Under the pieces are notes generated by a model, which was not told the origin of the DNA, searched no databases, and saw only the letters and a list, made by a program, of their open reading frames with translations. A stretch of DNA of 57,947 nucleotides. Origin: a virus. Taxonomy: Duplodnaviria; Caudoviricetes. Below are positions 1 through 57,947 of the stretch, piece after piece (position 1 is the stretch's first letter; every line of letters starts with the position of its first letter). The stretch spans positions 1 to 57,947 of IMG/VR virus record IMGVR_UViG_3300038317_000024; one strand, given 5' to 3'. A program made the position numbers and the translations under genes.

Positions 1-87
1 AGCCGTATTATAAATGAAGTTGATAATGTAAACCGTGTCGTCTATGACATCACAAGTAAGCCCCCGGCAACTATCGAGTGGGAATAA
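1..87 (+). CDS. guaA: GMP synthase, 3' end (host gene, integration target; partial)
   Basis: Frame 1 reads SRIINEVDNVNRVVYDITSKPPATIEWE*, the conserved GuaA C-terminus. Confidence 0.95.
   Translation, partial: SRIINEVDNVNRVVYDITSKPPATIEWE
72..87 (+). repeat. attL core (TATCGAGTGGGAATAA)
   Basis: 15/16 identical to 57866-57881; overlaps last guaA codons. Confidence 0.9.
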
Positions 88-93
88 CATGAG

Positions 94-140
94 AAAACCC
101 GGGAGCCAGCATGAACACTGGAAACCCGGGTTTATTTTTT
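94..140 (+). terminator. Phage-supplied intrinsic terminator after guaA (possibly also for convergent int)
   Basis: AAACCCGGG 95-103 / CCCGGGTTT 125-133 stem, inner CCAG/CTGG, followed by T-run. Confidence 0.7.
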
Positions 141-143
141 GTA

Positions 144-165
144 AAAGCGTACCGAAAGCGTACCG
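144..165 (+). repeat. Probable integrase arm-type binding sites (2x AAAGCGTACCG)
   Basis: Tandem 11-bp repeat; same motif at 57748-57768 next to attR. Confidence 0.7.
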
Positions 166-168
166 TTT

Positions 169-1311
169 TTAATTTTTATGCTCTTTTTCCACCTTTTCAA
201 GCTCCGAAATGACAGAAGCTGGAGCTTCATTTTTAGGAACCACCTGACTATTCAGATCAGCAGCAACCTGCTCCATTTTATTTGGATACAGATGTGCATA
301 AGTAGACATAGCAACATCGACAGTATCGCCCAGGCGTTCAGCTACAGCAACAATCGAATAGCCAAGTTCAACCAGGAGCGCAGCATGGGAATGCCGGAGA
401 TCATGAATACGGATCCGTTTCACACCGGCCGCATTTGCAGCTTCAGTGAGAGCACGCCCCAGCGTACCTTTCTGGAAGTAGAAAATACGATCACAATCAT
501 CAATATCATAAAGGGCGCCAATATACCGGAGGACTTCATCGTAGAGAAAATCAGGCATTGAAGTATCCCGGTAGCTGTTTTCAGTTTTAGGAGGGCCATT
601 CGTATCCTCACCTTTGCGCCGGTGATGAGTTTTTTCTACGCGTGCAATCTTCGACGAAAGAATATCCGCAGGCTGCAGGGCAAGACACTCGCCCTCACGG
701 AAGCCAAGCCAGTACATGATCATGAAGGCAACCCGGAAACTCCAGTTTGAAACATGAGCCATAGCCTGATTGAATTCATCCAGCGTCCAGAATTTCATTT
801 TTCCTGCCTTTTTCTTTCCCATATACCCAGCAGGGCGGCACGGATTAGACCCAAGGTTATAAAACATGACCGCATAATTAAAGATAGCCGACAGACGGCT
901 ATTAATTGAACGGATATAGGTCTCGGCGTACTTTTTCCCGGTACGAGGATTTATAGCAGACATGACGGTGTTCTGCCAAGTACGAATCGTAACGGCGTCA
1001 ATTTCATTAACCTGCAGCTCACCGAAGTACGGCAGCAACCACTTTTTTATTACACTGTCGGCATTTCCCTGGGTACCTTCCCGGACACGGTGCTCGGCAT
1101 CGCCCTGGTAGAGTTCCACCAGAGAAGCGAAAGACATTTCACAGCTCCGGTTATTCTTCAGGAGGAATTCACGCTCGAAAGATTGGGCATCACCCTTTTT
1201 GTCAAAGCCTTCTTTTTTCTTTTTGCGCTTTTTCCCAGTCCAATCAGTATACCAGAAGGCAGCGTACCACTTTTTAGATCCGCTTTTAGTTTCGTATTTA
1301 TAAACAGGCAA
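169..1311 (-). CDS. int: Tyrosine integrase with N-terminal arm-binding domain
   Basis: GFREGE (R), HDLRHSH (HxxR), RLGD..STYAH (Y); N-terminal WYAAFWYTDWTGKKR; probable TTG start at 1311, 6 nt after GGAGGT. Confidence 0.93.
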   Translation of the reverse strand: MPVYKYETKSGSKKWYAAFWYTDWTGKKRKKKKEGFDKKGDAQSFEREFLLKNNRSCEMSFASLVELYQGDAEHRVREGTQGNADSVIKKWLLPYFGELQVNEIDAVTIRTWQNTVMSAINPRTGKKYAETYIRSINSRLSAIFNYAVMFYNLGSNPCRPAGYMGKKKAGKMKFWTLDEFNQAMAHVSNWSFRVAFMIMYWLGFREGECLALQPADILSSKIARVEKTHHRRKGEDTNGPPKTENSYRDTSMPDFLYDEVLRYIGALYDIDDCDRIFYFQKGTLGRALTEAANAAGVKRIRIHDLRHSHAALLVELGYSIVAVAERLGDTVDVAMSTYAHLYPNKMEQVAADLNSQVVPKNEAPASVISELEKVEKEHKN

Positions 1312-1330
1312 GCGCATACCTCCTTTCACA

Positions 1331-1370
1331 AAAGCCCCAGCCACCACAAAACGGCCAGGGCTTATTTTTT
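1331..1370. terminator. Hairpin/terminator between the PH-like gene and int
   Basis: AAGCCCCAGCC 1332-1342 / GGCCAGGGCTT 1353-1363, flanked by A- and T-runs. Confidence 0.5.
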
Positions 1371-1379
1371 ATGTACGGA

Positions 1380-1724
1380 TCATTCAACCGCAGAGCCGGA
1401 CAATACGTTATTAAAAGCAATTTCCCATTCAAGGTACTTTGTAACAGCAAACTTATAAGAATCGCCGCCCTTTGTTTCAACAACAAGTACATTACTACTG
1501 AAGCCCTGCTTGCCACGAGAAACCCCTTTTATAGCAGGGATAGGAATTTCAAATTCATAGTCACCCTGGGTAAGGTTAACCAGGGCACCAATGGCGATGA
1601 TTTTCGAGAGCTTATGACGAGAGTAAACAAACCGCTTATCGGTCAGGATCCCTCGCCCGTTTTGCACATTGAAAGTACCCTTTACACGATTAGCGAGCCC
1701 TTCCATAACAATTTTTTCTTGCAT
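1380..1724 (-). CDS. PH/GRAM-like beta-domain protein, lysogeny module
   Basis: GRGILTDKRFVY..FEIPIPAIKGV..VLVVETKGGDSYKF pattern; GGAGG RBS. Confidence 0.55.
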   Translation of the reverse strand: MQEKIVMEGLANRVKGTFNVQNGRGILTDKRFVYSRHKLSKIIAIGALVNLTQGDYEFEIPIPAIKGVSRGKQGFSSNVLVVETKGGDSYKFAVTKYLEWEIAFNNVLSGSAVE

Positions 1725-1735
1725 TTCAACACCTC

Positions 1736-2143
1736 CTAAATTTGAGAAAACAACTCCTTCAGGTATTCATAATTTGCAGGAGCCAGAGCCTGGGAAGCGA
1801 CAACGATCTGGATCCATTGATCCATCTGAGCACGACGGCCGCGTTCAGTTTTTAGAGATTGACAGAACTCCCACTCGTAGTCAAAAGACCTTTTAATCGC
1901 AATATTAAAAATCCGATCACGCCGGAGCTGCAGATCTCCCAGTTGAGATTTGAAATCACTATGTAAAAGATCAGCGGCAGCCAAATCATCTTCAGGAGCA
2001 GCAGCCAGCTGGGCAAGAGAATGCTCTGCAGCAAAGTAAGAAGAAACAAAATCACTAAAAACAAAAGCCTCACTCGCGGAGTTTGAATTTTCGACAAACG
2101 CATTATACCAATTCTTTAATTCAACAACAGGAACCATAACCAC
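1736..2143 (-). CDS. Hypothetical protein, lysogeny module
   Basis: 135-aa ORF co-oriented with and between repressor and PH-like gene. Confidence 0.55.
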   Translation of the reverse strand: MVMVPVVELKNWYNAFVENSNSASEAFVFSDFVSSYFAAEHSLAQLAAAPEDDLAAADLLHSDFKSQLGDLQLRRDRIFNIAIKRSFDYEWEFCQSLKTERGRRAQMDQWIQIVVASQALAPANYEYLKELFSQI

Positions 2144-2190
2144 CCCACCCTTTCAGTCCCAAAATACAAAATGAAGATGCAATTCACGTT

Positions 2191-2604
2191 TTAGGCTTTC
2201 TCTTTGAAATCTACCATGGAATCGCCAGATTTGACTTCATCAAGAGTTTTTAACATTTCAACATAGTCGGCAGCTTTTTCCTTTGCTTTAGGAGAGAGTC
2301 CGTCGAGCTTTTTAATGAGATCCTTATCGCCGGACGAAAGAACCGTAGCAGCAACTGGTTTTGATTTAGAAGTACCAGATGCAGGGCGAGCGCGACCCAT
2401 TTCATCGGAGAGACCCAGTATGAAATCAGCGGAGACGTCGTACAGTTCAATAAGCGCCCTCACCGTTTCAGGATCCGGAGAAGTCGTATTATTTTCGTAG
2501 CGCGAAAGAGATTTATTATTTAGGTTAATCGCGTTATAAACATCAAGTTGAGTAAGACCCGCACGCTCACGAGCCATGCGAAGACGTTCTCCAAAAGTGA
2601 TCAT
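2191..2604 (-). CDS. CI-like XRE-family repressor (no peptidase domain)
   Basis: FGERLRMARERAGLTQ..LSRYENN..P..YDVSADFILG HTH; divergent from cro-like gene. Confidence 0.88.
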   Translation of the reverse strand: MITFGERLRMARERAGLTQLDVYNAINLNNKSLSRYENNTTSPDPETVRALIELYDVSADFILGLSDEMGRARPASGTSKSKPVAATVLSSGDKDLIKKLDGLSPKAKEKAADYVEMLKTLDEVKSGDSMVDFKEKA

Positions 2605-2624
2605 AGAAACACCTCCAATATCAC

Positions 2625-2653
2625 ATTATATACCATTTCGCAGGTTTTGAGAA
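2625..2653 (-). promoter_or_regulatory. Possible leftward (repressor) promoter
   Basis: Minus-strand TATAAT at 2625-2630; weak -35 TTCTCA 17 bp upstream, overlapping an operator. Confidence 0.5.
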
Positions 2654-2738
2654 TAAATTTCTCAATAAAATAGAATTAAGTATTGACTTCTCGGAAATCG
2701 AGTAGTAAAATAGCCATAGGCTTCTCAATAAATGAGAA
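2637..2738. promoter_or_regulatory. Four 17-bp operators, consensus TTCTCA-N5-TGAGAA (2637, 2659, 2688, 2722)
   Basis: TTCGCAggtttTGAGAA, TTCTCAataaaATAGAA, TTCTCGgaaatCGAGTA, TTCTCAataaaTGAGAA in the repressor/cro intergenic region. Confidence 0.8.
2683..2711 (+). promoter_or_regulatory. Rightward early (lytic) sigmaA promoter
   Basis: TTGACT-17 bp-TAAAAT with an operator in the spacer. Confidence 0.8.
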
Positions 2739-2758
2739 ACGAAAGGAGGGCGAACAGA

Positions 2759-2983
2759 ATGAAGCCAATGTACCAGAGACTCCGAGAATATCGCGAGAGT
2801 AAAGGAATAACCCAGACACACATTGCAAAACAAACTGGAAAGACCACGCAAAGGATAAGCGCACTGGAAACAGGCGGCATCCGATTAACGGTCGACGAGT
2901 TCGAGGAGATTTGTGTAAAAGGCTACGGTGTCAACCCTGCCATTTTTTTTACAGAACACTTCTCAAAAAGTGAGAACCAATAA
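2759..2983 (+). CDS. Cro-like HTH regulator
   Basis: RLREYRESKGITQTHIAKQTG..ISALETG; AAAGGAGG RBS before ATG 2759. Confidence 0.85.
   Translation: MKPMYQRLREYRESKGITQTHIAKQTGKTTQRISALETGGIRLTVDEFEEICVKGYGVNPAIFFTEHFSKSENQ
2960..2976. promoter_or_regulatory. Fifth operator at the end of cro
   Basis: TTCTCAaaaagTGAGAA, perfect consensus. Confidence 0.7.
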
Positions 2984-3048
2984 CCATACTATAGCCAACA
3001 TTGAGAACTTTTATACCGTAATTTTATCGCAGGGAGGTGAAAAGATAT

Positions 3049-3528
3049 ATGGCCAAAAAAGCCACGAAAGCAGCGGACAATAACTTTTATAAAGCACGAA
3101 TGGAAGCGGCATCGTTCAACGACAGCTTCAATAGCAGAGAAGGAGCAGCAGAAATACTCGGAATTGACCGCACCAGGCTCGCACGAATAGAACTCGGCAG
3201 CTTAAGCCCATACCCGGAAGAAGTTCTACTGATGAGCGACGCATACAACGCACCAGAGCTAAACAATTACTTTTGCTCAAGAATGTGCCCGCTTGGATGC
3301 CAGACAGTAACACCAGCAGAGCTCCTTCACCTTGACAGGCTAACGATACGGATTTTATCAGCGCTTGGAAACGCAGAGTTCATTCAAGAAACCATTATCG
3401 AAATTGTAAAAGACGGAAAAGTGACAGAGGACGAACAACCACAGGTCGACAAGATACTAACAGCACTTGAAAAGATTTCAAAAGCCGCCATCGAGATGAA
3501 GCTGTGGGTAGAGAAAAACATAAAATAG
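3049..3528 (+). CDS. Phage HTH regulatory protein (XRE-like N-terminus)
   Basis: SREGAAEILGIDRTRLARIELG HTH; YFCSRMCPLG; DGKVTEDE C-terminus. Confidence 0.7.
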   Translation: MAKKATKAADNNFYKARMEAASFNDSFNSREGAAEILGIDRTRLARIELGSLSPYPEEVLLMSDAYNAPELNNYFCSRMCPLGCQTVTPAELLHLDRLTIRILSALGNAEFIQETIIEIVKDGKVTEDEQPQVDKILTALEKISKAAIEMKLWVEKNIK

Positions 3529-3538
3529 GAGGCTTGAG

Positions 3539-3727
3539 ATGGAGAGCAAAACAGAGGAAAAGGCAATGTTTGTAAGAGTGGAGGAGGTAGCCGAGCTGCT
3601 GGACATTTCAGAAAGCCACGCCTACAAGATTATGAGAGAACTTAACGCAGAATTGAGACGCAAAGGCAAGATCACAAACGCAGGCCGAGTTTCACGCCGG
3701 TACCTGGAAGAGCGGCTCTACTGTTAA
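3539..3727 (+). CDS. Excisionase-like small HTH protein
   Basis: VEEVAELLDISESHAYKIMRELNAEL..GRVSRRYLEERLY resembles Firmicutes ICE/phage Xis proteins. Confidence 0.7.
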   Translation: MESKTEEKAMFVRVEEVAELLDISESHAYKIMRELNAELRRKGKITNAGRVSRRYLEERLYC

Positions 3728-3741
3728 CAGGAGGACAAGCC

Positions 3742-4389
3742 ATGAGGCACTTTAAAAAAACAACGACCTTACTTTTGACAACAGCGCTACTTTTAGCAGG
3801 GAGAGCAATACTCGACATCAACGCAGAGGGAAGTGAAGCGATAACAGTCAGCAGCACCCAAATAGAAAGGGTTCAGGTAATACAAACCAAAGAACCAGAA
3901 CCGACCATAACTGCAGCGAGGATCACACAGGAGCCAACAGCGACACCAACGCCAGAACCAGCGGCCAGGATTTACGACATACCACTGGCAAAGGAGCTTC
4001 AGGAATACACCTTCAACCTTTGCCAAGAAAACAACCTGGACTACGAATTCACACTGGCGGTCATGGAACAGGAGAGCGACTACCAGGAGAAGGCGATAAG
4101 CAAGACAAACGACTACGGGATCATGCAGATCAACAAAATAAATCACGAATGGCTGAGTGAAGAACTGGGAATTGACGACTTTCTGGACGCGGAGCAGAAC
4201 ATACTCGCAGGAGTGAAAATGCTTTCAGACTTAATAACCAAGTACGAAGACCCACACAAAGCTTTGATGGCTTACAATGCCGGAGAAGCTGGAGCAAAGA
4301 AGCACTGGGATAAAGGAACAACTACCAGCGGATACAGCCGGGAGGTTATGACCAGAACAGAAGAACTAAAAGAGGAGGGGAAACAATGA
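3742..4389 (+). CDS. Exported lytic transglycosylase (SLT domain)
   Basis: Signal-like N-terminus, PT/EP-rich linker, motifs EQES, YGIMQIN, AYNAG. Confidence 0.8.
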   Translation: MRHFKKTTTLLLTTALLLAGRAILDINAEGSEAITVSSTQIERVQVIQTKEPEPTITAARITQEPTATPTPEPAARIYDIPLAKELQEYTFNLCQENNLDYEFTLAVMEQESDYQEKAISKTNDYGIMQINKINHEWLSEELGIDDFLDAEQNILAGVKMLSDLITKYEDPHKALMAYNAGEAGAKKHWDKGTTTSGYSREVMTRTEELKEEGKQ

Positions 4390-4985
4390 AATCAGACTTC
4401 ACATACCACACCATAGAATCACAAGGCATAAACGTCCTGGTGATCATAGACTTAGACCAGGGAGGAACCAGCGTAACAAACAACGCAGAGGCAGTAGTTA
4501 AGAGCATAGCAGCAGAGCTTGGAGAACAGACATTCAAAATGCCGATTATTTACCGAGACAGCGAAGGTACATACGACGGAATCGACGGAACGTACCTGGA
4601 AGACCCATTCTACAGCATAGGAAGCACAAAAGAAGACAGCGCAGCATACGAGGCAGCAGCAAGATACTGGACACAAAACATTATTCACTTTTCAGGACGC
4701 AGAGCCTGGAAACGAGGAGACAGAGACGAAATCATCAAGGTACCAGAAAAGCTTCAAGAGATACAAAACACCTGGGCAAAATGGCAAAACGCATACGGAG
4801 ACAAAGGAAGCTGCGTATTAGGAGCAGGCTTTGAATTCGACTATGAAGGCAAGAAATACAGCATGCCACCAATTGGATCATGGCAAGGGAGCTGCAGCTG
4901 GGAGGTAAGCAAAGATCAGGTAGAAGAACTTCTGACAGAGGCAGGAGCCACCAACATTCAATACCACTGGGGACACATGGACTAA
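4386..4985 (+). CDS. Hypothetical protein
   Basis: 199-aa ORF, ATGA overlap, RBS. Confidence 0.7.
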   Translation: MKSDFTYHTIESQGINVLVIIDLDQGGTSVTNNAEAVVKSIAAELGEQTFKMPIIYRDSEGTYDGIDGTYLEDPFYSIGSTKEDSAAYEAAARYWTQNIIHFSGRRAWKRGDRDEIIKVPEKLQEIQNTWAKWQNAYGDKGSCVLGAGFEFDYEGKKYSMPPIGSWQGSCSWEVSKDQVEELLTEAGATNIQYHWGHMD

Positions 4986-4999
4986 AAGGAGGAAAAGGG

Positions 5000-5134
5000 A
5001 TGCACCAATACAAATGCGACAGCTGCGGAGCGTCGCTCGATCCGGGCGAAAGATGCGACTGCAGCACAGAAAAACAAAACGCGCCTGACCAGGCAAAAAA
5101 GAAGGAGGAAGAGACATGCAAGAAAACAGCATAG
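5000..5134 (+). CDS. Small zinc-ribbon protein
   Basis: MHQYKCDSCGASLDPGERCDC; AGGAGG RBS. Confidence 0.6.
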   Translation: MHQYKCDSCGASLDPGERCDCSTEKQNAPDQAKKKEEETCKKTA

Positions 5135-5379
5135 CGACCAATATTATCAAGCTGCGCTTCATAAGGAACGGAGAGCCATCTGGAAGAGAATACACCTACT
5201 ACACGCCGGTAGAGGTAGCGGTAGGAGACACGGTAGAGATGGAAGCCAGAGAAGGCATAGCCAAAGGCATGGTAACCCAAATAAACGTACCAGAAGAAGA
5301 AATAGCACCTTTTAAGGACAGAGCAAAGACCATCATCGGAAAGGCGCAGATCAAAGAAGAGGAGGCAGCGGCAGAATGA
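5116..5379 (+). CDS. Hypothetical protein
   Basis: ORF with GGAGG RBS in early operon. Confidence 0.7.
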   Translation: MQENSIATNIIKLRFIRNGEPSGREYTYYTPVEVAVGDTVEMEAREGIAKGMVTQINVPEEEIAPFKDRAKTIIGKAQIKEEEAAAE

Positions 5380-5681
5380 ACAACAGGATAAAGAAAAAGC
5401 CCCTTCGATTAAGAAGGAGCGTAAAAGCAGGATTTAAGTTAGGAATTTTAATTTTAACAGCAATATGCACGGTTGAAATCGCAAAGCTCGGGTGGGAAGC
5501 ATTCACGAGCAGGATCGGAGCACCGGGCGGCGAGCTTTTGATTATACCGCTTACAGTCCTGCTTTTTTACACAGGATGGACAGCAAGAAGGGAATGGACA
5601 GCTTTCAAGAGAGCCTACAGAGAGGCCGAGAGGAGAGAATACCATGCAAGCTCAACTAACAGACCAGCTTATAAGGGATGA
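5376..5681 (+). CDS. Hypothetical membrane protein
   Basis: Two hydrophobic segments; ATGA overlap. Confidence 0.65.
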   Translation: MNNRIKKKPLRLRRSVKAGFKLGILILTAICTVEIAKLGWEAFTSRIGAPGGELLIIPLTVLLFYTGWTARREWTAFKRAYREAERREYHASSTNRPAYKG

Positions 5682-5928
5682 GGCGGCAATATTCCTGGGG
5701 AGAACACCAACTGACGAGGAAATGACACAGGCACTACCCAGAGCCACAAAGAAGCTCCGCTGGATCATTGACAGAGATGGAGACCCCGACGGAATGAGAC
5801 GCCAGCCCTGGTACCTTGGAAAACTGGTAGAAGAAGCAATAATCGAAAACGAATTTTCACTGTACACCATGGCAAGATGCCTGGAAATACAAGCACGGAG
5901 AGAAGCGGCTGCAGCATGCGAAAATTAA
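5644..5928 (+). CDS. Hypothetical protein
   Basis: ORF with AGGAG RBS. Confidence 0.65.
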   Translation: MQAQLTDQLIRDEAAIFLGRTPTDEEMTQALPRATKKLRWIIDRDGDPDGMRRQPWYLGKLVEEAIIENEFSLYTMARCLEIQARREAAAACEN

Positions 5929-6026
5929 AAGGCCGCCCCATAAAGGGACGACCCAACCACACCAGAATTATATCGCCAAACAAGCAGCTTGTCAATCCGG
6001 AGCTGAAAAATTAGGAGGATGGCAAA

Positions 6027-7997
6027 ATGAAGTTATTAACATTAAGGCTTGAAAACTTCCAAGGCCTAAAGAAGGAAGAATTCAAGTTCAATGGCCACAG
6101 CGCCAGCATTTACGGCGACAACGCCACAGGAAAAACGACAGTATTCAACGCAATCACATGGCTACTTTTTGACAAAGCAAGCACAGGAGCCAAGAACTAC
6201 ACGCCGAAGACAAAAGGCCCAGACGGAGACCTTCACTACCTCGACCACGCAGCAGAGGCAGCATTCAAGCTAACAGACGGCAGGATCGTAACCCTGCGCA
6301 AGGTTTACCACGAAGTCTACAAGAAAAAAAGAGGCTCATCCACAGAAGAGTTCGATGGTCACACAACAGATTACTTCATAGACGGAGTACCAAGCAACGA
6401 AAAGGAATACACAGCAACCATGATCGCCCTTTGCGGAGGCAGCACAGAGAAAATGAAGATGCTTACCATGCCAAACTACTTCCCGGAAGAAATGAAATGG
6501 GAAGACAGAAGGAAGATCCTGCTGGAGATTTGCGGAGACGTTACAGACGAAGACGTAATAACCAGCACAACAGAGCTCAAAGAGCTGCCAGGCTTCCTAC
6601 TAATGCCGGGCACCACGAACCAGCACTACACAGTAGACGAATACAAGAAGATAGCCGGAGCCAAGAAGACCGAAATCAACAAACAGCTACAGGATATACC
6701 GGGAAGAATAGACGAAGCCCAAAGGGCAATGCCAGACATTAAGGGACTTGACGTAAAAGCCATTGACGCAAAGATAAAGGAACTCAATGCCCAGAAGGGT
6801 GACCTCGAAACAGAAAAGGCGCAGGCATTAAACGGAGACCTTACAACGGTAGCCATTAGGAACCAGATATCAGAAGCCAACGCCAAGCTGGCGGAGGCCA
6901 GAGCAGCATACGCCACAAAGAGCAGCAGCCTGAATGAAGGAACATATACAGCAATAGCCAGCCTGAAAAAGGAGCAGATCTCGATTAAAAACCGTCTTCA
7001 GGACGCCAAGACAGACCTGGAAAGAAGCCAAAGGGCAGTAGATAGATTAAACAGCCACAGAGACAGCCTGGTAAGCGACTACATGGCAGTACAGAAGGAA
7101 ACATGGGACGAAGGCAACGAAGCCTGCCCGACATGCCACAGACCACTACCAGAGGAAGAGATCCAGAAGTTACGCGAAGCATTCAACCTTCAAAAGAGTA
7201 AACGCCTGGAGAAAATAAACCTTCAAGGACAAAAAGAAGCCAGCAAAGAGATGATCACAGAGCAGACTGACAAGATAAAAGAGCTCAAGGAGCAAATAAA
7301 GCAGGACGAACCAATCGTAGAAGACTACGAACAGCAAATAGCAGCCCTTCAGAATCAGCTGCAGACACCGGCACCATTTGAGAGCACCGAAGAATATGCC
7401 AAAATTACCGCCCAGATTGCCGCTTATCGCAACGAAGTGAACGACACAGGTAAAAGGACGGAAACAATCGCAGCGGGCTTCACAGAGAAAATACAAGCCT
7501 TGTACGAAGAAATAAGGGCACAGGAGACCCTGAAGACCAACATAGCCATAGCAGCCAGTCAAGCAGAGAGGATCAAAGAGCTGGAGGCCAGAGAGAAGGA
7601 ACTTTCACAGCAATACGAGACACTGGAACAAGGAATATACCTTTGCGAGGTCTTCATCAAGACCAAGGTCAACCTTTTAACAGACCGAATAAACAGCAAA
7701 TTCCAGAGTGTACGCTTCAGGCTTTTCATAGAGCAACAGAACGGCGGAGTTAAAGAAGACTGCGAGGTCATGATACCGGCCGAGGGAGGCAGGATGGTAC
7801 CTTTCACCTTTGCAAACAACGCGGCAAGGATTAACGCAGGACTGGAGATCATCGACGCATTATCAACCCACTGGAACCTGGCAATGCCGGTTTTTGTAGA
7901 CAACGCCGAGAGCGTAACAAGGCTCCTGCAGATGGACACCCAGGTAATACGCCTGGTAGTTTCAGAGGCAGATCAGAAATTAAGACTGGAGGCATAA
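6027..7997 (+). CDS. SMC/Rad50-like ATPase with coiled coil and zinc hook
   Basis: Walker A GDNATGKTT, central CPTC, long coiled coil, Walker B VFVDNAES. Confidence 0.85.
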   Translation: MKLLTLRLENFQGLKKEEFKFNGHSASIYGDNATGKTTVFNAITWLLFDKASTGAKNYTPKTKGPDGDLHYLDHAAEAAFKLTDGRIVTLRKVYHEVYKKKRGSSTEEFDGHTTDYFIDGVPSNEKEYTATMIALCGGSTEKMKMLTMPNYFPEEMKWEDRRKILLEICGDVTDEDVITSTTELKELPGFLLMPGTTNQHYTVDEYKKIAGAKKTEINKQLQDIPGRIDEAQRAMPDIKGLDVKAIDAKIKELNAQKGDLETEKAQALNGDLTTVAIRNQISEANAKLAEARAAYATKSSSLNEGTYTAIASLKKEQISIKNRLQDAKTDLERSQRAVDRLNSHRDSLVSDYMAVQKETWDEGNEACPTCHRPLPEEEIQKLREAFNLQKSKRLEKINLQGQKEASKEMITEQTDKIKELKEQIKQDEPIVEDYEQQIAALQNQLQTPAPFESTEEYAKITAQIAAYRNEVNDTGKRTETIAAGFTEKIQALYEEIRAQETLKTNIAIAASQAERIKELEAREKELSQQYETLEQGIYLCEVFIKTKVNLLTDRINSKFQSVRFRLFIEQQNGGVKEDCEVMIPAEGGRMVPFTFANNAARINAGLEIIDALSTHWNLAMPVFVDNAESVTRLLQMDTQVIRLVVSEADQKLRLEA

Positions 7998-7999
7998 AC

Positions 8000-8284
8000 A
8001 TGAACAGCGAAACAGCAAGGCAGGAAGGCGGACATTTAAAACTTTTTAAAATACTCGGCATGACACCAGAAGGGACATGCCCGGAATGCGCAACAGCCCA
8101 TCCAGAATGGCAGCCGCACAACCAGCAGAGCCTCACCTACCAATATAAATTCTACGACAAGCACGGACGCTTCCCGACATGGGCAGACGCAATGGAACAC
8201 TGCAGCGAAACCGTCAAGGGGCTCTGGAAGGCAGAGCTCCTCAAGAAGGGAATAAAGGTAGGCGAGCCGCAGCCCAAGATTTGA
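8000..8284 (+). CDS. Hypothetical protein (CxxC)
   Basis: CPECATAH..PHN; RBS. Confidence 0.7.
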   Translation: MNSETARQEGGHLKLFKILGMTPEGTCPECATAHPEWQPHNQQSLTYQYKFYDKHGRFPTWADAMEHCSETVKGLWKAELLKKGIKVGEPQPKI

Positions 8285-8293
8285 GGTGACAAT

Positions 8294-8482
8294 TTGGAAA
8301 ATGAGATATTCACAATCAAGGCAAGACGATGTAAGAGATGCGGAGGCATTCTAACCAGCAAGGCAGCGGTCGAAGAAGGATACGGCCACGTTTGCAAAAT
8401 GAAAACTCACGCAGAGGAAGAGGCGAAGAAGCCATTAGACGGCCAGATGAACCTGCTGGATTACTACAACAAGGAGGAATGA
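8294..8482 (+). CDS. Small zinc-finger protein (DUF6011-like)
   Basis: RCKRCGGILT..GYGHVC. Confidence 0.6.
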   Translation: MENEIFTIKARRCKRCGGILTSKAAVEEGYGHVCKMKTHAEEEAKKPLDGQMNLLDYYNKEE

Positions 8483-8484
8483 CC

Positions 8485-8670
8485 ATGCACAGCTTCAAGG
8501 ATAAACGCGGCGGGCTTTGGATAGCATGCTCCGAGTGCGAACGAGGAGGAAACGGCAGCGACCCAGACAAGTGCTCCTGTGGATGGAGAGTTAAAAAATT
8601 CAACCAAAAAGGGTGCTTTTCAGGAACCCTGATGGAGAAATACAAAGAACAACCAATAAAACAAATTTAA
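8485..8670 (+). CDS. Small Cys-rich hypothetical protein
   Basis: AGGAGG RBS; CSEC..CSCG..GCF. Confidence 0.55.
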   Translation: MHSFKDKRGGLWIACSECERGGNGSDPDKCSCGWRVKKFNQKGCFSGTLMEKYKEQPIKQI

Positions 8671-8683
8671 GGAGGAAACCACA

Positions 8684-9766
8684 ATGGCAACAAATCAAAA
8701 ACCAGCAACAAAGAACGAAACAGCCCTACAGACAGCAGAGGCTCAACCACTCGCAATGAGCGAGCGCTTCACAAACACGGTACTAAAGGAATTCGGAAGC
8801 AACGTAGCAGGAGCACTTCAGGTAACAGACTACCAGAGACAGCTGATCCAGGGGTACTTCATAGCCATAGACAGAGGGCTCAAGCTCGCAGAGGAAGCAA
8901 GAATCAGGAAGAACGAGAACAACAGAGACCACAAATACGATAACAACCTACCGGTAACATGGGGAAACACCAACCTGAACGACCTGGCCCTGGACGTAGT
9001 ACACTACGCGAGAATGGGGCTGGACATGATGCAGGACAACCACCTTTCACCGATCCCTTACAAGAACAACAAGACCAACAAGTACGACATAACCCTGATG
9101 CCAGGATACAACGGAATACAGTACATCGCAGAGAAATACGCGGTAGAGAAGCCGCTGGCCACAACCATAGAGCTGGTTTATTCGACAGACACCTTCAGGC
9201 CAATCAAGAAGAACAAAGACAACAGGGTGGAAAGTTACGAGTTCGAGATTAACAACGCCTTTGACAGAGGAACCATCGTCGGAGGCTTTGGATACATCGA
9301 ATACACCGACCCACTCAAAAACAAGTTAATCATAATGACCATGAGGGACATTGAGAAGAGAAAGCCAGCATACGCGGCCGCAGAGTTCTGGGGAGGTAAG
9401 GTAAAGAAATGGGAGAACGGAAAGCAGGTCGAGGTTGAATCAGACGGCTGGTTTGACGAGATGTGCCTGAAGACCATCAAGCGCGAAGTTTTCAGCGCGA
9501 AACACATGCCAAGAGACCCAAAGAAGGTAGACGACGCATACCAGTACATGAAGATGAGAGAAGCCAAATACGCAGAGATGGAAGCAGAGTCAGAGATAGA
9601 CAGTTTCGCAAACGCCACCATCATAGACACTACAACAGACGAGCCAAAACAGCTACAAAGACCAGGAGTAGACTTTGAAACCGGGGAAGTAATCGAGCCG
9701 GAACAAACCAAAATAAAAGCCGACGCAGCCCCGGTACAAGAAACCATGGCAGGCCCGAACTTCTAA
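8684..9766 (+). CDS. RecT-like single-strand annealing recombinase
   Basis: GLDMMQ..PIPY..MPGYNG..ELVYSTD..WFDEMCLKTIKR; located between ATPase and MBL nuclease. Confidence 0.75.
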   Translation: MATNQKPATKNETALQTAEAQPLAMSERFTNTVLKEFGSNVAGALQVTDYQRQLIQGYFIAIDRGLKLAEEARIRKNENNRDHKYDNNLPVTWGNTNLNDLALDVVHYARMGLDMMQDNHLSPIPYKNNKTNKYDITLMPGYNGIQYIAEKYAVEKPLATTIELVYSTDTFRPIKKNKDNRVESYEFEINNAFDRGTIVGGFGYIEYTDPLKNKLIIMTMRDIEKRKPAYAAAEFWGGKVKKWENGKQVEVESDGWFDEMCLKTIKREVFSAKHMPRDPKKVDDAYQYMKMREAKYAEMEAESEIDSFANATIIDTTTDEPKQLQRPGVDFETGEVIEPEQTKIKADAAPVQETMAGPNF

Positions 9767-10467
9767 TGGAGATCAAGGTACTCGCATCCGGCAGCAGCGG
9801 AAACGCCTATCGCATAAGCGACGGAACAACCAGCCTGCTGCTGGACGCGGGCATACCGCTAAAGGCCATACAGGTAGGGTGCGGATTTAAAGTGTCGCAG
9901 ATCAAGGGCTGCTTTGTGACACACAACCACCAAGACCACAGTAAGGCCGCCAAAGGGCTTATGAAGTTAGGGGTAGACATTTACACCAGTAAAGGGACAA
10001 TCGACGCGTGTGGGCTTATAGGACACCGTGCGCATCCATTAAAAGAGCTTCAGGAGATAACAGTAGGAACATTCAAGGTTTTACCTTTCGACGTTCAGCA
10101 CGACGCGCCGGAGCCGCTGGGTTTCCTTTTCACATCAGAAGAAACCAAAGAAAAGCTGCTTTATTTCACAGATACCTACTACATAAAATACCGGTTTCAA
10201 GGGCTGACCCACATCATGGCCGAATGCAACTACGACAAAGAAACGCTCCAAAGGAGCATAGACGCAGGATATATACCGATTGAGCTGGTGCCAAGATTGA
10301 TGAAGAGCCACATGAGCCTGGAACATTTTCTGGATCTGCTCAAAGCAAACGACCTGCACCAGGTAAGACAAATATACCTTTTGCACCTGAGTAACAACAA
10401 CAGCGACGAGCAACGCTTCAAAGAAGAGGTTCAGAAGCTCACAGGGGCAGAAGTGTACATTTGCTAA
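9766..10467 (+). CDS. Metallo-beta-lactamase-fold hydrolase (exonuclease-like)
   Basis: LASGSSGN, LLDAG, THNHQDH, HD, TDT, HLS motifs. Confidence 0.88.
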   Translation: MEIKVLASGSSGNAYRISDGTTSLLLDAGIPLKAIQVGCGFKVSQIKGCFVTHNHQDHSKAAKGLMKLGVDIYTSKGTIDACGLIGHRAHPLKELQEITVGTFKVLPFDVQHDAPEPLGFLFTSEETKEKLLYFTDTYYIKYRFQGLTHIMAECNYDKETLQRSIDAGYIPIELVPRLMKSHMSLEHFLDLLKANDLHQVRQIYLLHLSNNNSDEQRFKEEVQKLTGAEVYIC

Positions 10468-10499
10468 AGAGGTCAAACACAAAGGGGGTGACTTAACAA

Positions 10500-11471
10500 A
10501 TGGCACGAACGCGAAGCATAAAACCTGGATTTTTTGACAACGAAATTCTGGGCGACCTTCCACCACTAACCAGGCTTTTATTTATAGGGCTTTGGTGCAT
10601 AGCAGACAGAGAAGGAAGACTGGAAGACAAGCCAAGGAAAATAAAGAAGATGCTACTGGGATACGACGATGTGAACGCCGACGGAGTAGACAATATGCTG
10701 CAGGCACTACACGACAACGGCTTCATTTACAGATACAAGATCGAAGAAGAGGAATACATTCAAGTAGTCAATTTCACGAAGCATCAAAACCCACACATTA
10801 AAGAAAAAGGCAGTGAAATACCATCGCCAGAAGGATACCAAGCACCAAGCGACACGGTATACGGAGGAGGAAATCACCAAAGAACCATACAAGCACCAGA
10901 CTTGCACGGTGCTAACACAGTACAAGCCCCGCCTATTACCTTTAACCGATTACCTTCTACTGGAACCCTATCACCTACTACGCCAGATGGCGAAGACGGA
11001 GTGGGAGAAAAACAAGAGAACAATCAGCCGGGCGAGAGCCTAACGGTTCAAACGGCCGGAATGGCAGCGGGAAACGAAACCCGTCAACAGCCCTCCAAGA
11101 CCCTGGCTGAAAGAAGGTTCGACGAGTTCTGGGCAGCTTACCCGAAGAAGGTCGGGAAGAAAGCAGCGCAGACTTCATGGAATAAACTCAAACCAGATAC
11201 AGAGCTCCACGACAAGATCATGACGGCTATAGGTAGAGCCAGAGCGACAGAGCAATGGCTAAAAGAAGGCGGAAGATATATACCAAACCCAACAACCTGG
11301 ATAAACCAAGGTAGATGGGACGATGAATACGAGGAGGTGGCACCGAATGGAGTCAATAGCAAGTATTTTGACAGGAACAAACAGCAACCAGATACAGCAG
11401 CGAAGGGAAATGAGAGCAAACAGGATGCCCTCGCAGGATTTAAAACAATCGACGACTACGACTTCAAGTGA
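10500..11471 (+). CDS. Replication initiator / replisome organiser
   Basis: MARTRSIKPGFF..LFIGLWCIADREGR N-terminus; FDEFWAAYPKKVGK..YIPNPTTWINQGRWDDE C-terminus; internal repeats. Confidence 0.85.
   Translation: MARTRSIKPGFFDNEILGDLPPLTRLLFIGLWCIADREGRLEDKPRKIKKMLLGYDDVNADGVDNMLQALHDNGFIYRYKIEEEEYIQVVNFTKHQNPHIKEKGSEIPSPEGYQAPSDTVYGGGNHQRTIQAPDLHGANTVQAPPITFNRLPSTGTLSPTTPDGEDGVGEKQENNQPGESLTVQTAGMAAGNETRQQPSKTLAERRFDEFWAAYPKKVGKKAAQTSWNKLKPDTELHDKIMTAIGRARATEQWLKEGGRYIPNPTTWINQGRWDDEYEEVAPNGVNSKYFDRNKQQPDTAAKGNESKQDALAGFKTIDDYDFK
10879..10982 (+). repeat. Probable replication origin inside the initiator gene
   Basis: Five 11-bp units (e.g. CAAGCACCAGA) at 10879-10933, then seven 7-bp units (TATTACC-like) at 10934-10982. 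Confidence 0.65.
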
Positions 11472-12420
11472 AGAGGACAAAAAGAATCGATACCAGATAA
11501 CAAGCAACCAGGCAAAAGAAGAGGGATGGAATTGGAATGAGGATCCACCAGAACCAAAGAGCTGCGAGTTTTGCGGCAAGACGCTATACCACATCGGAAT
11601 TATTTCACCGCTTCAAAACAAACAGGTCTTCACATGGCTAAAAGAGCCGGAACATTGCGACTGCAAAGAGGCACAAACATACTGGGCAAAGGTTGAAGCA
11701 GAGCGAATAGCTGCAGAGGAAGAAAAGAAGCGCCAGGAAGAAGCAATGCGGATACAGCGAAAGATCAGCAAACTGGTCAAGGACAGCGGAATCAGGGGAA
11801 GGTTCCTGAACCGGACATTTGAACGCTTCGAGATTGACGAAAAAAACAAAAGAGCATATCAAGCAGCCAAATGGTACGCCGACAACTTCCCGGCCATGCT
11901 TCCAAAGAAAAACAAAGACGGATCCGGACACATAAGCCCACCAGAGAAGGAACGGAATGGACTTTTAATAACCGGAAACTACGGAACAGGCAAGACGCAC
12001 CTGGTCACAGCGATATCAAACCAACTAATCGCCGGAGGAATACCGGTAATATGCATGACGATGATAGACCTTCTGGCCAGAATAAAACAAACTTTTGACA
12101 GAAGCGACAACGCCACAGAAGCCGACATCATGAAGATTTACGAAGAGGTACCGCTTCTGGTAATAGACGACATAGGCAGCGAGCAGCCAAGCGAATGGGG
12201 ATCAACGAAAATATTCGCGATTGTAAACTCCAGGTACGAAGCATACATGCCGACCATTGTAACCACAAACTACGCAGGAGACGAGCTGATCCGGAGAATG
12301 ACACCAACCGGAAGCAACGGAAGGCCGATGGACAGCAGGAACGCAGAGAAGACCCTCGACCGCCTGAAGGAAATGTGCATAGGCATTGAAATGAACTGGG
12401 ATAGTTGGAGGTCGAGATGA
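11347..12420 (+). CDS. DnaC/IstB-like helicase loader ATPase
   Basis: GNYGTGKTHL, LLVIDDIGSE, IVTTN, DRLKEMC; GAGGAGG RBS before 11347. Confidence 0.88.
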   Translation: MESIASILTGTNSNQIQQRREMRANRMPSQDLKQSTTTTSSEEDKKNRYQITSNQAKEEGWNWNEDPPEPKSCEFCGKTLYHIGIISPLQNKQVFTWLKEPEHCDCKEAQTYWAKVEAERIAAEEEKKRQEEAMRIQRKISKLVKDSGIRGRFLNRTFERFEIDEKNKRAYQAAKWYADNFPAMLPKKNKDGSGHISPPEKERNGLLITGNYGTGKTHLVTAISNQLIAGGIPVICMTMIDLLARIKQTFDRSDNATEADIMKIYEEVPLLVIDDIGSEQPSEWGSTKIFAIVNSRYEAYMPTIVTTNYAGDELIRRMTPTGSNGRPMDSRNAEKTLDRLKEMCIGIEMNWDSWRSR

Positions 12421-13424
12421 TGGAAGAGAAAAGACAGCTCACACCAGCAGACAAAGCAAAGTGCAAATGGACACAAGAGGAAGAGTACTACCTTCAGGAT
12501 AAATGGGGAGAGGTAAGTATTAAAGGAATCGCTAAAACCCTGGGACGCAGCGAAAACGCAATTATAGTCAGAGCCCAACGGATGGGACTCGGAGCCCACC
12601 TTCACGCAGACAGCCGCGTAACAGCCAACCAGCTGATGAAAGCGGTATACGGAGGAAAGCAGCAAGGCGGATGGACGATGAACCGCTGGATCGAGAACGG
12701 ACTACCCATAAAGAAGCACCTGGTGAAGAATAGCCGGTTCAAGGTTATTGACATAGACGACTTCTGGAAATGGGCAGAGCAGAACAAAGACATAGTGAAC
12801 TTTTCACAGATGGAAGAGAATGTACTCGGCAAAGAACCCGAATGGGTTAAGCAAAAGCGCAGAATTGACATTAGGGAGAAGTTCAAAAAGACACCATGGA
12901 CACCGACAGAGGACAAGAAGCTAATTCAACTTTTAGACAAATACGAGTACACATACGACGATTTATGCAAGGCACTGAACCGAACAGAAGGCGCAATAAA
13001 ACGCAGGATCATAACCCTTGGACTGACGCAAAGACCAATAAGAAATTACGACAGACACTGGACAGAAGAAGAGACAGAGAAGCTCCTTGTAATGAAGTCA
13101 AAAGGACACTGCTGGGAAGAAATAGGACGAGAACTTAACAGAAGCGGCAGCGCAGTCAGAGGCAAATACGAGAGACTTCAAAACCCGGAATATTGCAAGA
13201 GGTACTACAGAAACAACAGAGAAAAGCTGGCCGCATATTTCCAAAAAGACATGTGCCAGCACTACATCAAGACCATAGGGTGCACTGCAGGAGAAGAAAA
13301 CTGCGACGACTGCCAACAATTTAGGAGAAGAAACCCGGAAGAAAAAACAAACACAGGGTGGAACTCAATAACGAGCATAGGCGCGAAGGAAATCCTTCAG
13401 GAAAGATATGAAAACATCGGATAA
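12417..13424 (+). CDS. Protein with Myb/SANT-like HTH repeats
   Basis: Three WTxxE units (WTQEEE, WTPTED, WTEEET), each followed by (IA/LC/IG)xxL(G/N)R(S/T). Confidence 0.65.
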   Translation: MMEEKRQLTPADKAKCKWTQEEEYYLQDKWGEVSIKGIAKTLGRSENAIIVRAQRMGLGAHLHADSRVTANQLMKAVYGGKQQGGWTMNRWIENGLPIKKHLVKNSRFKVIDIDDFWKWAEQNKDIVNFSQMEENVLGKEPEWVKQKRRIDIREKFKKTPWTPTEDKKLIQLLDKYEYTYDDLCKALNRTEGAIKRRIITLGLTQRPIRNYDRHWTEEETEKLLVMKSKGHCWEEIGRELNRSGSAVRGKYERLQNPEYCKRYYRNNREKLAAYFQKDMCQHYIKTIGCTAGEENCDDCQQFRRRNPEEKTNTGWNSITSIGAKEILQERYENIG

Positions 13425-13436
13425 GGAGGGAACCTG

Positions 13437-13763
13437 ATGAAAAAGAGAGCATGTAGAATGACCGAGGAGGAAAAAGCAATGCACGACAGAGCGGTGAAGC
13501 TCAAGAAAATGACAGACGCGCAGCTTTGCGAATTCATAGACCACACATACGGCAAAGGAATGGAAGAAGGAACAAAGCTGGCACAGATCAACAAACAGGA
13601 AGAGCCGACAGAAGCAATCGACCCAGTAAAGAAATTCATCGAATACTTGGAAAGAAGAACAGGAACCGGAAACAGGATAGGACGCGGAACAATACTGCAG
13701 CTTAACCGGGAACTGGAGAATGCAATCAATGGAGGTTTATTCACAGGGGAGGCGACCAGATGA
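13437..13763 (+). CDS. Hypothetical phage protein
   Basis: RBS; HDRAVKLKKMTDAQLC. Confidence 0.7.
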   Translation: MKKRACRMTEEEKAMHDRAVKLKKMTDAQLCEFIDHTYGKGMEEGTKLAQINKQEEPTEAIDPVKKFIEYLERRTGTGNRIGRGTILQLNRELENAINGGLFTGEATR

Positions 13764-14347
13764 AGGGATACGGCAACACACATGCAAACAGAGGTCAGCC
13801 GTTCGAAGATTTCCTAAAGTTCGTAAACGAACGGTACCAAGCGGACGGAATAGCGTGCGTTCACAAAGTACCGACTGAATTTATACCACTGCGGAACGCC
13901 AAAGGCCAGGTATGCAGCGCAAAGGTAGAGACAAAGAGCTGCGTCGACTACTTGGGAAGATACAAGAACATTCCGGTAGCCATTGAAGCAAAGCACACCA
14001 ACGAAAAGAGGATCGCATTCAGCAGGGTAGAACCACACCAGGCCGCATACCTCGATGATTGGAGCAAAGACCCGGACGCAATAGCGCTGGTGACAATCAG
14101 CTTCAACCTTAAAAAATTCTACTCGGTACCTTGGCCATTTTGGAGAGCAGCTGCTATAGCGTGGGAGATGAAGAGGGCAGGTAAAGACCCAGGGAAGCAG
14201 ATAGTAAGGGAGTACGGCTGGGAATGGACAACACCAGGCATGGCCAGTGTAAGCGAAGAGCAACTCCTGCCAGATTGGGAGATAAAAACCGGAGGCAGAT
14301 CGGGACTCCCATACCTGGAGATAATCGACAAAATGACAAGGGGGTAA
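13760..14347 (+). CDS. recU: RecU-family Holliday junction resolvase
   Basis: ANRGQPFE, HKVPT, KSCVDYLG..IEAKHT, HQ motifs. Confidence 0.8.
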   Translation: MKGYGNTHANRGQPFEDFLKFVNERYQADGIACVHKVPTEFIPLRNAKGQVCSAKVETKSCVDYLGRYKNIPVAIEAKHTNEKRIAFSRVEPHQAAYLDDWSKDPDAIALVTISFNLKKFYSVPWPFWRAAAIAWEMKRAGKDPGKQIVREYGWEWTTPGMASVSEEQLLPDWEIKTGGRSGLPYLEIIDKMTRG

Positions 14348-14351
14348 AGGT

Positions 14352-14615
14352 ATGAGCAGCGAGGACAAAGTAGTGGAATCATTCGACTTGAACCGGATCA
14401 CGAAATCAACCAAATTTCCGATAATTTGCATTTACAACAACCCAAAGGACTACCCGGGGAAATACATAGCCAGGCTTTGGGACGTAAATACACCGACAAA
14501 CATCGTAGCCATAGCTGAAAGCCTGGAGGAGATCAGGAAGACAAAGCCATCGGACATGGTGATCATGGACAGACAACCGAAAGACGACCCGGTAATAGTT
14601 GAAACATGGATTTAA
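14352..14615 (+). CDS. Hypothetical protein
   Basis: IYNNPKDYPGKYIARLW..DDPVIVETW. Confidence 0.7.
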   Translation: MSSEDKVVESFDLNRITKSTKFPIICIYNNPKDYPGKYIARLWDVNTPTNIVAIAESLEEIRKTKPSDMVIMDRQPKDDPVIVETWI

Positions 14616-14635
14616 GAGAGGAGGCCCAACCACAC

Positions 14636-14965
14636 ATGAAAGAAGTAACGAGATATCAATGCGAATTTTGCAAAAAGGATTTTAGAACACCAGACAAGCA
14701 CTACTGCAAGAAGAACCCAGAGCTGAAGAACTGCTTCACTTGCAAGAACCTGAAGGGATGGCTCGAGAGCGAGGATGGAGTAGACGTAGGAGTAGGAGTG
14801 ATCCGAGACCCGAACTACCCAGACTGCGCAGCAGACGTGGACGGATGGAACATAGAAGACATAAAATACGCGAACTACGACATGCAGTGCGACAAATGGG
14901 AACAGGGAACATACGACTGGAGAAAAGACTTCAACGAATACGAGGGAATGGAGGGGATATGGTGA
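14636..14965 (+). CDS. Cys-rich hypothetical protein
   Basis: GAGGAGG RBS; YQCEFC..HYC..CFTC. Confidence 0.6.
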   Translation: MKEVTRYQCEFCKKDFRTPDKHYCKKNPELKNCFTCKNLKGWLESEDGVDVGVGVIRDPNYPDCAADVDGWNIEDIKYANYDMQCDKWEQGTYDWRKDFNEYEGMEGIW

Positions 14966-15384
14966 TGAAAGCAATAACATTATGGCAACCATGGGCGCAG
15001 CTGATAGTACAAGGAGACAAGCTAATCGAGACCAGAGGACGCAATACCAACATAAGAGGGAGAGTAGCCATTCACGCAGCAAAATCAGACCACAGCGGGA
15101 TACTGCTACATATACCAATGCGCGAACTCGAATTCTTTCAGGAAGCAGGCGTAACAGGAATAAAAGAACCGCCGAGAGGTGTAATCGTCGGCACAATAGA
15201 GATTATAGACAGCTGGCCAATAGAAGAAATTATGGGAACAGGATACGACACGCCAAAGGAACGAGCCTTCGGAGATTGGAGCCCAGGACGCTGGGGATGG
15301 ATACTTCAGAAACCGATACTTTTTGAAAAACCAATACCGGCAAAAGGATCCCAGGGCTTCTGGAATTGGGAGGATGAGCGATGA
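14965..15384 (+). CDS. ASCH-domain protein
   Basis: KAITLWQPWAQLIVQGDKLIETR..AIHAA..PAKGSQGFW. Confidence 0.85.
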   Translation: MKAITLWQPWAQLIVQGDKLIETRGRNTNIRGRVAIHAAKSDHSGILLHIPMRELEFFQEAGVTGIKEPPRGVIVGTIEIIDSWPIEEIMGTGYDTPKERAFGDWSPGRWGWILQKPILFEKPIPAKGSQGFWNWEDER

Positions 15385-15719
15385 AAGAGATCAAAGCTTT
15401 TCAATGCGACTTTTGTAAAAAGTATTACAGGCATAAATCATCAGCAAAAAGGCACGAAGATATGTGCTACAGAAACCCCGATAACAGAGCGTGTTTGACA
15501 TGTGGGAACTTTGAACAATACTACGAAACAGTTTATGTAAGGCCACACGGAGACCAAAACTACGGCGACGCCGACTATGAGGAACAGTTTCTTATTTGCA
15601 AAGCCACTAAAAAGGACTTCGGAGCAGAAAAAATTATCGACAGACAAAAATTTCAGCATCACTGCAGAATGTGGAAGCCAATAGAATTTGAAGAAGAAGA
15701 GATAGTGGAGGAAGCATAA
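15381..15719 (+). CDS. Cys-rich hypothetical protein
   Basis: FQCDFC..HEDMC..CLTC. Confidence 0.65.
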   Translation: MKEIKAFQCDFCKKYYRHKSSAKRHEDMCYRNPDNRACLTCGNFEQYYETVYVRPHGDQNYGDADYEEQFLICKATKKDFGAEKIIDRQKFQHHCRMWKPIEFEEEEIVEEA

Positions 15720-15875
15720 ATGATCAGATACAAATGCCTGAAATGCGGAGGCGACCAATACTCCGCAGACCCACACAAAGAAAACGAACCATGCATCTAC
15801 TGCGACCACAAAGGCACAGAGTTCATGGATAACATAAACGAAGACCAGGAGGAGCCAAAGGAGGAGATCAAATGA
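15720..15875 (+). CDS. Small zinc-ribbon protein (51 aa)
   Basis: MIRYKCLKCGG..PCIYC; GGAGG RBS; below the ORF-track size cutoff. Confidence 0.55.
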   Translation: MIRYKCLKCGGDQYSADPHKENEPCIYCDHKGTEFMDNINEDQEEPKEEIK

Positions 15876-16315
15876 AGACCTACATGAACAGGATCGACAG
15901 AGAGCACCATTTGGTGATCCTGATTGTTTGGGACTACCTCGGGAGCTGGCTGGAAAAGACGAGCTGCCTCACCAAGGAGGAACGCAAAAGAATAAAGACG
16001 GCAACAACCCACTTATTACACACCAGCGACAGCATCGTCCAGAGGATGGAATACGACTACGCAAAGAAAATTATGAAGGACGCAAAGAACATAGAAATCC
16101 GGATAGCGGATCGTACGCGCGAAAGCCTGAAGAACAAGGAAGGCGGCACTTATATAGACATTGAGGATTTATACGACCTGGGCAGTTTTGCACTCAAGGA
16201 ATGCCGAGGATGCAAGAAAGAAGACCATAAAGAGTGCGAGAGATACCAGCTATTCATGAAATTAAATATTCCGGTGGCGCAGGAGCAAACAGACAGCTGC
16301 CCATACGAGAATTAA
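15872..16315 (+). CDS. Hypothetical protein with C-terminal Cys cluster
   Basis: CRGC..C..CPY; RBS. Confidence 0.7.
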   Translation: MKTYMNRIDREHHLVILIVWDYLGSWLEKTSCLTKEERKRIKTATTHLLHTSDSIVQRMEYDYAKKIMKDAKNIEIRIADRTRESLKNKEGGTYIDIEDLYDLGSFALKECRGCKKEDHKECERYQLFMKLNIPVAQEQTDSCPYEN

Positions 16316-16376
16316 AGCGGAGCTCCAGCAGAGTCATAGCGGAGTCCCGGCGGAGAAATCAGAAGAGGGGGATCGA

Positions 16377-17063
16377 ATGAATGGGGCTAAAGAAGAACCA
16401 AAGATCATCGAATGCAGCAGGTGCGGCTGTGAGTGGAACGTAAGCATAAACGCATACATACCAAGCAGCGGGTACACTTGCCCGCATTGCACAAGCAGAG
16501 AGCGAGAAAATAATACCTTTCAGGAGGATAACGATATGGCAAATAGAGCATTGCTTCACCGAAATAAAATAGAAGACTTCAAAGGCTGGCTTCAGGCGGA
16601 TGGCTGGCAGATAGAAGAACCCAAAGGAATATACGAGGTAGTGAGGGCAAGAAAGGGCGACAGGAAGCCTTTAATAGTTTACACGAGGGACAATAAGGGA
16701 AACGAGCACATAACCGTTCAGAGCCGAGATGAGGGCGTCGTGAGAGCATACATAAGAGACAAAAGAAGAGAAGCCTGGTGCAAAGCAAACGGCGTAGAGA
16801 AGATCACCAGAGAAAAAGCACACGAAATATGGGACAGCAGCCCAATCGGCAGAGAAGACTACCAGCCAAGAGGTCGTTTTTATTACATGGACGGCAAAAC
16901 AATCATCGGCATAGATAACGACAGAGGCGGAGCCTGGACGGAAGAGTTCAAGAATTGGGACACGTTCAAACTATGGATCGCATCGCAGCTGACTGTAGAG
17001 GAGGCAGAAAGGATAACTGGAAGGAGGAACGGCCATGGCAAGCGTGTCGGCGTTAGAAATTAA
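16377..17063 (+). CDS. Hypothetical protein (zinc-ribbon N-terminus; possible internal start at 16536)
   Basis: 228-aa ORF; AGGAGG RBS before in-frame ATG 16536. Confidence 0.6.
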   Translation: MNGAKEEPKIIECSRCGCEWNVSINAYIPSSGYTCPHCTSRERENNTFQEDNDMANRALLHRNKIEDFKGWLQADGWQIEEPKGIYEVVRARKGDRKPLIVYTRDNKGNEHITVQSRDEGVVRAYIRDKRREAWCKANGVEKITREKAHEIWDSSPIGREDYQPRGRFYYMDGKTIIGIDNDRGGAWTEEFKNWDTFKLWIASQLTVEEAERITGRRNGHGKRVGVRN

Positions 17064-17820
17064 GAAAGCACTGGCAAAGAAGCACGGTGATAGGGAATTT
17101 TTTATAACTGAATGTAAAACAGGGCCAACAAGGTCAGGAGTACTGCAGTTTGATGGATTGGCAATTTATAAGAGCTGGGCACACCCAAACATTGCAGGAT
17201 ACGAAATAAAGGTAAGCAGGAGCGACTTCTTAAGGGACGCAAAATACACCCAGTACATGCCATATTGCCACGAGTTCTCGTTTGTAACACCGCAAGGAAT
17301 GGTTCAGCGCCAAGAAGTAGAAGAAAATATCGGCCTGATTTGGTACAACCCGGAGACCAGGGGACTGACAACCAAGAAAAAAGCTGTTCACCGAAATATA
17401 GAAGTAAACCCGGATATGCTTTTGTACATCATCATGACCAGGCTGGAAAGCGACCGGCTGCCATTTACCAGCGATAAGACGGAGTATTGGAGAGAATGGC
17501 TGAATGAGAAGATCAGCAACCGGGAACTCGGATACCAGGTGAGATCAAAACTCCTGGATAAGATAGAAGAACAGGAACGTGACCTGCGGAGATTTCGAGA
17601 TAACAAAGACGACCAAGAAGAACTAAAAGCGATTGGCAAGGTCATGGAGAAGCACGGAATACGAGGATACTGGCAAAAGGCCAAGGCAATCGATGAAGCA
17701 TTAAGCAGAGCGTATCCAAGGGAACTGGATAACCTTCAACAAAAGCTGCAGGACGCAGCGGCCAGCATTGAGAAGTTAAAAGCAACATACAAAGAGGAGG
17801 AGCAGAGCGATGATGAATAA
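17035..17820 (+). CDS. MmcB-like PD-(D/E)XK nuclease-fold protein
   Basis: FDGLAI..GYEIKVSRSDFLRDAK..YCHEFSFVTP. Confidence 0.65.
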   Translation: MASVSALEIKKALAKKHGDREFFITECKTGPTRSGVLQFDGLAIYKSWAHPNIAGYEIKVSRSDFLRDAKYTQYMPYCHEFSFVTPQGMVQRQEVEENIGLIWYNPETRGLTTKKKAVHRNIEVNPDMLLYIIMTRLESDRLPFTSDKTEYWREWLNEKISNRELGYQVRSKLLDKIEEQERDLRRFRDNKDDQEELKAIGKVMEKHGIRGYWQKAKAIDEALSRAYPRELDNLQQKLQDAAASIEKLKATYKEEEQSDDE

Positions 17821-18793
17821 ATCAAAGATAGAGTGGACGGACTTCACATGGAACCCAATAACAGGATGCCTTCACGGCTGCGAATACTGCTACGCAAGGA
17901 AGCAAGCGAGGCGCTTCTGTGGAGACATAAGACTAAACAAAGGATCCGACCAGCTGCAGAAAGACGAAAACGGACTTTATATTCTGGAGAAGCCATTCAG
18001 GAACAAAACATCAAACAAAGTAATACCAGATCCAGTAGGATTTGAACCGATCATGCATAAGTATCGCTTGGCCATGCCAGCGCAGAAAAAGAAACCAGCG
18101 AAGATTTTCGTAGTTTCCATGGGTGACTTATTCGGAGCCTGGGTACCAGACAGCTGGATAGAGGAAGTATTCAAGGCATGCGACGCAGCGCCATGGCACA
18201 CTTATATGTTTTTAACAAAGAACCCACGCAGATACATGGAATTGGCAGAGAAGGGCATCATCCGAACCGCCGACAACTTCTGGTACGGAAGCACGGCGAC
18301 AACACCGGAAACAGAATTCTTCTGGCACGACCAGCTGAACACTTTCGTAAGCATCGAACCAATACTCGCACCATTCCCGGACGCAATACACCCAGACTGC
18401 GGAATTCAAAAGGTTAAATGGGTAATCATCGGAGCAGAAAGCGGAAACCAAAAAGGAAAAACAGTGCCAGAGAAGGAATGGATCCGAGACATAGTCAAGG
18501 CGTGCTGGGCAACAAAGACGCCGGTCTTCCTAAAGGATAGCCTACAAGAAATATGGGGAGAAGATCTCATCCAGGAATGGCCAAAGGGAATGCCAGTAGA
18601 TAAAAGCAATGACGTACCACACTGCAAGGAATGCGAACACCACAGCACCACCCAGGAGGGAAATCGAGGGGAACGACATGAATGTGAAATAGGATGGGAG
18701 AGCTCCGGATACGACGACAGAGGATCCAGACACATACCAGGCAACGCAGCCAGAACCAGCCCGGCATGGTGCCCGAAACGGAAGGAGGAATGA
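17810..18793 (+). CDS. DUF5131 (Gp37Gp68) radical-SAM-like phage protein
   Basis: SKIEWTDFTWNPITGCLHGCEYCYA, SMGDLF, LTKNP, SIEP, WVIIGAESG. Confidence 0.85.
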   Translation: MMNKSKIEWTDFTWNPITGCLHGCEYCYARKQARRFCGDIRLNKGSDQLQKDENGLYILEKPFRNKTSNKVIPDPVGFEPIMHKYRLAMPAQKKKPAKIFVVSMGDLFGAWVPDSWIEEVFKACDAAPWHTYMFLTKNPRRYMELAEKGIIRTADNFWYGSTATTPETEFFWHDQLNTFVSIEPILAPFPDAIHPDCGIQKVKWVIIGAESGNQKGKTVPEKEWIRDIVKACWATKTPVFLKDSLQEIWGEDLIQEWPKGMPVDKSNDVPHCKECEHHSTTQEGNRGERHECEIGWESSGYDDRGSRHIPGNAARTSPAWCPKRKEE

Positions 18794-18796
18794 CAA

Positions 18797-19159
18797 ATGC
18801 CTTGCGAACCAATTATAAATAACGGAAAAGCTGTCGGCTTCATTTGTTCCAGATCCAGAGGGAAACCAAAGCCGCCTCCATGCTATAAATGCGGAAAGCC
18901 ATCAACCAAGTTATGCGATTTTAGGGATTATGGTACAAGAAAACGGAAAGACGACTACGGAAGGGAGCAAACGACAGAATGGACAGCGCTCGATACATGC
19001 GACAGGCCGATGTGCGATGAATGCGCCAACCACGTAGGAGAGGACACAGACTACTGCGACGAGCACAACAATCAATTAGCCATTCACAGAACCGAGCACG
19101 GAGAGAGAGTTCACCAGGAGCGCCTGAAGAAACTCGGCATATCAGAGGAGGAAGAGTGA
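18797..19159 (+). CDS. Cys-rich hypothetical protein
   Basis: RBS; CYKC..LCDF..TCDRPMCDEC. Confidence 0.65.
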   Translation: MPCEPIINNGKAVGFICSRSRGKPKPPPCYKCGKPSTKLCDFRDYGTRKRKDDYGREQTTEWTALDTCDRPMCDECANHVGEDTDYCDEHNNQLAIHRTEHGERVHQERLKKLGISEEEE

Positions 19160-19362
19160 TGAAAAGGCTGATTTATAAAACAAAGCGGTTCTTTCATTCA
19201 CTCAAAGTGAGATGGAAGTTAAGAAAATCATTCAAGATATGGCGAGATGCGTCGTACCATTTCCAAATGGCAGCATACGACATAGCGCAGAGAATAAAGG
19301 TAACCAACGAAGAGATTCAAAAGGCGTTGAGGAGAGCAACCGAAGAGAGGGGGAGATCGTGA
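19159..19362 (+). CDS. Small basic hypothetical protein
   Basis: GAGGAGG RBS; coupled to upstream stop. Confidence 0.5.
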   Translation: MKRLIYKTKRFFHSLKVRWKLRKSFKIWRDASYHFQMAAYDIAQRIKVTNEEIQKALRRATEERGRS

Positions 19363-19661
19363 TGGGAACAATAATCACCAATAAGGGGGTAGTATTATTG
19401 GCCGTAGCTGCAATAAGAACACTTGGCGTGAACAACGGTATAACAATCCAGGTAAACAACCAATTATATACAGTTAGGCCCCCGGAAGAACACGCACAAC
19501 TCCTCAAATGGCAACACTATGCCAAAAACGGGAAGAAAAAACGCATTAGGAAGAAGTACCAAAAAAAGATTCTTAAGTATGTGGCGAAGTTTGCAAAATT
19601 TCACGGGACAGAAAACCCATGGCCAAGCTTTAAACCAGAAGGAGGCAAAAACTATGATTGA
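19362..19661 (+). CDS. Hypothetical protein
   Basis: Coupled start; KKKRIRKKYQKKI motif. Confidence 0.5.
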   Translation: MGTIITNKGVVLLAVAAIRTLGVNNGITIQVNNQLYTVRPPEEHAQLLKWQHYAKNGKKKRIRKKYQKKILKYVAKFAKFHGTENPWPSFKPEGGKNYD

Positions 19662-20130
19662 ATACTGCGGAAACTGTAAAACAGGAGCAGAGACCCACGA
19701 ATTATACCCAGGGACATGCCCGTATTACAAAAAAACATCGGGCAAGCACTGTGCAAACCACATGCTACTACCATACAAGCCCAATGAAGGCCGCATGGTT
19801 TATATCGCCAGCGCCATGAGAGGAGATATAGAAGGCAATCTGAAGAAGGCAGCAGCATACTGCCACGCAGCAGCGGAAGCGGGAGCGGTACCAATCGCTC
19901 CCCACCTCTATTTTTCAGCATACCTGGATGACAGAGTACCCGAAGAGAGGGCTGCAGGCATGGAAATGGGGCTTCACATTTTGAGACGATGCGACGAGCT
20001 CTGGGTATTTGGAACACCAACCGAGGGAATGAAGGAAGAAATCAAACTGGCCAAGAGCCTACACATTCCGATCCTTTATATACCGGAGGAAATCATAAAT
20101 AGAATATTAGAGAGGGGACAAACAGCATGA
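19654..20130 (+). CDS. DUF4406-like (nucleoside deoxyribosyltransferase-like fold) protein
   Basis: VYIAS..GDIEGN..PIAPHLYF..CDELWVFG..GMKEEI. Confidence 0.7.
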   Translation: MIEYCGNCKTGAETHELYPGTCPYYKKTSGKHCANHMLLPYKPNEGRMVYIASAMRGDIEGNLKKAAAYCHAAAEAGAVPIAPHLYFSAYLDDRVPEERAAGMEMGLHILRRCDELWVFGTPTEGMKEEIKLAKSLHIPILYIPEEIINRILERGQTA

Positions 20131-20540
20131 ACAAAGTAATTTTAATGGGACGCTTGGCAGCGGATCCAGAACTTCGATACACAACCGGAGGAGTAGCGGT
20201 AGCTACCTTCACACTTGCAGTAGACAGACCAAAAGCGAAAGACAGAGACCAGGAGACAGACTGGCCACAAATCATAGCGTGGAGGCAAAAGGCTGAATTT
20301 GCAGCAACATACCTAACAAAAGGCAGGAAGGTACTCGTTACAGCAGCCGTAAGGACAAGAACATACGAGGACAAAGAAGGAAAAAAACACAAGATAACAG
20401 AGTTTCAAGCAGAGGATATAGAGTTCTGCGACAGCAAACCAAAAGGATCCTACGGAGACAACCAGGAGAGCAGCCCAGCAGACTTTGACTCACCAGAAGG
20501 ATTTATACCAGTAGAAGACGACGAAGATTTACCATTCTAA
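20127..20540 (+). CDS. ssb: Single-stranded DNA-binding protein
   Basis: MNKVILMGRLAADPELRYT..AVDR; C-terminal DDEDLPF. Confidence 0.95.
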   Translation: MNKVILMGRLAADPELRYTTGGVAVATFTLAVDRPKAKDRDQETDWPQIIAWRQKAEFAATYLTKGRKVLVTAAVRTRTYEDKEGKKHKITEFQAEDIEFCDSKPKGSYGDNQESSPADFDSPEGFIPVEDDEDLPF

Positions 20541-20558
20541 AAGAGGAGGAGGGATAAT

Positions 20559-21164
20559 ATGGCGATGGACAGCAAAGAGTCAATGGGAATTGTCGGGGCA
20601 AGTTTTGTCTGCTTGAGCACCAGGGTAATGGAGCTCGCAATCCAGAGAGGAATAGATACCGGCACCAAGGCTGCAATGGAATACATCATGGAAGAGAAGA
20701 AGACCCAACAGAAAGGGAGGTACGACAGGCGGCTCCGCAACACAAGACTGCTTTTGAAGAACTACCGCACGCTTAAGCAACACGCCCAGGGCGCTGTGTT
20801 CAACGCCAAAAAAGCAAAGGAGAACGCGGTAGACATTCTGGACGGTCTGGACAGCTTTCAATTTGACGACAACCTTTATATCGAGAGTATAAAGAGGAGC
20901 CAGCAGAGAACAATCATCATCCTGCGCCACATCGACGAGATGATGAAGTACTACAGGATAGCCTGCGAGGAGTCCGGACGCGAAGACGAGATGAGATGCT
21001 ACAGGATCATCATGGGCACATACATCGACGACGAGAAAAAAACAGCGGAGGAAATCGCAGAAATAGAAAACATAGAAAGGCGTACGGTTTATAAGAATAT
21101 AAACACAGCAATGAAGCCCCTGTCAGCCCTGATATTTGGCGTGGACAGCATCAAATTATACTGA
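20559..21164 (+). CDS. Probable late-gene transcriptional activator (C-terminal sigma70-r4-like HTH)
   Basis: RRLRNTRLLLKNY; TAEEIAEIENIERRTVYK; last gene of the early region. Confidence 0.65.
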   Translation: MAMDSKESMGIVGASFVCLSTRVMELAIQRGIDTGTKAAMEYIMEEKKTQQKGRYDRRLRNTRLLLKNYRTLKQHAQGAVFNAKKAKENAVDILDGLDSFQFDDNLYIESIKRSQQRTIIILRHIDEMMKYYRIACEESGREDEMRCYRIIMGTYIDDEKKTAEEIAEIENIERRTVYKNINTAMKPLSALIFGVDSIKLY

Positions 21165-21166
21165 TA

Positions 21167-21199
21167 CAAGCACCATGCAAGCAGGGGGCAATAACCGGG
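21167..21199 (+). repeat. Origin-type 11-bp repeats at the presumed late promoter
   Basis: CAAGCACCATG, CAAGCAGGGGG, CAATAACCGGG. Confidence 0.5.
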
Positions 21200-21254
21200 C
21201 ACTGTAAAGGCATTACAAATAAAATAAAATGATAGCGTGGAGGAGTGAAAAGAA

Positions 21255-22817
21255 ATGGCAAAAAAGAAGCCGAAGAATACCTTCATTGAGATTGACTACG
21301 AGACCGAAGCAGAACCAAGAGCTACCACACCGGACGGAATACCGGTGTTCTGTGCTTTTGATGAACTGGTACCGATTGAGAAGACAGTCCCGAACCCAAA
21401 GAACCCAAACCAGCACAACGAGAAACAGATCTCACTGCTGGGAAGCATCATCCAAGCAAACGGATGGAGAGCAGCAATAACCGTTTCAAAGAGGAGCGGT
21501 TTCATTGTTAAAGGACACGGTCGACGCCTCGCAGCACTTCACATCAAGAGCGGGCACGTTCCGGTAGATTACCAGGACTACGCAAGTGAAGCAGAGGAAT
21601 GGGCAGACCTTATAGCAGACAACAGACTGGCGGAGCTTTCCACATTGGACACAGCAATGCTAATTGATTTAATCGGGGACATGGACACCGGAGAAGTACC
21701 GGTGGAACTAACCGGTTATTCAGAAGAAGACCTGGCCGACATCATAGCAGCCATGGAAGGAGCCGACGATACCACAGACGACAAAGCGGACGCAGCTCCA
21801 GCAATACAAAACATACCGATGAGCAAAGCCGGTGACATTTGGAACCTTGGAAGCCATAGACTGGTATGCGGCAGCGCAACAGACAAAGCCACTATCGTGA
21901 AGTTGATGGCAGGAGAAAAGGCACAAATGGTCAACACAGACCCGCCATACGGTGTAAGTTATGAGACCCAGAGCGGCAAGTTCGACATGATCAAGAACGA
22001 CGACCTAACAGGCGACGACTTGATGGCCACACTGCTAATACCAGCGTTTAAGAATTACGTAGAGTTCACGGATCCAGACGCAGCCTTTTATATTTGGCAC
22101 GCAAGCAGCACAAGGCGAGACTTTGAAGACGCCATGACAGCTGCAGGGATCATCGAGAAGCAATACTTAATCTGGGTAAAAAACGGAATAGCCCTGGGAC
22201 ATGCAGACTATCAATGGGCACACGAACCGTGCTTCTACGCAGAGAAGGCAGGGCAAAGCGCACACTTCTATGGAGACAGAGCGCAGAGAACAACCTGGAA
22301 GGTAGTACTTCGAGACGCAGAACAGATGGCAACCGTCCTCACAGGAGGCGTCGTATTAACCGACGGAGCCGGAGGTAAAGTATTTCTTAATGACAAGCCA
22401 CCAAAGGGCAAGAAGATCCGTTATATTCGTTTGAGCGAAGGAAAGAGCGTCTGCCTTTATCCAGAGGAAAAAATATCAACCGTCTGGGAAGTGGCCAGAG
22501 AGACTGGCACAGAGCACCCAACACAGAAGCCGGTAGAGCTTGCAGTAAGAGCAATAGACAACAGCAGCCAGCCAGGAGACCTGGTGCTTGACTTCTTCGG
22601 AGACAGCGGCAGCACACTCATCGGATCTGAAATGACCGGAAGGCGCTGCTACACGACAGAGCTTGATCCAAGATACTGCGACGTAATCATAAACAGATAC
22701 GTGCGCTTCACAGGAAACCTCGGCGTCACATGCCAAAGAGGAGACCAGGAGCTGCAGTACATACAGCTCAAAGAAGAGAACGACAAGCTAAACAGCATTA
22801 CACCTGAAGAAGGTTAA
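21255..22817 (+). CDS. ParB-N domain / N6-N4 DNA methyltransferase fusion
   Basis: PNPKNPNQH..KGHGRRLAA..ADNRLAEL; TDPPY; HPTQKPV; DFFGDSGST. Confidence 0.88.
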   Translation: MAKKKPKNTFIEIDYETEAEPRATTPDGIPVFCAFDELVPIEKTVPNPKNPNQHNEKQISLLGSIIQANGWRAAITVSKRSGFIVKGHGRRLAALHIKSGHVPVDYQDYASEAEEWADLIADNRLAELSTLDTAMLIDLIGDMDTGEVPVELTGYSEEDLADIIAAMEGADDTTDDKADAAPAIQNIPMSKAGDIWNLGSHRLVCGSATDKATIVKLMAGEKAQMVNTDPPYGVSYETQSGKFDMIKNDDLTGDDLMATLLIPAFKNYVEFTDPDAAFYIWHASSTRRDFEDAMTAAGIIEKQYLIWVKNGIALGHADYQWAHEPCFYAEKAGQSAHFYGDRAQRTTWKVVLRDAEQMATVLTGGVVLTDGAGGKVFLNDKPPKGKKIRYIRLSEGKSVCLYPEEKISTVWEVARETGTEHPTQKPVELAVRAIDNSSQPGDLVLDFFGDSGSTLIGSEMTGRRCYTTELDPRYCDVIINRYVRFTGNLGVTCQRGDQELQYIQLKEENDKLNSITPEEG

Positions 22818-22836
22818 AATATAGCAATTAGAGAAG

Positions 22837-22870
22837 AGGCAGACCGCCGAAAAGATGGTCTGCCTTTAGT
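22837..22870 (+). terminator. Hairpin between methylase and terS
   Basis: AGGCAGACC 22837-22845 / GGTCTGCCT 22857-22865. Confidence 0.45.
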
Positions 22871-22897
22871 TATATCCAAAAGAAAGGAGGAAGCAAC

Positions 22898-23494
22898 ATG
22901 GCAAAGAAAAAGCCAATAGAACCAGAGAACCTATGGGATAGAATACCCGGAGAAACACCAAGGGAATACCAGAAGTTCTGTGCATTCAGAGACATGATCA
23001 GCGAGGACAAAGACCTGCGCAGCAGGAGAAGGAGTATCCCAAAGCTATGTGAACAGATAGGCTTTTCACCGGATCACCTCCGGAAGTTAAGCGCAAAGAA
23101 CGACTGGGTAAACAGAGCAGCAGCATACGACGCATACCTGGATGAACAGATCCGGGAGCAGAATGAAGCAGACATAATCAAAATGAAAAAAGACCATGCG
23201 CTGCTGGCCTCCCAGATGATAAAGAAAGCAGCCAAACGACTGCTAACCATACCAGAGGAGGAAATCGCGGCTTCCGACATCGTGCGCCTGGTCGATGTTG
23301 GAGTTAAAATCGAGAGATTGAGCCGAGGAGAGTCCACCGAAAATAGACAAATAAGCGGGGAGACAAAGGTAACTCACCAAGGCGAAATCAAAGTAAGGAG
23401 CCCAGGAGACCTCAACCTTTCCAGCTTGTCAGATGAGGAGCTCGTAGAGCTTGAACAGCTACTGGAAAAGCTACATACAGAGCCCGATATTTGA
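22898..23494 (+). CDS. Probable terminase small subunit
   Basis: WDRIPGET..F; W..RAAAYD; immediately upstream of and overlapping terL. Confidence 0.65.
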   Translation: MAKKKPIEPENLWDRIPGETPREYQKFCAFRDMISEDKDLRSRRRSIPKLCEQIGFSPDHLRKLSAKNDWVNRAAAYDAYLDEQIREQNEADIIKMKKDHALLASQMIKKAAKRLLTIPEEEIAASDIVRLVDVGVKIERLSRGESTENRQISGETKVTHQGEIKVRSPGDLNLSSLSDEELVELEQLLEKLHTEPDI

Positions 23495-24944
23495 TGTTGA
23501 CGCTCTGCAGGCGGCGCTTCAAAGGGAAAAGGCAGAGCGTAACCTTTCAGAGTACATCAAACAGGCGTGGAAGGTAATCGAACCAGGCACAACGTATGTA
23601 GACAACTGGCACATTGACCTGATAAGCGAATACCTGCAGGCAGTAGAAAACAGCGAGATATTGAGGCTTATAATCAACATCCCGCCTCGACACATGAAGT
23701 CCATACAGACAACGGTATGCTACCCGACATGGTCGTGGATCAAGAAGCCAGAGAAGCGCTTCATCAAGGTTTCATACAGCGACAGCTTATCCAGGAAGCA
23801 CAACGTACTATCAAGAGATATAATCACCAGCCCGTGGTACCAGGAGAACTGGGGAGACAAGTTCTCGCTTAAAGACGACGTGAACAGACAGAACGAGTTC
23901 AAGAACACCCACCACGGAATGATGTTCTCGACAAGCGTCGGCGGATCATTAACAGGTGAAGGCGGAGACGTAATCATCGTAGACGACCCACAGAACCCCC
24001 TAATGGCCAACAGTGAGGCTGAAAGAGAAGCGTCAATAGCTTTCTTTAAGAACACCCTTCAAACCCGTCTAAACGACCCAAAGAAGGGCGCAATCATAAT
24101 CATCATGCAGAGGTTACACGAGAACGACCTGACCGGCTACGTTTTAGCAGAGCAGCTGGGCTACGAGCATTTATGCCTACCTGCAGAGGCACCAGAGAAA
24201 ACAATAATAACCTTCCCGATAAGCAAGAAGGAAATCATCCGGGAAGAGGGAGACATCCTGAACCCACAGAGATATGACAAAGAAACACTGTCAGGCCTTA
24301 AGAAGTCCATGGGAAGCGTCCAATACGCTGGGCAGTTCCAGCAGACACCAGCGCCAGCAGAGGGCGTTATTTTTAAGAGAGAATGGCTGGGGAACTCATT
24401 CAAAGTGGTTCCATATCAGAACATGCTTATTCAGTCATGGGATATGGCATTCACTAAGAGCGAAGGCAGCGCCAAGGTGGCAGGCTTCGTCGTAGGAAGG
24501 CACGGCAGCGACATATACATTCACGACCTCGTAAACGAAAAGATGAGCTTCACAGAGAGCGTGACAGCCGTCCGGACACTTTCAGGCAAATGGCCAAAAG
24601 CCAGAGCGAAGGTAGTAGAGAATAAAGCAAATGGCCCGGCCATCGTTGACCTTTTGAAAAAAGAGATCCCGGGAATGGTAGAGTTCAACCCAAAGGGCAG
24701 CAAGGAGGAGCGTGCAATCAGCGTAACACCTTACTTTGAGGCGGGAAATATATGGTTCCCGGATCCAGCGACCCACCCATGGGTACACGATTTAATCAAC
24801 GACCTTTTGATATTTCCAAAGGGAACATACAAGGACACGGTGGACGCTTTAGTTCAGGCGATCCTTTATCTAATGGATAAGCCATCAATTACCGGCCCAC
24901 CAAAGACCGGAGGCCTTCAAAAGAACAGCTACTGGAAGAGATAA
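23451..24944 (+). CDS. terL: Terminase large subunit
   Basis: INIPPRHMKS, GDVIIVDDP, IMQRLHENDL, QQTP, SWDMAF, ENKANG, DTVDA. Confidence 0.92.
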   Translation: MNSYWKSYIQSPIFDVDALQAALQREKAERNLSEYIKQAWKVIEPGTTYVDNWHIDLISEYLQAVENSEILRLIINIPPRHMKSIQTTVCYPTWSWIKKPEKRFIKVSYSDSLSRKHNVLSRDIITSPWYQENWGDKFSLKDDVNRQNEFKNTHHGMMFSTSVGGSLTGEGGDVIIVDDPQNPLMANSEAEREASIAFFKNTLQTRLNDPKKGAIIIIMQRLHENDLTGYVLAEQLGYEHLCLPAEAPEKTIITFPISKKEIIREEGDILNPQRYDKETLSGLKKSMGSVQYAGQFQQTPAPAEGVIFKREWLGNSFKVVPYQNMLIQSWDMAFTKSEGSAKVAGFVVGRHGSDIYIHDLVNEKMSFTESVTAVRTLSGKWPKARAKVVENKANGPAIVDLLKKEIPGMVEFNPKGSKEERAISVTPYFEAGNIWFPDPATHPWVHDLINDLLIFPKGTYKDTVDALVQAILYLMDKPSITGPPKTGGLQKNSYWKR

Positions 24945-24947
24945 CAA

Positions 24948-25260
24948 AAAGCATGGTGCAAGCACCAGACAAGCACCAGACAATAATAGTACCAGCACTA
25001 CACCAGTACAGTAAAAGCACAGCCCGATGATGTGGAAATGATAAAAATGATAAATTCGATGATAAAAACGACAGAGCGTCGATCATTGAAAACGCGCTAA
25101 AAAGACATCAAACGAGGACTTGAAACACAGTAAATACAAGGGTTTGCAAAAAGCACCAGACAAGCACCGTGCAAGTACCATAAAGGCACAGTTCTTTCCG
25201 GGCTGGTACCCTATTACTGGTACCCTATTACCTATTACCTTTTACCTATCACTGTTAACA
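24948..25260 (+). repeat. Non-coding second copy of the origin repeat architecture
   Basis: Seven 11-bp units 24948-25024, four at 25150-25193 (CAAGCACCAGA type), then eight 7-bp units 25205-25260 (TATTACC/GGTACCC). Confidence 0.75.
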
Positions 25261-25328
25261 CCAAAAAAATGGTGAGAGGGAGAGAGGAGGAAAATAAAAA
25301 AAACAAATAACAGAGAGGAGCACTCACA

Positions 25329-25562
25329 ATGGATAGTAAAGCATTTCAATTAAGAGCACGCTTCATGCGAGAGGCGGAGGAAAAAGGAACAACAGCACAA
25401 ATGATGATAGCAGCCGTTAGATTACCAACCGGAGCCGTTGAGGTTATCACAAACACCGCGCTGATACCAACAAAGATAGAGTATTACAACACCGCATACG
25501 ATGAGGAGTTCAAGCTCAAAGCAAATCACAATGTCCAGATAGTGGGCTTCATGTTTGTGTAA
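25329..25562 (+). CDS. Hypothetical protein
   Basis: GAGGAG RBS; 77 aa. Confidence 0.65.
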   Translation: MDSKAFQLRARFMREAEEKGTTAQMMIAAVRLPTGAVEVITNTALIPTKIEYYNTAYDEEFKLKANHNVQIVGFMFV

Positions 25563-25597
25563 CCAAGGTACAACGGAGAAGGAGGTGAGAAGAGAAA

Positions 25598-26980
25598 ATG
25601 GGAAATAACAGCTTTAAAGAAATGGGACGCCTGGGCCAGAAGAGATACGGCGGCTTTTTTTACGAGGAGTTCTTAAAAGAGCTTCAGGGAAAGAAGGGCG
25701 TGGAAGTCTTCAGGGAGATGAGCGAGAACGACGATGTGATCGGTTCGATCCTTTATGCAATCGAAATGCTAATCAGGCAGGCAACATGGAACGTCCAACC
25801 GGCAGGCAGCACGCCAAAAGATGAAGAAGCAGCAGAATTCATATACCAATGCATGGACGACATGCAGGACACATGGACAGACACCATATCGGAAATCCTG
25901 TCCTTTTTGACGTTTGGATGGAGCGCTCACGAACTCGTATACAAACGCCGCGCAGGCAAGAGCAGAGATCCGAAGCTGAACAGCAAATACAGCGATGGAT
26001 TGATAGGATGGCAGAAACTACCCATTAGAGCACAGGAGACCCTGTGGGAGTGGATATACGATGATGGAGATAATCTCCTGGGAATGTCGCAGATGCCACC
26101 GCCAAAGTTTGAAATTCTTGAAATACCAATCGAAAAGTTGATGATATTCAGGACAAAGAGTAGGAAGGGCAGCCCAGAAGGAAGGAGCATTCTACGTAAC
26201 GCTTACCGCAGCTGGTACTTCAAGCGCAGGATCCAGGAGATAGAAGGAATCGGAGTAGAAAGAGACCTGGCCGGTTTTCCAGTGTTGACAGCGCCAGAAG
26301 GAATGAACATCTGGGACGACGACGATCCGGACATGGCAGCAATAAGAGCTGCGGCCGACGCAATCGTTCAAAATGTGAGAAGAGACAGCCTCGAAGGCTT
26401 ATCAATGCCATCCGGATGGAAGCTGGAGCTATTAAGCACAGGAGGACGCCGACAATTTGACACAAATGCAATCATCGAAAGATACGACACCAGGATAGCA
26501 ATGACAGTCCTCGCAGATTTTGTATTATTAGGCCACCAACAGGTGGGAAGCTTCGCACTTTCAAGCGACAAGACGGAACTCTTCGCAATGGCGGTAGGAG
26601 CATACCTGGACATTATATGCGAGACATTCAATAACAAGGCAATCCCGGCACTTATAGACCTAAACGGCGAACACTTCAACGGAATAACAGACTACCCAAC
26701 ACTTGAACATGGGGATGTTGAAGGAGCAGACATTCAGGCACTGGCGGCATACATCAAGGATATGACAGGCGTAGGCGTGCTGGTACCAGACGATGGAATA
26801 GAAGACTTTGTAAGAGAGGCAGCCGGACTACCAGAGAGACTGGACGACAGCATGGCACCAAACCCAAGGCAGCCAAAGAAAAAACCAGGAACAGAAGCAG
26901 ATCCAGACGACCTGGGAGAGCTTGACGACGACGAGGAAGCCGTGAAAAAGGCGAAAGAGAGACTGGGGAGGTATGATTAA
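25598..26980 (+). CDS. Portal protein (DUF935 / Mu gp29-like)
   Basis: FGWSAHELVY, PEGRSILRNAY, GVERDLAGFP, RYDTRIA, GSFALS; position after terL. Confidence 0.85.
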   Translation: MGNNSFKEMGRLGQKRYGGFFYEEFLKELQGKKGVEVFREMSENDDVIGSILYAIEMLIRQATWNVQPAGSTPKDEEAAEFIYQCMDDMQDTWTDTISEILSFLTFGWSAHELVYKRRAGKSRDPKLNSKYSDGLIGWQKLPIRAQETLWEWIYDDGDNLLGMSQMPPPKFEILEIPIEKLMIFRTKSRKGSPEGRSILRNAYRSWYFKRRIQEIEGIGVERDLAGFPVLTAPEGMNIWDDDDPDMAAIRAAADAIVQNVRRDSLEGLSMPSGWKLELLSTGGRRQFDTNAIIERYDTRIAMTVLADFVLLGHQQVGSFALSSDKTELFAMAVGAYLDIICETFNNKAIPALIDLNGEHFNGITDYPTLEHGDVEGADIQALAAYIKDMTGVGVLVPDDGIEDFVREAAGLPERLDDSMAPNPRQPKKKPGTEADPDDLGELDDDEEAVKKAKERLGRYD

Positions 26981-29900
26981 TGATCAGGATCAAGAAATCA
27001 ATTCACCGACACCCGGTACTCAAAGCTAAAAAGAAAAGCGCAGCTGCAGAGGACGTCCTCGAAAAGCTCAATTCATTTCTTGATGCAACGGAACCAGAAC
27101 CGGTTTATTTCCTCACCAGGATGTGGAATGATCAGCAGCAGGCAGTAACATACAAAGAACTCCGGGAGGCAATACAAAGCGGACACCTGGATGAGAAGAC
27201 CCTGCAGGCATGGCAAAACGACTATGCTAATTTTGTTAATGAGAAATTGAAACCGGTATGGACAGAAGCAATGACGGCGGCCAATGCAGACCTGATGGCC
27301 AAGCACCCGGATTATTTCTTTGATCCAATGAGCCAGGAAGTGCTCAAATGGACAAATGAGCACGGAGCCCAGTGGGTATCTTCGATATCAGACGAGCAAA
27401 AGGAAGCCATAACAGCAATGCTGGATAATTCATTCAGCGGAGATTTTACAGTTGATGAACTGGCCAGGGCAATACGCCCGACCGTAGGACTGAACAAAAC
27501 CCAGTCAAAGGCGAACGTCAACTATTACAAACACATAAAAGAGAGCTTGCTGGAGAATAACCCAGGCATGAAAGAGACCACGGCCGAGAAGAGGGCGAGG
27601 GATGCAGCCCAGAAGTACGCAGCCAAGCAGCACAGACAAAGAGCTTTCACAATAGCAACCACAGAAATGGCCTTCGCTTATAACAAGGGAGCTGACGAAG
27701 GAATGAAACAGGCCCAGGCGCAGAACCTCATAGGCAAGGTAAAAAAAGTATGGAGCACAGCAGCCGATGAAGGCGTGTGTTCAATATGCGGAGGATTAGA
27801 CGGAACTGAAATAGATATGGAGGAAGATTTCGACTTCAAAGGGCATACACTGTATAGCGGGCAGAAGCAAACACCCCCAGCTCACCCGCGCTGCAGATGT
27901 GCCGTTCTTTACATTGAGACGGAACCACCAAAGTATCAACCAGAGCCGGAGCCAGATGTAATCCAAACATGGAGCCAGCAAGACCAGGTACCCGTACCAG
28001 AACCACCGGAACCAGAACTACCGAAAATACCAGAGGCACAGAAAATGCCAAAAGGAATGAAGTACAACGGCAAGCCAAACCTCGGACAGACTGGAGAGAT
28101 CCATTCATACCTTGACGAACTGGGAGACGAGTGGTTATTCAAACCAGCACAGACCAAAAGCGGAAATCCGGAAGCCTTCAGGGCATACGTCCAGGAGGCA
28201 GGATATAAAGTCCAAGGAATAGTGGATCCGGAAACAGCAGTACCGGTAGGAACAGGAGAGCTCGGCGGCAAGTTTGGAGCTTTTCAGAAGAGAGTAATGA
28301 CTGTAGACGACACGGTCGACCTGAAGCATTGGCAATACACCAGCGACCAACTACCACCCGGAGCAGCTTCACAGCTTCAAAGGGAACATGTCACAGACTG
28401 GCTGATGGGGAACTTCGATAGTCACGGCGGAAACTTCGTGATGGACGACGCAGGAAAGCTCATAGGATTAGACAAAGAGCAATCATTCAGGTACATCAAC
28501 CAAATAGGCGGCCAGCAAATGAGCTACACCTACCACCCGAACTCAACATATGGAGAGACAGAGCCGATTTATAATACACTGTTTCGTAGGTTTGCAAAGG
28601 GAGAGATTGACCTCGACCTTCAGGACACCCTGACATTTGTTAAGCGGGTAGAAGCCATACCAGATACGCAGTATCGGGAAATATTCAGAGGTTATGCAGA
28701 GGAACTACGAGGTAAAGGTAAAGCTGCAGAGGAACTTCTTGATGAGATCGTCGACAAAAAGGGAAGATTAAGAGAAGACTACCGACAGTTTTATTCAGAC
28801 CTTCTGACCGAGAGAACCGGAAAGAAGCAGGCGTTCATATGGGCCGATGAAGCAGCGCAGCACATGCAGCAGCCATTGACAGCAGTAACGCACAGCCCGG
28901 ACGTCTTAAAAAAGATGAACACGGCAGAGTTAAAGCAGTTGGCAAAGCAAAAGCAGATCCCGTACTACAACAACATGAATAAGACCCAGCTGGTCACCAG
29001 CATATCAGATCCAATAAAGGCACCCGACATGAGCGCCCAGGTAAGAGATAGACTGGCAGCCAATGAAGCGGCCAGGAAGGCAGCAGAAAAAGCACCGGTA
29101 CCGCGAAAGGTGAAAGAGATCCTACCGGCCGACGAGATATTCGCAGACATGTCGAAGCTACCAGACAGCAGACTGGGCGTACCGATAAAGAGTGACAAAG
29201 GAAACGTCGAAGGCTTGAACCTTACCGGCCGACGAATGCAGCTTCTGGACGACGCATCCGGAAGCACATACGAAGTATATGAGGTTTCAGGAAAGCTGAC
29301 AAAAAACACATGGTCAAAGACCTGGGATAAAATGAAGCCGATAGGAGACAACAGCGGAGAATTATTCTTTGAGGCCGCAGACGACGCGAAGAAGCTCTAC
29401 ACTTCCAAAGTTGACCTGGGAGCGTCCATTCGGACAATGACAGTGACCGATGGAGAAACGTCCTTCGAACTTTATATCGACGGTCAGACAAGGCAATACA
29501 ACGGCTGGCGTGGATTTTTCAGAATGAGAACGCCGGTAACATCAAATGGAGCTGTAGATGCAACCAACATGAAAAATATACTTAAAAAGCTGGAACTTGA
29601 CGATTTGATAACAAGTCCAGACGGAGAAGCAGAGATGATCCTAAAGAAGACCCGCCTTGTTTGGCAGAATGCACCGAACCGGATCCAGGAATTAGATGGA
29701 TTGACGCCAGAACAAATCCCGACTAAACTGGATATGATAATAAAGCAAGAGAAAATCGACCTAAAACGTGTAAACAACATGAAGATGGTCAAAGTTTTTG
29801 ATGGATATCAGACCTACATCGAGGAAGGAATACAAGCTACATACGAGAAGGCAGGCCTGAAATACGTATGGACAGGAATACCAGACGCAGACGACATCGT

Positions 29901-30402
29901 CAAAGTCATTCAGAGCCCTGGTTTATTATCAAATAACAACCGTTTCAAAGCAGGAATGAAGAGAGTTGGAGCCAGCCCGGTGGAAGATTTCAGAACCGGA
30001 GGCAGCGATAATGTGTTCACGAGGATAGGCGTCAAGAATAAAAACAACCCTCGATTTGACGACAGCTACCGAGGAAGCAGGTACCGCATTCTTATTGATC
30101 CAAAAGAGATGCAGCGAACAGACTGGTACGCATTCGACAGTGACTCATTCGGAAATTCAGATGCGTCAAGGCTGGCAAGCAGACCATCGCCGGTTGAATT
30201 TATAAAGAATATGGCCACAAGCTACCGCAGCGGAAATGAAATCATGTTCCGACATGGAATAGCGAAGGAGAGCTTCATCGGAATATCATGCCAGAGCAAC
30301 TCATTAAAAGCAGAGCTACTGGATAAATTCAAGAAGGCAAACATTACTGCAGTAAACGGAATACCAATCGAAGACTTCGTAAAGGTGGGATCGACAATAT
30401 GA
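26980..30402 (+). CDS. MuF minor head protein fused to a kinase-like and further C-terminal domains
   Basis: RAFTIATTE, KVWSTAAD..CSIC, PPAHPRCRC (MuF); Pro-rich linker; WLFKP, DWLMGNFDSHGGNF, IGLDKEQSF; Rho-N-like LKKMNTAELKQLAK. Confidence 0.8.
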   Translation: MIRIKKSIHRHPVLKAKKKSAAAEDVLEKLNSFLDATEPEPVYFLTRMWNDQQQAVTYKELREAIQSGHLDEKTLQAWQNDYANFVNEKLKPVWTEAMTAANADLMAKHPDYFFDPMSQEVLKWTNEHGAQWVSSISDEQKEAITAMLDNSFSGDFTVDELARAIRPTVGLNKTQSKANVNYYKHIKESLLENNPGMKETTAEKRARDAAQKYAAKQHRQRAFTIATTEMAFAYNKGADEGMKQAQAQNLIGKVKKVWSTAADEGVCSICGGLDGTEIDMEEDFDFKGHTLYSGQKQTPPAHPRCRCAVLYIETEPPKYQPEPEPDVIQTWSQQDQVPVPEPPEPELPKIPEAQKMPKGMKYNGKPNLGQTGEIHSYLDELGDEWLFKPAQTKSGNPEAFRAYVQEAGYKVQGIVDPETAVPVGTGELGGKFGAFQKRVMTVDDTVDLKHWQYTSDQLPPGAASQLQREHVTDWLMGNFDSHGGNFVMDDAGKLIGLDKEQSFRYINQIGGQQMSYTYHPNSTYGETEPIYNTLFRRFAKGEIDLDLQDTLTFVKRVEAIPDTQYREIFRGYAEELRGKGKAAEELLDEIVDKKGRLREDYRQFYSDLLTERTGKKQAFIWADEAAQHMQQPLTAVTHSPDVLKKMNTAELKQLAKQKQIPYYNNMNKTQLVTSISDPIKAPDMSAQVRDRLAANEAARKAAEKAPVPRKVKEILPADEIFADMSKLPDSRLGVPIKSDKGNVEGLNLTGRRMQLLDDASGSTYEVYEVSGKLTKNTWSKTWDKMKPIGDNSGELFFEAADDAKKLYTSKVDLGASIRTMTVTDGETSFELYIDGQTRQYNGWRGFFRMRTPVTSNGAVDATNMKNILKKLELDDLITSPDGEAEMILKKTRLVWQNAPNRIQELDGLTPEQIPTKLDMIIKQEKIDLKRVNNMKMVKVFDGYQTYIEEGIQATYEKAGLKYVWTGIPDADDIVKVIQSPGLLSNNNRFKAGMKRVGASPVEDFRTGGSDNVFTRIGVKNKNNPRFDDSYRGSRYRILIDPKEMQRTDWYAFDSDSFGNSDASRLASRPSPVEFIKNMATSYRSGNEIMFRHGIAKESFIGISCQSNSLKAELLDKFKKANITAVNGIPIEDFVKVGSTI

Positions 30403-30734
30403 TCAATCAAAGAGCCGTGTACGTATTCAAACCGGCTGGAGCGAAAGACTTCACCGGGATAGCGCTGGACGTACACATTCACAAAGGGAACATACGGTTT
30501 TTCGATACCAACAGAGGCCATGAGCTACCAGGCAAGGTTACAGAGGAGACAGAGAAGGGCTTCACCTTCACACCCACTGGAGCCGCACCGGGAGAATGGC
30601 AATTCAAGGTACTTACAATCGAAGAGTTCAAGCGCAAATATTACAAGCTGGCCGAAGGCGGACAAACGATGGCGGCCAAATTAAATACCACAGACGACCT
30701 CCACCAATGGTACCGGAGGGAGTTCAAGATTTAA
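30399..30734 (+). CDS. Small protein coupled to the MuF fusion (candidate immunity protein)
   Basis: ATGA overlap with MuF stop; followed by terminator-like hairpin. Confidence 0.6.
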   Translation: MINQRAVYVFKPAGAKDFTGIALDVHIHKGNIRFFDTNRGHELPGKVTEETEKGFTFTPTGAAPGEWQFKVLTIEEFKRKYYKLAEGGQTMAAKLNTTDDLHQWYRREFKI

Positions 30735-30764
30735 GGCGAGGAGAGAACCTCGTCTTTTGCTTTT
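30733..30764 (+). terminator. Hairpin terminator after the MuF/small-gene pair
   Basis: AAGGCGAGG / CCTCGTCTT stem followed by TTGCTTTT. Confidence 0.55.
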
Positions 30765-30781
30765 GAAGGGAGGTAGATAGC

Positions 30782-31258
30782 ATGATTAAGTTCAGCGACC
30801 TGGTGAGCGTCCAAAAAGCCAAGGCGGAGCCGAAAGCAAAGACACCAGGAACAGTGAAGGGACGCTTCAAGATACAAAAATCAGACGACGACAAAATGCT
30901 GGCGTTCGGATGGGCCAACGTAGCGATTACAGCCGGAGGCAAGCAAATAGAAGACTACCACGAAGACATGATAGATCCAGAAGAACTGGAACAGGCAGCG
31001 TACAGCTTCGTAGAGTTTTATCGCGAAGGTGGAGAGATGCACGAGCGCGGAGGATGCGCAGTCCTCATAGAGAGTATGGTATTCACAAAAGAGAAAATGA
31101 ACGCCATCGGAATAACCGAAGGCACACTGCCTGAAGGCTGGTGGATCGGCTTCAAAGTAACCGACCCGGACGTCTGGGACAAAGTCAAAGACGGAACCTA
31201 CCCGATGTTTAGCATTGAGGGAGAGGCAGTACGTGAGGAAATCACGGAGGAAGAATAA
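30782..31258 (+). CDS. XkdF-like putative prohead protease
   Basis: FGWA..D..ELEQAAYSF..GEMH..ESMV..GWWIGFKVTD..WDKVKDG.Y.MFSIEG. Confidence 0.78.
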   Translation: MIKFSDLVSVQKAKAEPKAKTPGTVKGRFKIQKSDDDKMLAFGWANVAITAGGKQIEDYHEDMIDPEELEQAAYSFVEFYREGGEMHERGGCAVLIESMVFTKEKMNAIGITEGTLPEGWWIGFKVTDPDVWDKVKDGTYPMFSIEGEAVREEITEEE

Positions 31259-31345
31259 CTCAATATTGATAAACCGAAGGGCGGCGAGCATTCGTCGTTT
31301 TTTGTTTTATAAAAAGACTTTTCAAGGAAGGAGGAAAGAAGCAAA

Positions 31346-32578
31346 ATGGCATCTAAACTGAAAGACCTAAAAATCACAAAGGTTGATTTTGTAGACGCCG
31401 GAGCCAACCCAGAGGCCAACATCCTACTCTTTAAAAATAAAGAAGGTGCCCCGGCAGCGAAATCCACCACAGAGCCAGCAGCGAAAGGAGGTGAGAAAAG
31501 CGATAGTGCAGTAAAGAAGTTTTTCTCGTCCGTAGCGAAAGCCCTGGGAATTGGAGACGAGAACGTCGACCAGGCAGTCGAGGAAATAGCCAAAGGCTAC
31601 GAGGCCGCTACATTCGGAGAGAAGATGAACGAACAGAAGCGCAGACGTGTAACCAGTGAAATCTGGGACGTTTGCTACGCTTTAGAAGAGAGCTTATGTT
31701 CTATCATTTGCGACGACGATGTAGACGAAGCCGATAAACCAGACCTCATGGAACAGAGCCTGAACGAGTTCAGTGAAGCAGTAAAGGGCTTAATACCAAC
31801 ATGGGCACAGGGGAAAACGACAAACAAAATCAACAAGTCAGAGCAACCTATGACACCCGCAAGGCTTGAAATGGCCAAAGCAGCCAAAGAGAAGCTGGAA
31901 ACCATCATAGCCAAAGCGGAACCAACTCCACCGGCCACAGATCCGGCAGGAGATCCAATCAAAAAACAAAAAACGAAAGGAGAAACGGAAGACATGAAGA
32001 TCGACAAAAGCAAATTATCACCTGAAGAGCTAACAGCTCTCGAAGCAATCGAGAAAAAGGCTGGCATTCAGGACGAACCAGCAGGCGACCCTAAACCTGC
32101 AGATGTTAACAAGGGCGCAGGAGCACCCGCAGCCGGTCAGGAACCAGCAGCAGGAGGAGAAGGAGAAGATATATACAAAGGCCTTCATCCTGCAGTAAAG
32201 GCAGAACTTGAAAGACTTCGCAAATCAGCAGACGCAGCAGAGGAAAGAGAGCTGACTGAAATTGCAAAGAAATACGAAATCATCGGTAAAAAAGCCGAAG
32301 AGCTCGTGCCTTTATTTAAGAGCTTAAAGACAGCAGGCGGAAACGCATACGACCAGATGATCACTGTTCTGGACGCAAGCGTAACAGCAGTTGAGAAGTC
32401 CGGCATCTTTTCAGAAATTGGCAAGAAGGGCAACGGAGAAGCCGATGCATGGACAGCCATCGAGAAGCACGCTGACGAGATCCAGAAATCCATGCCAACA
32501 ATGACCAGAACACAGGCCATCGACAAGGCATGCGAACAACACCCAGAACTCGTACACGAATACGAGAATAAGAGATAA
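31346..32578 (+). CDS. Capsid scaffold-like protein
   Basis: LKDLKITKVDFVDAGAN N-terminus; acidic, Ala/Pro-rich, helical; between protease and capsid. Confidence 0.6.
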   Translation: MASKLKDLKITKVDFVDAGANPEANILLFKNKEGAPAAKSTTEPAAKGGEKSDSAVKKFFSSVAKALGIGDENVDQAVEEIAKGYEAATFGEKMNEQKRRRVTSEIWDVCYALEESLCSIICDDDVDEADKPDLMEQSLNEFSEAVKGLIPTWAQGKTTNKINKSEQPMTPARLEMAKAAKEKLETIIAKAEPTPPATDPAGDPIKKQKTKGETEDMKIDKSKLSPEELTALEAIEKKAGIQDEPAGDPKPADVNKGAGAPAAGQEPAAGGEGEDIYKGLHPAVKAELERLRKSADAAEERELTEIAKKYEIIGKKAEELVPLFKSLKTAGGNAYDQMITVLDASVTAVEKSGIFSEIGKKGNGEADAWTAIEKHADEIQKSMPTMTRTQAIDKACEQHPELVHEYENKR

Positions 32579-32590
32579 GGAGGAACAATC

Positions 32591-33199
32591 ATGTATTTTG
32601 GAACAAGTATTAATAACAGCGCCACGATAGTGGCAAAGGCTAATGCAGATATTGCAGCTGGAGAATTTCTGGCTGCAAAATTTACAAGTGGTAAGATTGC
32701 GGTTTGCGGAACAGCAGGCGAAAATTCTCTCGGACTTATTATTCCTGGGCAAGAAGGAATTAAGGCTGGAGAAGACGTTGATATTCAAATTAAGGATATA
32801 GGACTTTGGAAGACCGGTGCAGCAGTTTCAGCAGGAGCAGAATTGACAACTAATGCTTCCGGAAAAGCCATAACTGCCACTGCAGGAGCATTTATTCTGG
32901 CAATTGCATTGGAAGATGCGGCGGCAGAGAATGCAGTAATCAAAGTTCAAGTAATCAAATCCGGTTACAAATCAGGGGGAGTAGTTGCTCCGCTTACATT
33001 AGCAGGGCTTACAGACGTTGATATCACTTCTATTGCAGACGGAGACGCCATCGTTTATGATGGCACAGCCACAAAGTACGTCAACAAAGCACTTTCAATT
33101 GATGATTTAAGTGACGTAGCAATTACAACGCCTGCCGATAAGGAAGTCCTCGAATACGAGGCAGCAACAACAACATGGAAAAACGCAACTAATGCGTAA
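32591..33199 (+). CDS. Capsid cement/decoration protein (DUF2190-like) with C-terminal repeats
   Basis: AGEDVDIQIKDIG..GAELTTNASGKA..AIALEDA; two LxDVxIT repeats. Confidence 0.7.
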   Translation: MYFGTSINNSATIVAKANADIAAGEFLAAKFTSGKIAVCGTAGENSLGLIIPGQEGIKAGEDVDIQIKDIGLWKTGAAVSAGAELTTNASGKAITATAGAFILAIALEDAAAENAVIKVQVIKSGYKSGGVVAPLTLAGLTDVDITSIADGDAIVYDGTATKYVNKALSIDDLSDVAITTPADKEVLEYEAATTTWKNATNA

Positions 33200-33227
33200 A
33201 TAAAGAAATGAAAGGAGACAACAGACA

Positions 33228-34250
33228 ATGAAAGGAACAAGCGTTTCTAATCTTCAGGTAGAAATTGCAAAGGGCTGGAAGCCCAATAACTACCTGACTA
33301 ACATGAGCATGGCCTACTTCCAAGAGGAGGGAGACTTTGTAGCACCTTCAATATTCCCAATTTGCCCCGTAGGATTAAGCTCAAGCTATTACTACACATT
33401 CAGCAAGGCTGACCTTGCGAGAGACAACGTAAGCAGAAAACCTGCCTTCGGAAAGGTTAGCCCTGCTTTAATGGGACAAACAGACAACACATACAAATGC
33501 GAGGTAGACCAGATAATCGTCGGAATCGACCAGATCGACTCTTTGAATTACCAAAGAAGCAGAGCACCAGGAGTAGCAGATCCAAGAAGAGCAAAAGTAA
33601 GATTTGCAACAGAGCAGTTAAAACTCCACTTGGATATCATATTCGCGCAGCACTTCTTCAAACCGGCTGCATGGGGCAACGTATGGACAGGCGCAGCTGC
33701 AGCTGACGAAGCACAAAAGAAATTCCTGAAATTCAGCGATGCAAACTTCGATCCTGTTAACTTCTTCGACGCAAGAATGAAGGAGATCAAACAGAACGGC
33801 CGCAGAAAGCCAAACAGACTGGCACTTGGTGTTGATGCATTCAATGCATTAAAGAACCACCCAGACATCATCGAAAGAGTTAAGTACACCGGCAGCACAG
33901 CAAACCCTGCTATCGTAACAACCGCAGCTCTTGCAGCAATCCTGCAAATTGAACAGGTGAGAGTGCTTGAAAGCACATACAATGCAGGCGGCATCGGGGA
34001 AGAGGATATGCAGTTTGTATGCGCAACAGACGGAGCGCTTCTTTGCTACGCAACAGACAACGCTGCAATCGACGAGCCAAGTGCAGGATATATCTTCACA
34101 TGGGATATGTTAGGCAATGGCCAGTACACAGCACTTGATCAGTATGAAGGCGAGAAGGGAACACATTCAGAGTTCGTGGAAGGCTTAATGAGCACTGACA
34201 TGAAGAAAACCTCTGATGATTTGGCGATTTATTTCGACCAATGCATCTAA
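33228..34250 (+). CDS. Major capsid protein
   Basis: 340 aa after decoration gene; YLTNMSMAYFQ..FVAPSIFP, LKNHPDIIERVKY. Confidence 0.8.
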   Translation: MKGTSVSNLQVEIAKGWKPNNYLTNMSMAYFQEEGDFVAPSIFPICPVGLSSSYYYTFSKADLARDNVSRKPAFGKVSPALMGQTDNTYKCEVDQIIVGIDQIDSLNYQRSRAPGVADPRRAKVRFATEQLKLHLDIIFAQHFFKPAAWGNVWTGAAAADEAQKKFLKFSDANFDPVNFFDARMKEIKQNGRRKPNRLALGVDAFNALKNHPDIIERVKYTGSTANPAIVTTAALAAILQIEQVRVLESTYNAGGIGEEDMQFVCATDGALLCYATDNAAIDEPSAGYIFTWDMLGNGQYTALDQYEGEKGTHSEFVEGLMSTDMKKTSDDLAIYFDQCI

Positions 34251-34267
34251 AAGAAGGAGGAGCATAG

Positions 34268-34816
34268 ATGAACGGTTACACATGCATTAAATCATGCACA
34301 TTTGGAGGCGTCGCTTATTCAGTAGGCGACGCTATCCCTTTTGATGCCGTTCTTCCAAGCCGTGAGAGAGCCCTAATCAAACAAGGCTTTATATCCAAAG
34401 CGGAACATAAATCAGACGCACGCCTGCAGGAAGAGAACGAAAATCTTCAAGAGGAGAATGAAATTCTAACTGCAAGGATAGCAGAGCTGGAAAATTCCGC
34501 AACAGGAGCCCCAGAATCGCCCACAGGAGACGGAAACGAGCAAAGAGACATTGTTGTACCCATAACAGCAAAAGGAGGCGTTCTTGAGCTCGTAATGACG
34601 CCAGAGGACATTATAAAGGCGGTAGCAACCATGCAGCTTAATGCAGAGGAAGCAGCTAAAGCCGTGGGCGAGATTGAGAAGGAGGAAACCCTGATATTGA
34701 TTGACGCACTGGACACGAGAAAAACTGTAAAGACAGCAATCATAGCAAGGGTGGAAGCGATGGAAACCGGCGAAGAAGGCGGCAAAGAGGAGGACAAAGG
34801 CCAGGGTGATGCGTAA
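34268..34816 (+). CDS. Hypothetical head-associated protein
   Basis: Strong RBS; position after capsid gene. Confidence 0.65.
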   Translation: MNGYTCIKSCTFGGVAYSVGDAIPFDAVLPSRERALIKQGFISKAEHKSDARLQEENENLQEENEILTARIAELENSATGAPESPTGDGNEQRDIVVPITAKGGVLELVMTPEDIIKAVATMQLNAEEAAKAVGEIEKEETLILIDALDTRKTVKTAIIARVEAMETGEEGGKEEDKGQGDA

Positions 34817-35247
34817 TGGCAGAGAAAACATTCACGTATGATCCGGCCAAGTTAGGAGAAAACGGCAAAGACAAAATGCGTTTTGAGCTTGGCGACACCA
34901 TGGTAGAGGGAGGAGCCGAAACAACATACCTCACAGACGAGGAAATAACTGCAATATTAGGCGCTTACCCAAACAGATGGAAGAGAGCCAAGCTGGCGCT
35001 TGTTGAAAGCCTGTGTCGACGCTTTTCTTACGAAGTAGATACCGACGTCGGGCCACTTTCCCTGGGCCTTAATGGGCGCGTAGAGGCATGGAGGGAAATG
35101 TATAAGGAACTAAAAGCCGAGATAGGAGGCTACGCAGTACCGAAGGCAAACCCGGCCGCTATTGGCGGCGGTGCTTATTTTTACGCAGGGATGATGGATA
35201 ACCCGTCCGCCGGAGGCAAGGAAGGTGGCGGTAACGATGTATCTTAG
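34816..35247 (+). CDS. Head-tail adaptor/connector
   Basis: DKMRFELGDT..LTDEEI; position. Confidence 0.65.
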   Translation: MAEKTFTYDPAKLGENGKDKMRFELGDTMVEGGAETTYLTDEEITAILGAYPNRWKRAKLALVESLCRRFSYEVDTDVGPLSLGLNGRVEAWREMYKELKAEIGGYAVPKANPAAIGGGAYFYAGMMDNPSAGGKEGGGNDVS

Positions 35248-35581
35248 ACCAGGAAACCTTTATAAGGATTTCACGATCGAGAAAAAAGGAGCAGCCATGA
35301 CCTCGCGTGGCCGAGCCAAGAAGGAATACGAAAGCGAGCCCGGAGACCAAATAAAAGCGGTACTGGCGGAGGCAAAACCCCAGGAGAAGGAGCGATGGCG
35401 GCAGCTTCAACACCCGATAAGTCATACCATAGTTCAAAGAGGAAAACCCAAGGCAGACGCGGAAGACCGTCTGGTCTTTGGAGAGAGATTATTCTTCATT
35501 CAGGGAATAGACGAGCCGGGAGCCTTGGGACTTTGGACGATTTACTATGTGGAGGAACGGTTCGATGGCTATGAACATTAA
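35237..35581 (+). CDS. Head closure protein
   Basis: HPISHTIVQRG..DRLVFGERLFFIQGID; position. Confidence 0.6.
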   Translation: MYLRPGNLYKDFTIEKKGAAMTSRGRAKKEYESEPGDQIKAVLAEAKPQEKERWRQLQHPISHTIVQRGKPKADAEDRLVFGERLFFIQGIDEPGALGLWTIYYVEERFDGYEH

Positions 35582-35990
35582 ACCAGAAATCGACAAGCTG
35601 GTAGACCAAATCAACTTTGAAGCGAAGTCAAGAGCATTCAGAGCCGCCAACGAGCTCCGAAATTCAGCGCTTACAGTTCTACGAGGACAAAGATCTGGCC
35701 GAGTTTATAAGCGGCCATTTTCAAGCAGCAAATACACAGCATCGGCACCGGGGGAACCGCCTGCAGTAAGAAGCGGCGACCTCCGCCGAAGTTGGAGACA
35801 AAAGACAGCGTCGGAAAGCACAGGCAAAGGCCTGACAGTGAAGCCAGCAATCACAACCGACGTAAAATATGCACCATGGCTTGATGAAGGAACCGATAGA
35901 ATGGCACCGCGTCCTTTCGAGGATCCAATCATCGAAGACGCAAAACCCAAGATAAAGGCAATCTACAGCGAGCCGTACCTGAACAAATAA
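35571..35990 (+). CDS. HK97 gp10-like neck protein
   Basis: ASAPGEPPAVRSGDLRRSW, YAPWLDEGT..MAPRPF. Confidence 0.75.
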   Translation: MNIKPEIDKLVDQINFEAKSRAFRAANELRNSALTVLRGQRSGRVYKRPFSSSKYTASAPGEPPAVRSGDLRRSWRQKTASESTGKGLTVKPAITTDVKYAPWLDEGTDRMAPRPFEDPIIEDAKPKIKAIYSEPYLNK

Positions 35991-36006
35991 GGGAAGGAGG
36001 GAAGCC

Positions 36007-36282
36007 ATGCCATTAATTACAGACAGTACCGAAAAGGTATTTGATATAAGCAGCGTGCACAAAGGAGACCTAATCAGAGCACAATACAGCGGATGGGACG
36101 AGCCAAGAAACGGCATCATTACAGCGGTAAGCGAAGATAAGCTGACCGTTTTATTTTTGCCTGGCATTGGGAATGTCACGAATTATTACACCATCCTGGC
36201 CACAGAGGTTCAAGCAAGCAAATGGACGGTTAAATGGTCGACAGACCTGCAGACGATCAACACGGAAGGCGTCGTAGTATGA
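36007..36282 (+). CDS. Hypothetical protein
   Basis: Strong RBS in structural operon. Confidence 0.65.
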   Translation: MPLITDSTEKVFDISSVHKGDLIRAQYSGWDEPRNGIITAVSEDKLTVLFLPGIGNVTNYYTILATEVQASKWTVKWSTDLQTINTEGVVV

Positions 36283-37253
36283 CGCTGGAGGATTTGATTT
36301 ATAACCAGCTCATTCAGAGAACGGAACTAACCGAAAAGCTGGCACGGTATGAAGATGTTCCGGCGGTATTTTACCAATCAGCACCAGGAGATCAGGCGGG
36401 AGGGTGGAACAGCAAGCGCCAATACCCACGCCTTGATTTTATCGTTGACCTGCAAGCCAACACGGAACGTCAGACATCCGGACTAATGACCCTTAATATC
36501 TGGTGCGACGAGGCGGGAATGCAACCAGAGGAAATAGAGCCAGAGGTACAAAATGCCCTGCGTGATATTTTCATGCAACCAGAAGAGCAACCGCCATACT
36601 GCCTCAGATGGGCCAGGTCGGATAACTTCGAGCTGAAGAACAGCGCAACAAAAGGATCCCACGTTATCGGTATAACCGTTTTATTTGACGTGCTGGCATT
36701 CCCGAATCAGGAAACAACAGACCCGGATCCGGTAATGGCCATGAATCAATTCATCAAGGAATGGGAACCAAACGCAGCAGTAATCGGAGCAGATACATTA
36801 CCAGGTTATTTCATGGCTGAAGCCAAGAAGCCAGCACTATATTTCAGGCTTTCAACTCTGGGACTGGAGAGAGAGACAAACACCGTAGCGTGGATGATTG
36901 CAAGCATAGCCGGTCACATATTCGCACCAACAGCAGAAATAAGGCTTCAATGGCTTAAATATTTAGTTGACACGCTGGCCAGTAGAGGAGAAGTCACAAT
37001 GATGGACACCTCGCCGATGTTTATCAGGAGCATAAAGGCAGACAGCGCGGTAGATTATCTGACCACAGGACAGCTGCAGCTTAATGTGAGGTTTGGTATT
37101 TTACGCAGACCAACATACGCGCACACATTAACCAAAACTAACATACCACGAGAGAAGCTGGAGGCAGAGACAGTAAAGGTCAACGTAACGCCGGAGCCGT
37201 CTAACGAGTATGCGATCGAATACAAGCTCGCAGGAGCTGACTACGAAGAATAG
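36279..37253 (+). CDS. Probable tail completion/terminator protein
   Basis: Position before sheath; ATGA overlap. Confidence 0.55.
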   Translation: MTLEDLIYNQLIQRTELTEKLARYEDVPAVFYQSAPGDQAGGWNSKRQYPRLDFIVDLQANTERQTSGLMTLNIWCDEAGMQPEEIEPEVQNALRDIFMQPEEQPPYCLRWARSDNFELKNSATKGSHVIGITVLFDVLAFPNQETTDPDPVMAMNQFIKEWEPNAAVIGADTLPGYFMAEAKKPALYFRLSTLGLERETNTVAWMIASIAGHIFAPTAEIRLQWLKYLVDTLASRGEVTMMDTSPMFIRSIKADSAVDYLTTGQLQLNVRFGILRRPTYAHTLTKTNIPREKLEAETVKVNVTPEPSNEYAIEYKLAGADYEE

Positions 37254-37265
37254 GAGGTTTAATCG

Positions 37266-37484
37266 ATGAGCGAAAGCACAAAGAAAACCCCTTCCCAGGA
37301 ACCGACAATCCAGGAAGCCGAATACACGATGGAGGAGCTGGCTACAGCTTCAGAAACCGTAATCGGAAAAGGGACAATGCCTGAATGCGTTATAGCAGCC
37401 TTCCGTGTGGCAGGCGTCGAAAAGGCCACAAAAACAGAGGCAAAGAAAATCGTAACAAAATATTTGACAAAGGAGGTCAAGTAA
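37266..37484 (+). CDS. Small protein preceding the sheath gene
   Basis: RBS; ends KYLTKEVK, adjacent to sheath start. Confidence 0.65.
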   Translation: MSESTKKTPSQEPTIQEAEYTMEELATASETVIGKGTMPECVIAAFRVAGVEKATKTEAKKIVTKYLTKEVK

Positions 37485-37485
37485 T

Positions 37486-38901
37486 ATGGCAGGAGTATTC
37501 ACAATCGGAGAAACCAAAGCCAGACCAGGCGTTTATACCAGATACGAAAACGCTGGTGGGCCACAGTTAGCCGGTGCAGTAAACGGAATAGGCGCTGCAG
37601 TTATCAAGGCGAACTGGGGGCCGCTTAATCAGCTCATCGAGCTTGATGGAGCAAACGCAGTGGCGCCGGTATTTGGCACAGCACTAACCGTTGACACAAT
37701 CACCGAAATGTTCACAGGCGGCTGCAGTAAAGTAAAGGCCGTAAGAGCAGGCACAGGAGGAACAGCTGCAACAATCAAATTGAAGGACAGCGCGGCAGTA
37801 GATGCCGTGACAATCACGGCGAAATACGTCGGAGATAGAGCCTTCAGCGTAACAGTCAGAGACAGCCTATTAAATACCGAGAAGCGCGAATGCATTATTT
37901 ATGCAGGCACTACGGAATTTGAGAAGGTGGAATTTGCAAAGGGAGCCGTGGGATTAGGGGAACCGGCTGCCATCGTCGCTGCATTTGCAAACAGCAAGAA
38001 CTTTACAGCAACAAAAGCAGCAGACGGAAGCAAGCTACTGGCTGAAATTGCTCAATCAGCAATGACAGCAGGAACCAACCCTAATGTAACAACTGCCGAA
38101 TACAGCGCAGCATTTAACATCCTGGAAGCAGGAAAATGGAACGTTCTGTGCGTAGACACAGAGGAAACCACAGTGCACGCGCTTATTCAACCATTCATCC
38201 AGAGGATCTACCTCGCAGGAGCCACTTCAATGGCATGCGTAGCAGAGACAAAAGCGGTGGAGCTTGAAACCAGAATGACCCATGCTGCAGCGTTCAACGA
38301 CGAGAAAATGCACTACGTATTGAACCCGGCATATGACGCAAGCGGCAAGCTTTACGATGGGTACAAACTGGCAGCAAGAATCGGTGGCATGATTGCAGCT
38401 GTAGCTTCAAATACCAGCTTAACCCACACAGTAGTAAATGGGTTTACAACCATCGCAGAACCTCTGACAAACAGCCAAATCGAAAAGGCACTGGCCAAAG
38501 GATGTCTTGTCCTAACCGTCAACGCAAGCGACCAAATCTGGATTGAGAGCGCAATCAACACTTTAGTTACACCAAGCGGGAACCAGGACGCAGGCTGGAA
38601 GAAGATCCGCAGGACAAAAACCAGATTTGAACTTATGGACAGAATCGTAGCAACAACAGATCCACTAATCGGCAAGGTTAACAACGACAGCGACGGCAGA
38701 GCAACATTCATTGCTGCAGCGCAAGGCGTAGTTAATGCCATGATTGGAGAAAAGAAACTGCTACCAGGTGGAATGGTTTATGAAGACCAACAGAACCCGC
38801 CTGCAGGAGATAGCGCATGGTTCATTATAGCTGTTGACGACATCGACAGTATCGAAAAAGCATACCTGGCGTTCAAATTTAGATTTGCACCAGAGGCTTA
38901 A
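37486..38901 (+). CDS. Contractile tail sheath protein
   Basis: KARPGVY, ANWGP, SLTH, AINTL..WKKIRR, IGKVNN..GR, DSIEK. Confidence 0.9.
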   Translation: MAGVFTIGETKARPGVYTRYENAGGPQLAGAVNGIGAAVIKANWGPLNQLIELDGANAVAPVFGTALTVDTITEMFTGGCSKVKAVRAGTGGTAATIKLKDSAAVDAVTITAKYVGDRAFSVTVRDSLLNTEKRECIIYAGTTEFEKVEFAKGAVGLGEPAAIVAAFANSKNFTATKAADGSKLLAEIAQSAMTAGTNPNVTTAEYSAAFNILEAGKWNVLCVDTEETTVHALIQPFIQRIYLAGATSMACVAETKAVELETRMTHAAAFNDEKMHYVLNPAYDASGKLYDGYKLAARIGGMIAAVASNTSLTHTVVNGFTTIAEPLTNSQIEKALAKGCLVLTVNASDQIWIESAINTLVTPSGNQDAGWKKIRRTKTRFELMDRIVATTDPLIGKVNNDSDGRATFIAAAQGVVNAMIGEKKLLPGGMVYEDQQNPPAGDSAWFIIAVDDIDSIEKAYLAFKFRFAPEA

Positions 38902-38917
38902 GAGAGGAGGATAAAGC

Positions 38918-39373
38918 ATGTTTAATAACAGAGCACCCATAGATACAAGAAAGACGCTCACAGGGAAAGACGGAGCGCTGTTCAATGACGCGGGAGTCAT
39001 GCTGGCAACGATTGAGACATTCCAGACCCAGGTCAATGTAACAAACGCAAAATACCAGCCACTGGGAGATGCCCAGGAGCATGAAGTATTTCAGGCATAC
39101 GGCGTAACCCTTACATTCACAGAAATCGTAATCGAAGACGAGCGCTTTATTCAGGAACTATTCAACGGAATGAAGGCCGGCGTGATGCCTTCTTGGAACT
39201 TCCAGGGCGTAGTCAAGGGACGCAACGACAGCGAACAAAGAATGGTTTACAGACAATGCGTACCAAGCGGAACAATCGACCTGCAGAACCTATCCGTAGG
39301 AGACATAATCAAGAGGGCATGGAGCCTCTTTGTTAATGACCCGCCGGAGCTTCAGAGCTTACTGACGGCCTAA
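38918..39373 (+). CDS. Tail tube protein (XkdM-like)
   Basis: LTGKDGALF; directly follows sheath. Confidence 0.8.
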   Translation: MFNNRAPIDTRKTLTGKDGALFNDAGVMLATIETFQTQVNVTNAKYQPLGDAQEHEVFQAYGVTLTFTEIVIEDERFIQELFNGMKAGVMPSWNFQGVVKGRNDSEQRMVYRQCVPSGTIDLQNLSVGDIIKRAWSLFVNDPPELQSLLTA

Positions 39374-39409
39374 GACGCAAAAAGCGTGCAGGCGCATAAC
39401 AAAACACCA

Positions 39410-39450
39410 AAGGCCGTCCTGCAAGTACCAGGGCGGCCTTATTTTTATTT
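39410..39450 (+). terminator. Intrinsic terminator after tail tube
   Basis: AAGGCCGTCCTG / CAGGGCGGCCTT followed by T-run. Confidence 0.7.
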
Positions 39451-39465
39451 GAGGAGGAAAATTTA

Positions 39466-39972
39466 ATGGCTACTGAAAAAACAAAAATTGAAGAAATCGA
39501 ATTGACCGAAGAGGAGAACAAAGGGCAGCTGCGCACTTATGAAAATGACATCCTGAAAGGGCTTCTGGCAGCAGCAAACTATGAGACCGAAGAGGATAAC
39601 ATCCATCCGATAGAAATCGCGAGAAACGGCGTGGTTCTTTTCACGTTCCACATTCGACCTTTGAGTGAAGAAGAATACCAGAAATGCAAAGACAAGAATA
39701 CCAAGTACGTCCGCAATAAGCAGCTGGGGATCAAGTTTCCAGAGAACACAGACAGCGTGAGATACAGAAGCGCCCTTATTTACCAGGCAACTATCAAAGA
39801 GGATAGAGAGAAGATCTGGGACAACAAGGAAGCGTGGAAGGCGCTAAACGTATTAACTGGCATCGACCTTATAGAAAAGACGTTACTGGCAGGCGAGAAG
39901 GACGCCGTACTCGAAAAAGTGGATAAGATCAGTGGCTACACTTCAACTACGGAGGAAGTAGCAAAAAACTAA
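39466..39972 (+). CDS. Tail assembly chaperone (XkdN-like)
   Basis: FHIRPLSEEE..LLAGEK..ISGY..AKN*; between tube and tape measure. Confidence 0.8.
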   Translation: MATEKTKIEEIELTEEENKGQLRTYENDILKGLLAAANYETEEDNIHPIEIARNGVVLFTFHIRPLSEEEYQKCKDKNTKYVRNKQLGIKFPENTDSVRYRSALIYQATIKEDREKIWDNKEAWKALNVLTGIDLIEKTLLAGEKDAVLEKVDKISGYTSTTEEVAKN

Positions 39973-40136
39973 TCGAGGCCGGAGGAATGGCCACGCTGCT
40001 CCATCACATATTCCAGCGGATGGGGCTGCCTCCGGACGAGGTAATGGCAAAGCCACCGGGAGTACGAGCTTTTATGTTAGCCTCCATGCGCGTGCAGCTT
40101 GAATCCGAATCTAACGGAAAGGAGGATGAAGACTAA
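39963..40136 (+). CDS. -1 frameshift extension of the tail chaperone (G/GT type)
   Basis: Slippery A AAA AAC at 39963-39969; -1 frame open to TAA 40134-40136. Confidence 0.7.
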   Translation, partial: KKLIEAGGMATLLHHIFQRMGLPPDEVMAKPPGVRAFMLASMRVQLESESNGKEDED

Positions 40137-43100
40137 TGGCAGCCGAAACATTTCGCATTGAAATACCTATCCACGTCGAGGACAATACAGATCCCGGCGT
40201 CTCCCAGGCAACACGGAAGATTAATGGGTTTGACAAGGCGAATCAAAAGACACAGGAAAGACTAAACCAAATGAACAGAACCAAGTACCAGGTCGTACTT
40301 GACGCTATGGATAGAGCTTCAGGAATAATCGGCAAGGTTTCATCGGGAGCACGCAGCATAGCAGGGAAGACATTCAGCTTCACAATGAAAGTGCTTGACC
40401 TGGCAACAGCGCCACTTCGAGGGCTGTGGAACTTGGCGACGTCCGTACAAGGCGCAATACTTGGAGCAACCGGCGCGTTTGCTGGAATTTATAAGCCGAT
40501 GGAAATAGCCGGAGACTTTGAGCAGACACAAATCGCATTTGAAACCATGCTGAAGAGCGCGGACAAAGCGAACAAATTCATGCAGGATGCGTCCACATTT
40601 GCAAACAAAACACCGTTCGAATTTCCAGAGCTGATCAACAGCAGTAAGCTGCTCCTTGCCTTTGGATTTGAGGCAGACAAAGTGCTTGATTTAATGACCA
40701 TCATAGGCGACACATCAAGTGGCCTGGGCGCAGGATCAGAAGGAATAGACAGAATAACCAGGGCACTCGGTCAGATGCAGGCAAAAGGGCGAGCGCAAGC
40801 TGAAGAATTACTGCAGCTTCAGGAAATGGGCGTACCGGCCAACCAGATACTGCAGGAGGAACTCGGACTCACCGGAGAACAAGTGGCCAATATCGGAAAA
40901 GAAGGCATAGCAGCGTCAAAAGTAATAGATGCATTGCTACGAGGCATGGAAAAACGATACGGCGGCATGATGGAGAACCAATCAAAGACAGCCAAAGGTA
41001 TGATTTCAACCCTACAAGATACCCTTTCAAATTCACTTTTGAGGCCATGGGGACAAGGACTGTGGGAAGGAATAAAGCCAGGGCTTGAAAAATTGACAAC
41101 ATGGATAGACGAGAACCAGGATACCATCGCAGAATGGGGCGAGGCTTGGAAAAAAGCCGGAGCGAATATATCCAAATGGGTAATGACAAAAGTAGAAGAC
41201 CTTCAGGGAAGCATTCGAAGAATGACGAACTCCCAGGAATGGAAGGATGCTCAAACATTCGGAGCCAAGATGAAGGTAGCATGGGATCAGATCATAGCGC
41301 AGCCATTCAATGAATGGTGGAACTCAACGGGCAAAGCCTGGCTCAGTGAAAAAGCAGGCAAAATAGGAGAAGGAATAGGAACAGCGCTATCAGCTGGCCT
41401 ACTTACTTTATTAGGAGTAGATGTAAGCGGAGCCATGGAAGACGGAACCAGCATAGGCGCTTCATTTGCCGATGGTTTCAGTAAAGGATTTGATGGCAAG
41501 AAGGTAGGAGAAGCAATTCTGAACGCCATAAAAGGCGTATTCAACGACGCAGGAACACTGCTACCTGGCGGAGAGGAAGCAAGCAGCACGTCATGGCTTT
41601 CAACAGGAGCAATCGCGCTGGCACTTTCAAAACTCGGCATATTTAAATTAATAGGCAAGGGCGGAAAAGGCTTAATGAGCCTATTCGGAAAAGGAAGCCA
41701 AAGCGGAGCACCTGCAGGAGCCGGAACGCCATCGGCATACAGTACAGACACAATGTACGTTACAGCCCAGGTGGTCAACGTTTATGGAAGGTCAATACAA
41801 AACCCAAGCGGAGGATCACCAGGAGGCGGAGTGCCAGGAGGATCAATACCACCAATGCTACCCACAACAGGAATGCCGCCAATGTTACCACCGGGAGGAG
41901 GCCCGCTATCATTACCACCAACAACTCCACCATTGGCACTACCAGGAGCAGTAGGAGCAGCCGGAACAGCAGGCAAGGTAATAAACACCGTGCAGCTTTC
42001 AAATGGCACATACGCAGCTTCAGGTGGAGCATTAGGAACAGGACTGGCCACAACAGGCGTAGCACTTGGTAGCGGAGCAACAACCGCAGGAGGAGCTGCA
42101 GCGGCCGGAGCTTCAGGAATACTCGGAGGAATACTCGGCATTCTTGGAATAGGAGCCGGAGCCGTGGACATTTACCAGGGCACGAAGAAAACAGGCAAAG
42201 AAGCAAAGGACGAATACTGGCAAGGTGGAACAAAGCTCGGTATGGTAGGCACAGGAGCAGCGGCAGGAGCGGCGATAGGTTCCGTGGTACCGGTTATAGG
42301 AACAGGCGTCGGTGCACTTGTAGGAGCCGGAATAGGCGGCGCAGCGGCTTTGTTTGGAGGTGACAAGGCAGGTAAAACATTATCAGACGCAACCGATAAA
42401 GGCGGAGGCTTGTCGAAATTCTGGGACAACACCAAGAAATGGGCAGGAGATACATGGGACTCAGTCAAAACAGGAGCTTCAAACGCAGGCACGTGGATCA
42501 GCGACAAATGGAGCGGGTTCAGTGACTGGTTCGACACTTCCGTATGGACACCAGCTAAAGACATCGGAATTTCAGCAATTAACATCGCAGCCGGAGCATG
42601 GAGTGAAGGAAGCGATTGGATAGGAGACAAATGGAGCGACTTCTCCGGGTGGTTTGACGAAACAGTCTGGACACCGGTAAGTAATGCAGCACAAACTGCT
42701 GGACAATGGGTAAGCGACAGATGGGGAGAAGCCAGGACGTGGGTAGGAGACCGCTGGTCTGACTTTTCCGGATGGTTCGAAGAGAGCATATGGACACCAG
42801 TGAAAACAGGAGCCCAGGCAGCAGGAAGCTGGGTAGGAGAACGATGGAGTGAAGCGAAGACATTTGTAAGCGAAACATGGGCGAATGTTTCTGGGTGGTT
42901 TTCAGAGACCGTCTGGGAGCCCGTAAAAGGCGCAGCAGCGACCGCAGGAACATGGCTGGATGAGAAGTTCACTCTTGCAAAAGGAGCCGTTCAGGAAGCC
43001 TGGACAGGCGTATCCGGATGGTTTGAAGAGAACGTCTGGGGACCAATTAAGACAGGCGCAAGCAATGCCTGGGAATGGGTAGGAGAAAAACTCGGAGGCA

Positions 43101-43639
43101 TAGGAGAGTGGATCGGTGACAAATGGACGAGTTTCAAGAGCTGGCTTGGAGGATTAGGGCAAAAGGGATCCAAAGAGACAGGTCTAACAACCAGCGAGGG
43201 GAAAGGAAGCGTACTCGAACATGCATGGGGCGGAATCATGACAAAACCGCACATGGGAATCGTGGCCGAGGACGGAGCTGAAGGAATAATCCCATTAAAC
43301 CCAAGCAAAAGAACCCGAGGTATTGACCTATGGCAAAGAACTGGCGAGCTTCTCGGAGTGCAACCATATGAAGACGGAGGCGTTGTAGGAGAAGAACCAA
43401 ACCGAATACCAAAGGGAGTGCCAACAGGTGGAGGCAACAACATAACAATCAAGGTGGAGGTAAAAGCAGAGCCTAAATTCACAATTGAGGGCGATGGAGA
43501 TACCACCGACGAAAACAGAGTGCTGGCAGTTTTGAAGGGCTACATTCGAGAAATGACAGACGACATCGGAGACGAACTCGCAGAGAGACTGGCGCGAATA
43601 TTCGCAAACATGCCAGTGAAGGGAGGAGCTGAAGCGTAA
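40136..43639 (+). CDS. Tape measure protein
   Basis: FEQTQIAFETML..FANKTPF..ALGQMQAKG; Trp-rich repeats; C-terminal HAWGG..VAEDGAEGIIPL. Confidence 0.9.
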   Translation: MAAETFRIEIPIHVEDNTDPGVSQATRKINGFDKANQKTQERLNQMNRTKYQVVLDAMDRASGIIGKVSSGARSIAGKTFSFTMKVLDLATAPLRGLWNLATSVQGAILGATGAFAGIYKPMEIAGDFEQTQIAFETMLKSADKANKFMQDASTFANKTPFEFPELINSSKLLLAFGFEADKVLDLMTIIGDTSSGLGAGSEGIDRITRALGQMQAKGRAQAEELLQLQEMGVPANQILQEELGLTGEQVANIGKEGIAASKVIDALLRGMEKRYGGMMENQSKTAKGMISTLQDTLSNSLLRPWGQGLWEGIKPGLEKLTTWIDENQDTIAEWGEAWKKAGANISKWVMTKVEDLQGSIRRMTNSQEWKDAQTFGAKMKVAWDQIIAQPFNEWWNSTGKAWLSEKAGKIGEGIGTALSAGLLTLLGVDVSGAMEDGTSIGASFADGFSKGFDGKKVGEAILNAIKGVFNDAGTLLPGGEEASSTSWLSTGAIALALSKLGIFKLIGKGGKGLMSLFGKGSQSGAPAGAGTPSAYSTDTMYVTAQVVNVYGRSIQNPSGGSPGGGVPGGSIPPMLPTTGMPPMLPPGGGPLSLPPTTPPLALPGAVGAAGTAGKVINTVQLSNGTYAASGGALGTGLATTGVALGSGATTAGGAAAAGASGILGGILGILGIGAGAVDIYQGTKKTGKEAKDEYWQGGTKLGMVGTGAAAGAAIGSVVPVIGTGVGALVGAGIGGAAALFGGDKAGKTLSDATDKGGGLSKFWDNTKKWAGDTWDSVKTGASNAGTWISDKWSGFSDWFDTSVWTPAKDIGISAINIAAGAWSEGSDWIGDKWSDFSGWFDETVWTPVSNAAQTAGQWVSDRWGEARTWVGDRWSDFSGWFEESIWTPVKTGAQAAGSWVGERWSEAKTFVSETWANVSGWFSETVWEPVKGAAATAGTWLDEKFTLAKGAVQEAWTGVSGWFEENVWGPIKTGASNAWEWVGEKLGGIGEWIGDKWTSFKSWLGGLGQKGSKETGLTTSEGKGSVLEHAWGGIMTKPHMGIVAEDGAEGIIPLNPSKRTRGIDLWQRTGELLGVQPYEDGGVVGEEPNRIPKGVPTGGGNNITIKVEVKAEPKFTIEGDGDTTDENRVLAVLKGYIREMTDDIGDELAERLARIFANMPVKGGAEA

Positions 43640-44295
43640 TGGATATATACTTCACAGAAATAGAAACAGGCGCAAGACTGGCACTTTCAATGCTCCCTGA
43701 AAAGACAAAGCATAAAGGCTCTGCAAGTTTTCAGTCATACGACATAATCAACATCGGGGAGGTTAAAATTCCGAAAGGAACAAACCTTTTGACGTTCTCT
43801 TGGAATGCAACACTCCCCGGAAGGAGCCGCAGGAACGCAAGCTATGTCAAGAGACAGCACTGGAGAAACCCGGACGAAATCATAAGCCTGTGGGAAAAGT
43901 GGAGAAAAGAAGGCACCAGGATCCGACTAATGATCACGGAAACGCCCATCAATTACGACGTGTACCTGGATGATTACCAAGCAGAGGCAACTGGAGGAAA
44001 CGGCGACTACGAATACAGCATTGCATTTTTAGAAGCCAAACCGGTGGAGGTTTACACAGTCAACGAGCTGAACATAAAACCAAGTGCAAAAACCAACACC
44101 AACAGCACAGCAAGCAGGCCTCCAGCAGCCACAGCAAAGACTTATACCGTAAAAAGTGGAGATAGCCTGTGGAAGATCGCGCAGAAATCCCTGGGAAAAG
44201 GTGGACGATACATGGAGATATTTAATCTCAACAAAGACAAGATAAAGAACGTAAACCTCATATATCCAGGGCAAGTGCTGACGCTGCCAAGTTAG
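43639..44295 (+). CDS. LysM-domain tail/baseplate protein (XkdP-like)
   Basis: YTVKSGDSLWKIA..NLIYPGQVLTLP. Confidence 0.88.
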   Translation: MDIYFTEIETGARLALSMLPEKTKHKGSASFQSYDIINIGEVKIPKGTNLLTFSWNATLPGRSRRNASYVKRQHWRNPDEIISLWEKWRKEGTRIRLMITETPINYDVYLDDYQAEATGGNGDYEYSIAFLEAKPVEVYTVNELNIKPSAKTNTNSTASRPPAATAKTYTVKSGDSLWKIAQKSLGKGGRYMEIFNLNKDKIKNVNLIYPGQVLTLPS

Positions 44296-44298
44296 GAG

Positions 44299-45549
44299 GT
44301 GGAAGCCACGATAGACATAAGAAAACTAAAATATAAATTAATTCTCGTGACAGCATCCGGAAAGCAGCTTGACGTTACACAGGCGGCCGAAAGTATCGGA
44401 TGGGAAGAAGGCGACGCAGAGCTGGCACAACGTATAGGATTTACACTACACAACACCAAATACGGAGGTAGCCAGCTTTCAAGCCTTGCGCAACCAGGAA
44501 GCATAGTGGCTATTATAGCAGACTGGGGTACCAGCAGCGAAGAAGTGGCCAGGGGAACCATTGAAGAGTGGGAACCAGGGCACGTAGGAAGCGGATCTAC
44601 AACTTTTGACGTACTGGCGTATGATGAACTTTTCAACCTTCAGCAGAGCCAGGACAACCGATACTACTCTGCAGGCACAGGGACAAAAGCAGCCATAACT
44701 GGAATATTTAACGACTGGGGAGTGCCGATAGAGAAATACGATGGCCCGGACGTAGCACACGCAAAGACACCGTTCAAGAATGAGTATTTGAGTAATATCC
44801 TCATTCAGCTTTTAGACGACGCAGCCAAAAAAGGCGGAGCGAAATGCATAATAAGAGCCAGCAAAGGGAAGGTCAGCGTAATACCAAAGGGCAGCAACAA
44901 GACGATTTACCACTTCGATGAAGACACTAATGCCACACTCACCAGGGACAAGATAAGCACCGTTGATCTGGTGACAAGGGTTAAGGTAGTAGGCAAAGAA
45001 GACAGCGAAGGAAGACAGCCTGTAGAAGCGGTAATCGACGGATTGACCCAGCACGGAATAAGACAAAGGATACAAAACCGGGCAGAGGACGACACACTGG
45101 CCAACGCAAAATCAGCAGCTCAAGAAATACTGGACGTGCAAGGAAAACCAACCAGAACAATTGTACTCGAAGCTCCTGACGTTCCGATGATCCGTAAAGG
45201 AGACAAGATCCACGCCAAGGCAGGGACGCTCAATGGATATTACATCACGAAATCGGTACGACACGACGCAGCCAGCCGCAGCATGACCATGGAGCTGGAA
45301 CCAGAGGAAGTAAGCGCACCGGCACAATCAGGAGCTGCAGCACCAGCGGCAGCAAGTACAACATTCAATAAAGGCGACAGCGTAATTCTTAACGGCGCTG
45401 TTTATTCAGACAGCTACGGAAACGGAAAAGGGAAGACATTCACGAACCGAAGCTGCAAAATAACCATCAAGGTAGACACAGCAAGGCCATGCCCATACCA
45501 CGTAGACGGTATAGGCTGGGTTAAGCCAAATACCATAACAAAAGCATAA
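44299..45549 (+). CDS. Baseplate hub protein (XkdQ-like)
   Basis: Position; AYDELF.L, VTRVKVVG, IRKGDKI..YYITKSVRH. Confidence 0.75.
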   Translation: MEATIDIRKLKYKLILVTASGKQLDVTQAAESIGWEEGDAELAQRIGFTLHNTKYGGSQLSSLAQPGSIVAIIADWGTSSEEVARGTIEEWEPGHVGSGSTTFDVLAYDELFNLQQSQDNRYYSAGTGTKAAITGIFNDWGVPIEKYDGPDVAHAKTPFKNEYLSNILIQLLDDAAKKGGAKCIIRASKGKVSVIPKGSNKTIYHFDEDTNATLTRDKISTVDLVTRVKVVGKEDSEGRQPVEAVIDGLTQHGIRQRIQNRAEDDTLANAKSAAQEILDVQGKPTRTIVLEAPDVPMIRKGDKIHAKAGTLNGYYITKSVRHDAASRSMTMELEPEEVSAPAQSGAAAPAAASTTFNKGDSVILNGAVYSDSYGNGKGKTFTNRSCKITIKVDTARPCPYHVDGIGWVKPNTITKA

Positions 45550-45561
45550 GGAGGCGATAGC

Positions 45562-46011
45562 ATGAATCCATCATCGGGAAATCCGGGGATAAATAAACTC
45601 GGCCAGGTACTGCAGCAACGCATGAAGGAGACAAACGCATCGCCTCTCGTGCTTGATTTTGGAGTGATCCAGCAGGACTACAGTCTAATGACCAACACAT
45701 ACCCGATACCGATACCAAAAGCAGACTACCTGGTATGCAGGGACGTCACACACAATCCAAGCGTATCATTGACGCAAACAAAACTCGGACAAGGGCAACA
45801 CCCGCACGGATCAAGCGGCAGCCATGGCGGCCACAGTAGCGGAAACGGAACCCACGACCACCCGGACACAGAAGGAGCCCACGTTCATGATGTGGTGCTT
45901 CCAGAAACAATGCGCTGGCTAAAGCCAGGAGACAGAGTTCTGGTAGCCTGGGTTCAAAACGATGCCGTAGTAATTGACGTCGTATTACCAGCGACAAGGA
46001 TAGGAGGATGA
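45562..46011 (+). CDS. Baseplate spike-like protein (XkdR-like) with His-rich insert
   Basis: LDFGVIQ..LKPGDRVLVAW..VVIDVV; internal His/Gly/Ser tract. Confidence 0.65.
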   Translation: MNPSSGNPGINKLGQVLQQRMKETNASPLVLDFGVIQQDYSLMTNTYPIPIPKADYLVCRDVTHNPSVSLTQTKLGQGQHPHGSSGSHGGHSSGNGTHDHPDTEGAHVHDVVLPETMRWLKPGDRVLVAWVQNDAVVIDVVLPATRIGG

Positions 46012-46015
46012 TTAT

Positions 46016-46465
46016 ATGGCAGATAAAAACCTGTTCCCTGTCTTTGACGTTCCAGAAATCATAACGCCAGCTCCGGCAGAGGAGCAGAAATACAAGCCCA
46101 GTGTTTACTTTGACTACGTTCTGGGAGATTTCAGGCGAGACGGAGCCAACAAAATGGTCGTAGCTGAAGGAAGAGAAGCATACCAGCAATGGTGCATAAA
46201 AACCGTGCTGACAGAACGACTCGACCGAATGTCATACAGCAGCGATATAGGAACCGAGCTCGACGATGCACTCAAACAGGCAGACAGACAAGCAGTAGAA
46301 TCAGCGATGGAAAGGACGATCACAGAAGCACTCATGGTAAATAAAAGAACCGAATACGTTCGGAGTTTTGAATTCACATGGGACAGCGACGGCCTGCATT
46401 GCGATTTCATAGTCAAAGGCAAGGAATGGGAAGAACAACATATCGGCGTAATTTTACAAACGTAA
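46016..46465 (+). CDS. DUF2634 / XkdS-like baseplate protein
   Basis: EAYQQWCIKTVLTER..YSSDIGTEL..ERTITEAL. Confidence 0.78.
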   Translation: MADKNLFPVFDVPEIITPAPAEEQKYKPSVYFDYVLGDFRRDGANKMVVAEGREAYQQWCIKTVLTERLDRMSYSSDIGTELDDALKQADRQAVESAMERTITEALMVNKRTEYVRSFEFTWDSDGLHCDFIVKGKEWEEQHIGVILQT

Positions 46466-46478
46466 GGAGGTGGAAAGA

Positions 46479-47612
46479 ATGTCGATAGAATTTAAGGCGC
46501 CGAGTTTTCTAAATGACCAGGACGCAGAGACGATCCACAAAAGGATGATGGAGGAACTACCTCCAGACATAGACGACACAGAGGGCGGCTTTCCTTGGGA
46601 TTTTACTAAACCAACAGCGCTCGAAAAGGCAGAGATGCTGGAGTTCCACCTAACAGAAACACTTAAAATTATGTTTCCGATGTGGGCGGAGGATCAGTGG
46701 CTCGACTTGCACGCAAAAGGCAGAGGCCTAACAAGAAAACCAGCCAACCCAGCATCAGGAACTCTCGCAATAACCGGCGTATCCGGAACGACAATACCTG
46801 CAGGTTTCAAATTTGCAGCACCGGCCATAGGAGATCAACCAGCAATCGAATACGAAACCAAAGAGAAATACACCATGGGCGAAAACGGAACGGTCGAAGT
46901 TCAAGTAACAGCGATAGAGGCAGGAACAAAAGGCAACGTACCAGCTGGATCCATAAACATTATGATGACGCCGATAAAAGGCATAACATCAATAACTAAT
47001 CCAGTGCCAATCACCGGCGGAGCTGAACAGGAAAGCAACGACGAGCTGCGCGGCCGAATTGACGAACTCGACGCGACAAGCGAGGCCAGCTTTGTAGGCA
47101 GCGACGGCGACTATAAACGATGGGCAGAGGAGGTACCCGGCGTAGGAACAGCGCTACCAATGCCAGAATGGGCAGGCCCAGGAACGGTGAAGATAGTAGT
47201 CATTGACGCCAACGGTCAACCGGCCAATGCAGCAATAATAACCGAAGTTTATAACAATATTATGAGCCCAGGCGATAGACTGCAGAGGAAGGCACCAGTA
47301 GGAGCCACAGTGACTATTGTAGCGCCAACAGCGAAGGACATAAATTATACCTTCCTGTTAGAAATCCAATCCGGAGAAGCGGAAGTAACCGTTCTGGAAC
47401 GTTTCAAAGCACAGCTTCAGACTTATTACATCGAAGCAAAGAAGGAAGGAGTGGTCCGATACACAAAGATAGGATCCATTTTGACAAGCACAAGCGGAGT
47501 AAAGGACTTCACCGGGCTCACAATAAACGAAGGCACCACAAACATCATTCTTGAAGAAGACGAATACCCGGTAACCGGAGTAATTGATCCAGCAGGAGGA
47601 GGTGGGGCTTAA
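46479..47612 (+). CDS. Baseplate J-like protein (XkdT-like)
   Basis: LDLHA..GLTRKPA, AGTKGNV, GGAEQESNDELR, DYKRWA, GPGTVKI. Confidence 0.9.
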   Translation: MSIEFKAPSFLNDQDAETIHKRMMEELPPDIDDTEGGFPWDFTKPTALEKAEMLEFHLTETLKIMFPMWAEDQWLDLHAKGRGLTRKPANPASGTLAITGVSGTTIPAGFKFAAPAIGDQPAIEYETKEKYTMGENGTVEVQVTAIEAGTKGNVPAGSINIMMTPIKGITSITNPVPITGGAEQESNDELRGRIDELDATSEASFVGSDGDYKRWAEEVPGVGTALPMPEWAGPGTVKIVVIDANGQPANAAIITEVYNNIMSPGDRLQRKAPVGATVTIVAPTAKDINYTFLLEIQSGEAEVTVLERFKAQLQTYYIEAKKEGVVRYTKIGSILTSTSGVKDFTGLTINEGTTNIILEEDEYPVTGVIDPAGGGGA

Positions 47613-48397
47613 TGATTGATTTAGAGAAGTTCCCGACCAGCCCTGCAGCCAAGAGAATGATGAAGACAGTCTCGCCGGTTTATGACAAGGCCTACGTAGG
47701 AAAGTGGATATTCCAGGTCATGGGGATGGAAGTAGATGAAGCATGGGCATTCTTTGAAGAGCTCCGGCTTCAGGCATTCCCAGAGACTGCAACATGGGGC
47801 ATTGTTTACTGGGAGCAGCGGTACCACATACCGCCAGATGATAGCCTAACGACCGAAGAGCGAAGGCAGCGTGTGATCGTAAAGAGAGGCAAGCGGTCAC
47901 CAATGAACCCAGCACGAATAGAGCAATTCACAAGAGACGTAACCGGAAGGCAAACCGTAGTAACGGAGCGCAACGAGGAGTACGTCTTTTTAGTTTCTAT
48001 TTTGCCAGGAGAATCAGAGGTTGACTACAGCGAGCTTATAAAAACCATACGCAGCGTGAAGCCTTCCCACCTTTCATTCAGTGTGCTGTTTCAGACCGAC
48101 GTAAGACTAACAATTCAGGCTACGAGCCAAGAGAAGTATTCATTCGGTTATACGCTTACCGGAACGGTGCCGGATACCAACACGGTCGGAGCGTTAGGAG
48201 AGAACAGTTTCATACTCGACGCAGACATGGAAGGTCACCCGTTCGATTACGAGGTAGCAGGAACCGGAGACACCGGGGAATATCCACAAACAAACACCAT
48301 AGGAAGCATAGAACAGGAAGCATTGATCCCCAGCATTTCAGCAACAGGATCAACTTTTAATTACCAGCTCTGCGGAGAAGCGGAGCGCGAGCTTTAG
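47612..48397 (+). CDS. DUF2313 / XkdU-like baseplate protein
   Basis: PETATWGIVYWEQRYHI..EERRQRV..KPSHL. Confidence 0.8.
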   Translation: MIDLEKFPTSPAAKRMMKTVSPVYDKAYVGKWIFQVMGMEVDEAWAFFEELRLQAFPETATWGIVYWEQRYHIPPDDSLTTEERRQRVIVKRGKRSPMNPARIEQFTRDVTGRQTVVTERNEEYVFLVSILPGESEVDYSELIKTIRSVKPSHLSFSVLFQTDVRLTIQATSQEKYSFGYTLTGTVPDTNTVGALGENSFILDADMEGHPFDYEVAGTGDTGEYPQTNTIGSIEQEALIPSISATGSTFNYQLCGEAEREL

Positions 48398-48406
48398 AAA
48401 GGAGGA

Positions 48407-48724
48407 ATGGCCATGGGATTATTAACAACTGAAGCGATTGAAGGTTACAAGGACTATACCAAAAAAACAATCGCATACGCCCAATACAAAGCAGGGGGCA
48501 CATATTACAAGGCAAAGATTTCTTCCGTATCCGTTCTACCGGACGGCAGACTGGCGGTTGATTTTCTAATCGACCACACGGTACCAGGCGATATAAACGT
48601 CACAGAGGTGCAGCTTTATAACACCAACAACAAGCTTTGGCTATCGAAACCAGAAAGCATACTCCGAAAGGACGTGCAAGAAGGAATTTTGTATAGGTTC
48701 ACATTCACAATTCAAGAAGGGTAG
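48407..48724 (+). CDS. Hypothetical baseplate/fibre-attachment protein
   Basis: Strong RBS; ITEVQLY-like motif; position. Confidence 0.6.
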   Translation: MAMGLLTTEAIEGYKDYTKKTIAYAQYKAGGTYYKAKISSVSVLPDGRLAVDFLIDHTVPGDINVTEVQLYNTNNKLWLSKPESILRKDVQEGILYRFTFTIQEG

Positions 48725-48732
48725 GTGAGAAA

Positions 48733-49254
48733 ATGTACAATCAAACAGAATGGAAAGACCACGTAACCCAATACCCGAGCAGGAGACGACTAACAACCAA
48801 TCCTGACGGATCAACGGAAGTGGTAAAGGAGCAAGGTCAAGTTATTCAACAAGGGACGCCACAGAGCGCGACCAACTTCAATAACCAAGAAAATGGCATT
48901 CAAGACGCGCATGCGGCCGCCGCAGTAATAATCCAGTATTTTATACAGTTTGAACGCTGGGTAAGGGAAAAGATAGCCGATTACGCGGCAGAATTCCTAA
49001 ATGAAATCAAGACCGTAACCCTTGTAAACGCAGGGGGCGTCGCTTTCTTTGCCGCTAATGCGCAGACGGTAAGCCTTGCCACAATAAGGAAAACACTAAA
49101 CTACGACGTAAGCTGGGAAATTACATCGGCAAACGGAAACGTCGGAGACATTACAGTAACAGACAAGCAGTTAAATGGTTTCAAGATTGCCTATGACGGA
49201 AGCGCAACCAGCGTAACACTAAAAATAAGAATTAGAGGAGGTATGCTTGTATGA
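48733..49254 (+). CDS. Tail fibre-associated protein
   Basis: WKDHV..GTPQSATNFNNQENGI; DKQLNGFKIAYDGSA. Confidence 0.65.
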   Translation: MYNQTEWKDHVTQYPSRRRLTTNPDGSTEVVKEQGQVIQQGTPQSATNFNNQENGIQDAHAAAAVIIQYFIQFERWVREKIADYAAEFLNEIKTVTLVNAGGVAFFAANAQTVSLATIRKTLNYDVSWEITSANGNVGDITVTDKQLNGFKIAYDGSATSVTLKIRIRGGMLV

Positions 49255-49604
49255 TGCAGATCATCGAGAAGAACGAAGGCAATAAAATAGCCTTTGAAGA
49301 AAATGGGACAATGGTATTCCTTGGAGATAACGAGCTAATGCTCAACGCATCCAAGTATCAGAGAGACTGGCCAGTGCATATTGACGTATGCAGCAACCGC
49401 GACAATCAACTTGTTGTTGGAACAGGAGAAGGCCTTTATTACGTAGCGCAGCTTGACATTCCCGCAGCAAAATACACCGAACCGCCAGAAGTTGAACCAG
49501 AGTACGGAACGGATGGGGAATCACCAAAGTTGATACCAATCGATATGAGCGAGGTAATATTGACACTTTGGAGCATTGAAAATCCTACGCCAGTAGAAAT
49601 TTAA
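49251..49604 (+). CDS. Hypothetical tail-associated protein
   Basis: RBS; directly upstream of the DGR target. Confidence 0.65.
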   Translation: MMQIIEKNEGNKIAFEENGTMVFLGDNELMLNASKYQRDWPVHIDVCSNRDNQLVVGTGEGLYYVAQLDIPAAKYTEPPEVEPEYGTDGESPKLIPIDMSEVILTLWSIENPTPVEI

Positions 49605-49619
49605 AGGAGGACACAAGAA

Positions 49620-50690
49620 ATGGCTAATTTTGATTTAGTAAACCTTGCCTTAAAGGCAACATGCCCAGCAAATGAAATAATACTGGACGACAAGGGGCTC
49701 CCAAGCGTAATGGTTCGAGTTCCGAAATTAAAAAATTCAGACTTGTACGCAGGAGGAGACTCCAGTACCCACCCTGCATGGTTAGTAAATGGAGTTGAAG
49801 TTCCGGAAATTTATATTTCCAAGTATCTCAATGTCGTTCGCGGAGGAAGAGCGTACAGTTTACCAGGAGAGGATCCGGCGTCAGGAATGACATGGGATAC
49901 AGCCAGATCATACTGCGAAGCCAAGGGTCGGGGATGGCATATGATGACGAAACCAGAATACGCAGCAATTGCACTATGGTGCAAGAAGAACGGCTTCATG
50001 CCATGGGGAAACAACAGCTACGGTAAAGACAGCCGTGAAACTTTAGTAAAAGCCATACCGGCCACATTTGACGGAGAAGGAAAAACACTTCACACATTGA
50101 CTGGAACCGGCCCTGTTGAATGGAGCCACGACAAAACAGTTAATGGAATTTTTGACTTAAACGGAAACGTGAGCGAATGGACAGGTGGAGTTAGAACAGT
50201 ATTCGGAGAAATACAGGTACAGCCGAACAACAACGGAGCGGATAGTTCTAATTTACAGACAGCAGTAGCAACAACATGGAGGGCGATAGACGCCACAACA
50301 GGCTTGTTTGTAGTTCCAAACGGAACAGGAACAACACCAAATTCCGTGAAGGTAGACTCTGTGGCCAGCAAACCACAGTTCAGATCCGCAATAGTAACCC
50401 AAAGCAGTGATTTCAGTGGAATAATCTCTGAAATCACATGCGATGCTTCGGTTTCAGCAGCAGCCCAAGCAGTGCTTAAGGCATACGGATTATTACCAGA
50501 CGACGCAGGATTTGATTATCAAGGAGACAGACTTTATTTCAATAACGTAGCAGACGAGCGCTTGTTCCACTCCGGCGGCCACTATATCAGCACCACGATC
50601 GCGGGCGTGTTCTACAGCGGCGGCTACTACTACTCGCGCACGGTCGCCAACGGCAGCATCGGCTTTCGCTCCGCTTATGTAAAACTGTAA
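49620..50690 (+). CDS. DGR target protein, probable receptor-binding protein with C-terminal C-lectin/FGE-like fold
   Basis: ISKY..GWHMMT..EY..GIFDLNGNVSEW..GG..IGFRSA; 3' end is the VR. Confidence 0.9.
   Translation: MANFDLVNLALKATCPANEIILDDKGLPSVMVRVPKLKNSDLYAGGDSSTHPAWLVNGVEVPEIYISKYLNVVRGGRAYSLPGEDPASGMTWDTARSYCEAKGRGWHMMTKPEYAAIALWCKKNGFMPWGNNSYGKDSRETLVKAIPATFDGEGKTLHTLTGTGPVEWSHDKTVNGIFDLNGNVSEWTGGVRTVFGEIQVQPNNNGADSSNLQTAVATTWRAIDATTGLFVVPNGTGTTPNSVKVDSVASKPQFRSAIVTQSSDFSGIISEITCDASVSAAAQAVLKAYGLLPDDAGFDYQGDRLYFNNVADERLFHSGGHYISTTIAGVFYSGGYYYSRTVANGSIGFRSAYVKL
50557..50675 (+). repeat. DGR variable repeat (VR)
   Basis: 119 bp, ungapped match to 51176-51294 with 14 mismatches. Confidence 0.95.
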
Positions 50691-50772
50691 TCTGGAGCTT
50701 GTAATCTGGCAAAGACCGCGATAGCGGGCGACAAATAACGCACAATGCAAACCACAGAAGGAGGAATTGATA

Positions 50773-51156
50773 ATGGAAGAGATAGAGGGCTATGGATTAC
50801 CGGAGGATCCAGATGATGATGAAGAGGAGCTCCTAATCGTTAAAAAGATTACGGATATGATGGAATACGCATATCTGGCACTGGCTCAATTTCCTCGTTC
50901 AGAAAAGCAAGCAATGGTGGCAGACATTAAGCGCTGCATTGATCGCCTGCTTGAACGGGCAATTGAAGCCAACAAGAAATACTTCAAAAAGAACACGTTA
51001 CAGGAAATGGACGTGGAACTTGCAAAATTAAAGAAATACATCCGCCTGGCGTACCGATTAAAGTTTTTACCGTACAAGAAATACAAGAACTGGACGGCAA
51101 TGACGAAGGAAATCGGGCGCATGCTGGGCGGCTGGATAAAGAGCACCAAAAGATAA
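50773..51156 (+). CDS. avd: DGR accessory variability determinant
   Basis: FPRSEK..LQEMDVELAKLK.YIRLA..EIGRMLGGWIK; between VR and TR. Confidence 0.92.
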   Translation: MEEIEGYGLPEDPDDDEEELLIVKKITDMMEYAYLALAQFPRSEKQAMVADIKRCIDRLLERAIEANKKYFKKNTLQEMDVELAKLKKYIRLAYRLKFLPYKKYKNWTAMTKEIGRMLGGWIKSTKR

Positions 51157-51175
51157 TTTTAGGGAATGCGGATAC

Positions 51176-51294
51176 AGCGCTTGTTCAACTCCGGCGGCAA
51201 CTATAACAACACCACGAACGCGGGCGTGTTCTACAGCAACGGCAACAACAACTCACGCACGAACGCCAACGGCAACATCGGCTTTCGCTCCGCT
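51176..51294 (+). repeat. DGR template repeat (TR)
   Basis: 12 AAC triplets; every difference from VR lies at a TR adenine. Confidence 0.95.
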
Positions 51295-51507
51295 CAATCC
51301 CATACGTCAGATGCCGGTACGCCCAAGGGATACCGGACAGTACAGGGAATAAGGATCCGCTTCCCTTACTTCCAGAACAAGGAGGTTAAAAAGAAAAACA
51401 GCAACAATTATAGATACAGGAGGCTGTAACTATGCGGGTGGAAGTAGTTTCATCCGGCCAGCGGTAGGGAGTCCGAGGCTCGAATTGTTGCGAATTTTTA
51501 TTATATT

Positions 51508-52638
51508 ATGGCGATTAGAAAAGTTTTTATGGAAATTACATCATTTCACAGTTTGTTGGTAGCAGAGCAGGAGGTAGCGAAAGGTAAGCGTGAAAAGAAA
51601 GAGACACTCGCATTTGAAGAGAACCTGGAGGACAGACTTCATGGAATCAGCCAGACGTTACGCTCCGGCAAAATACCAAAGGTTTATTATAAGAGTTTTC
51701 TTGTTTACGTACCGAAGGTAAGGAAAGTAATTTATATCGACTTCCAGAGCAAAGTCATTCAGCGAGCCATTTATGATGCAATTAACCCCAGGGTTTCAAA
51801 AGCATTCATAACAGACACATACTCATGCATAAAAGGACGCGGCCAAGTGGCTGCGTTCGATACTTTAAATAAATGGATAAAAGGAACAAGAACAGCGGGA
51901 GGAGAGTGGTATTATTACAAATTCGACGTAGCAAAATTCTTTTACCGGATAGATCATGAAATACTCATGGCCATTTGCGAAAAGAAAATAGACGACCCAA
52001 GGGCAGTCGATCTGATTAGGTATTATGTTTGCAGCACATCAAAGCCGTTCGGTTTGCCACTGGACGCAGACCACCTGACAATTGCAGAAGCAGAAATGCT
52101 GTGGGATTTAGGAATTCCAATAGGCGGAGGCTTAAGCCACATGCTGGGGAATATGTACATGGATCCACTGGATCAATACGCAAAGCGAGAGCTGGGCATT
52201 AAGCGATACATCCGGTACATGGACGATATAATCATCGTTGACAATGACAAGGAGCGCCTTCACGAGTACGGAAGAAAACTAACTGAATTCTTGGAGGAGC
52301 GACTAAAATTAAAATTCAACAGCAAAACAGCCCTACGGCCAGTTAAGTGCGGATGCGAATTTGTCGGTATTTTGGTTTACGACGACCACGCAATATTGAG
52401 GAAAAGTACATCGTTAAGGATGAAGAGACACATGCGCGAGGTAGCCGAGAACTACGCAGAAGGCAAGATTTCATTCGCAGAGGCTAACGCCACAGTACAG
52501 AGCTACAAGGCGATACTTGACAGGGTAGATTGTAAGAACTTCCGAGAGAAGCTATTTAAAGAATTCACATTAACACGTAATCCAAAAAGGACAGCAGAAG
52601 GGGAGGAACAACAGGATGGACGCAATGCAGATAATTGA
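51508..52638 (+). CDS. DGR reverse transcriptase
   Basis: PKVR, YSCIKGRG, KFDVAKFFYRIDH, GIPIGGGLSH, RYMDD, EFVG. Confidence 0.95.
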   Translation: MAIRKVFMEITSFHSLLVAEQEVAKGKREKKETLAFEENLEDRLHGISQTLRSGKIPKVYYKSFLVYVPKVRKVIYIDFQSKVIQRAIYDAINPRVSKAFITDTYSCIKGRGQVAAFDTLNKWIKGTRTAGGEWYYYKFDVAKFFYRIDHEILMAICEKKIDDPRAVDLIRYYVCSTSKPFGLPLDADHLTIAEAEMLWDLGIPIGGGLSHMLGNMYMDPLDQYAKRELGIKRYIRYMDDIIIVDNDKERLHEYGRKLTEFLEERLKLKFNSKTALRPVKCGCEFVGILVYDDHAILRKSTSLRMKRHMREVAENYAEGKISFAEANATVQSYKAILDRVDCKNFREKLFKEFTLTRNPKRTAEGEEQQDGRNADN

Positions 52639-52768
52639 CGCTCAGGCGGAAATTATACAAAAACAAAATGACATCATAGCTGCGATCGCTTCCCGACTTT
52701 TACAACATGAAGCGATCACACAAGAAGAGCTTCGCGAAATGGAGGTGAAGAATATCGATGCAAATTGA
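52616..52768 (+). CDS. Small coiled-coil protein (50 aa)
   Basis: GGGGAGG RBS; MDAMQIIDAQAEIIQKQNDII.. Confidence 0.5.
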   Translation: MDAMQIIDAQAEIIQKQNDIIAAIASRLLQHEAITQEELREMEVKNIDAN

Positions 52769-53075
52769 TGCGACAGCAATGCTGGTTTTTATGGGCGTAC
52801 CGAGCGCGTTCACAGGCCTATGCTTTTGGGCAATCCAGAAGAGCTTAACAAAGCGCGACAACAAAAGAGATGAGAGGGAGAAGGACAGAGAAAAAAATGA
52901 GCTCCTACTTATACGCAGTGTAGGAGCAGCAATCGCGCTGGGAGAGGCTACAGCACACGCGATCAGAGACGGGAAATGCAATGGAGAAATGAGTGCAGCA
53001 CTTGAATACGCCCAAAAGGTGAAGCATGAACAAAAGGATTTCATGACAGAGCAGGGAGTCAAGAATTTATATTAG
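52758..53075 (+). CDS. Single-TM lysis-module protein (holin-associated)
   Basis: N-terminal TM, charged middle, GKCNGEMSAAL. Confidence 0.65.
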   Translation: MQIDATAMLVFMGVPSAFTGLCFWAIQKSLTKRDNKRDEREKDREKNELLLIRSVGAAIALGEATAHAIRDGKCNGEMSAALEYAQKVKHEQKDFMTEQGVKNLY

Positions 53076-53086
53076 GAGGCGAATCT

Positions 53087-53410
53087 ATGACAGCAAAGAA
53101 AAGCCAAAAGAGAAAACAAAAGGCTCCTAAAAAGAAGAAGAGGATCGAGTTCTCAAAGTTAATATTTGGAGGTGTATCAGTAGCGACCATAGCAGTGGTC
53201 GTTTTTTCATGCCGAATGATATACACCACAGGAGACCTTTCACCGCTCGCATACCTTATTCCGTCGGTATTTGCAGAGCTGGCCACAGCAACCGGCTTTT
53301 ATTACAGAAAAGCCCAGAAAGAGAATGAGTTGAAGATACCTCACTACCTGGCCAATCAGAACACGACCGGTAGCGATGAAGGAGCAACGATCAATGAAAA
53401 TATTCAATGA
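53087..53410 (+). CDS. Two-TM holin-like protein
   Basis: Basic N-terminus, EFSKLI + TM, TM + GFYYRKAQKEN. Confidence 0.65.
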   Translation: MTAKKSQKRKQKAPKKKKRIEFSKLIFGGVSVATIAVVVFSCRMIYTTGDLSPLAYLIPSVFAELATATGFYYRKAQKENELKIPHYLANQNTTGSDEGATINENIQ

Positions 53411-53426
53411 AAAGGAGGAAAGAGAC

Positions 53427-53522
53427 ATGGACGACAAGATCAAAATCACCGAAGAAAAGGATTTAAACAAAGAAGCACTCGACGAATTGTCGAATGGGAA
53501 AGGAGACGACGAAAATGAGTAA
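53427..53522 (+). CDS. 31-aa acidic peptide overlapping the endolysin start
   Basis: AAAGGAGG RBS; MDDKIKITEEKDLNKEALDELSNGKGDDENE*. Confidence 0.4.
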   Translation: MDDKIKITEEKDLNKEALDELSNGKGDDENE

Positions 53523-54516
53523 TAGCCCTTTAGTTGACTACACCAAAATATCGCCCAACAGGACGAGTCCGAGAAAACAAGCAATTGACACAATAACAAT
53601 CCATTGTGTCGTAGGCCAGTGCTCAGTAGAAACCCTCGGAAATGTTTTTGCACCAGCAACGCGCCAGGCAAGCTCCAACTACGGAATCGGATACGACGGC
53701 AGGATCGGAATGTACTGCGAGGAAAAAGACCGCTCCTGGTGCACTTCGTCCAGCGCAAACGATAACCGAGCAATTACTATCGAAGTGGCCAGCGATACCA
53801 CACACCCATATGCAGTAACAGGCAAAGCACTCGCAGCATTGATTGAGCTTTGCGCAGACATCTGTAAGAGGAACAATATCAAGCAGCTCCTATGGAAGGG
53901 AGACAAGAATCTTATCGGACAGGTGGATAAGCAGAACATGACTGTTCACCGCTGGTTTGCAAGCAAATCATGCCCGGGAGACTACTTATACAACAAACAC
54001 CCATACATCGCGGCAGAAGTAAACAAAAGACTTGGAGCAGGCACAGCTCCGTCCACCGGATCCGGCACACTTTACTACGTGCAGACCGGAGCGTATTCAA
54101 ACAAAGCGAATGCAGATGCGCAATACAACAGGGTAAAAACGGCAGGCTTTGAAGCAATAATGAAAAAAGCGGGCAATCTTTACAGGGTGCAGGTAGGCGC
54201 ATATTCCCAAAAGGCAAATGCGGATGCAATGGCAACCAGGCTGAAAGCTGCAGGGTTTGAAACTTACGTAACGACAACCGGAGGGACACAGGTAGCTGCA
54301 GGATCCACGCCAGCACCGTCACCAACAAAGACAATTAAGGTAGGAAGCAAAGTCAAGGTTAGATCCGGAGCAAGGACATACACCGGAGGAAGCCTATCAG
54401 ACTTTGTTTATAACACTGTTTATGACGTGCAGCAGATAGACGGAAAAAGAGTAGTAATAGGCCTTAAAGGTCAAGTCACAGCAGCCATAAAGCTGGAAGA
54501 CTTGATACTTCAATAA
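53515..54516 (+). CDS. Endolysin: N-acetylmuramoyl-L-alanine amidase with two SPOR-like repeats
   Basis: ITIHCVVG, ASSNYGIG, ITIEVAS, HRWFASKSCPG; YYVQTGAYS and YRVQVGAYS repeats. Confidence 0.92.
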   Translation: MSNSPLVDYTKISPNRTSPRKQAIDTITIHCVVGQCSVETLGNVFAPATRQASSNYGIGYDGRIGMYCEEKDRSWCTSSSANDNRAITIEVASDTTHPYAVTGKALAALIELCADICKRNNIKQLLWKGDKNLIGQVDKQNMTVHRWFASKSCPGDYLYNKHPYIAAEVNKRLGAGTAPSTGSGTLYYVQTGAYSNKANADAQYNRVKTAGFEAIMKKAGNLYRVQVGAYSQKANADAMATRLKAAGFETYVTTTGGTQVAAGSTPAPSPTKTIKVGSKVKVRSGARTYTGGSLSDFVYNTVYDVQQIDGKRVVIGLKGQVTAAIKLEDLILQ

Positions 54517-54531
54517 GAGGAGGAAAAACAA

Positions 54532-54972
54532 ATGAGCGAAAACATGACCGAAATTCTAACAACCATCATCCAGGTGGTAATCATACCGGCGATCCCGGTT
54601 TTAGTCACATACCTGGTGAAATTCCTGAAGGCGAAGGCTGATCAGACGACAACCAAGATAGACAACGATTTGATCAAAGCCTATCTGCAGGAAGCAACCG
54701 ACGCAGTCCTTCAGGCTGTGGTATACACAACCCAGACATACGTCGATGCGCTGAAAAAGCAGGGCAAGTTTGATGCAACAGCGCAAAAGGTAGCATTTAC
54801 CCAAGCAAAAGACGTAGCGCTAAAATTATTAACAGAAGAAGCCAAGCAGATGATCACAGACTTATACGGAGACATTACAATATGGCTCGACACCAAGATA
54901 GAGCAGACGGTGAACGAGCAAAAGGCATTCACACTCACCGGGCTGCAGCCCATTCAGGAAATAGAAGCCTAA
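54532..54972 (+). CDS. Holin-like protein (N-terminal TM)
   Basis: TM followed by AVVYTTQTYVDALKK..WLDTKIEQTV. Confidence 0.7.
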   Translation: MSENMTEILTTIIQVVIIPAIPVLVTYLVKFLKAKADQTTTKIDNDLIKAYLQEATDAVLQAVVYTTQTYVDALKKQGKFDATAQKVAFTQAKDVALKLLTEEAKQMITDLYGDITIWLDTKIEQTVNEQKAFTLTGLQPIQEIEA

Positions 54973-54994
54973 AAAAACAACCGATATGAATCGG

Positions 54995-55029
54995 AGCCCC
55001 AGAGAACGCAAACTCTGGGGCTTTTTTTG
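54995..55029 (+). terminator. Late-operon intrinsic terminator
   Basis: AGCCCCAGAG / CTCTGGGGCT perfect 10-bp stem followed by T-run. Confidence 0.85.
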
Positions 55030-55043
55030 TTGCCCAAAAATAA

Positions 55044-55114
55044 ATCTCGGAATTCGAGAAATTGTCGTTGACTATTAACCGACGTCGGTTTATAGTGTTC
55101 TCAAGAATTGAGAA
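55044..55114 (+). promoter_or_regulatory. SigmaA promoter flanked by two repressor-type operators, with a 26-bp palindrome
   Basis: ATCTCGgaattCGAGAA 55044-55060; TTGACT(55068)-17 bp-TATAGT(55091); TTCTCAagaatTGAGAA 55098-55114. Confidence 0.85.
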
Positions 55115-55127
55115 GGAGGAACAAACA

Positions 55128-55409
55128 ATGACAAAGCAAGAATTTAAGGATCTCACAAAGAGAGATTTCACAGACGCAGAATACACAGCGATCGAAACGG
55201 TTTACACCTTCCACCCTTCCATAAGCGAAACCGAAGGAAAGAAGCAGATCGCCAACCTTTACGACACGTACGGAATCAGGATCATAGCCGACATGCTACC
55301 GACAGCAAACAAAGCAAGAGATTATGAAGAAAATATCACCAAGAAGAGACACGAGCTGGAAGAGCTTCAGGAGGAGTTCAAAACATTTAAGCACCCATTA
55401 AGTGCATAA
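55128..55409 (+). CDS. Hypothetical protein, first gene of terminal operon
   Basis: AGGAGG RBS before ATG 55128 (MTKQEF..IETVYTFHP). Confidence 0.75.
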   Translation: MTKQEFKDLTKRDFTDAEYTAIETVYTFHPSISETEGKKQIANLYDTYGIRIIADMLPTANKARDYEENITKKRHELEELQEEFKTFKHPLSA

Positions 55410-55421
55410 GGAGGAAAAACG

Positions 55422-55616
55422 ATGTTAAACCCAAAGAACCTGGCCAATGGTCAAGAGCAACATGAAACATTTAAGAGCAGCATAGCAAGGAAGAAAGCGG
55501 TACAGTACGATTACAGGCACACCGACGGAGAATTATTCTCCTGCGTAAAGCCAACACTGGAAGCCTGTAGGCAGGCAAAAGATAACTGGATTAGCAAGAA
55601 GGAGGAGAATAGATGA
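55422..55616 (+). CDS. DUF3873-like small protein
   Basis: VQYDYRHTDGELFSCVKPTLEACR. Confidence 0.7.
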   Translation: MLNPKNLANGQEQHETFKSSIARKKAVQYDYRHTDGELFSCVKPTLEACRQAKDNWISKKEENR

Positions 55617-55969
55617 TCAGATACTACTTAACACAAAGACCACCAATGCCCGGAGCTTTTCCGGGCAAGCCAGTGAACATGGAGACATACGACGAAAGAA
55701 AGTACGTTAGCGAAATAGGAAGGCGCGCATGGGGATGGGTAGAATACCAATGGCCATTGACAGAGAAGGAAGTAGACGACTACGAGCTAACCAGACCGAT
55801 AAAGTTCAACATAATAGACCTGAAGACGAACGAAATACTGGCCACAGTGAGCGATAAAGGAACAGCCGACAGAATGTTTGTACACATGCAGAAGAAGTAC
55901 CCAAAAAAGAAACTATGGATAGGAATTTCAAACGGAAGGGAGAGAAGAACTGATGATATTCAGGGTTAA
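55613..55969 (+). CDS. DarA_C-like (defence-against-restriction A C-terminal) domain protein
   Basis: YYLTQRPPMPGAFP..GRRAWGWVEY..PLTEKEVDDYEL. Confidence 0.65.
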   Translation: MIRYYLTQRPPMPGAFPGKPVNMETYDERKYVSEIGRRAWGWVEYQWPLTEKEVDDYELTRPIKFNIIDLKTNEILATVSDKGTADRMFVHMQKKYPKKKLWIGISNGRERRTDDIQG

Positions 55970-56156
55970 TAACGGCAGACACATACAAGTCAGCCAAACA
56001 AAACCAGATGGGCCGGTGAAGGTGGAGACATACGCACCAGCAGGCGACAACATGACCAAAGAGCAAAGCATACAGATAAGCCCCGGAGACTTTGTGATGA
56101 TGATCAACTGGTATAGGTACCAGAAAGAAAACGGAAACGGAAATTTGAACTTTTAG
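55953..56156 (+). CDS. Hypothetical protein
   Basis: ISPGDFVMMINWYRYQK; overlaps upstream gene. Confidence 0.6.
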   Translation: MIFRVNNGRHIQVSQTKPDGPVKVETYAPAGDNMTKEQSIQISPGDFVMMINWYRYQKENGNGNLNF

Positions 56157-56164
56157 GAGGAGCT

Positions 56165-56425
56165 ATGAGCAAACCATATTACGAGATAGACCAAGTGACC
56201 CAAAACACAATCATGGAGCTTAAAAAGAAGTGCACAGAGCTCGACCTGGGGAATGTCAGCTTTCAATACTACCCAACCAGATCCAGAACGGAGGAGACGG
56301 AATTCTACCTGACAGAATACACAGAGCACTGGGAACTTGTAGTAAAGCAGAGATGGGCGAAGACGGCCGACATTTACAGGATAGAAGAGAGCAGCCTAAA
56401 CTACCAATATTCAGAAAAGGATTAA
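56165..56425 (+). CDS. Hypothetical protein
   Basis: AGGAGG RBS; 86 aa. Confidence 0.65.
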   Translation: MSKPYYEIDQVTQNTIMELKKKCTELDLGNVSFQYYPTRSRTEETEFYLTEYTEHWELVVKQRWAKTADIYRIEESSLNYQYSEKD

Positions 56426-56438
56426 GGAGGAAACAGCC

Positions 56439-56591
56439 ATGACAAACGCAGCGGCAATCGGGTACATGATCAGAGCAGCCAAACAGACCAAACTCGATAA
56501 CAAGATCATAAAAATACTTGAGGTTTTGATGCTTGAAGAGATGGACTTTCACACCGAGGAAGAAGCAGAGAGAACATATCAAAGTTATTGA
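56439..56591 (+). CDS. Hypothetical protein (50 aa)
   Basis: AAGGAGG RBS; MTNAAAIGYMIRAA..EEEAERTYQSY*. Confidence 0.6.
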   Translation: MTNAAAIGYMIRAAKQTKLDNKIIKILEVLMLEEMDFHTEEEAERTYQSY

Positions 56592-56603
56592 GGAGGAGCA
56601 GAC

Positions 56604-57524
56604 ATGAAGGATTTAAGGGATAGGATCGCCGGAGCATTATACGGCGTAGCAATAGGGGACGCGCTGGGCGCTCCCCTGGAGTTTATGAGCAAAGACGAAA
56701 TAGCCAGGAAGCATGGCAGGGTAACAGAGATGATCGGAGGAGGCTGGCTAAACGTTAAGCCAGGAGAAGTGACAGACGACACCCAAATGACACTGGCAGT
56801 AGCGGAAGGAATCGTAGCGAACCCAGACGACCCAATCCAGGAGATAGGAGCCCGCTTCATTGAATGGGTAAAAAGTGGCCCGAAGGACATCGGAGGAACC
56901 TGCAACATGAGCATACGCGGAGCAGCCACAAGGAGCCACCAGGAAGCCCCAAACGAAGAGAAATGGATTGAGGCAAGCAAATATACCTGTGAAACAAACA
57001 GAGGGCGCAGCGGCGGAAATGGAGCCCTAATGCGTACGGTTTACCCTGGTCTTTATTACGAAGGACAGCTGGAGGCAGTAGCGGCGGCTGCAAGCATAGC
57101 GCAAATGACTCACTGGGACGAGAAATCAACCGAGGCTTGTATTTTATACACAGGAATGATACAGTTAATAACTGGATCAAATAACGACAGCGGAGCATGG
57201 CTGCACGTTAACAGAACGCTCAAAGGAAGCGAGTACAAACTGGAGCCAAGAAAAGACGTAGAGCCTACCGGATACGTAATAGATAGTTTCAAATGCGCCC
57301 TTCACAGCTTGGCAACAACGGAGACATTCGAAGAAGCCATCATAGAGGCGGCCAACCTTGGAGGAGACGCAGACACAATAGCAGCAATCACCGGCGGACT
57401 GGCCGGAGCAATATACGGATACAAGGAAATACCAGAGAGATGGATCCAGTCACTCGATCCAAAGACCAGGGCGCAGCTTGACAGACTCATAGACGCAGCG
57501 GTAACGAATAGGGAGGACGAGTAG
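56604..57524 (+). CDS. ADP-ribosylglycohydrolase (DraG/ARH family)
   Basis: GDALG, TDDTQM, GNGALMR, TH, GGDADTIAAITGGLAGA all present. Confidence 0.92.
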   Translation: MKDLRDRIAGALYGVAIGDALGAPLEFMSKDEIARKHGRVTEMIGGGWLNVKPGEVTDDTQMTLAVAEGIVANPDDPIQEIGARFIEWVKSGPKDIGGTCNMSIRGAATRSHQEAPNEEKWIEASKYTCETNRGRSGGNGALMRTVYPGLYYEGQLEAVAAAASIAQMTHWDEKSTEACILYTGMIQLITGSNNDSGAWLHVNRTLKGSEYKLEPRKDVEPTGYVIDSFKCALHSLATTETFEEAIIEAANLGGDADTIAAITGGLAGAIYGYKEIPERWIQSLDPKTRAQLDRLIDAAVTNREDE

Positions 57525-57525
57525 C

Positions 57526-57831
57526 ATGGCAGGACACGGAAGACCACTAAAGGGAAAGACCAAGCGAGCTCCGATCACAGTTCACGCAGCCGTCGGAATG
57601 ATTGAAACGATAGATGAGTACGTAAAGGAAAGAAACCAGCAACAGGAAACGGCATATTCACGCTCGGACTTTTATAATGAGGCAGCGGTACTCTTCCTGA
57701 AACACATAGAACGCTTCCCAGAAGAGGAAAAGGACGAAGAAGAAATGAACCGTACCAAAAGCGTACCGAAAAAAATCAGAGAGAGAAATAACGGAGATAA
57801 TACGAATAATACAAATAATAAAAACCAATAA
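57526..57831 (+). CDS. Ribbon-helix-helix-like DNA-binding protein
   Basis: GRPLKG..PITVH (strand)..IETIDEYV..SRSDFYNEA (helices). Confidence 0.55.
   Translation: MAGHGRPLKGKTKRAPITVHAAVGMIETIDEYVKERNQQQETAYSRSDFYNEAAVLFLKHIERFPEEEKDEEEMNRTKSVPKKIRERNNGDNTNNTNNKNQ
57748..57768 (+). repeat. Probable integrase arm-type sites near attR
   Basis: AACCGTACCA + AAAGCGTACCG, matching 144-165. Confidence 0.7.
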
Positions 57832-57865
57832 AAATGAGCCAACGTAACACAACAAACTTTTAGAT

Positions 57866-57881
57866 TATCGAGTGGGAGTAA
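57866..57881 (+). repeat. attR core (TATCGAGTGGGAGTAA)
   Basis: Displaced guaA end ATC GAG TGG GAG TAA. Confidence 0.9.
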
Positions 57882-57888
57882 ATAAAAT

Positions 57889-57940
57889 AACGCCGGAGAC
57901 CCACATGATTGCTGGGCTTCCGGCGTTTTGTTTTACTTTT
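57889..57940 (+). terminator. Original host guaA terminator
   Basis: AACGCCGGA / TCCGGCGTT stem with T-rich tail. Confidence 0.7.
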
Positions 57941-57947
57941 TGAGTAC

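Follow-up and report, generated by a model that had tools for sequence, protein, structure and literature searches.

Genes and domains at the locus

The window, that is, the whole stretch of 57,947 nucleotides that was analysed, is a whole virus record (IMGVR_UViG_3300038317_000024) and is 95% complete. The phage is temperate as judged by its integrase match, and carriage by a temperate phage is also one of the marks of MuF polymorphic toxins. The terminase, the portal, a gene coding for a MuF-kinase-ADP-ribosyltransferase (ART) protein, an ORF of 111 aa, the protease, the scaffold, and the major capsid follow one another in this order on one strand. The features are listed below.

169..1347, minus strand: integrase (phrog_1, E 2.5e-63)
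25598..26980, plus strand: portal protein gene (phrog_113, E 1.7e-98)
26980..30402, plus strand: predicted MuF-kinase-HeH-ART polyvalent head protein, whole gene, 1140 aa (full-length relatives have about 1100-1150 aa)
27028..27972, plus strand: MuF / SPP1 gp7-like minor head domain, aa 17-331 (Pfam PF04233 and PHROGs)
27919..28035, plus strand: Pro/Glu-rich linker, aa 314-352 (sequence)
28057..28866, plus strand: predicted atypical protein-kinase-like domain, aa ~360-629 (AlphaFold2, Foldseek against the PDB, residue conservation)
28906..29004, plus strand: Rho_N motif (helix-extended-helix, SAP-like), aa 643-675 (Pfam PF07498)
29179..29535, plus strand: predicted beta-rich domain without a family, aa 734-852 (model mce1421e5734e, strands E45-163)
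29548..29775, plus strand: predicted helical segment joining the beta-rich and ART domains, aa 857-932 (model, H168-243)
29779..30387, plus strand: predicted DarT-like ADP-ribosyltransferase-fold domain, aa 934-1136 (model pLDDT 92.8, Foldseek against the PDB)
30399..30734, plus strand: 111-aa ORF, predicted immunity/partner protein of the ART domain
30782..31258, plus strand: putative head maturation protease-like gene (weaker PHROG matches and position)

The MuF-kinase-ART gene lies directly after the portal gene, with whose stop its start ATG shares 1 nt, and the start ATG of the 111-aa ORF overlaps its own stop (ATGA). A preliminary description of this DNA had ended the gene at 29010, which spans the first 677 aa only; the ORF reaches 30402. 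As for the ORF at 30782..31258, its strongest match is phrog_1530, labelled DNA methyltransferase (E 2.9e-33), and the head maturation protease families phrog_3017, 34096, and 33677 score lower; we read it as protease-like because of these weaker matches and because of its position.

By family score and by its position after the portal, the ORF at 26980..30402 codes for a Phage_Mu_F / SPP1 gp7 minor head protein. Pfam Phage_Mu_F (PF04233) matches aa 206-309 (nt 27595-27906) with 44.7 bits against a cut-off of 29.6 (E 2.5e-11), PHROGs 28652, 2468, and 3517 (head morphogenesis/MuF) match aa 15-331 with E-values from 1e-31 to 1e-64, and TIGR01641 scored 26.7 on the MuF region, under its cut-off of 39.65. 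The motif HPRCRC, at which the end of the MuF domain had been placed (near aa 310), is present with H302 and C305. The linker that follows is poorly conserved and is gapped in alignment A3. Further downstream, the Rho-N-like motif that had been noticed at about 28906-29005 is matched by Pfam Rho_N (PF07498) with 26.2 bits against a cut-off of 24.9, and a search with the A4 profile, covering the protein over its full length, hits the N-terminal part of Rho in PDB 3l0o (E 0.0033). The motif is probably a nucleic-acid-binding or linker element.

The kinase-fold domain and its relation to known kinases

The preliminary description had pointed to a set of kinase motifs behind the MuF domain, and all of them are at the places given: the Pro-rich linker at aa 314-352, LGQTG at 368-372, WLFKP with K388, AYVQEAGY at 402-409, DWLMGNFDSHGGNF with D480, H482, and N485, and IGLDKEQSF with D498. 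The elements of the domain are thus a Gly-rich loop (G369), K388, E406, Q436, the loop D480-x-H482-x-x-N485, and the metal-binding D498-K-E-Q. The D-x-H-x-x-N form of the catalytic loop is known from atypical kinases. These motifs go beyond chance. K388, E469, D473, D480, and D498 are invariant in 53 aligned relatives (29-60% identity). In a wider count, on 149 aligned sequences among the best 150 family representatives, each of K388, D473, D480, and D498 is retained by 147 sequences and Q436 by 142; position 485 has N in 115 and Q in 33, that is, N or Q in 148 of the 149. The alpha-C glutamate E406 is kept in just 86 and is Q in 24, and position 482 is Lys, as in the eukaryotic-type D-x-K-x-x-N loop, in 49.

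Structure prediction and a fold search had been proposed as a check of this region, and a kinase fold was predicted. The AlphaFold2 model of aa 341-642 (pLDDT 94.2, pTM 0.91) has a bilobal kinase fold with a helical C-lobe of about 140 aa, and Foldseek gave at least 500 PDB matches at E<=1e-3, all of them kinases among the matches listed. On this model, aa 341-642 belongs to the protein-kinase-like (PKL) fold superfamily, and phosphotransfer is predicted. The two outcomes named beforehand as speaking against a kinase, namely, no kinase fold and catalytic residues that are not conserved in homologues, did not occur, with K388, D480, and D498 each conserved as given above. The best PDB match is CtkA of H. 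pylori (PDB 3akl/3akk; E 5.6e-6, TM 0.51-0.55 over about 300 columns, 13-14% identity), and it comes without a match at the level of sequence; since a TM of about 0.5 is moderate, the closest known kinase is still distant. CtkA is a Ser/Thr kinase encoded on the tfs3 ICE (PMC5536186), so that both proteins are encoded by mobile elements, but CtkA is free-standing whereas the domain here is fused to a head protein. Apart from CtkA, the top PDB matches listed comprise protein kinases as well as the kinase domains of lanthipeptide synthetases. Among viral structures (BFVD) the best match is the homologous region of the Mycobacterium phage Onyinye 'ADP-ribosyltransferase' (TMq 0.70), followed by phage proteins auto-named PI3K/PI4K catalytic domain.

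The domain had been called HipA/PI3-4-kinase-like. As a likeness of class this stands, for the D-x-H-x-x-N loop followed by a metal-binding Asp is common to these kinases and to our domain, but membership in either family is not shown, the Pfam thresholds of both being missed. PI3_PI4_kinase (PF00454) on aa 467-503 scored 14.4 bits (E 0.036) against a cut-off of 27.1 and was matched at E<=0.01 by 2 of 21 relatives; among the PDB fold matches listed, PI3K ranks 49 with a TMq of 0.40. This score and this fold match do not support the PI3_PI4_kinase identity. HipA_C (PF07804) had no match at E<=1 on the MuF-kinase-ART protein and reached 18.2 bits against a cut-off of 30.5 on the relative Aikoy gp15. 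When aligned by hhalign to E. coli HipA, D480, H482, N485, and D498 pair with the HipA catalytic loop and the downstream Asp, at a probability of 6.3%. HipA is absent among the PDB fold matches listed, and a HipB- or HipS-type antitoxin was not found as a neighbour, the sole adjacent small gene tracking the ART and not the kinase. The HipA identity is not supported, given the lack of a HipA_C match, of a HipA N-terminal domain, and of a HipB-like neighbour, and the low hhalign probability. More generally, no Pfam kinase family reaches its cut-off on the domain; the kinase profile found 0 matches at E<=10 among PDB sequences, and the A4 profile found Rho only.

These weak family signals bear on the question whether the domain could be a small-molecule or lipid kinase (PI3/4-kinase, LepB_N, aminoglycoside/choline kinase-like) instead of a protein kinase. 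Possible substrates would then be a nucleotide that signals in a defence system, a precursor of the cell envelope, or a derivative of ADP-ribose produced by the neighbouring ART. Its atypical catalytic loop would fit, and so would the names given to its viral structural neighbours and the only Pfam signals, those of PI3_PI4_kinase and, in Aikoy gp15, of HipA_C. The leads from the Atlas are a PI3_PI4_kinase cluster (38% of members) and LepB_N clusters (0.93-0.94), and the fusion of the domain to the same DarT-like ART in 63 of the best 150 relatives could indicate a joint chemistry. However, the Pfam and Atlas signals are all below threshold or mere leads, the best solved match, CtkA, is a kinase by its PDB title and a Ser/Thr kinase by PMC5536186, the other top matches listed are as described above with PI3K far down, and Lys stands at position 482 in a third of the relatives (49 of 149). 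We consider a small-molecule or lipid kinase unlikely and take the domain to be a candidate protein kinase.

The ADP-ribosyltransferase-fold domain and the 111-aa protein

The first reading of this DNA overlooked the C-terminal ART domain and the partner gene downstream. DarT structures (M. tuberculosis, Thermosipho, E. coli C7, and Thermus) hold PDB ranks 1-5 for the model of this domain (prob 0.99-1.00, TMt 0.47-0.58). Its invariant residues are R988, S999, D1003, F1013, R1015, Y1035, R1046, D1048, D1055, and N1086-E1087, and R988/S999/E1087 are spaced by +11 and +99, close to the +11 and +100 of R52/S63/E152 given for DarT1 in PMC11543638. Pfam on aa 681-1140 had no match at E<=10, thus neither DarT (PF14487) nor another ART family nor any family for the beta-rich domain, and the Atlas score of the ART domain to the DarT cluster was just 0.86. 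On the model, then, aa ~934-1136 is an ART fold closest to DarT, without sequence membership in PF14487, and its activity is predicted.

In DarTG the toxin DarT is neutralised by the product of the adjacent gene, and the 111-aa protein is predicted to have the same role here. Every informative related locus (69 of 69) has the 111-aa ORF behind the ART domain, seven relatives with MuF only lack it, and it also lies beside the kinase-less MuF-ART gene of a related phage (L086). A complex model of this protein with the ART domain gave a median ipSAE of 0.89 against 0.00 for the best control; among solved complexes 58 of 80 reach this mark and among mismatched pairs 2 of 110, a calibration that applies only roughly because the score comes from self-built unpaired alignments. 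At least 79% of the contacts agree between runs, and the pLDDT of the partner is at least 86. In the model the 111-aa protein covers the conserved site of the ART and also touches residues 811-816 and 837 of the beta-rich domain. It has no PHROG family match, and by size, the only ground on which this was judged, it is too short for a macrodomain or a NADAR hydrolase. The complex model and the gene pairing lead us to predict that it is the cognate immunity/partner protein of the ART. Unlike DarT, the ART here is fused to a virion protein, and its partner is predicted to block the site directly.

Modularity, delivery and meaning

The kinase family has 1288 representatives (50%-identity clusters) at E<=1e-3, on proteins of 270 to 6330 aa, and the relatives include Clostridia-type and actinobacterial phages. 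Among the best 150 relatives the kinase domain is internal in 89, last in 38, and stand-alone in 12, counts that may include fragments from short contigs. Since it is last or stand-alone in some relatives, it behaves like an independent effector. It is found without an ART in a MuF-plus-kinase protein (P0009), and it co-occurs with three ART families: the DarT-like one here, ADPrib_exo_Tox in mycobacteriophages, and DRAT. Conversely, the ART is found without the kinase in the related phage L086 and in six clusters of 719-807 aa. Among relatives with the same backbone, MuF stands by itself at 7 loci, bears other extensions at 4, and is joined to the ART without the kinase at 1; others have MuF-kinase-ART. 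As the places of toxin and immunity gene are taken by the ART and its partner gene, the kinase is a dispensable module in the interior of this protein. A multi-enzyme cargo of about 830 aa had been regarded as unusual. That it is multi-enzyme is strengthened by the second enzyme domain, the ART; that it is unusual is not borne out, for the MuF-kinase-ART architecture is common to more than 100 protein clusters and 80 viral loci, and cargoes of this general kind are described in PMC5576092 and PMC5512222.

The product of the ORF at 26980..30402 can be classed among the MuF polymorphic toxins or the polyvalent proteins; the general kind is already known and the kinase module is unstudied. Predictions from genomes exist for MuF proteins that end in a toxin and for polyvalent proteins packaged in the head, kinase domains included (PMC5576092, PMC5512222). 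In the MuF polymorphic toxins described by Jamet et al. 2017 (PMC5576092; e.g., E. faecalis V583 EFV MuF-ART) a common N-terminal MuF domain is joined to a variable C-terminal toxin, often an ADP-ribosyltransferase, with a small gene directly downstream, a portal neighbour, and a temperate phage as carrier. Our protein likewise has a MuF N-terminus with a variable C-terminus and, on computational support, a downstream immunity gene; it differs by the extra internal kinase, the DarT-like fold of its ART, and the size of its cargo. The word 'kinase' occurs 0 times in the main text of PMC5576092. Polyvalent proteins (Iyer et al. 2017, PMC5512222) likewise have several effector domains on one virion-packaged polypeptide, with MuF and ART as usual partners, and here MuF, a kinase fold, and an ART fold are on one ORF. 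The polyvalent kinase clade of that paper, mainly from Verrucomicrobia-Chlamydia and Bacteroidetes (pro)phages, has lost the whole C-terminal subdomain, whereas our domain keeps its helical C-lobe, a comparison made by description only. Similar in make-up are the 'minor capsid and ADP-ribosyltransferase fusion' proteins of mycobacteriophages (McProf gp54, Onyinye/Aikoy gp15-16; tblastn E 1e-12 to 7e-28), which have the same kinase-like module in a large head-associated protein ending in an ART; their terminal ART is ADPrib_exo_Tox, and the N-terminus of McProf is VG15 and not Pfam MuF. The kinase module goes unmentioned in the annotation deposited for them.

We computed how the domains fold, which residues are conserved, how the modules combine, the order of the genes, and, for the small protein, its co-occurrence and its predicted binding; that the protein is packaged and ejected, that both enzymes are active, and what they act on, we infer. 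The best explanation, and a likely one, is that the protein is a MuF-anchored two-enzyme cargo whose ART is silenced by the 111-aa protein and which is ejected with the DNA to act on the host. The MuF domain would hold an effector cargo of about 830 aa at the portal region of the capsid, made up of the kinase-fold module and the C-terminal DarT-like ART, which the Rho_N motif and the beta-rich domain keep apart in the predicted architecture. In the producing cell the 111-aa protein would cover the conserved site of the ART and keep it silent. At the next infection the head protein would be expelled along with the DNA, the kinase would phosphorylate targets in the host (most likely Ser/Thr residues of proteins), and the ART would modify DNA or protein, so that the host may be taken over, its defence countered, or the host poisoned. 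Because a DarT-type DNA modifier co-injected with phage DNA would endanger that DNA, the target of the ART is uncertain.

It is improbable that the kinase-fold domain is no effector at all and is a nucleotide-sensing/autophosphorylating regulatory or scaffold module, or a pseudokinase, that controls folding, packaging, release, or activation of the ART. Its internal place, here and in the 89 relatives, with the terminal toxin position left to the ART and its partner, its company with ARTs of three families, and the moderate conservation of the alpha-C Glu would agree with such a role, but the near-complete conservation of the Lys, the catalytic Asp, the Asn/Gln, and the metal-binding Asp is not expected of a pseudokinase, and each occurs without the other: the ART with its partner gene without the kinase, and the kinase without any ART, terminal or stand-alone. 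Least probable of all is that the protein is not delivered and acts late in the producing cell (superinfection exclusion, envelope modification) or is cleaved off and discarded at head maturation, since, despite the late-acting immunity role argued by Benler et al. (PMC8008677) for a HipA-family kinase between the portal and capsid genes of Gratiaviridae, the protease-like gene two genes downstream, and the unfolding that 1140 aa would need to pass the tail, the enzymes form one polypeptide with MuF, a portal-located head component (PMC5576092, PMC5512222), and a dedicated predicted inhibitor of the ART would have little point if the producing cell were the target.

With delivery as the preferred reading, one may ask how far it extends. 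It is a tentative and rather doubtful generalization that tailed phages across Clostridia, Actinobacteria, and haloarchaeal viruses routinely deliver this Pfam-less atypical kinase family from the head as an effector, and that it works as a functional pair with the ARTs of three unrelated families to which it is fused. If it is true, both enzymes may hit the same host target, the kinase may phosphorylate the ADP-ribosyl adduct against host hydrolases, or, alternatively, a defence pathway may be disabled during the first seconds after infection. According to PMC8008677 and PMC5512222, the phage protein kinases that have been characterised are those of T7 and 933W; neither is known to be carried in the capsid. 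The module described here has a complete catalytic set, is without a Pfam family or a sequence-detectable solved relative, and is usually joined to virion proteins and ARTs. Labels in deposited records such as 'minor capsid and ADP-ribosyltransferase fusion' miss an entire enzyme domain. If the kinase is active and injected, it would represent a new class of first-strike phage effectors, and the ART with its predicted 111-aa inhibitor would be a defined pair in which to study how a DarT-like enzyme is silenced during assembly.

The gene and its place among the head genes

The open reading frame for the 1140-aa protein begins with an ATG that shares one base with the stop codon of the portal gene, and its own stop codon overlaps the ATG of a 111-aa ORF. 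The preliminary description had picked out this same ORF but gave coordinates only as far as aa 677. That so long an ORF stems from misassembly or a frameshift was rejected, since dozens of independent contigs keep it at full length. The window (57,947 bases) is an entire IMG/VR virus record with an estimated completeness of 95%, and the genes concerned are as follows.

169..1347, minus strand: integrase
23451..24944, plus strand: large terminase
25598..26980, plus strand: portal
26980..30402, plus strand: gene for the 1140-aa protein
30399..30734, plus strand: 111-aa ORF, directly after the gene for the 1140-aa protein
30782..31258, plus strand: head maturation protease-like gene
between the protease-like and major head genes, plus strand: scaffold-like gene
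33228..34250, plus strand: major head protein

Pfam places Phage_Mu_F at aa 206-309 (44.7 bits against a cut-off of 29.6) and Rho_N at aa 643-675 (26.2 bits against 24.9), and PHROGs assign aa 15-331 to head-morphogenesis/MuF families; NCBIfam gave only a sub-threshold gp7 match. All the motifs that the preliminary description had listed, from the end of the MuF part through the Gly-rich loop, K388, D480, N485 and D498 to the Rho-N-like motif, were found at the residues it named.

Other features of the region were also recorded. The top PHROG for the 158-aa protease-like protein (30782-31258, plus strand) is phrog_1530, 'DNA methyltransferase' (E 2.9e-33), which is matched only at the C-terminal end of its profile, and the weaker matches are head maturation proteases; the methyltransferase label probably stems from a fusion protein within that PHROG. 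A 77-aa ORF between terminase and portal (25329-25562, plus strand) is kept in 16 of the 80 related loci searched, at 62-97% identity. Nearly all long ORFs of the window lie on the plus strand, which has a very strong A-over-T skew (0.23-0.45 in each 2-kb bin from 2 kb on).

The kinase-like module

When aa 341-642 was used as the query against 1.84 billion representative proteins, 1288 matches were obtained at E<=1e-3 and 252 at E<=1e-30, and these span 114 to 6330 aa in length. K388, E469, D473, D480, and D498 are invariant in A2, our alignment of 53 relatives that are 29-60% identical to the query. Conservation in the wider set is given below.

Conservation of kinase-module residues (best 150 of 1288 matches aligned to the HMM of A2; 149 aligned)
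K388: kept in 147/149
D473: kept in 147/149
D480: kept in 147/149
D498: kept in 147/149
Q436: kept in 142/149
G369: kept in 135/149
Position 485: N in 115/149, Q in 33/149
Position 482: H in 94/149, K in 49/149
E406: E in 86/149, Q in 24/149

The AlphaFold2 model built on A2 (pLDDT 94.2, pTM 0.91) has a predicted kinase fold. At E<=1e-3, Foldseek found at least 500 PDB matches, and those listed are all kinases. CtkA of H. pylori leads them (3akl/3akk; E 5.6e-6, TMq 0.50-0.52, TMt 0.52-0.55, 13-14% identity), kinase domains of lanthipeptide synthetases hold ranks 20 and 30, rank 49 is PI3K with TMq 0.40, and eukaryotic-type kinases (RIPK2, p38, JNK, EphA2) gave TM values of about 0.3-0.4; the list of matches does not include HipA. 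In a comparison with predicted viral structures, the homologous region of a 1340-aa 'ADP-ribosyltransferase' of Mycobacterium phage Onyinye ranks first (TMq 0.70), followed by proteins of phages and haloarchaeal viruses with the automatic name 'PI3K/PI4K catalytic domain-containing', by a 'portal protein' of 1201 aa, and by large proteins of Gordonia phages. The preliminary description had named two outcomes as counting against it, that no kinase fold is predicted or that the catalytic residues are not conserved in homologues; since the fold is predicted and K388, D480, and D498 are conserved, neither occurred. That the module is instead a small-molecule or lipid kinase is, in our estimate, unlikely, and that it is a regulatory or pseudokinase module serving the transferase, given the residues kept in the table, we consider more improbable still.

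The module belongs to no curated kinase family. No Pfam kinase model reached its cut-off in the 1140-aa protein or in the 21 and 53 relatives scanned: PI3_PI4_kinase aligns to aa 467-503 with 14.4 bits (E 0.036, cut-off 27.1) and matches 2 of the 21 relatives at E<=0.01, and Pfam on aa 341-657 alone gave nothing above threshold. Against PDB sequences, phmmer with the whole protein found no kinase or ADP-ribosyltransferase (ART), the kinase profile A1 had no match at E<=10, and the profile of A4, which spans the whole protein, found only Rho N-termini and no kinase or ART. Membership of HipA was rejected because hhalign gave only 6.3% probability against E. coli HipA; the sole aligned stretch pairs D480, H482, and N485 with the HipA catalytic loop and D498 with its downstream Asp. 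In the protein atlas, whose matches are leads only, unnamed clusters rank first, PI3_PI4_kinase makes up 38% of the members of one cluster, and two LepB_N clusters score 0.93-0.94. On these outcomes the name 'HipA/PI3-4-kinase-like', used in the preliminary description, seems fair for the type of catalytic loop, while membership does not follow from it. Two clades from earlier computational papers are near to it, as compared by description from passages of these papers. In Iyer et al. 2017 (PMC5512222), phage polyvalent proteins contain a distinctive kinase clade, mainly of Verrucomicrobia-Chlamydia and Bacteroidetes, whose active-site residues are intact, whose last N-lobe strand has a conserved Gln, and which is said to lack the C-lobe. 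The 'Tox-Peptide Kinase' of Zhang et al. 2012 (PMC3482391) has the motifs YKP[KR], DxHxEN, and DxE, which resemble F-K-P, D-x-H-x-x-N, and D-K-E of the module.

The DarT-like C-terminal domain and its predicted 111-aa partner

The model of aa 690-1140, built from 56 aligned relatives (A4), has pLDDT 92.8 and pTM 0.89 and divides as follows.

aa ~734-852: beta-rich domain
aa ~857-932: helical segment
aa ~934-1136: alpha/beta domain

DarT DNA ADP-ribosyltransferases occupy PDB ranks 1-5 for this model in Foldseek (probability 0.99-1.00), among them M. tuberculosis 7yk3 (E 6.6e-4), Thermosipho 7omu, E. coli C7 DarT1 8baq (TMt 0.58), and Thermus 7omv; tRNA 2'-phosphotransferase is at rank 40. Pfam on aa 681-1140 found no ART family, and the atlas leads (OspC 0.91, DarT 0.86, a phage PARP/DarT cluster 0.86) are weak but concordant. 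Residues invariant in the domain include R988, S999, D1003, F1013, R1015, Y1035, R1046, D1048, D1055, and N1086-E1087. R988, S999, and E1087 are spaced +11 and +99, and R52, S63, and E152 of DarT1, as numbered in a passage of PMC11543638, +11 and +100; a correspondence to the DarT1 triad by residue-number spacing is suggestive only.

A homologue of the 111-aa protein begins 0-135 nt past the ART-coding end in all 69 informative related viral loci, that is, those where the ART is complete and at least 350 nt lie downstream of it; of the 80 loci fetched, 10 were left out without a complete ART match at a contig end and one without downstream DNA. Loci on the same backbone with other forms of the gene served as natural controls (portal identity about 52-78% where the portal matched; L143 had no portal match). 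MuF-ART loci were searched for with A5, an alignment of six kinase-less proteins, which was needed as the kinase-less P0224 as a single query found none.

Forms of the MuF gene in related viral loci and the 111-aa homologue
MuF only, 311-338 aa (L084, L135, L143, L145, L146, L149, L150): absent in 7/7
MuF with other extensions, 446-638 aa (L103, L132, L138, L139): absent
MuF-middle-ART without kinase, 819 aa (L086): present, E 4e-15
Kinase plus ART, 1135 aa (L151, L152): present

Therefore, the 111-aa gene tracks the transferase and not the kinase or the head. A role as a head-assembly factor was rejected because the seven MuF-only relatives, which have the same portal, protease, and scaffold genes, are without it; the protease gene follows directly in these loci wherever downstream sequence exists. 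Complex prediction for aa 714-1140 with the 111-aa protein gave ipSAE values of 0.73, 0.89, and 0.91 (median 0.89) and 0.00 for the best of three controls. The mark of 0.89 is attained by 58 of 80 solved complexes and 2 of 110 mismatched pairs, a calibration that holds roughly here, where our own alignments were used. The runs share at least 79% of contacts, with partner pLDDT at least 86. The confident interface covers 994-1003 (S999, D1003), 1013, 1052-1059 (D1055), and 1084-1085 and adjoins N1086-E1087, so that the surface predicted to be bound is the conserved face of the ART domain. As modelled, the pair looks like a polymorphic toxin and the immunity protein that goes with it.

Ahead of the 111-aa ORF a promoter scan found nothing convincing. 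A terminator-like hairpin (30733-30756, plus strand; 9 pairs, 5 G-C, T-rich tail; a consensus match only) begins at the final bases of this ORF and would separate the effector and partner genes from the protease gene. In three of the four loci with other extensions, other small ORFs stand in place of the 111-aa gene: 85 aa in L103 (4706-4963, after a 572-aa protein), 92 aa in L132 (4485-4763, after 513 aa), and 81 aa in L139 (4275-4520, after 446 aa), each directly downstream. Such combinations are candidates for alternative toxin-immunity pairs carried by the same head-gene backbone.

An exchangeable cargo and its proposed action

Among the best 150 of the 1288 kinase-module matches, the module occupies an internal position in 89, the C-terminus in 38, and the N-terminus in 11, and stands alone in 12, counts that may include contig-end fragments. 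A DarT-like ART is found in 63 of these 150 and MuF in 30, by our own HMMs (from A4 and A3, respectively) and in a set that favours relatives of the query. In 53 shorter members, the partner domains found by Pfam include ADPrib_exo_Tox (3), Rho_N (3), MuF (2), and DRAT, InPase, and 2H phosphoesterase (1 each). MuF is fused straight to the C-terminal region in six protein clusters of 719-807 aa; P0009 (629 aa) is MuF plus kinase with nothing beyond, and P0074 is a minor head protein plus kinase. Mycobacteriophage proteins annotated 'minor capsid and ADP-ribosyltransferase fusion' contain the module too, their terminal ART being instead ADPrib_exo_Tox. Thus the kinase behaves like a self-contained cargo module that very often, though not in every case, comes together with an ART.

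In many relatives of about 960-1030 aa (P0022, P0024, P0028, P0041, P0047, and others) the module lies in 2-3 separate stretches over at least 700 aa, which suggests tandem modules or large insertions. The giant relatives P0117 (3181 aa), P0248, and P0017 join MuF and the module to more domains: P0117 has DUF3626 (aa 401-517), and the other two have an intein splicing domain. Loci L014 and L015 are one 75,937-base IMG/VR contig that has the portal/MuF-effector region twice, about 56 kb apart (6-11422 and 56452-67868), which fits a concatemer or assembly through a terminal repeat.

The multi-enzyme cargo had been called unusual in the preliminary description; our results bear against this, as such architectures are common and were conceptually anticipated. 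Earlier work had already predicted toxin-bearing MuF proteins, ARTs packaged in the head, and polyvalent proteins that include kinase domains, and Gratiaviridae have, according to a passage of PMC8008677, a HipA-family kinase between portal and capsid genes; therefore the general kind, an effector-carrying head protein, is already known. In the literature searched we did not find the architecture of MuF with a kinase domain or of a minor head protein with HipA, for which supplements (Iyer 2017 File S2, Jamet 2017 tables) may list relatives, nor the kinase family defined as a widespread module, a MuF protein that joins it to a DarT-like ART, the 111-aa partner, or a study of McProf with ADP-ribosyltransferase.

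The computed evidence consists of domain identities, conserved catalytic residues, the position in the head module, gain and loss of modules, and a co-inherited partner predicted to bind the ART. We hold the domain assignments with high confidence, and the whole reading, a head-placed, DNA-delivered cargo of kinase and ART with the 111-aa protein as protector, we consider fairly probable. Its mechanism is drawn from what passages of PMC5576092 and PMC5512222 say of known MuF proteins. The MuF part would set a few copies at the portal, and the cargo would exit together with the DNA; the kinase may then phosphorylate host targets and the ART modify DNA or protein, while, up to packaging, the 111-aa protein would shield the producing cell and perhaps also the phage DNA under replication. 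Action confined to the producing cell is very improbable in our judgement. The finding is worthwhile because what appears, by its residues, to be a large, catalytically intact, and unnamed kinase family in phage virion proteins is directly testable.

Follow-up and report, generated by a model that had tools for sequence, protein, structure and literature searches.

An accessory cassette of temperate Clostridia phages with anti-defence-type cargo, a putative autorepressor and, in one lineage, immunity-type operators at its promoter

We examined a small operon within a 57,947-nt stretch of viral DNA (hereafter, the window). The reading that we favour, and consider reasonably probable from the sequence, is that this operon is an accessory cassette, anti-defence in type, carried by a temperate phage of Clostridia, with an autorepressed promoter to which CI operators were added in one lineage. 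The cassette is flanked by the lysis genes and attP, and its near-consensus sigma-70 promoter, predicted to need no activator, would drive a set of exchangeable small genes, a DraG-like hydrolase, and a small ribbon-helix-helix (RHH) protein. This layout, in which a strong promoter carries immunity-repressor sites together with a cassette-specific operator, suggests that anti-defence genes are expressed early and in a self-limiting way. Our argument draws on the motifs themselves, their placement and conservation, and their co-occurrence with the immunity type and the RHH gene.

Judged by its two ends, the window is a prophage integrated in the 3′ end of the host guaA gene. Positions 1-87 encode the GMP synthase C terminus (1-84 match Pfam GMP_synt_C with an E value of 6.7e-14), and the 12-mer TATCGAGTGGGA at the end of guaA (attL core; 72-83, plus strand) recurs at 57866-57877 (attR core, plus strand), where it is followed by the original guaA end and a host terminator at 57910-57925. 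The gene for a tyrosine integrase (169-1347, minus strand; Pfam Phage_integrase, Phage_int_SAM_3 and Arm-DNA-bind_4) is adjoined by AAAAGCGTACCGAAA at 143-157 (plus strand), the longest repeat common to both window ends. With its second copy at 57757, this repeat is a candidate integrase arm site. A contig from sequencing run X15 joins position 57881 to sequence like window 90-118, and we read this as the attP junction of an excised relative. Gene order in unintegrated relatives is lysis, operon, attP, int, cI, with about 5 kb between the operon and the immunity switch. The original prediction had described the operon as remote and 52 kb away from the cro promoter; that distance holds for the integrated map only, and the apparent remoteness is an artefact, because the window shows the integrated prophage map.

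The phage carrying the cassette is temperate, and its host class is gut or fermenter Clostridia. Public fermentation metagenome DNA runs contain this stretch; for 40000-57947, runs X15, X17, X20 and X4 are represented by contigs only, whose cover extends over the late genes as well. Public runs labelled as RNA hold only 0.06-0.09 of the stretch's words and are flagged as probably DNA. A blastn search of 54900-57947 against GenBank phage records returned no match.

Upstream of the cassette, the late/lysis operon includes the endolysin (53494-54516) and holin (54532-54972) genes and is closed, as had been claimed, by a 12-pair intrinsic terminator just past the holin gene (54993-55024, plus strand). 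The predicted sigma-70-type promoter, TTGACT-17-TATAGT, is present on the plus strand at 55068-55096 (−35 at 55068-55073, −10 at 55091-55096). It matches the consensus at 10 of 12 positions and is the best promoter-like site in 52500-57947, a region not enriched in such sites (9 found versus 6.3 expected), and its core is conserved in 34 distinct relatives. Two palindromes, with centres 54 bp apart, bracket this promoter: ATCTCGGAATTCGAGAA at 55044-55060, centred at about −51, and TTCTCAAGAATTGAGAA at 55098-55114, a perfect motif match centred at about +3, over the assumed start site.

These palindromes had been proposed to belong to the cI/cro operator type, and a scan of the 57.9-kb window with the pattern TTCTCRNNNNNYGAGAA (TTCTCR-N5-YGAGAA) agrees. 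With at most one mismatch, the pattern occurs at six sites (2637, 2688, 2722, 2960, 55044 and 55098) versus 0.53 expected, a number reached in 0 of 100 shuffles; the cI/cro switch accounts for four of them, and the operon promoter is flanked by the other two. Allowing up to two mismatches gives 11 sites versus 6.6 expected, the extra ones being 2659 in the switch and four scattered positions. Scans of three other whole records that contain both regions placed 18 of 20 sites in the switch or the operon promoter (G014, 7/7; G015, 5/6; G016, 6/7), and a control set of about 1.0 Mb of unrelated genome loci yielded nine single motif matches and one immunity-type cluster. Across promoters the half-sites are constant and the 5-nt centre varies. 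We conclude that the palindromes at 55044 and 55098 are of the same operator type as those in the switch, and represent putative CI/Cro sites.

The immunity switch itself (2637-2738) has operators at 2637, 2659, 2688 and 2722. It is flanked by a gene for a cI-like repressor of 137 aa (2191-2604, minus strand), with Pfam HTH_3 as its only domain and no peptidase domain, and by a cro-like HTH gene of 74 aa (2759-2983, plus strand), whose 3′ end contains a further operator at 2960-2976. A cI promoter-like site lies at 2653-2625 on the minus strand, and the cro promoter, TTGACT-17-TAAAAT, lies at 2683-2711 on the plus strand with the operator at 2688 in its spacer. As originally noticed, the −35 of this promoter (2683) is TTGACT, identical to that of the operon promoter (55068). 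The recognition-helix region of cI, NKSLSRYEN, is kept in all phages using the TTCTCR-type operator; it is conserved only within the group of phages with the window's immunity type (group A), and group C has a different one.

An immunity-type operator is found at +3 or at −51/−52 in 21 of 21 distinct group A promoters versus 0 of 13 in other groups (at most two mismatches), counts in which the loci are related rather than independent, so that kinship inflates the conservation. Loci L090, L011, L091 and L094 carry it at the same upstream position as the window. These data bear on a reading that we regard as quite improbable, namely that the cassette is a standard lysogenic-conversion moron, transcribed in the prophage state to benefit the host, with TTCTCR sites that trim its level or serve Cro alone in lytic growth. 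The stretch between lysis genes and att is a classic moron site, and Listeria prophage acr loci are reported to act in lysogens (bioRxiv 10.1101/787200). Moreover, groups C, E and F carry the cassette without an immunity-type operator, and repressor control is therefore not essential to it. Yet 17 of the 21 group A promoters have a perfect-consensus operator covering the assumed start site, a placement that would block transcription rather than tune it, and the same motif occupies the spacer of the cro promoter.

The operon promoter also contains a putative second operator, absent from the original prediction and more widely conserved than the immunity-type pair. This is the perfect 14-bp palindrome AACCGACGTCGGTT (AACC-N6-GGTT) at 55077-55090, which lies in the promoter spacer, abuts the −10, and is a candidate RHH operator. 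It is conserved in 34 distinct promoters, with arms kept and a centre that varies across groups, and it occupies the spacer across groups with different −35 elements, flanking sequences, cargo and immunity types. The candidate autorepressor is ORF8 (101 aa; 57526-57831, plus strand), which matches no Pfam or NCBIfam family. Its structure model comprises an extended segment and helices at residues 25-39 and 46-60, with pLDDT above 90 for residues 21-60, and nearly all of its top 40 structural matches are RHH proteins. The Z scores are modest, with a maximum of 5.7 (TraM 5.7, AmrZ 5.5, PutA 5.3, Arc 4.7); Foldseek matches are weak (E at least 3.5), and an RHH profile searched against PDB sequences gave a single weak match, to MazE6 (E 0.12). 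By its modelled fold, ORF8 is thus a ribbon-helix-helix protein over residues of about 15-62, in keeping with the RHH-like protein first proposed; the att arm region codes for its disordered tail.

Homologues of the RHH gene were located by an alignment-based search, where a single-sequence search found none. When IMG/VR was scanned by the promoter pattern alone, new cassette groups were recovered, and in four of five pattern-found records tested, a same-strand RHH homologue lies 4.2-4.8 kb downstream; the record G012 has the promoter pattern and no RHH gene. Together, the conserved palindrome and the conserved RHH gene in last place argue for Aca/Arc-type self-repression. We suggest that RHH self-repression is probably the basal control, and the immunity-repressor sites a lineage-specific addition.

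It is conceivable, if less than likely, that the spacer palindrome is instead bound by another factor, either a regulator from the host or an HTH protein like that of group D, and that the RHH protein has another task, at other promoters or in the att/int region. In group D (12 loci), a similar palindrome promoter stands beside a 74-aa HTH gene, with an RHH homologue in 0 of 5 whole records tested. The RHH gene overlaps the att arm-type repeat, and two further sequences close to the palindrome are found within late genes (27092 and 44039). However, the promoter and the RHH gene remain together in loci that lack int (L007, L011 and L012) and across immunity groups, no homologue of the group D HTH gene occurs in the window or any group A-C locus, and a pattern scan can catch unrelated operators that fit by chance. 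The palindrome in group C has outer arms, TAAAC...GTTTA, that look like palindromes of the group's cI/cro region, and it could be a CI-type site there.

Self-repression combined with control by the immunity repressor has partial parallels in known phages. The lambda early-left operon, under OL/CI, carries the anti-restriction gene ral and the anti-nuclease gene gam, whose promoter is under the immunity repressor: both are kept off in the lysogen and are among the first to be transcribed. That operon starts at the immunity region, whereas the cassette has a separate promoter about 5 kb off, across attP, which appears to have acquired operator copies while keeping its own putative autoregulator. 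The immI region or "ant moron" of P22, with Arc and Mnt, is described as a variable second regulatory region outside the main immunity and among late genes, in which an RHH autoregulator limits expression to an early burst and another repressor silences the genes in the lysogen (PMC2629481). We propose the same regulatory logic here, and the likeness extends to that logic only: the lysogen repressor would be the main CI rather than a dedicated Mnt, the cargo is anti-defence-like, and the eight ORFs contain no antirepressor domain (no such family in Pfam at E ≤0.1).

The closest parallel in layout is with acr-aca operons. For the regulator Aca14, an RHH fold, an inverted repeat overlapping the −10, and repression in EMSA and reporter assays are reported (bioRxiv 10.64898/2026.07.27.740549). 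The window likewise combines a strong, consensus-like promoter bearing an inverted repeat at the −10 with variable small cargo and a conserved DNA-binding gene in last place, a likeness of layout and predicted RHH fold drawn against Aca14 as described. In contrast to such operons, the window's operon contains no known Acr and its promoter also bears phage immunity operators; the repeat of Aca14 is described as AT-rich, whereas the centres of the palindrome are G+C-rich in groups A-C. Among the titles and abstract openings listed in one narrow literature search, none describes control of acr promoters by repressor operators.

At the level of gene families, the cassette's cargo hints at an anti-defence role. 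As claimed, the operon comprises eight tightly packed ORFs (55128 to 57831; gaps of −17 to +13 nt), all on the plus strand. Four of them match no Pfam or NCBIfam family, and appear to be exchangeable cargo: ORF1 (93 aa; 55128-55409), the only one of the four with a PHROGs family (phrog_31564, of unknown function) and also the first gene in several relatives; ORF4 (67 aa; 55953-56156), with homologues in L008 and L012; ORF5 (86 aa; 56165-56425), with a homologue in L010; and ORF6 (50 aa; 56439-56591), with homologues in L008, L010 and L013. Pfam searches confirmed two of the domains initially proposed: DUF3873 in ORF2 (64 aa; 55422-55616; E 4e-21, 75.6 bits versus a cut-off of 27) and an N-terminal DarA_C domain in ORF3 (118 aa; 55613-55969; E 1e-17), which heads proteins of 247-263 aa in L011, L012 and L094.

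Comparison of 36 distinct operons reveals a mosaic cargo of 77 ORF families with the RHH gene last; a Pfam domain (E ≤0.001) is lacking in 61 of 66 representatives of cargo families. By this comparison, the constant parts of the cassette are limited to the promoter, the RHH gene and the hydrolase gene, the last present in 31 of 36 operons. Sister operons encode Lar_restr_allev, C5 DNA methylase and DarA_C proteins, and the operon of L010 encodes DUF4326, which is predicted to process ADP-ribose (PMC9503650). No proven anti-defence protein is encoded among the cargo genes of the window and its relatives, and DarA_C and DUF3873 here, with Lar, C5 methylase and DUF4326 in the sisters, are family-level hints of anti-defence only.

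The best-defined product is ORF7 (306 aa; 56604-57524, plus strand), which is, as foreseen, an ADP-ribosylglycohydrolase, and one of DraG/Tri1-like type: it matches Pfam ADP_ribosyl_GH (PF03747) over profile positions 1-287 of 287, with an E value of 9e-66 and 222.9 bits versus a cut-off of 26.2. Its best sequence matches are DraG and Tri1 (PDB 2woc and 6dre), with the TDDT and GGDADT stretches aligned (E 9e-52 to DraG structure 2woc). However, it falls below the NCBIfam equivalog cut-offs for both DraG (TIGR02662; 219 versus 337) and Tri1 (NF041672; 177 versus 490), and no DraT or Tre1 partner lies nearby. A scan of a genome collection with the hydrolase found no close relative, the best match being 58% in a Lachnospiraceae MAG. 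For the DraG-like fold of PF03747, arginine-linked protein substrates are the rule.

That a phage can use an ADP-ribose eraser against host defence is established by AdfN, a NADAR protein acting against DarTG1 (PMC11825919). ORF7, a putative eraser, shares with AdfN the status of a phage-borne orphan ADP-ribosylglycohydrolase with no partner transferase; it differs in fold. We consider it unlikely that the hydrolase and RHH protein instead form a module for host takeover or metabolism in which a host regulatory ADP-ribosylation of the DraT/DraG type is undone, with the small ORFs as unrelated passengers. Such a role would suit the closest solved and curated relatives of ORF7, DraG and Tri1, and viral hydrolases of this fold are described as rare, with macromolecular conjugates as proposed substrates (PMC9503650). 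Yet the neighbours in sister operons are anti-restriction-type genes and DUF4326, and the 5 of 36 operons that lack the hydrolase keep the frame.

Returning to the autorepressed anti-defence cassette that we favour, we infer the following for binders, timing and targets. On entry or induction the promoter would fire at once, because no repressor is present. The RHH protein would then build up, bind AACC-N6-GGTT by the −10, and shut its own operon, as Aca proteins and P22 Arc do. In the window's lineage, the two immunity-type operators would additionally allow CI to keep the promoter silent in the lysogen, and through the same operators Cro would probably damp it later in lytic growth. The cargo would most likely blunt restriction, given DarA_C here and Lar and methylase in sister operons, and ADP-ribosylation-based attack, given the hydrolase and the DUF4326 of L010. 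More speculatively, and with correspondingly less confidence, the cassette may be a two-key island: an RHH-framed module exchanging across Clostridia phages, one lineage of which copied immunity operators onto its promoter, with a hydrolase of a new counter-defence class that erases protein (arginine) ADP-ribosylation by host immunity.

Anti-defence genes are costly and must come first, and how they are kept silent in the lysogen and fire at entry is understood in very few systems. The locus offers a testable design: a constitutive promoter, an operator for a cassette autorepressor, and immunity operators added in one lineage. In practice, the conserved frame formed by promoter, palindrome and RHH gene can also guide searches, given that the promoter pattern alone recovered new IMG/VR cassettes. 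Dozens of small, family-less genes in these operons could be ranked for anti-defence screening. The DraG-like hydrolase is frequent and in one case accompanied by DUF4326, which points to ADP-ribosylation as a battleground in Clostridia.

Two minor features were seen in sister operons. A small G-rich unit upstream of some of them matches no Rfam family. The group B promoter is flanked by a repeat, TTGTCTRT, in four copies and one inverted copy. Covariation of this candidate operator with immunity was too weak to call: a 16-mer version of the repeat occurs twice at the promoter and, with one mismatch, once in the immunity region of G002, and it is also found elsewhere, once in G001 and once in G002.

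The window, a complete IMG/VR virus record, is a prophage in its integrated form. The GMP synthase C terminus is encoded by bases 1-84 (GMP_synt_C, 6.7e-14), and the 12-mer TATCGAGTGGGA at 72-83, which gives the last codons of that gene, is repeated at 57866-57877. On the left-end map, two unknown genes separate the integrase (169-1347, minus strand) from the 137-aa HTH repressor, cI, which is without a peptidase domain (2191-2604, minus strand); a 74-aa cro-like HTH gene (2759-2983) diverges from the repressor. The right end carries the endolysin (53494-54516) and the holin (54532-54972), followed by a 12-pair terminator (54993-55024) just before the accessory cassette.

Everything that the original prediction had listed in this cassette is present: the promoter, the operators that bracket it, the packed genes and the named domains. 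Within the last 5.4 kb, the promoter (TTGACT-17-TATAGT, 55068-55096) ranks first among promoter-like sites, which as a class are not enriched there (9 versus 6.3 expected). Allowing up to one mismatch, the 57,947 bases contain six matches to TTCTCR-N5-YGAGAA (0.53 expected), a count reached in 0 of 100 shuffles. Four of these sites (2637, 2688, 2722 and 2960) belong to the cI/cro immunity switch, and the other two, at 55044 and 55098, flank the cassette promoter, so that the two regions have the pattern in common, as proposed. With two mismatches we found 11 sites versus 6.6 expected, adding a fifth switch site at 2659 and four scattered sites that fit chance. Within the switch, operator 2688 takes up the cro promoter's spacer, and a cI promoter-like site on the opposite strand overlaps operator 2637. 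At sigma-70 promoters, an operator over the start site is in a repressing position. If transcription starts 7 nt after the -10 hexamer, as we assumed throughout, the perfect operator over the cassette start would be in such a position, with CI as its candidate binder.

We collected every locus with this promoter core, obtaining 34 distinct promoter contexts; the loci are related, so conservation counts among them are not independent. Twenty-one contexts come from phages whose switch uses TTCTCR sites (group A), including distant members in which the ribbon-helix-helix (RHH) protein is only 48-60% identical. All 21 group A promoters have at least one TTCTCR site at one of two fixed places, centred either about +3 from the assumed start (17 of 21) or at -51 or -52 (5 of 21), with both places occupied in the window and in locus L090. 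The half-sites do not vary, unlike the five bases between them (AGAAT, AAAAG, AATAA, GAAAT, AATAT and others). Because the site moves between two positions and its centre turns over, these alignments argue for selection on the TTCTCR half-sites. The remaining 13 contexts (groups B and C and locus L108), from phages of other immunity types, have no TTCTCR site, even with two mismatches, and their loci likewise contain none; the operators thus follow the immunity type. When five more records were scanned in full, the sites within the switch and cassette-promoter regions numbered 7 of 7 in G014 (76 kb), 5 of 6 in G015 and 6 of 7 in G016; G013 and G017, which have one of the two regions each, carry sites only in that region. 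Unrelated genome loci totalling about 1.0 Mb yielded nine isolated matches and one cluster, itself an immunity region adjoining an RHH gene (L106). The cI sequence around the recognition helix (NKSLSRYEN) is conserved throughout group A and different in group C.

The original prediction missed a second putative operator, a perfect 14-bp palindrome, AACCGACGTCGGTT, at 55077-55090, which lies in the promoter spacer and reaches into the -10 hexamer. Its arms, AACC/GGTT (often TAAACC/GGTTTA), are conserved in 34 of 34 contexts, among which the -35, flanks, cargo and immunity type differ; the centre is variable, with 5 nt in group C. The window's switch has no copy of the palindrome, whose extended form matches in the window only at the promoter, plus two one-mismatch sites (0.18 expected). 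These two copies, AACC-N6-GGTTTATA at 27092-27109 and 44039-44056, lie within late genes and may be chance or extra sites for the same factor.

The gene that travels with the palindrome is ORF8, the last of the cassette, whose homologues are terminal in the operon in every group by profile search. Its structural model is confident at residues 21-60, with an extended segment followed by helices 25-39 and 46-60. Nearly all of the 40 best matches in an all-against-representatives structure search are RHH proteins, including TraM, AmrZ, PutA, SvtR, NikR, Arc and omega (Z 5.7 to 4.0), and the best Foldseek matches are AmrZ and ParD2, but at E >=3.5. The model supports the predicted RHH-like protein. 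Promoter, palindrome and RHH gene together have the layout of Aca-regulated operons. As a separate observation, the 15-mer AAAAGCGTACCGAAA flanks the att core on both sides (143-157 and 57757-57771), one copy falling within the 3' tail of ORF8. Integrase arm DNA seems to code for the C-terminal tails of the RHH proteins, which are variable and disordered.

As a prediction test, we scanned IMG/VR with the promoter pattern alone and recovered 84 stretches (60 distinct sequences). In four of five records from previously unseen groups, a homologue of ORF8 follows on the same strand, 4.2-4.8 kb downstream. Twelve further loci (group D: L224:501-871, L207, L214, L219, L221, L226, L227, L242, L250, L257, L258 and L263) have a similar palindrome promoter next to a 74-aa HTH gene, which lies beside one promoter or between two outward-facing ones with TAAACC-N6-GGTTTA in the spacer; an additional TAAACC-A7-GTTTA element lies upstream. 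An RHH homologue was found in 0 of 5 whole group D records tested. Group D is a different cassette family, and either the promoter pattern may simply have picked up an operator that belongs to another family, or the RHH protein may not be the palindrome's only partner. Moreover, the outer arms of the group C palindrome resemble palindromes of that group's own switch. With our estimate lowered by these two results, we still mildly favour binding of the RHH protein to the spacer palindrome.

Two further loci touch the group C promoter. A CRISPR array with at least 11 copies of a 33-nt repeat (L260:313-1029) has one spacer (about 497-530) identical to this promoter including the palindrome, from which it follows that some host or element targets precisely this conserved promoter. 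In L080 (1090-1120), a 24-nt stretch nearly identical to the promoter core (palindrome plus TATAAT) lies inside the hydrolase coding region, and may be a coincidence or an internal promoter.

The operon had been described as remote from the switch, a distance that proves to be produced by the prophage map. Among relatives gathered with the hydrolase and with cI are unintegrated forms (L005, L009, L071, L074 and L076) that carry, on one stretch and in this order, endolysin, holin, promoter, cargo, hydrolase, RHH gene, att site, integrase, two genes, cI and cro. In L007, L011 and L012, cI and cro directly follow the RHH gene with no integrase in between. A contig from sequencing run X15 passes from window position 57881 directly to sequence resembling 90-118, and this junction is the attP of an excised relative. 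From this order and this junction, the promoter lies about 5 kb from the switch in the phage form (4398 versus about 9057 in L009), still separate and behind its own terminator.

In some sister phages, the lysis genes are separated from the cassette promoter by an additional small transcription unit (L096:3572-3740, L099:3828-3973, L102:2120-2266 and L015:3340-3440), which is not in the window. The unit has its own promoter, preceded by a TTCTCR operator in group A, and a G-rich core that is conserved (GAGGGGG..AAGGGGG); in group B it also has a terminator. It matches no Rfam family and shows no clearly conserved fold.

Behind the cassette promoter, the eight ORFs (55128-57831) are tightly packed, as predicted. 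The proposed HMM check confirmed DUF3873 in ORF2 (4e-21) and DarA_C in ORF3 (1e-17), and ORF7 is an ADP-ribosylglycohydrolase (Pfam ADP_ribosyl_GH, 9e-66). Pfam and NCBIfam gave no family match for ORFs 1, 4, 5, 6 and 8; ORF1 is phrog_31564, with no function assigned. Across 36 distinct operons, from promoter to RHH gene, we counted 77 crude ORF families. Thirty-one of the 36 encode the hydrolase, and all other cargo is mosaic, including ORFs 1-6 of the window. Only 5 of 66 cargo family representatives have a Pfam domain at E <=0.001: Lar restriction-alleviation, a 590-aa C5 DNA methylase, DarA_C, DUF6908 and DUF6874. In L010 the hydrolase and RHH genes are separated by a gene for DUF4326 (6e-32), a family proposed to process ADP-ribose phosphates (PMC9503650). 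The hydrolase is nearest to DraG (2woc, 9e-52) and Tri1, with TDDT and GGDADT stretches aligned, and scores under both NCBIfam equivalog cut-offs. AdfN, an ADP-ribose eraser of another fold, is a proven phage counter-defence (PMC11825919). Taken together, Lar, the methylase, DarA_C, the DUF4326 neighbour, the hydrolase and the AdfN precedent suggest by analogy an anti-defence flavour for the cassette, of which no member is a proven inhibitor.

Two observations concern cassette variation. L006 (5001-5099) carries a short duplicate of the hydrolase's first 33 codons (85% identical) upstream of the intact gene, which looks like a scar of cassette recombination. In DNA run X4, from the study to which the possible source belongs, two contigs have other sequence immediately before 55413 and one links 55604 back to 55127, suggesting cargo variants in the same habitat. 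Separately, the accessory operon of a distant relative contains a type II hammerhead ribozyme (L096:4590-4654, plus strand), scoring 41.3 bits against a gathering score of 37.

We propose that the promoter, because it would need no activator, fires on entry or on CI loss, and that the RHH protein would then close it. In group A, CI at +3 would hold the promoter shut in the lysogen; in the window it would probably loop to the -51 site, 54 bp away, and Cro could damp the promoter later. Since groups C, E and F have the palindrome only, without immunity operators, basal control probably lies with the autorepressor, to which one lineage would have added the immunity operators.

A similar logic operates in the lambda early-left operon under OL. 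The P22 ant moron is also similar, with an Arc-type RHH protein and a lysogen repressor (PMC2629481). A 2026 preprint describes Aca14 as an RHH-type Aca that represses its own operon through an inverted repeat overlapping the -10, in an RHH-framed exchangeable cassette like the one here (10.64898/2026.07.27.740549). Such cassettes are already described; a single narrow literature search, covering titles and the openings of abstracts, turned up no account of repressor operators placed at anti-defence promoters. New here are the immunity operators copied onto the cassette promoter, the near-universal DraG-like cargo, and the size and spread of the family in Clostridia phages, with named relatives including Lachnospiraceae, Ruminococcus and Faecalibacterium.

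Elsewhere in the window, the minus strand carries a perfect promoter, TTGACA-17-TATAAT (5995-5967), with a 10-pair terminator (5954-5930) immediately after it. The pair may produce a very short antisense transcript, or the terminator may work in both directions and merely adjoin a stray promoter.
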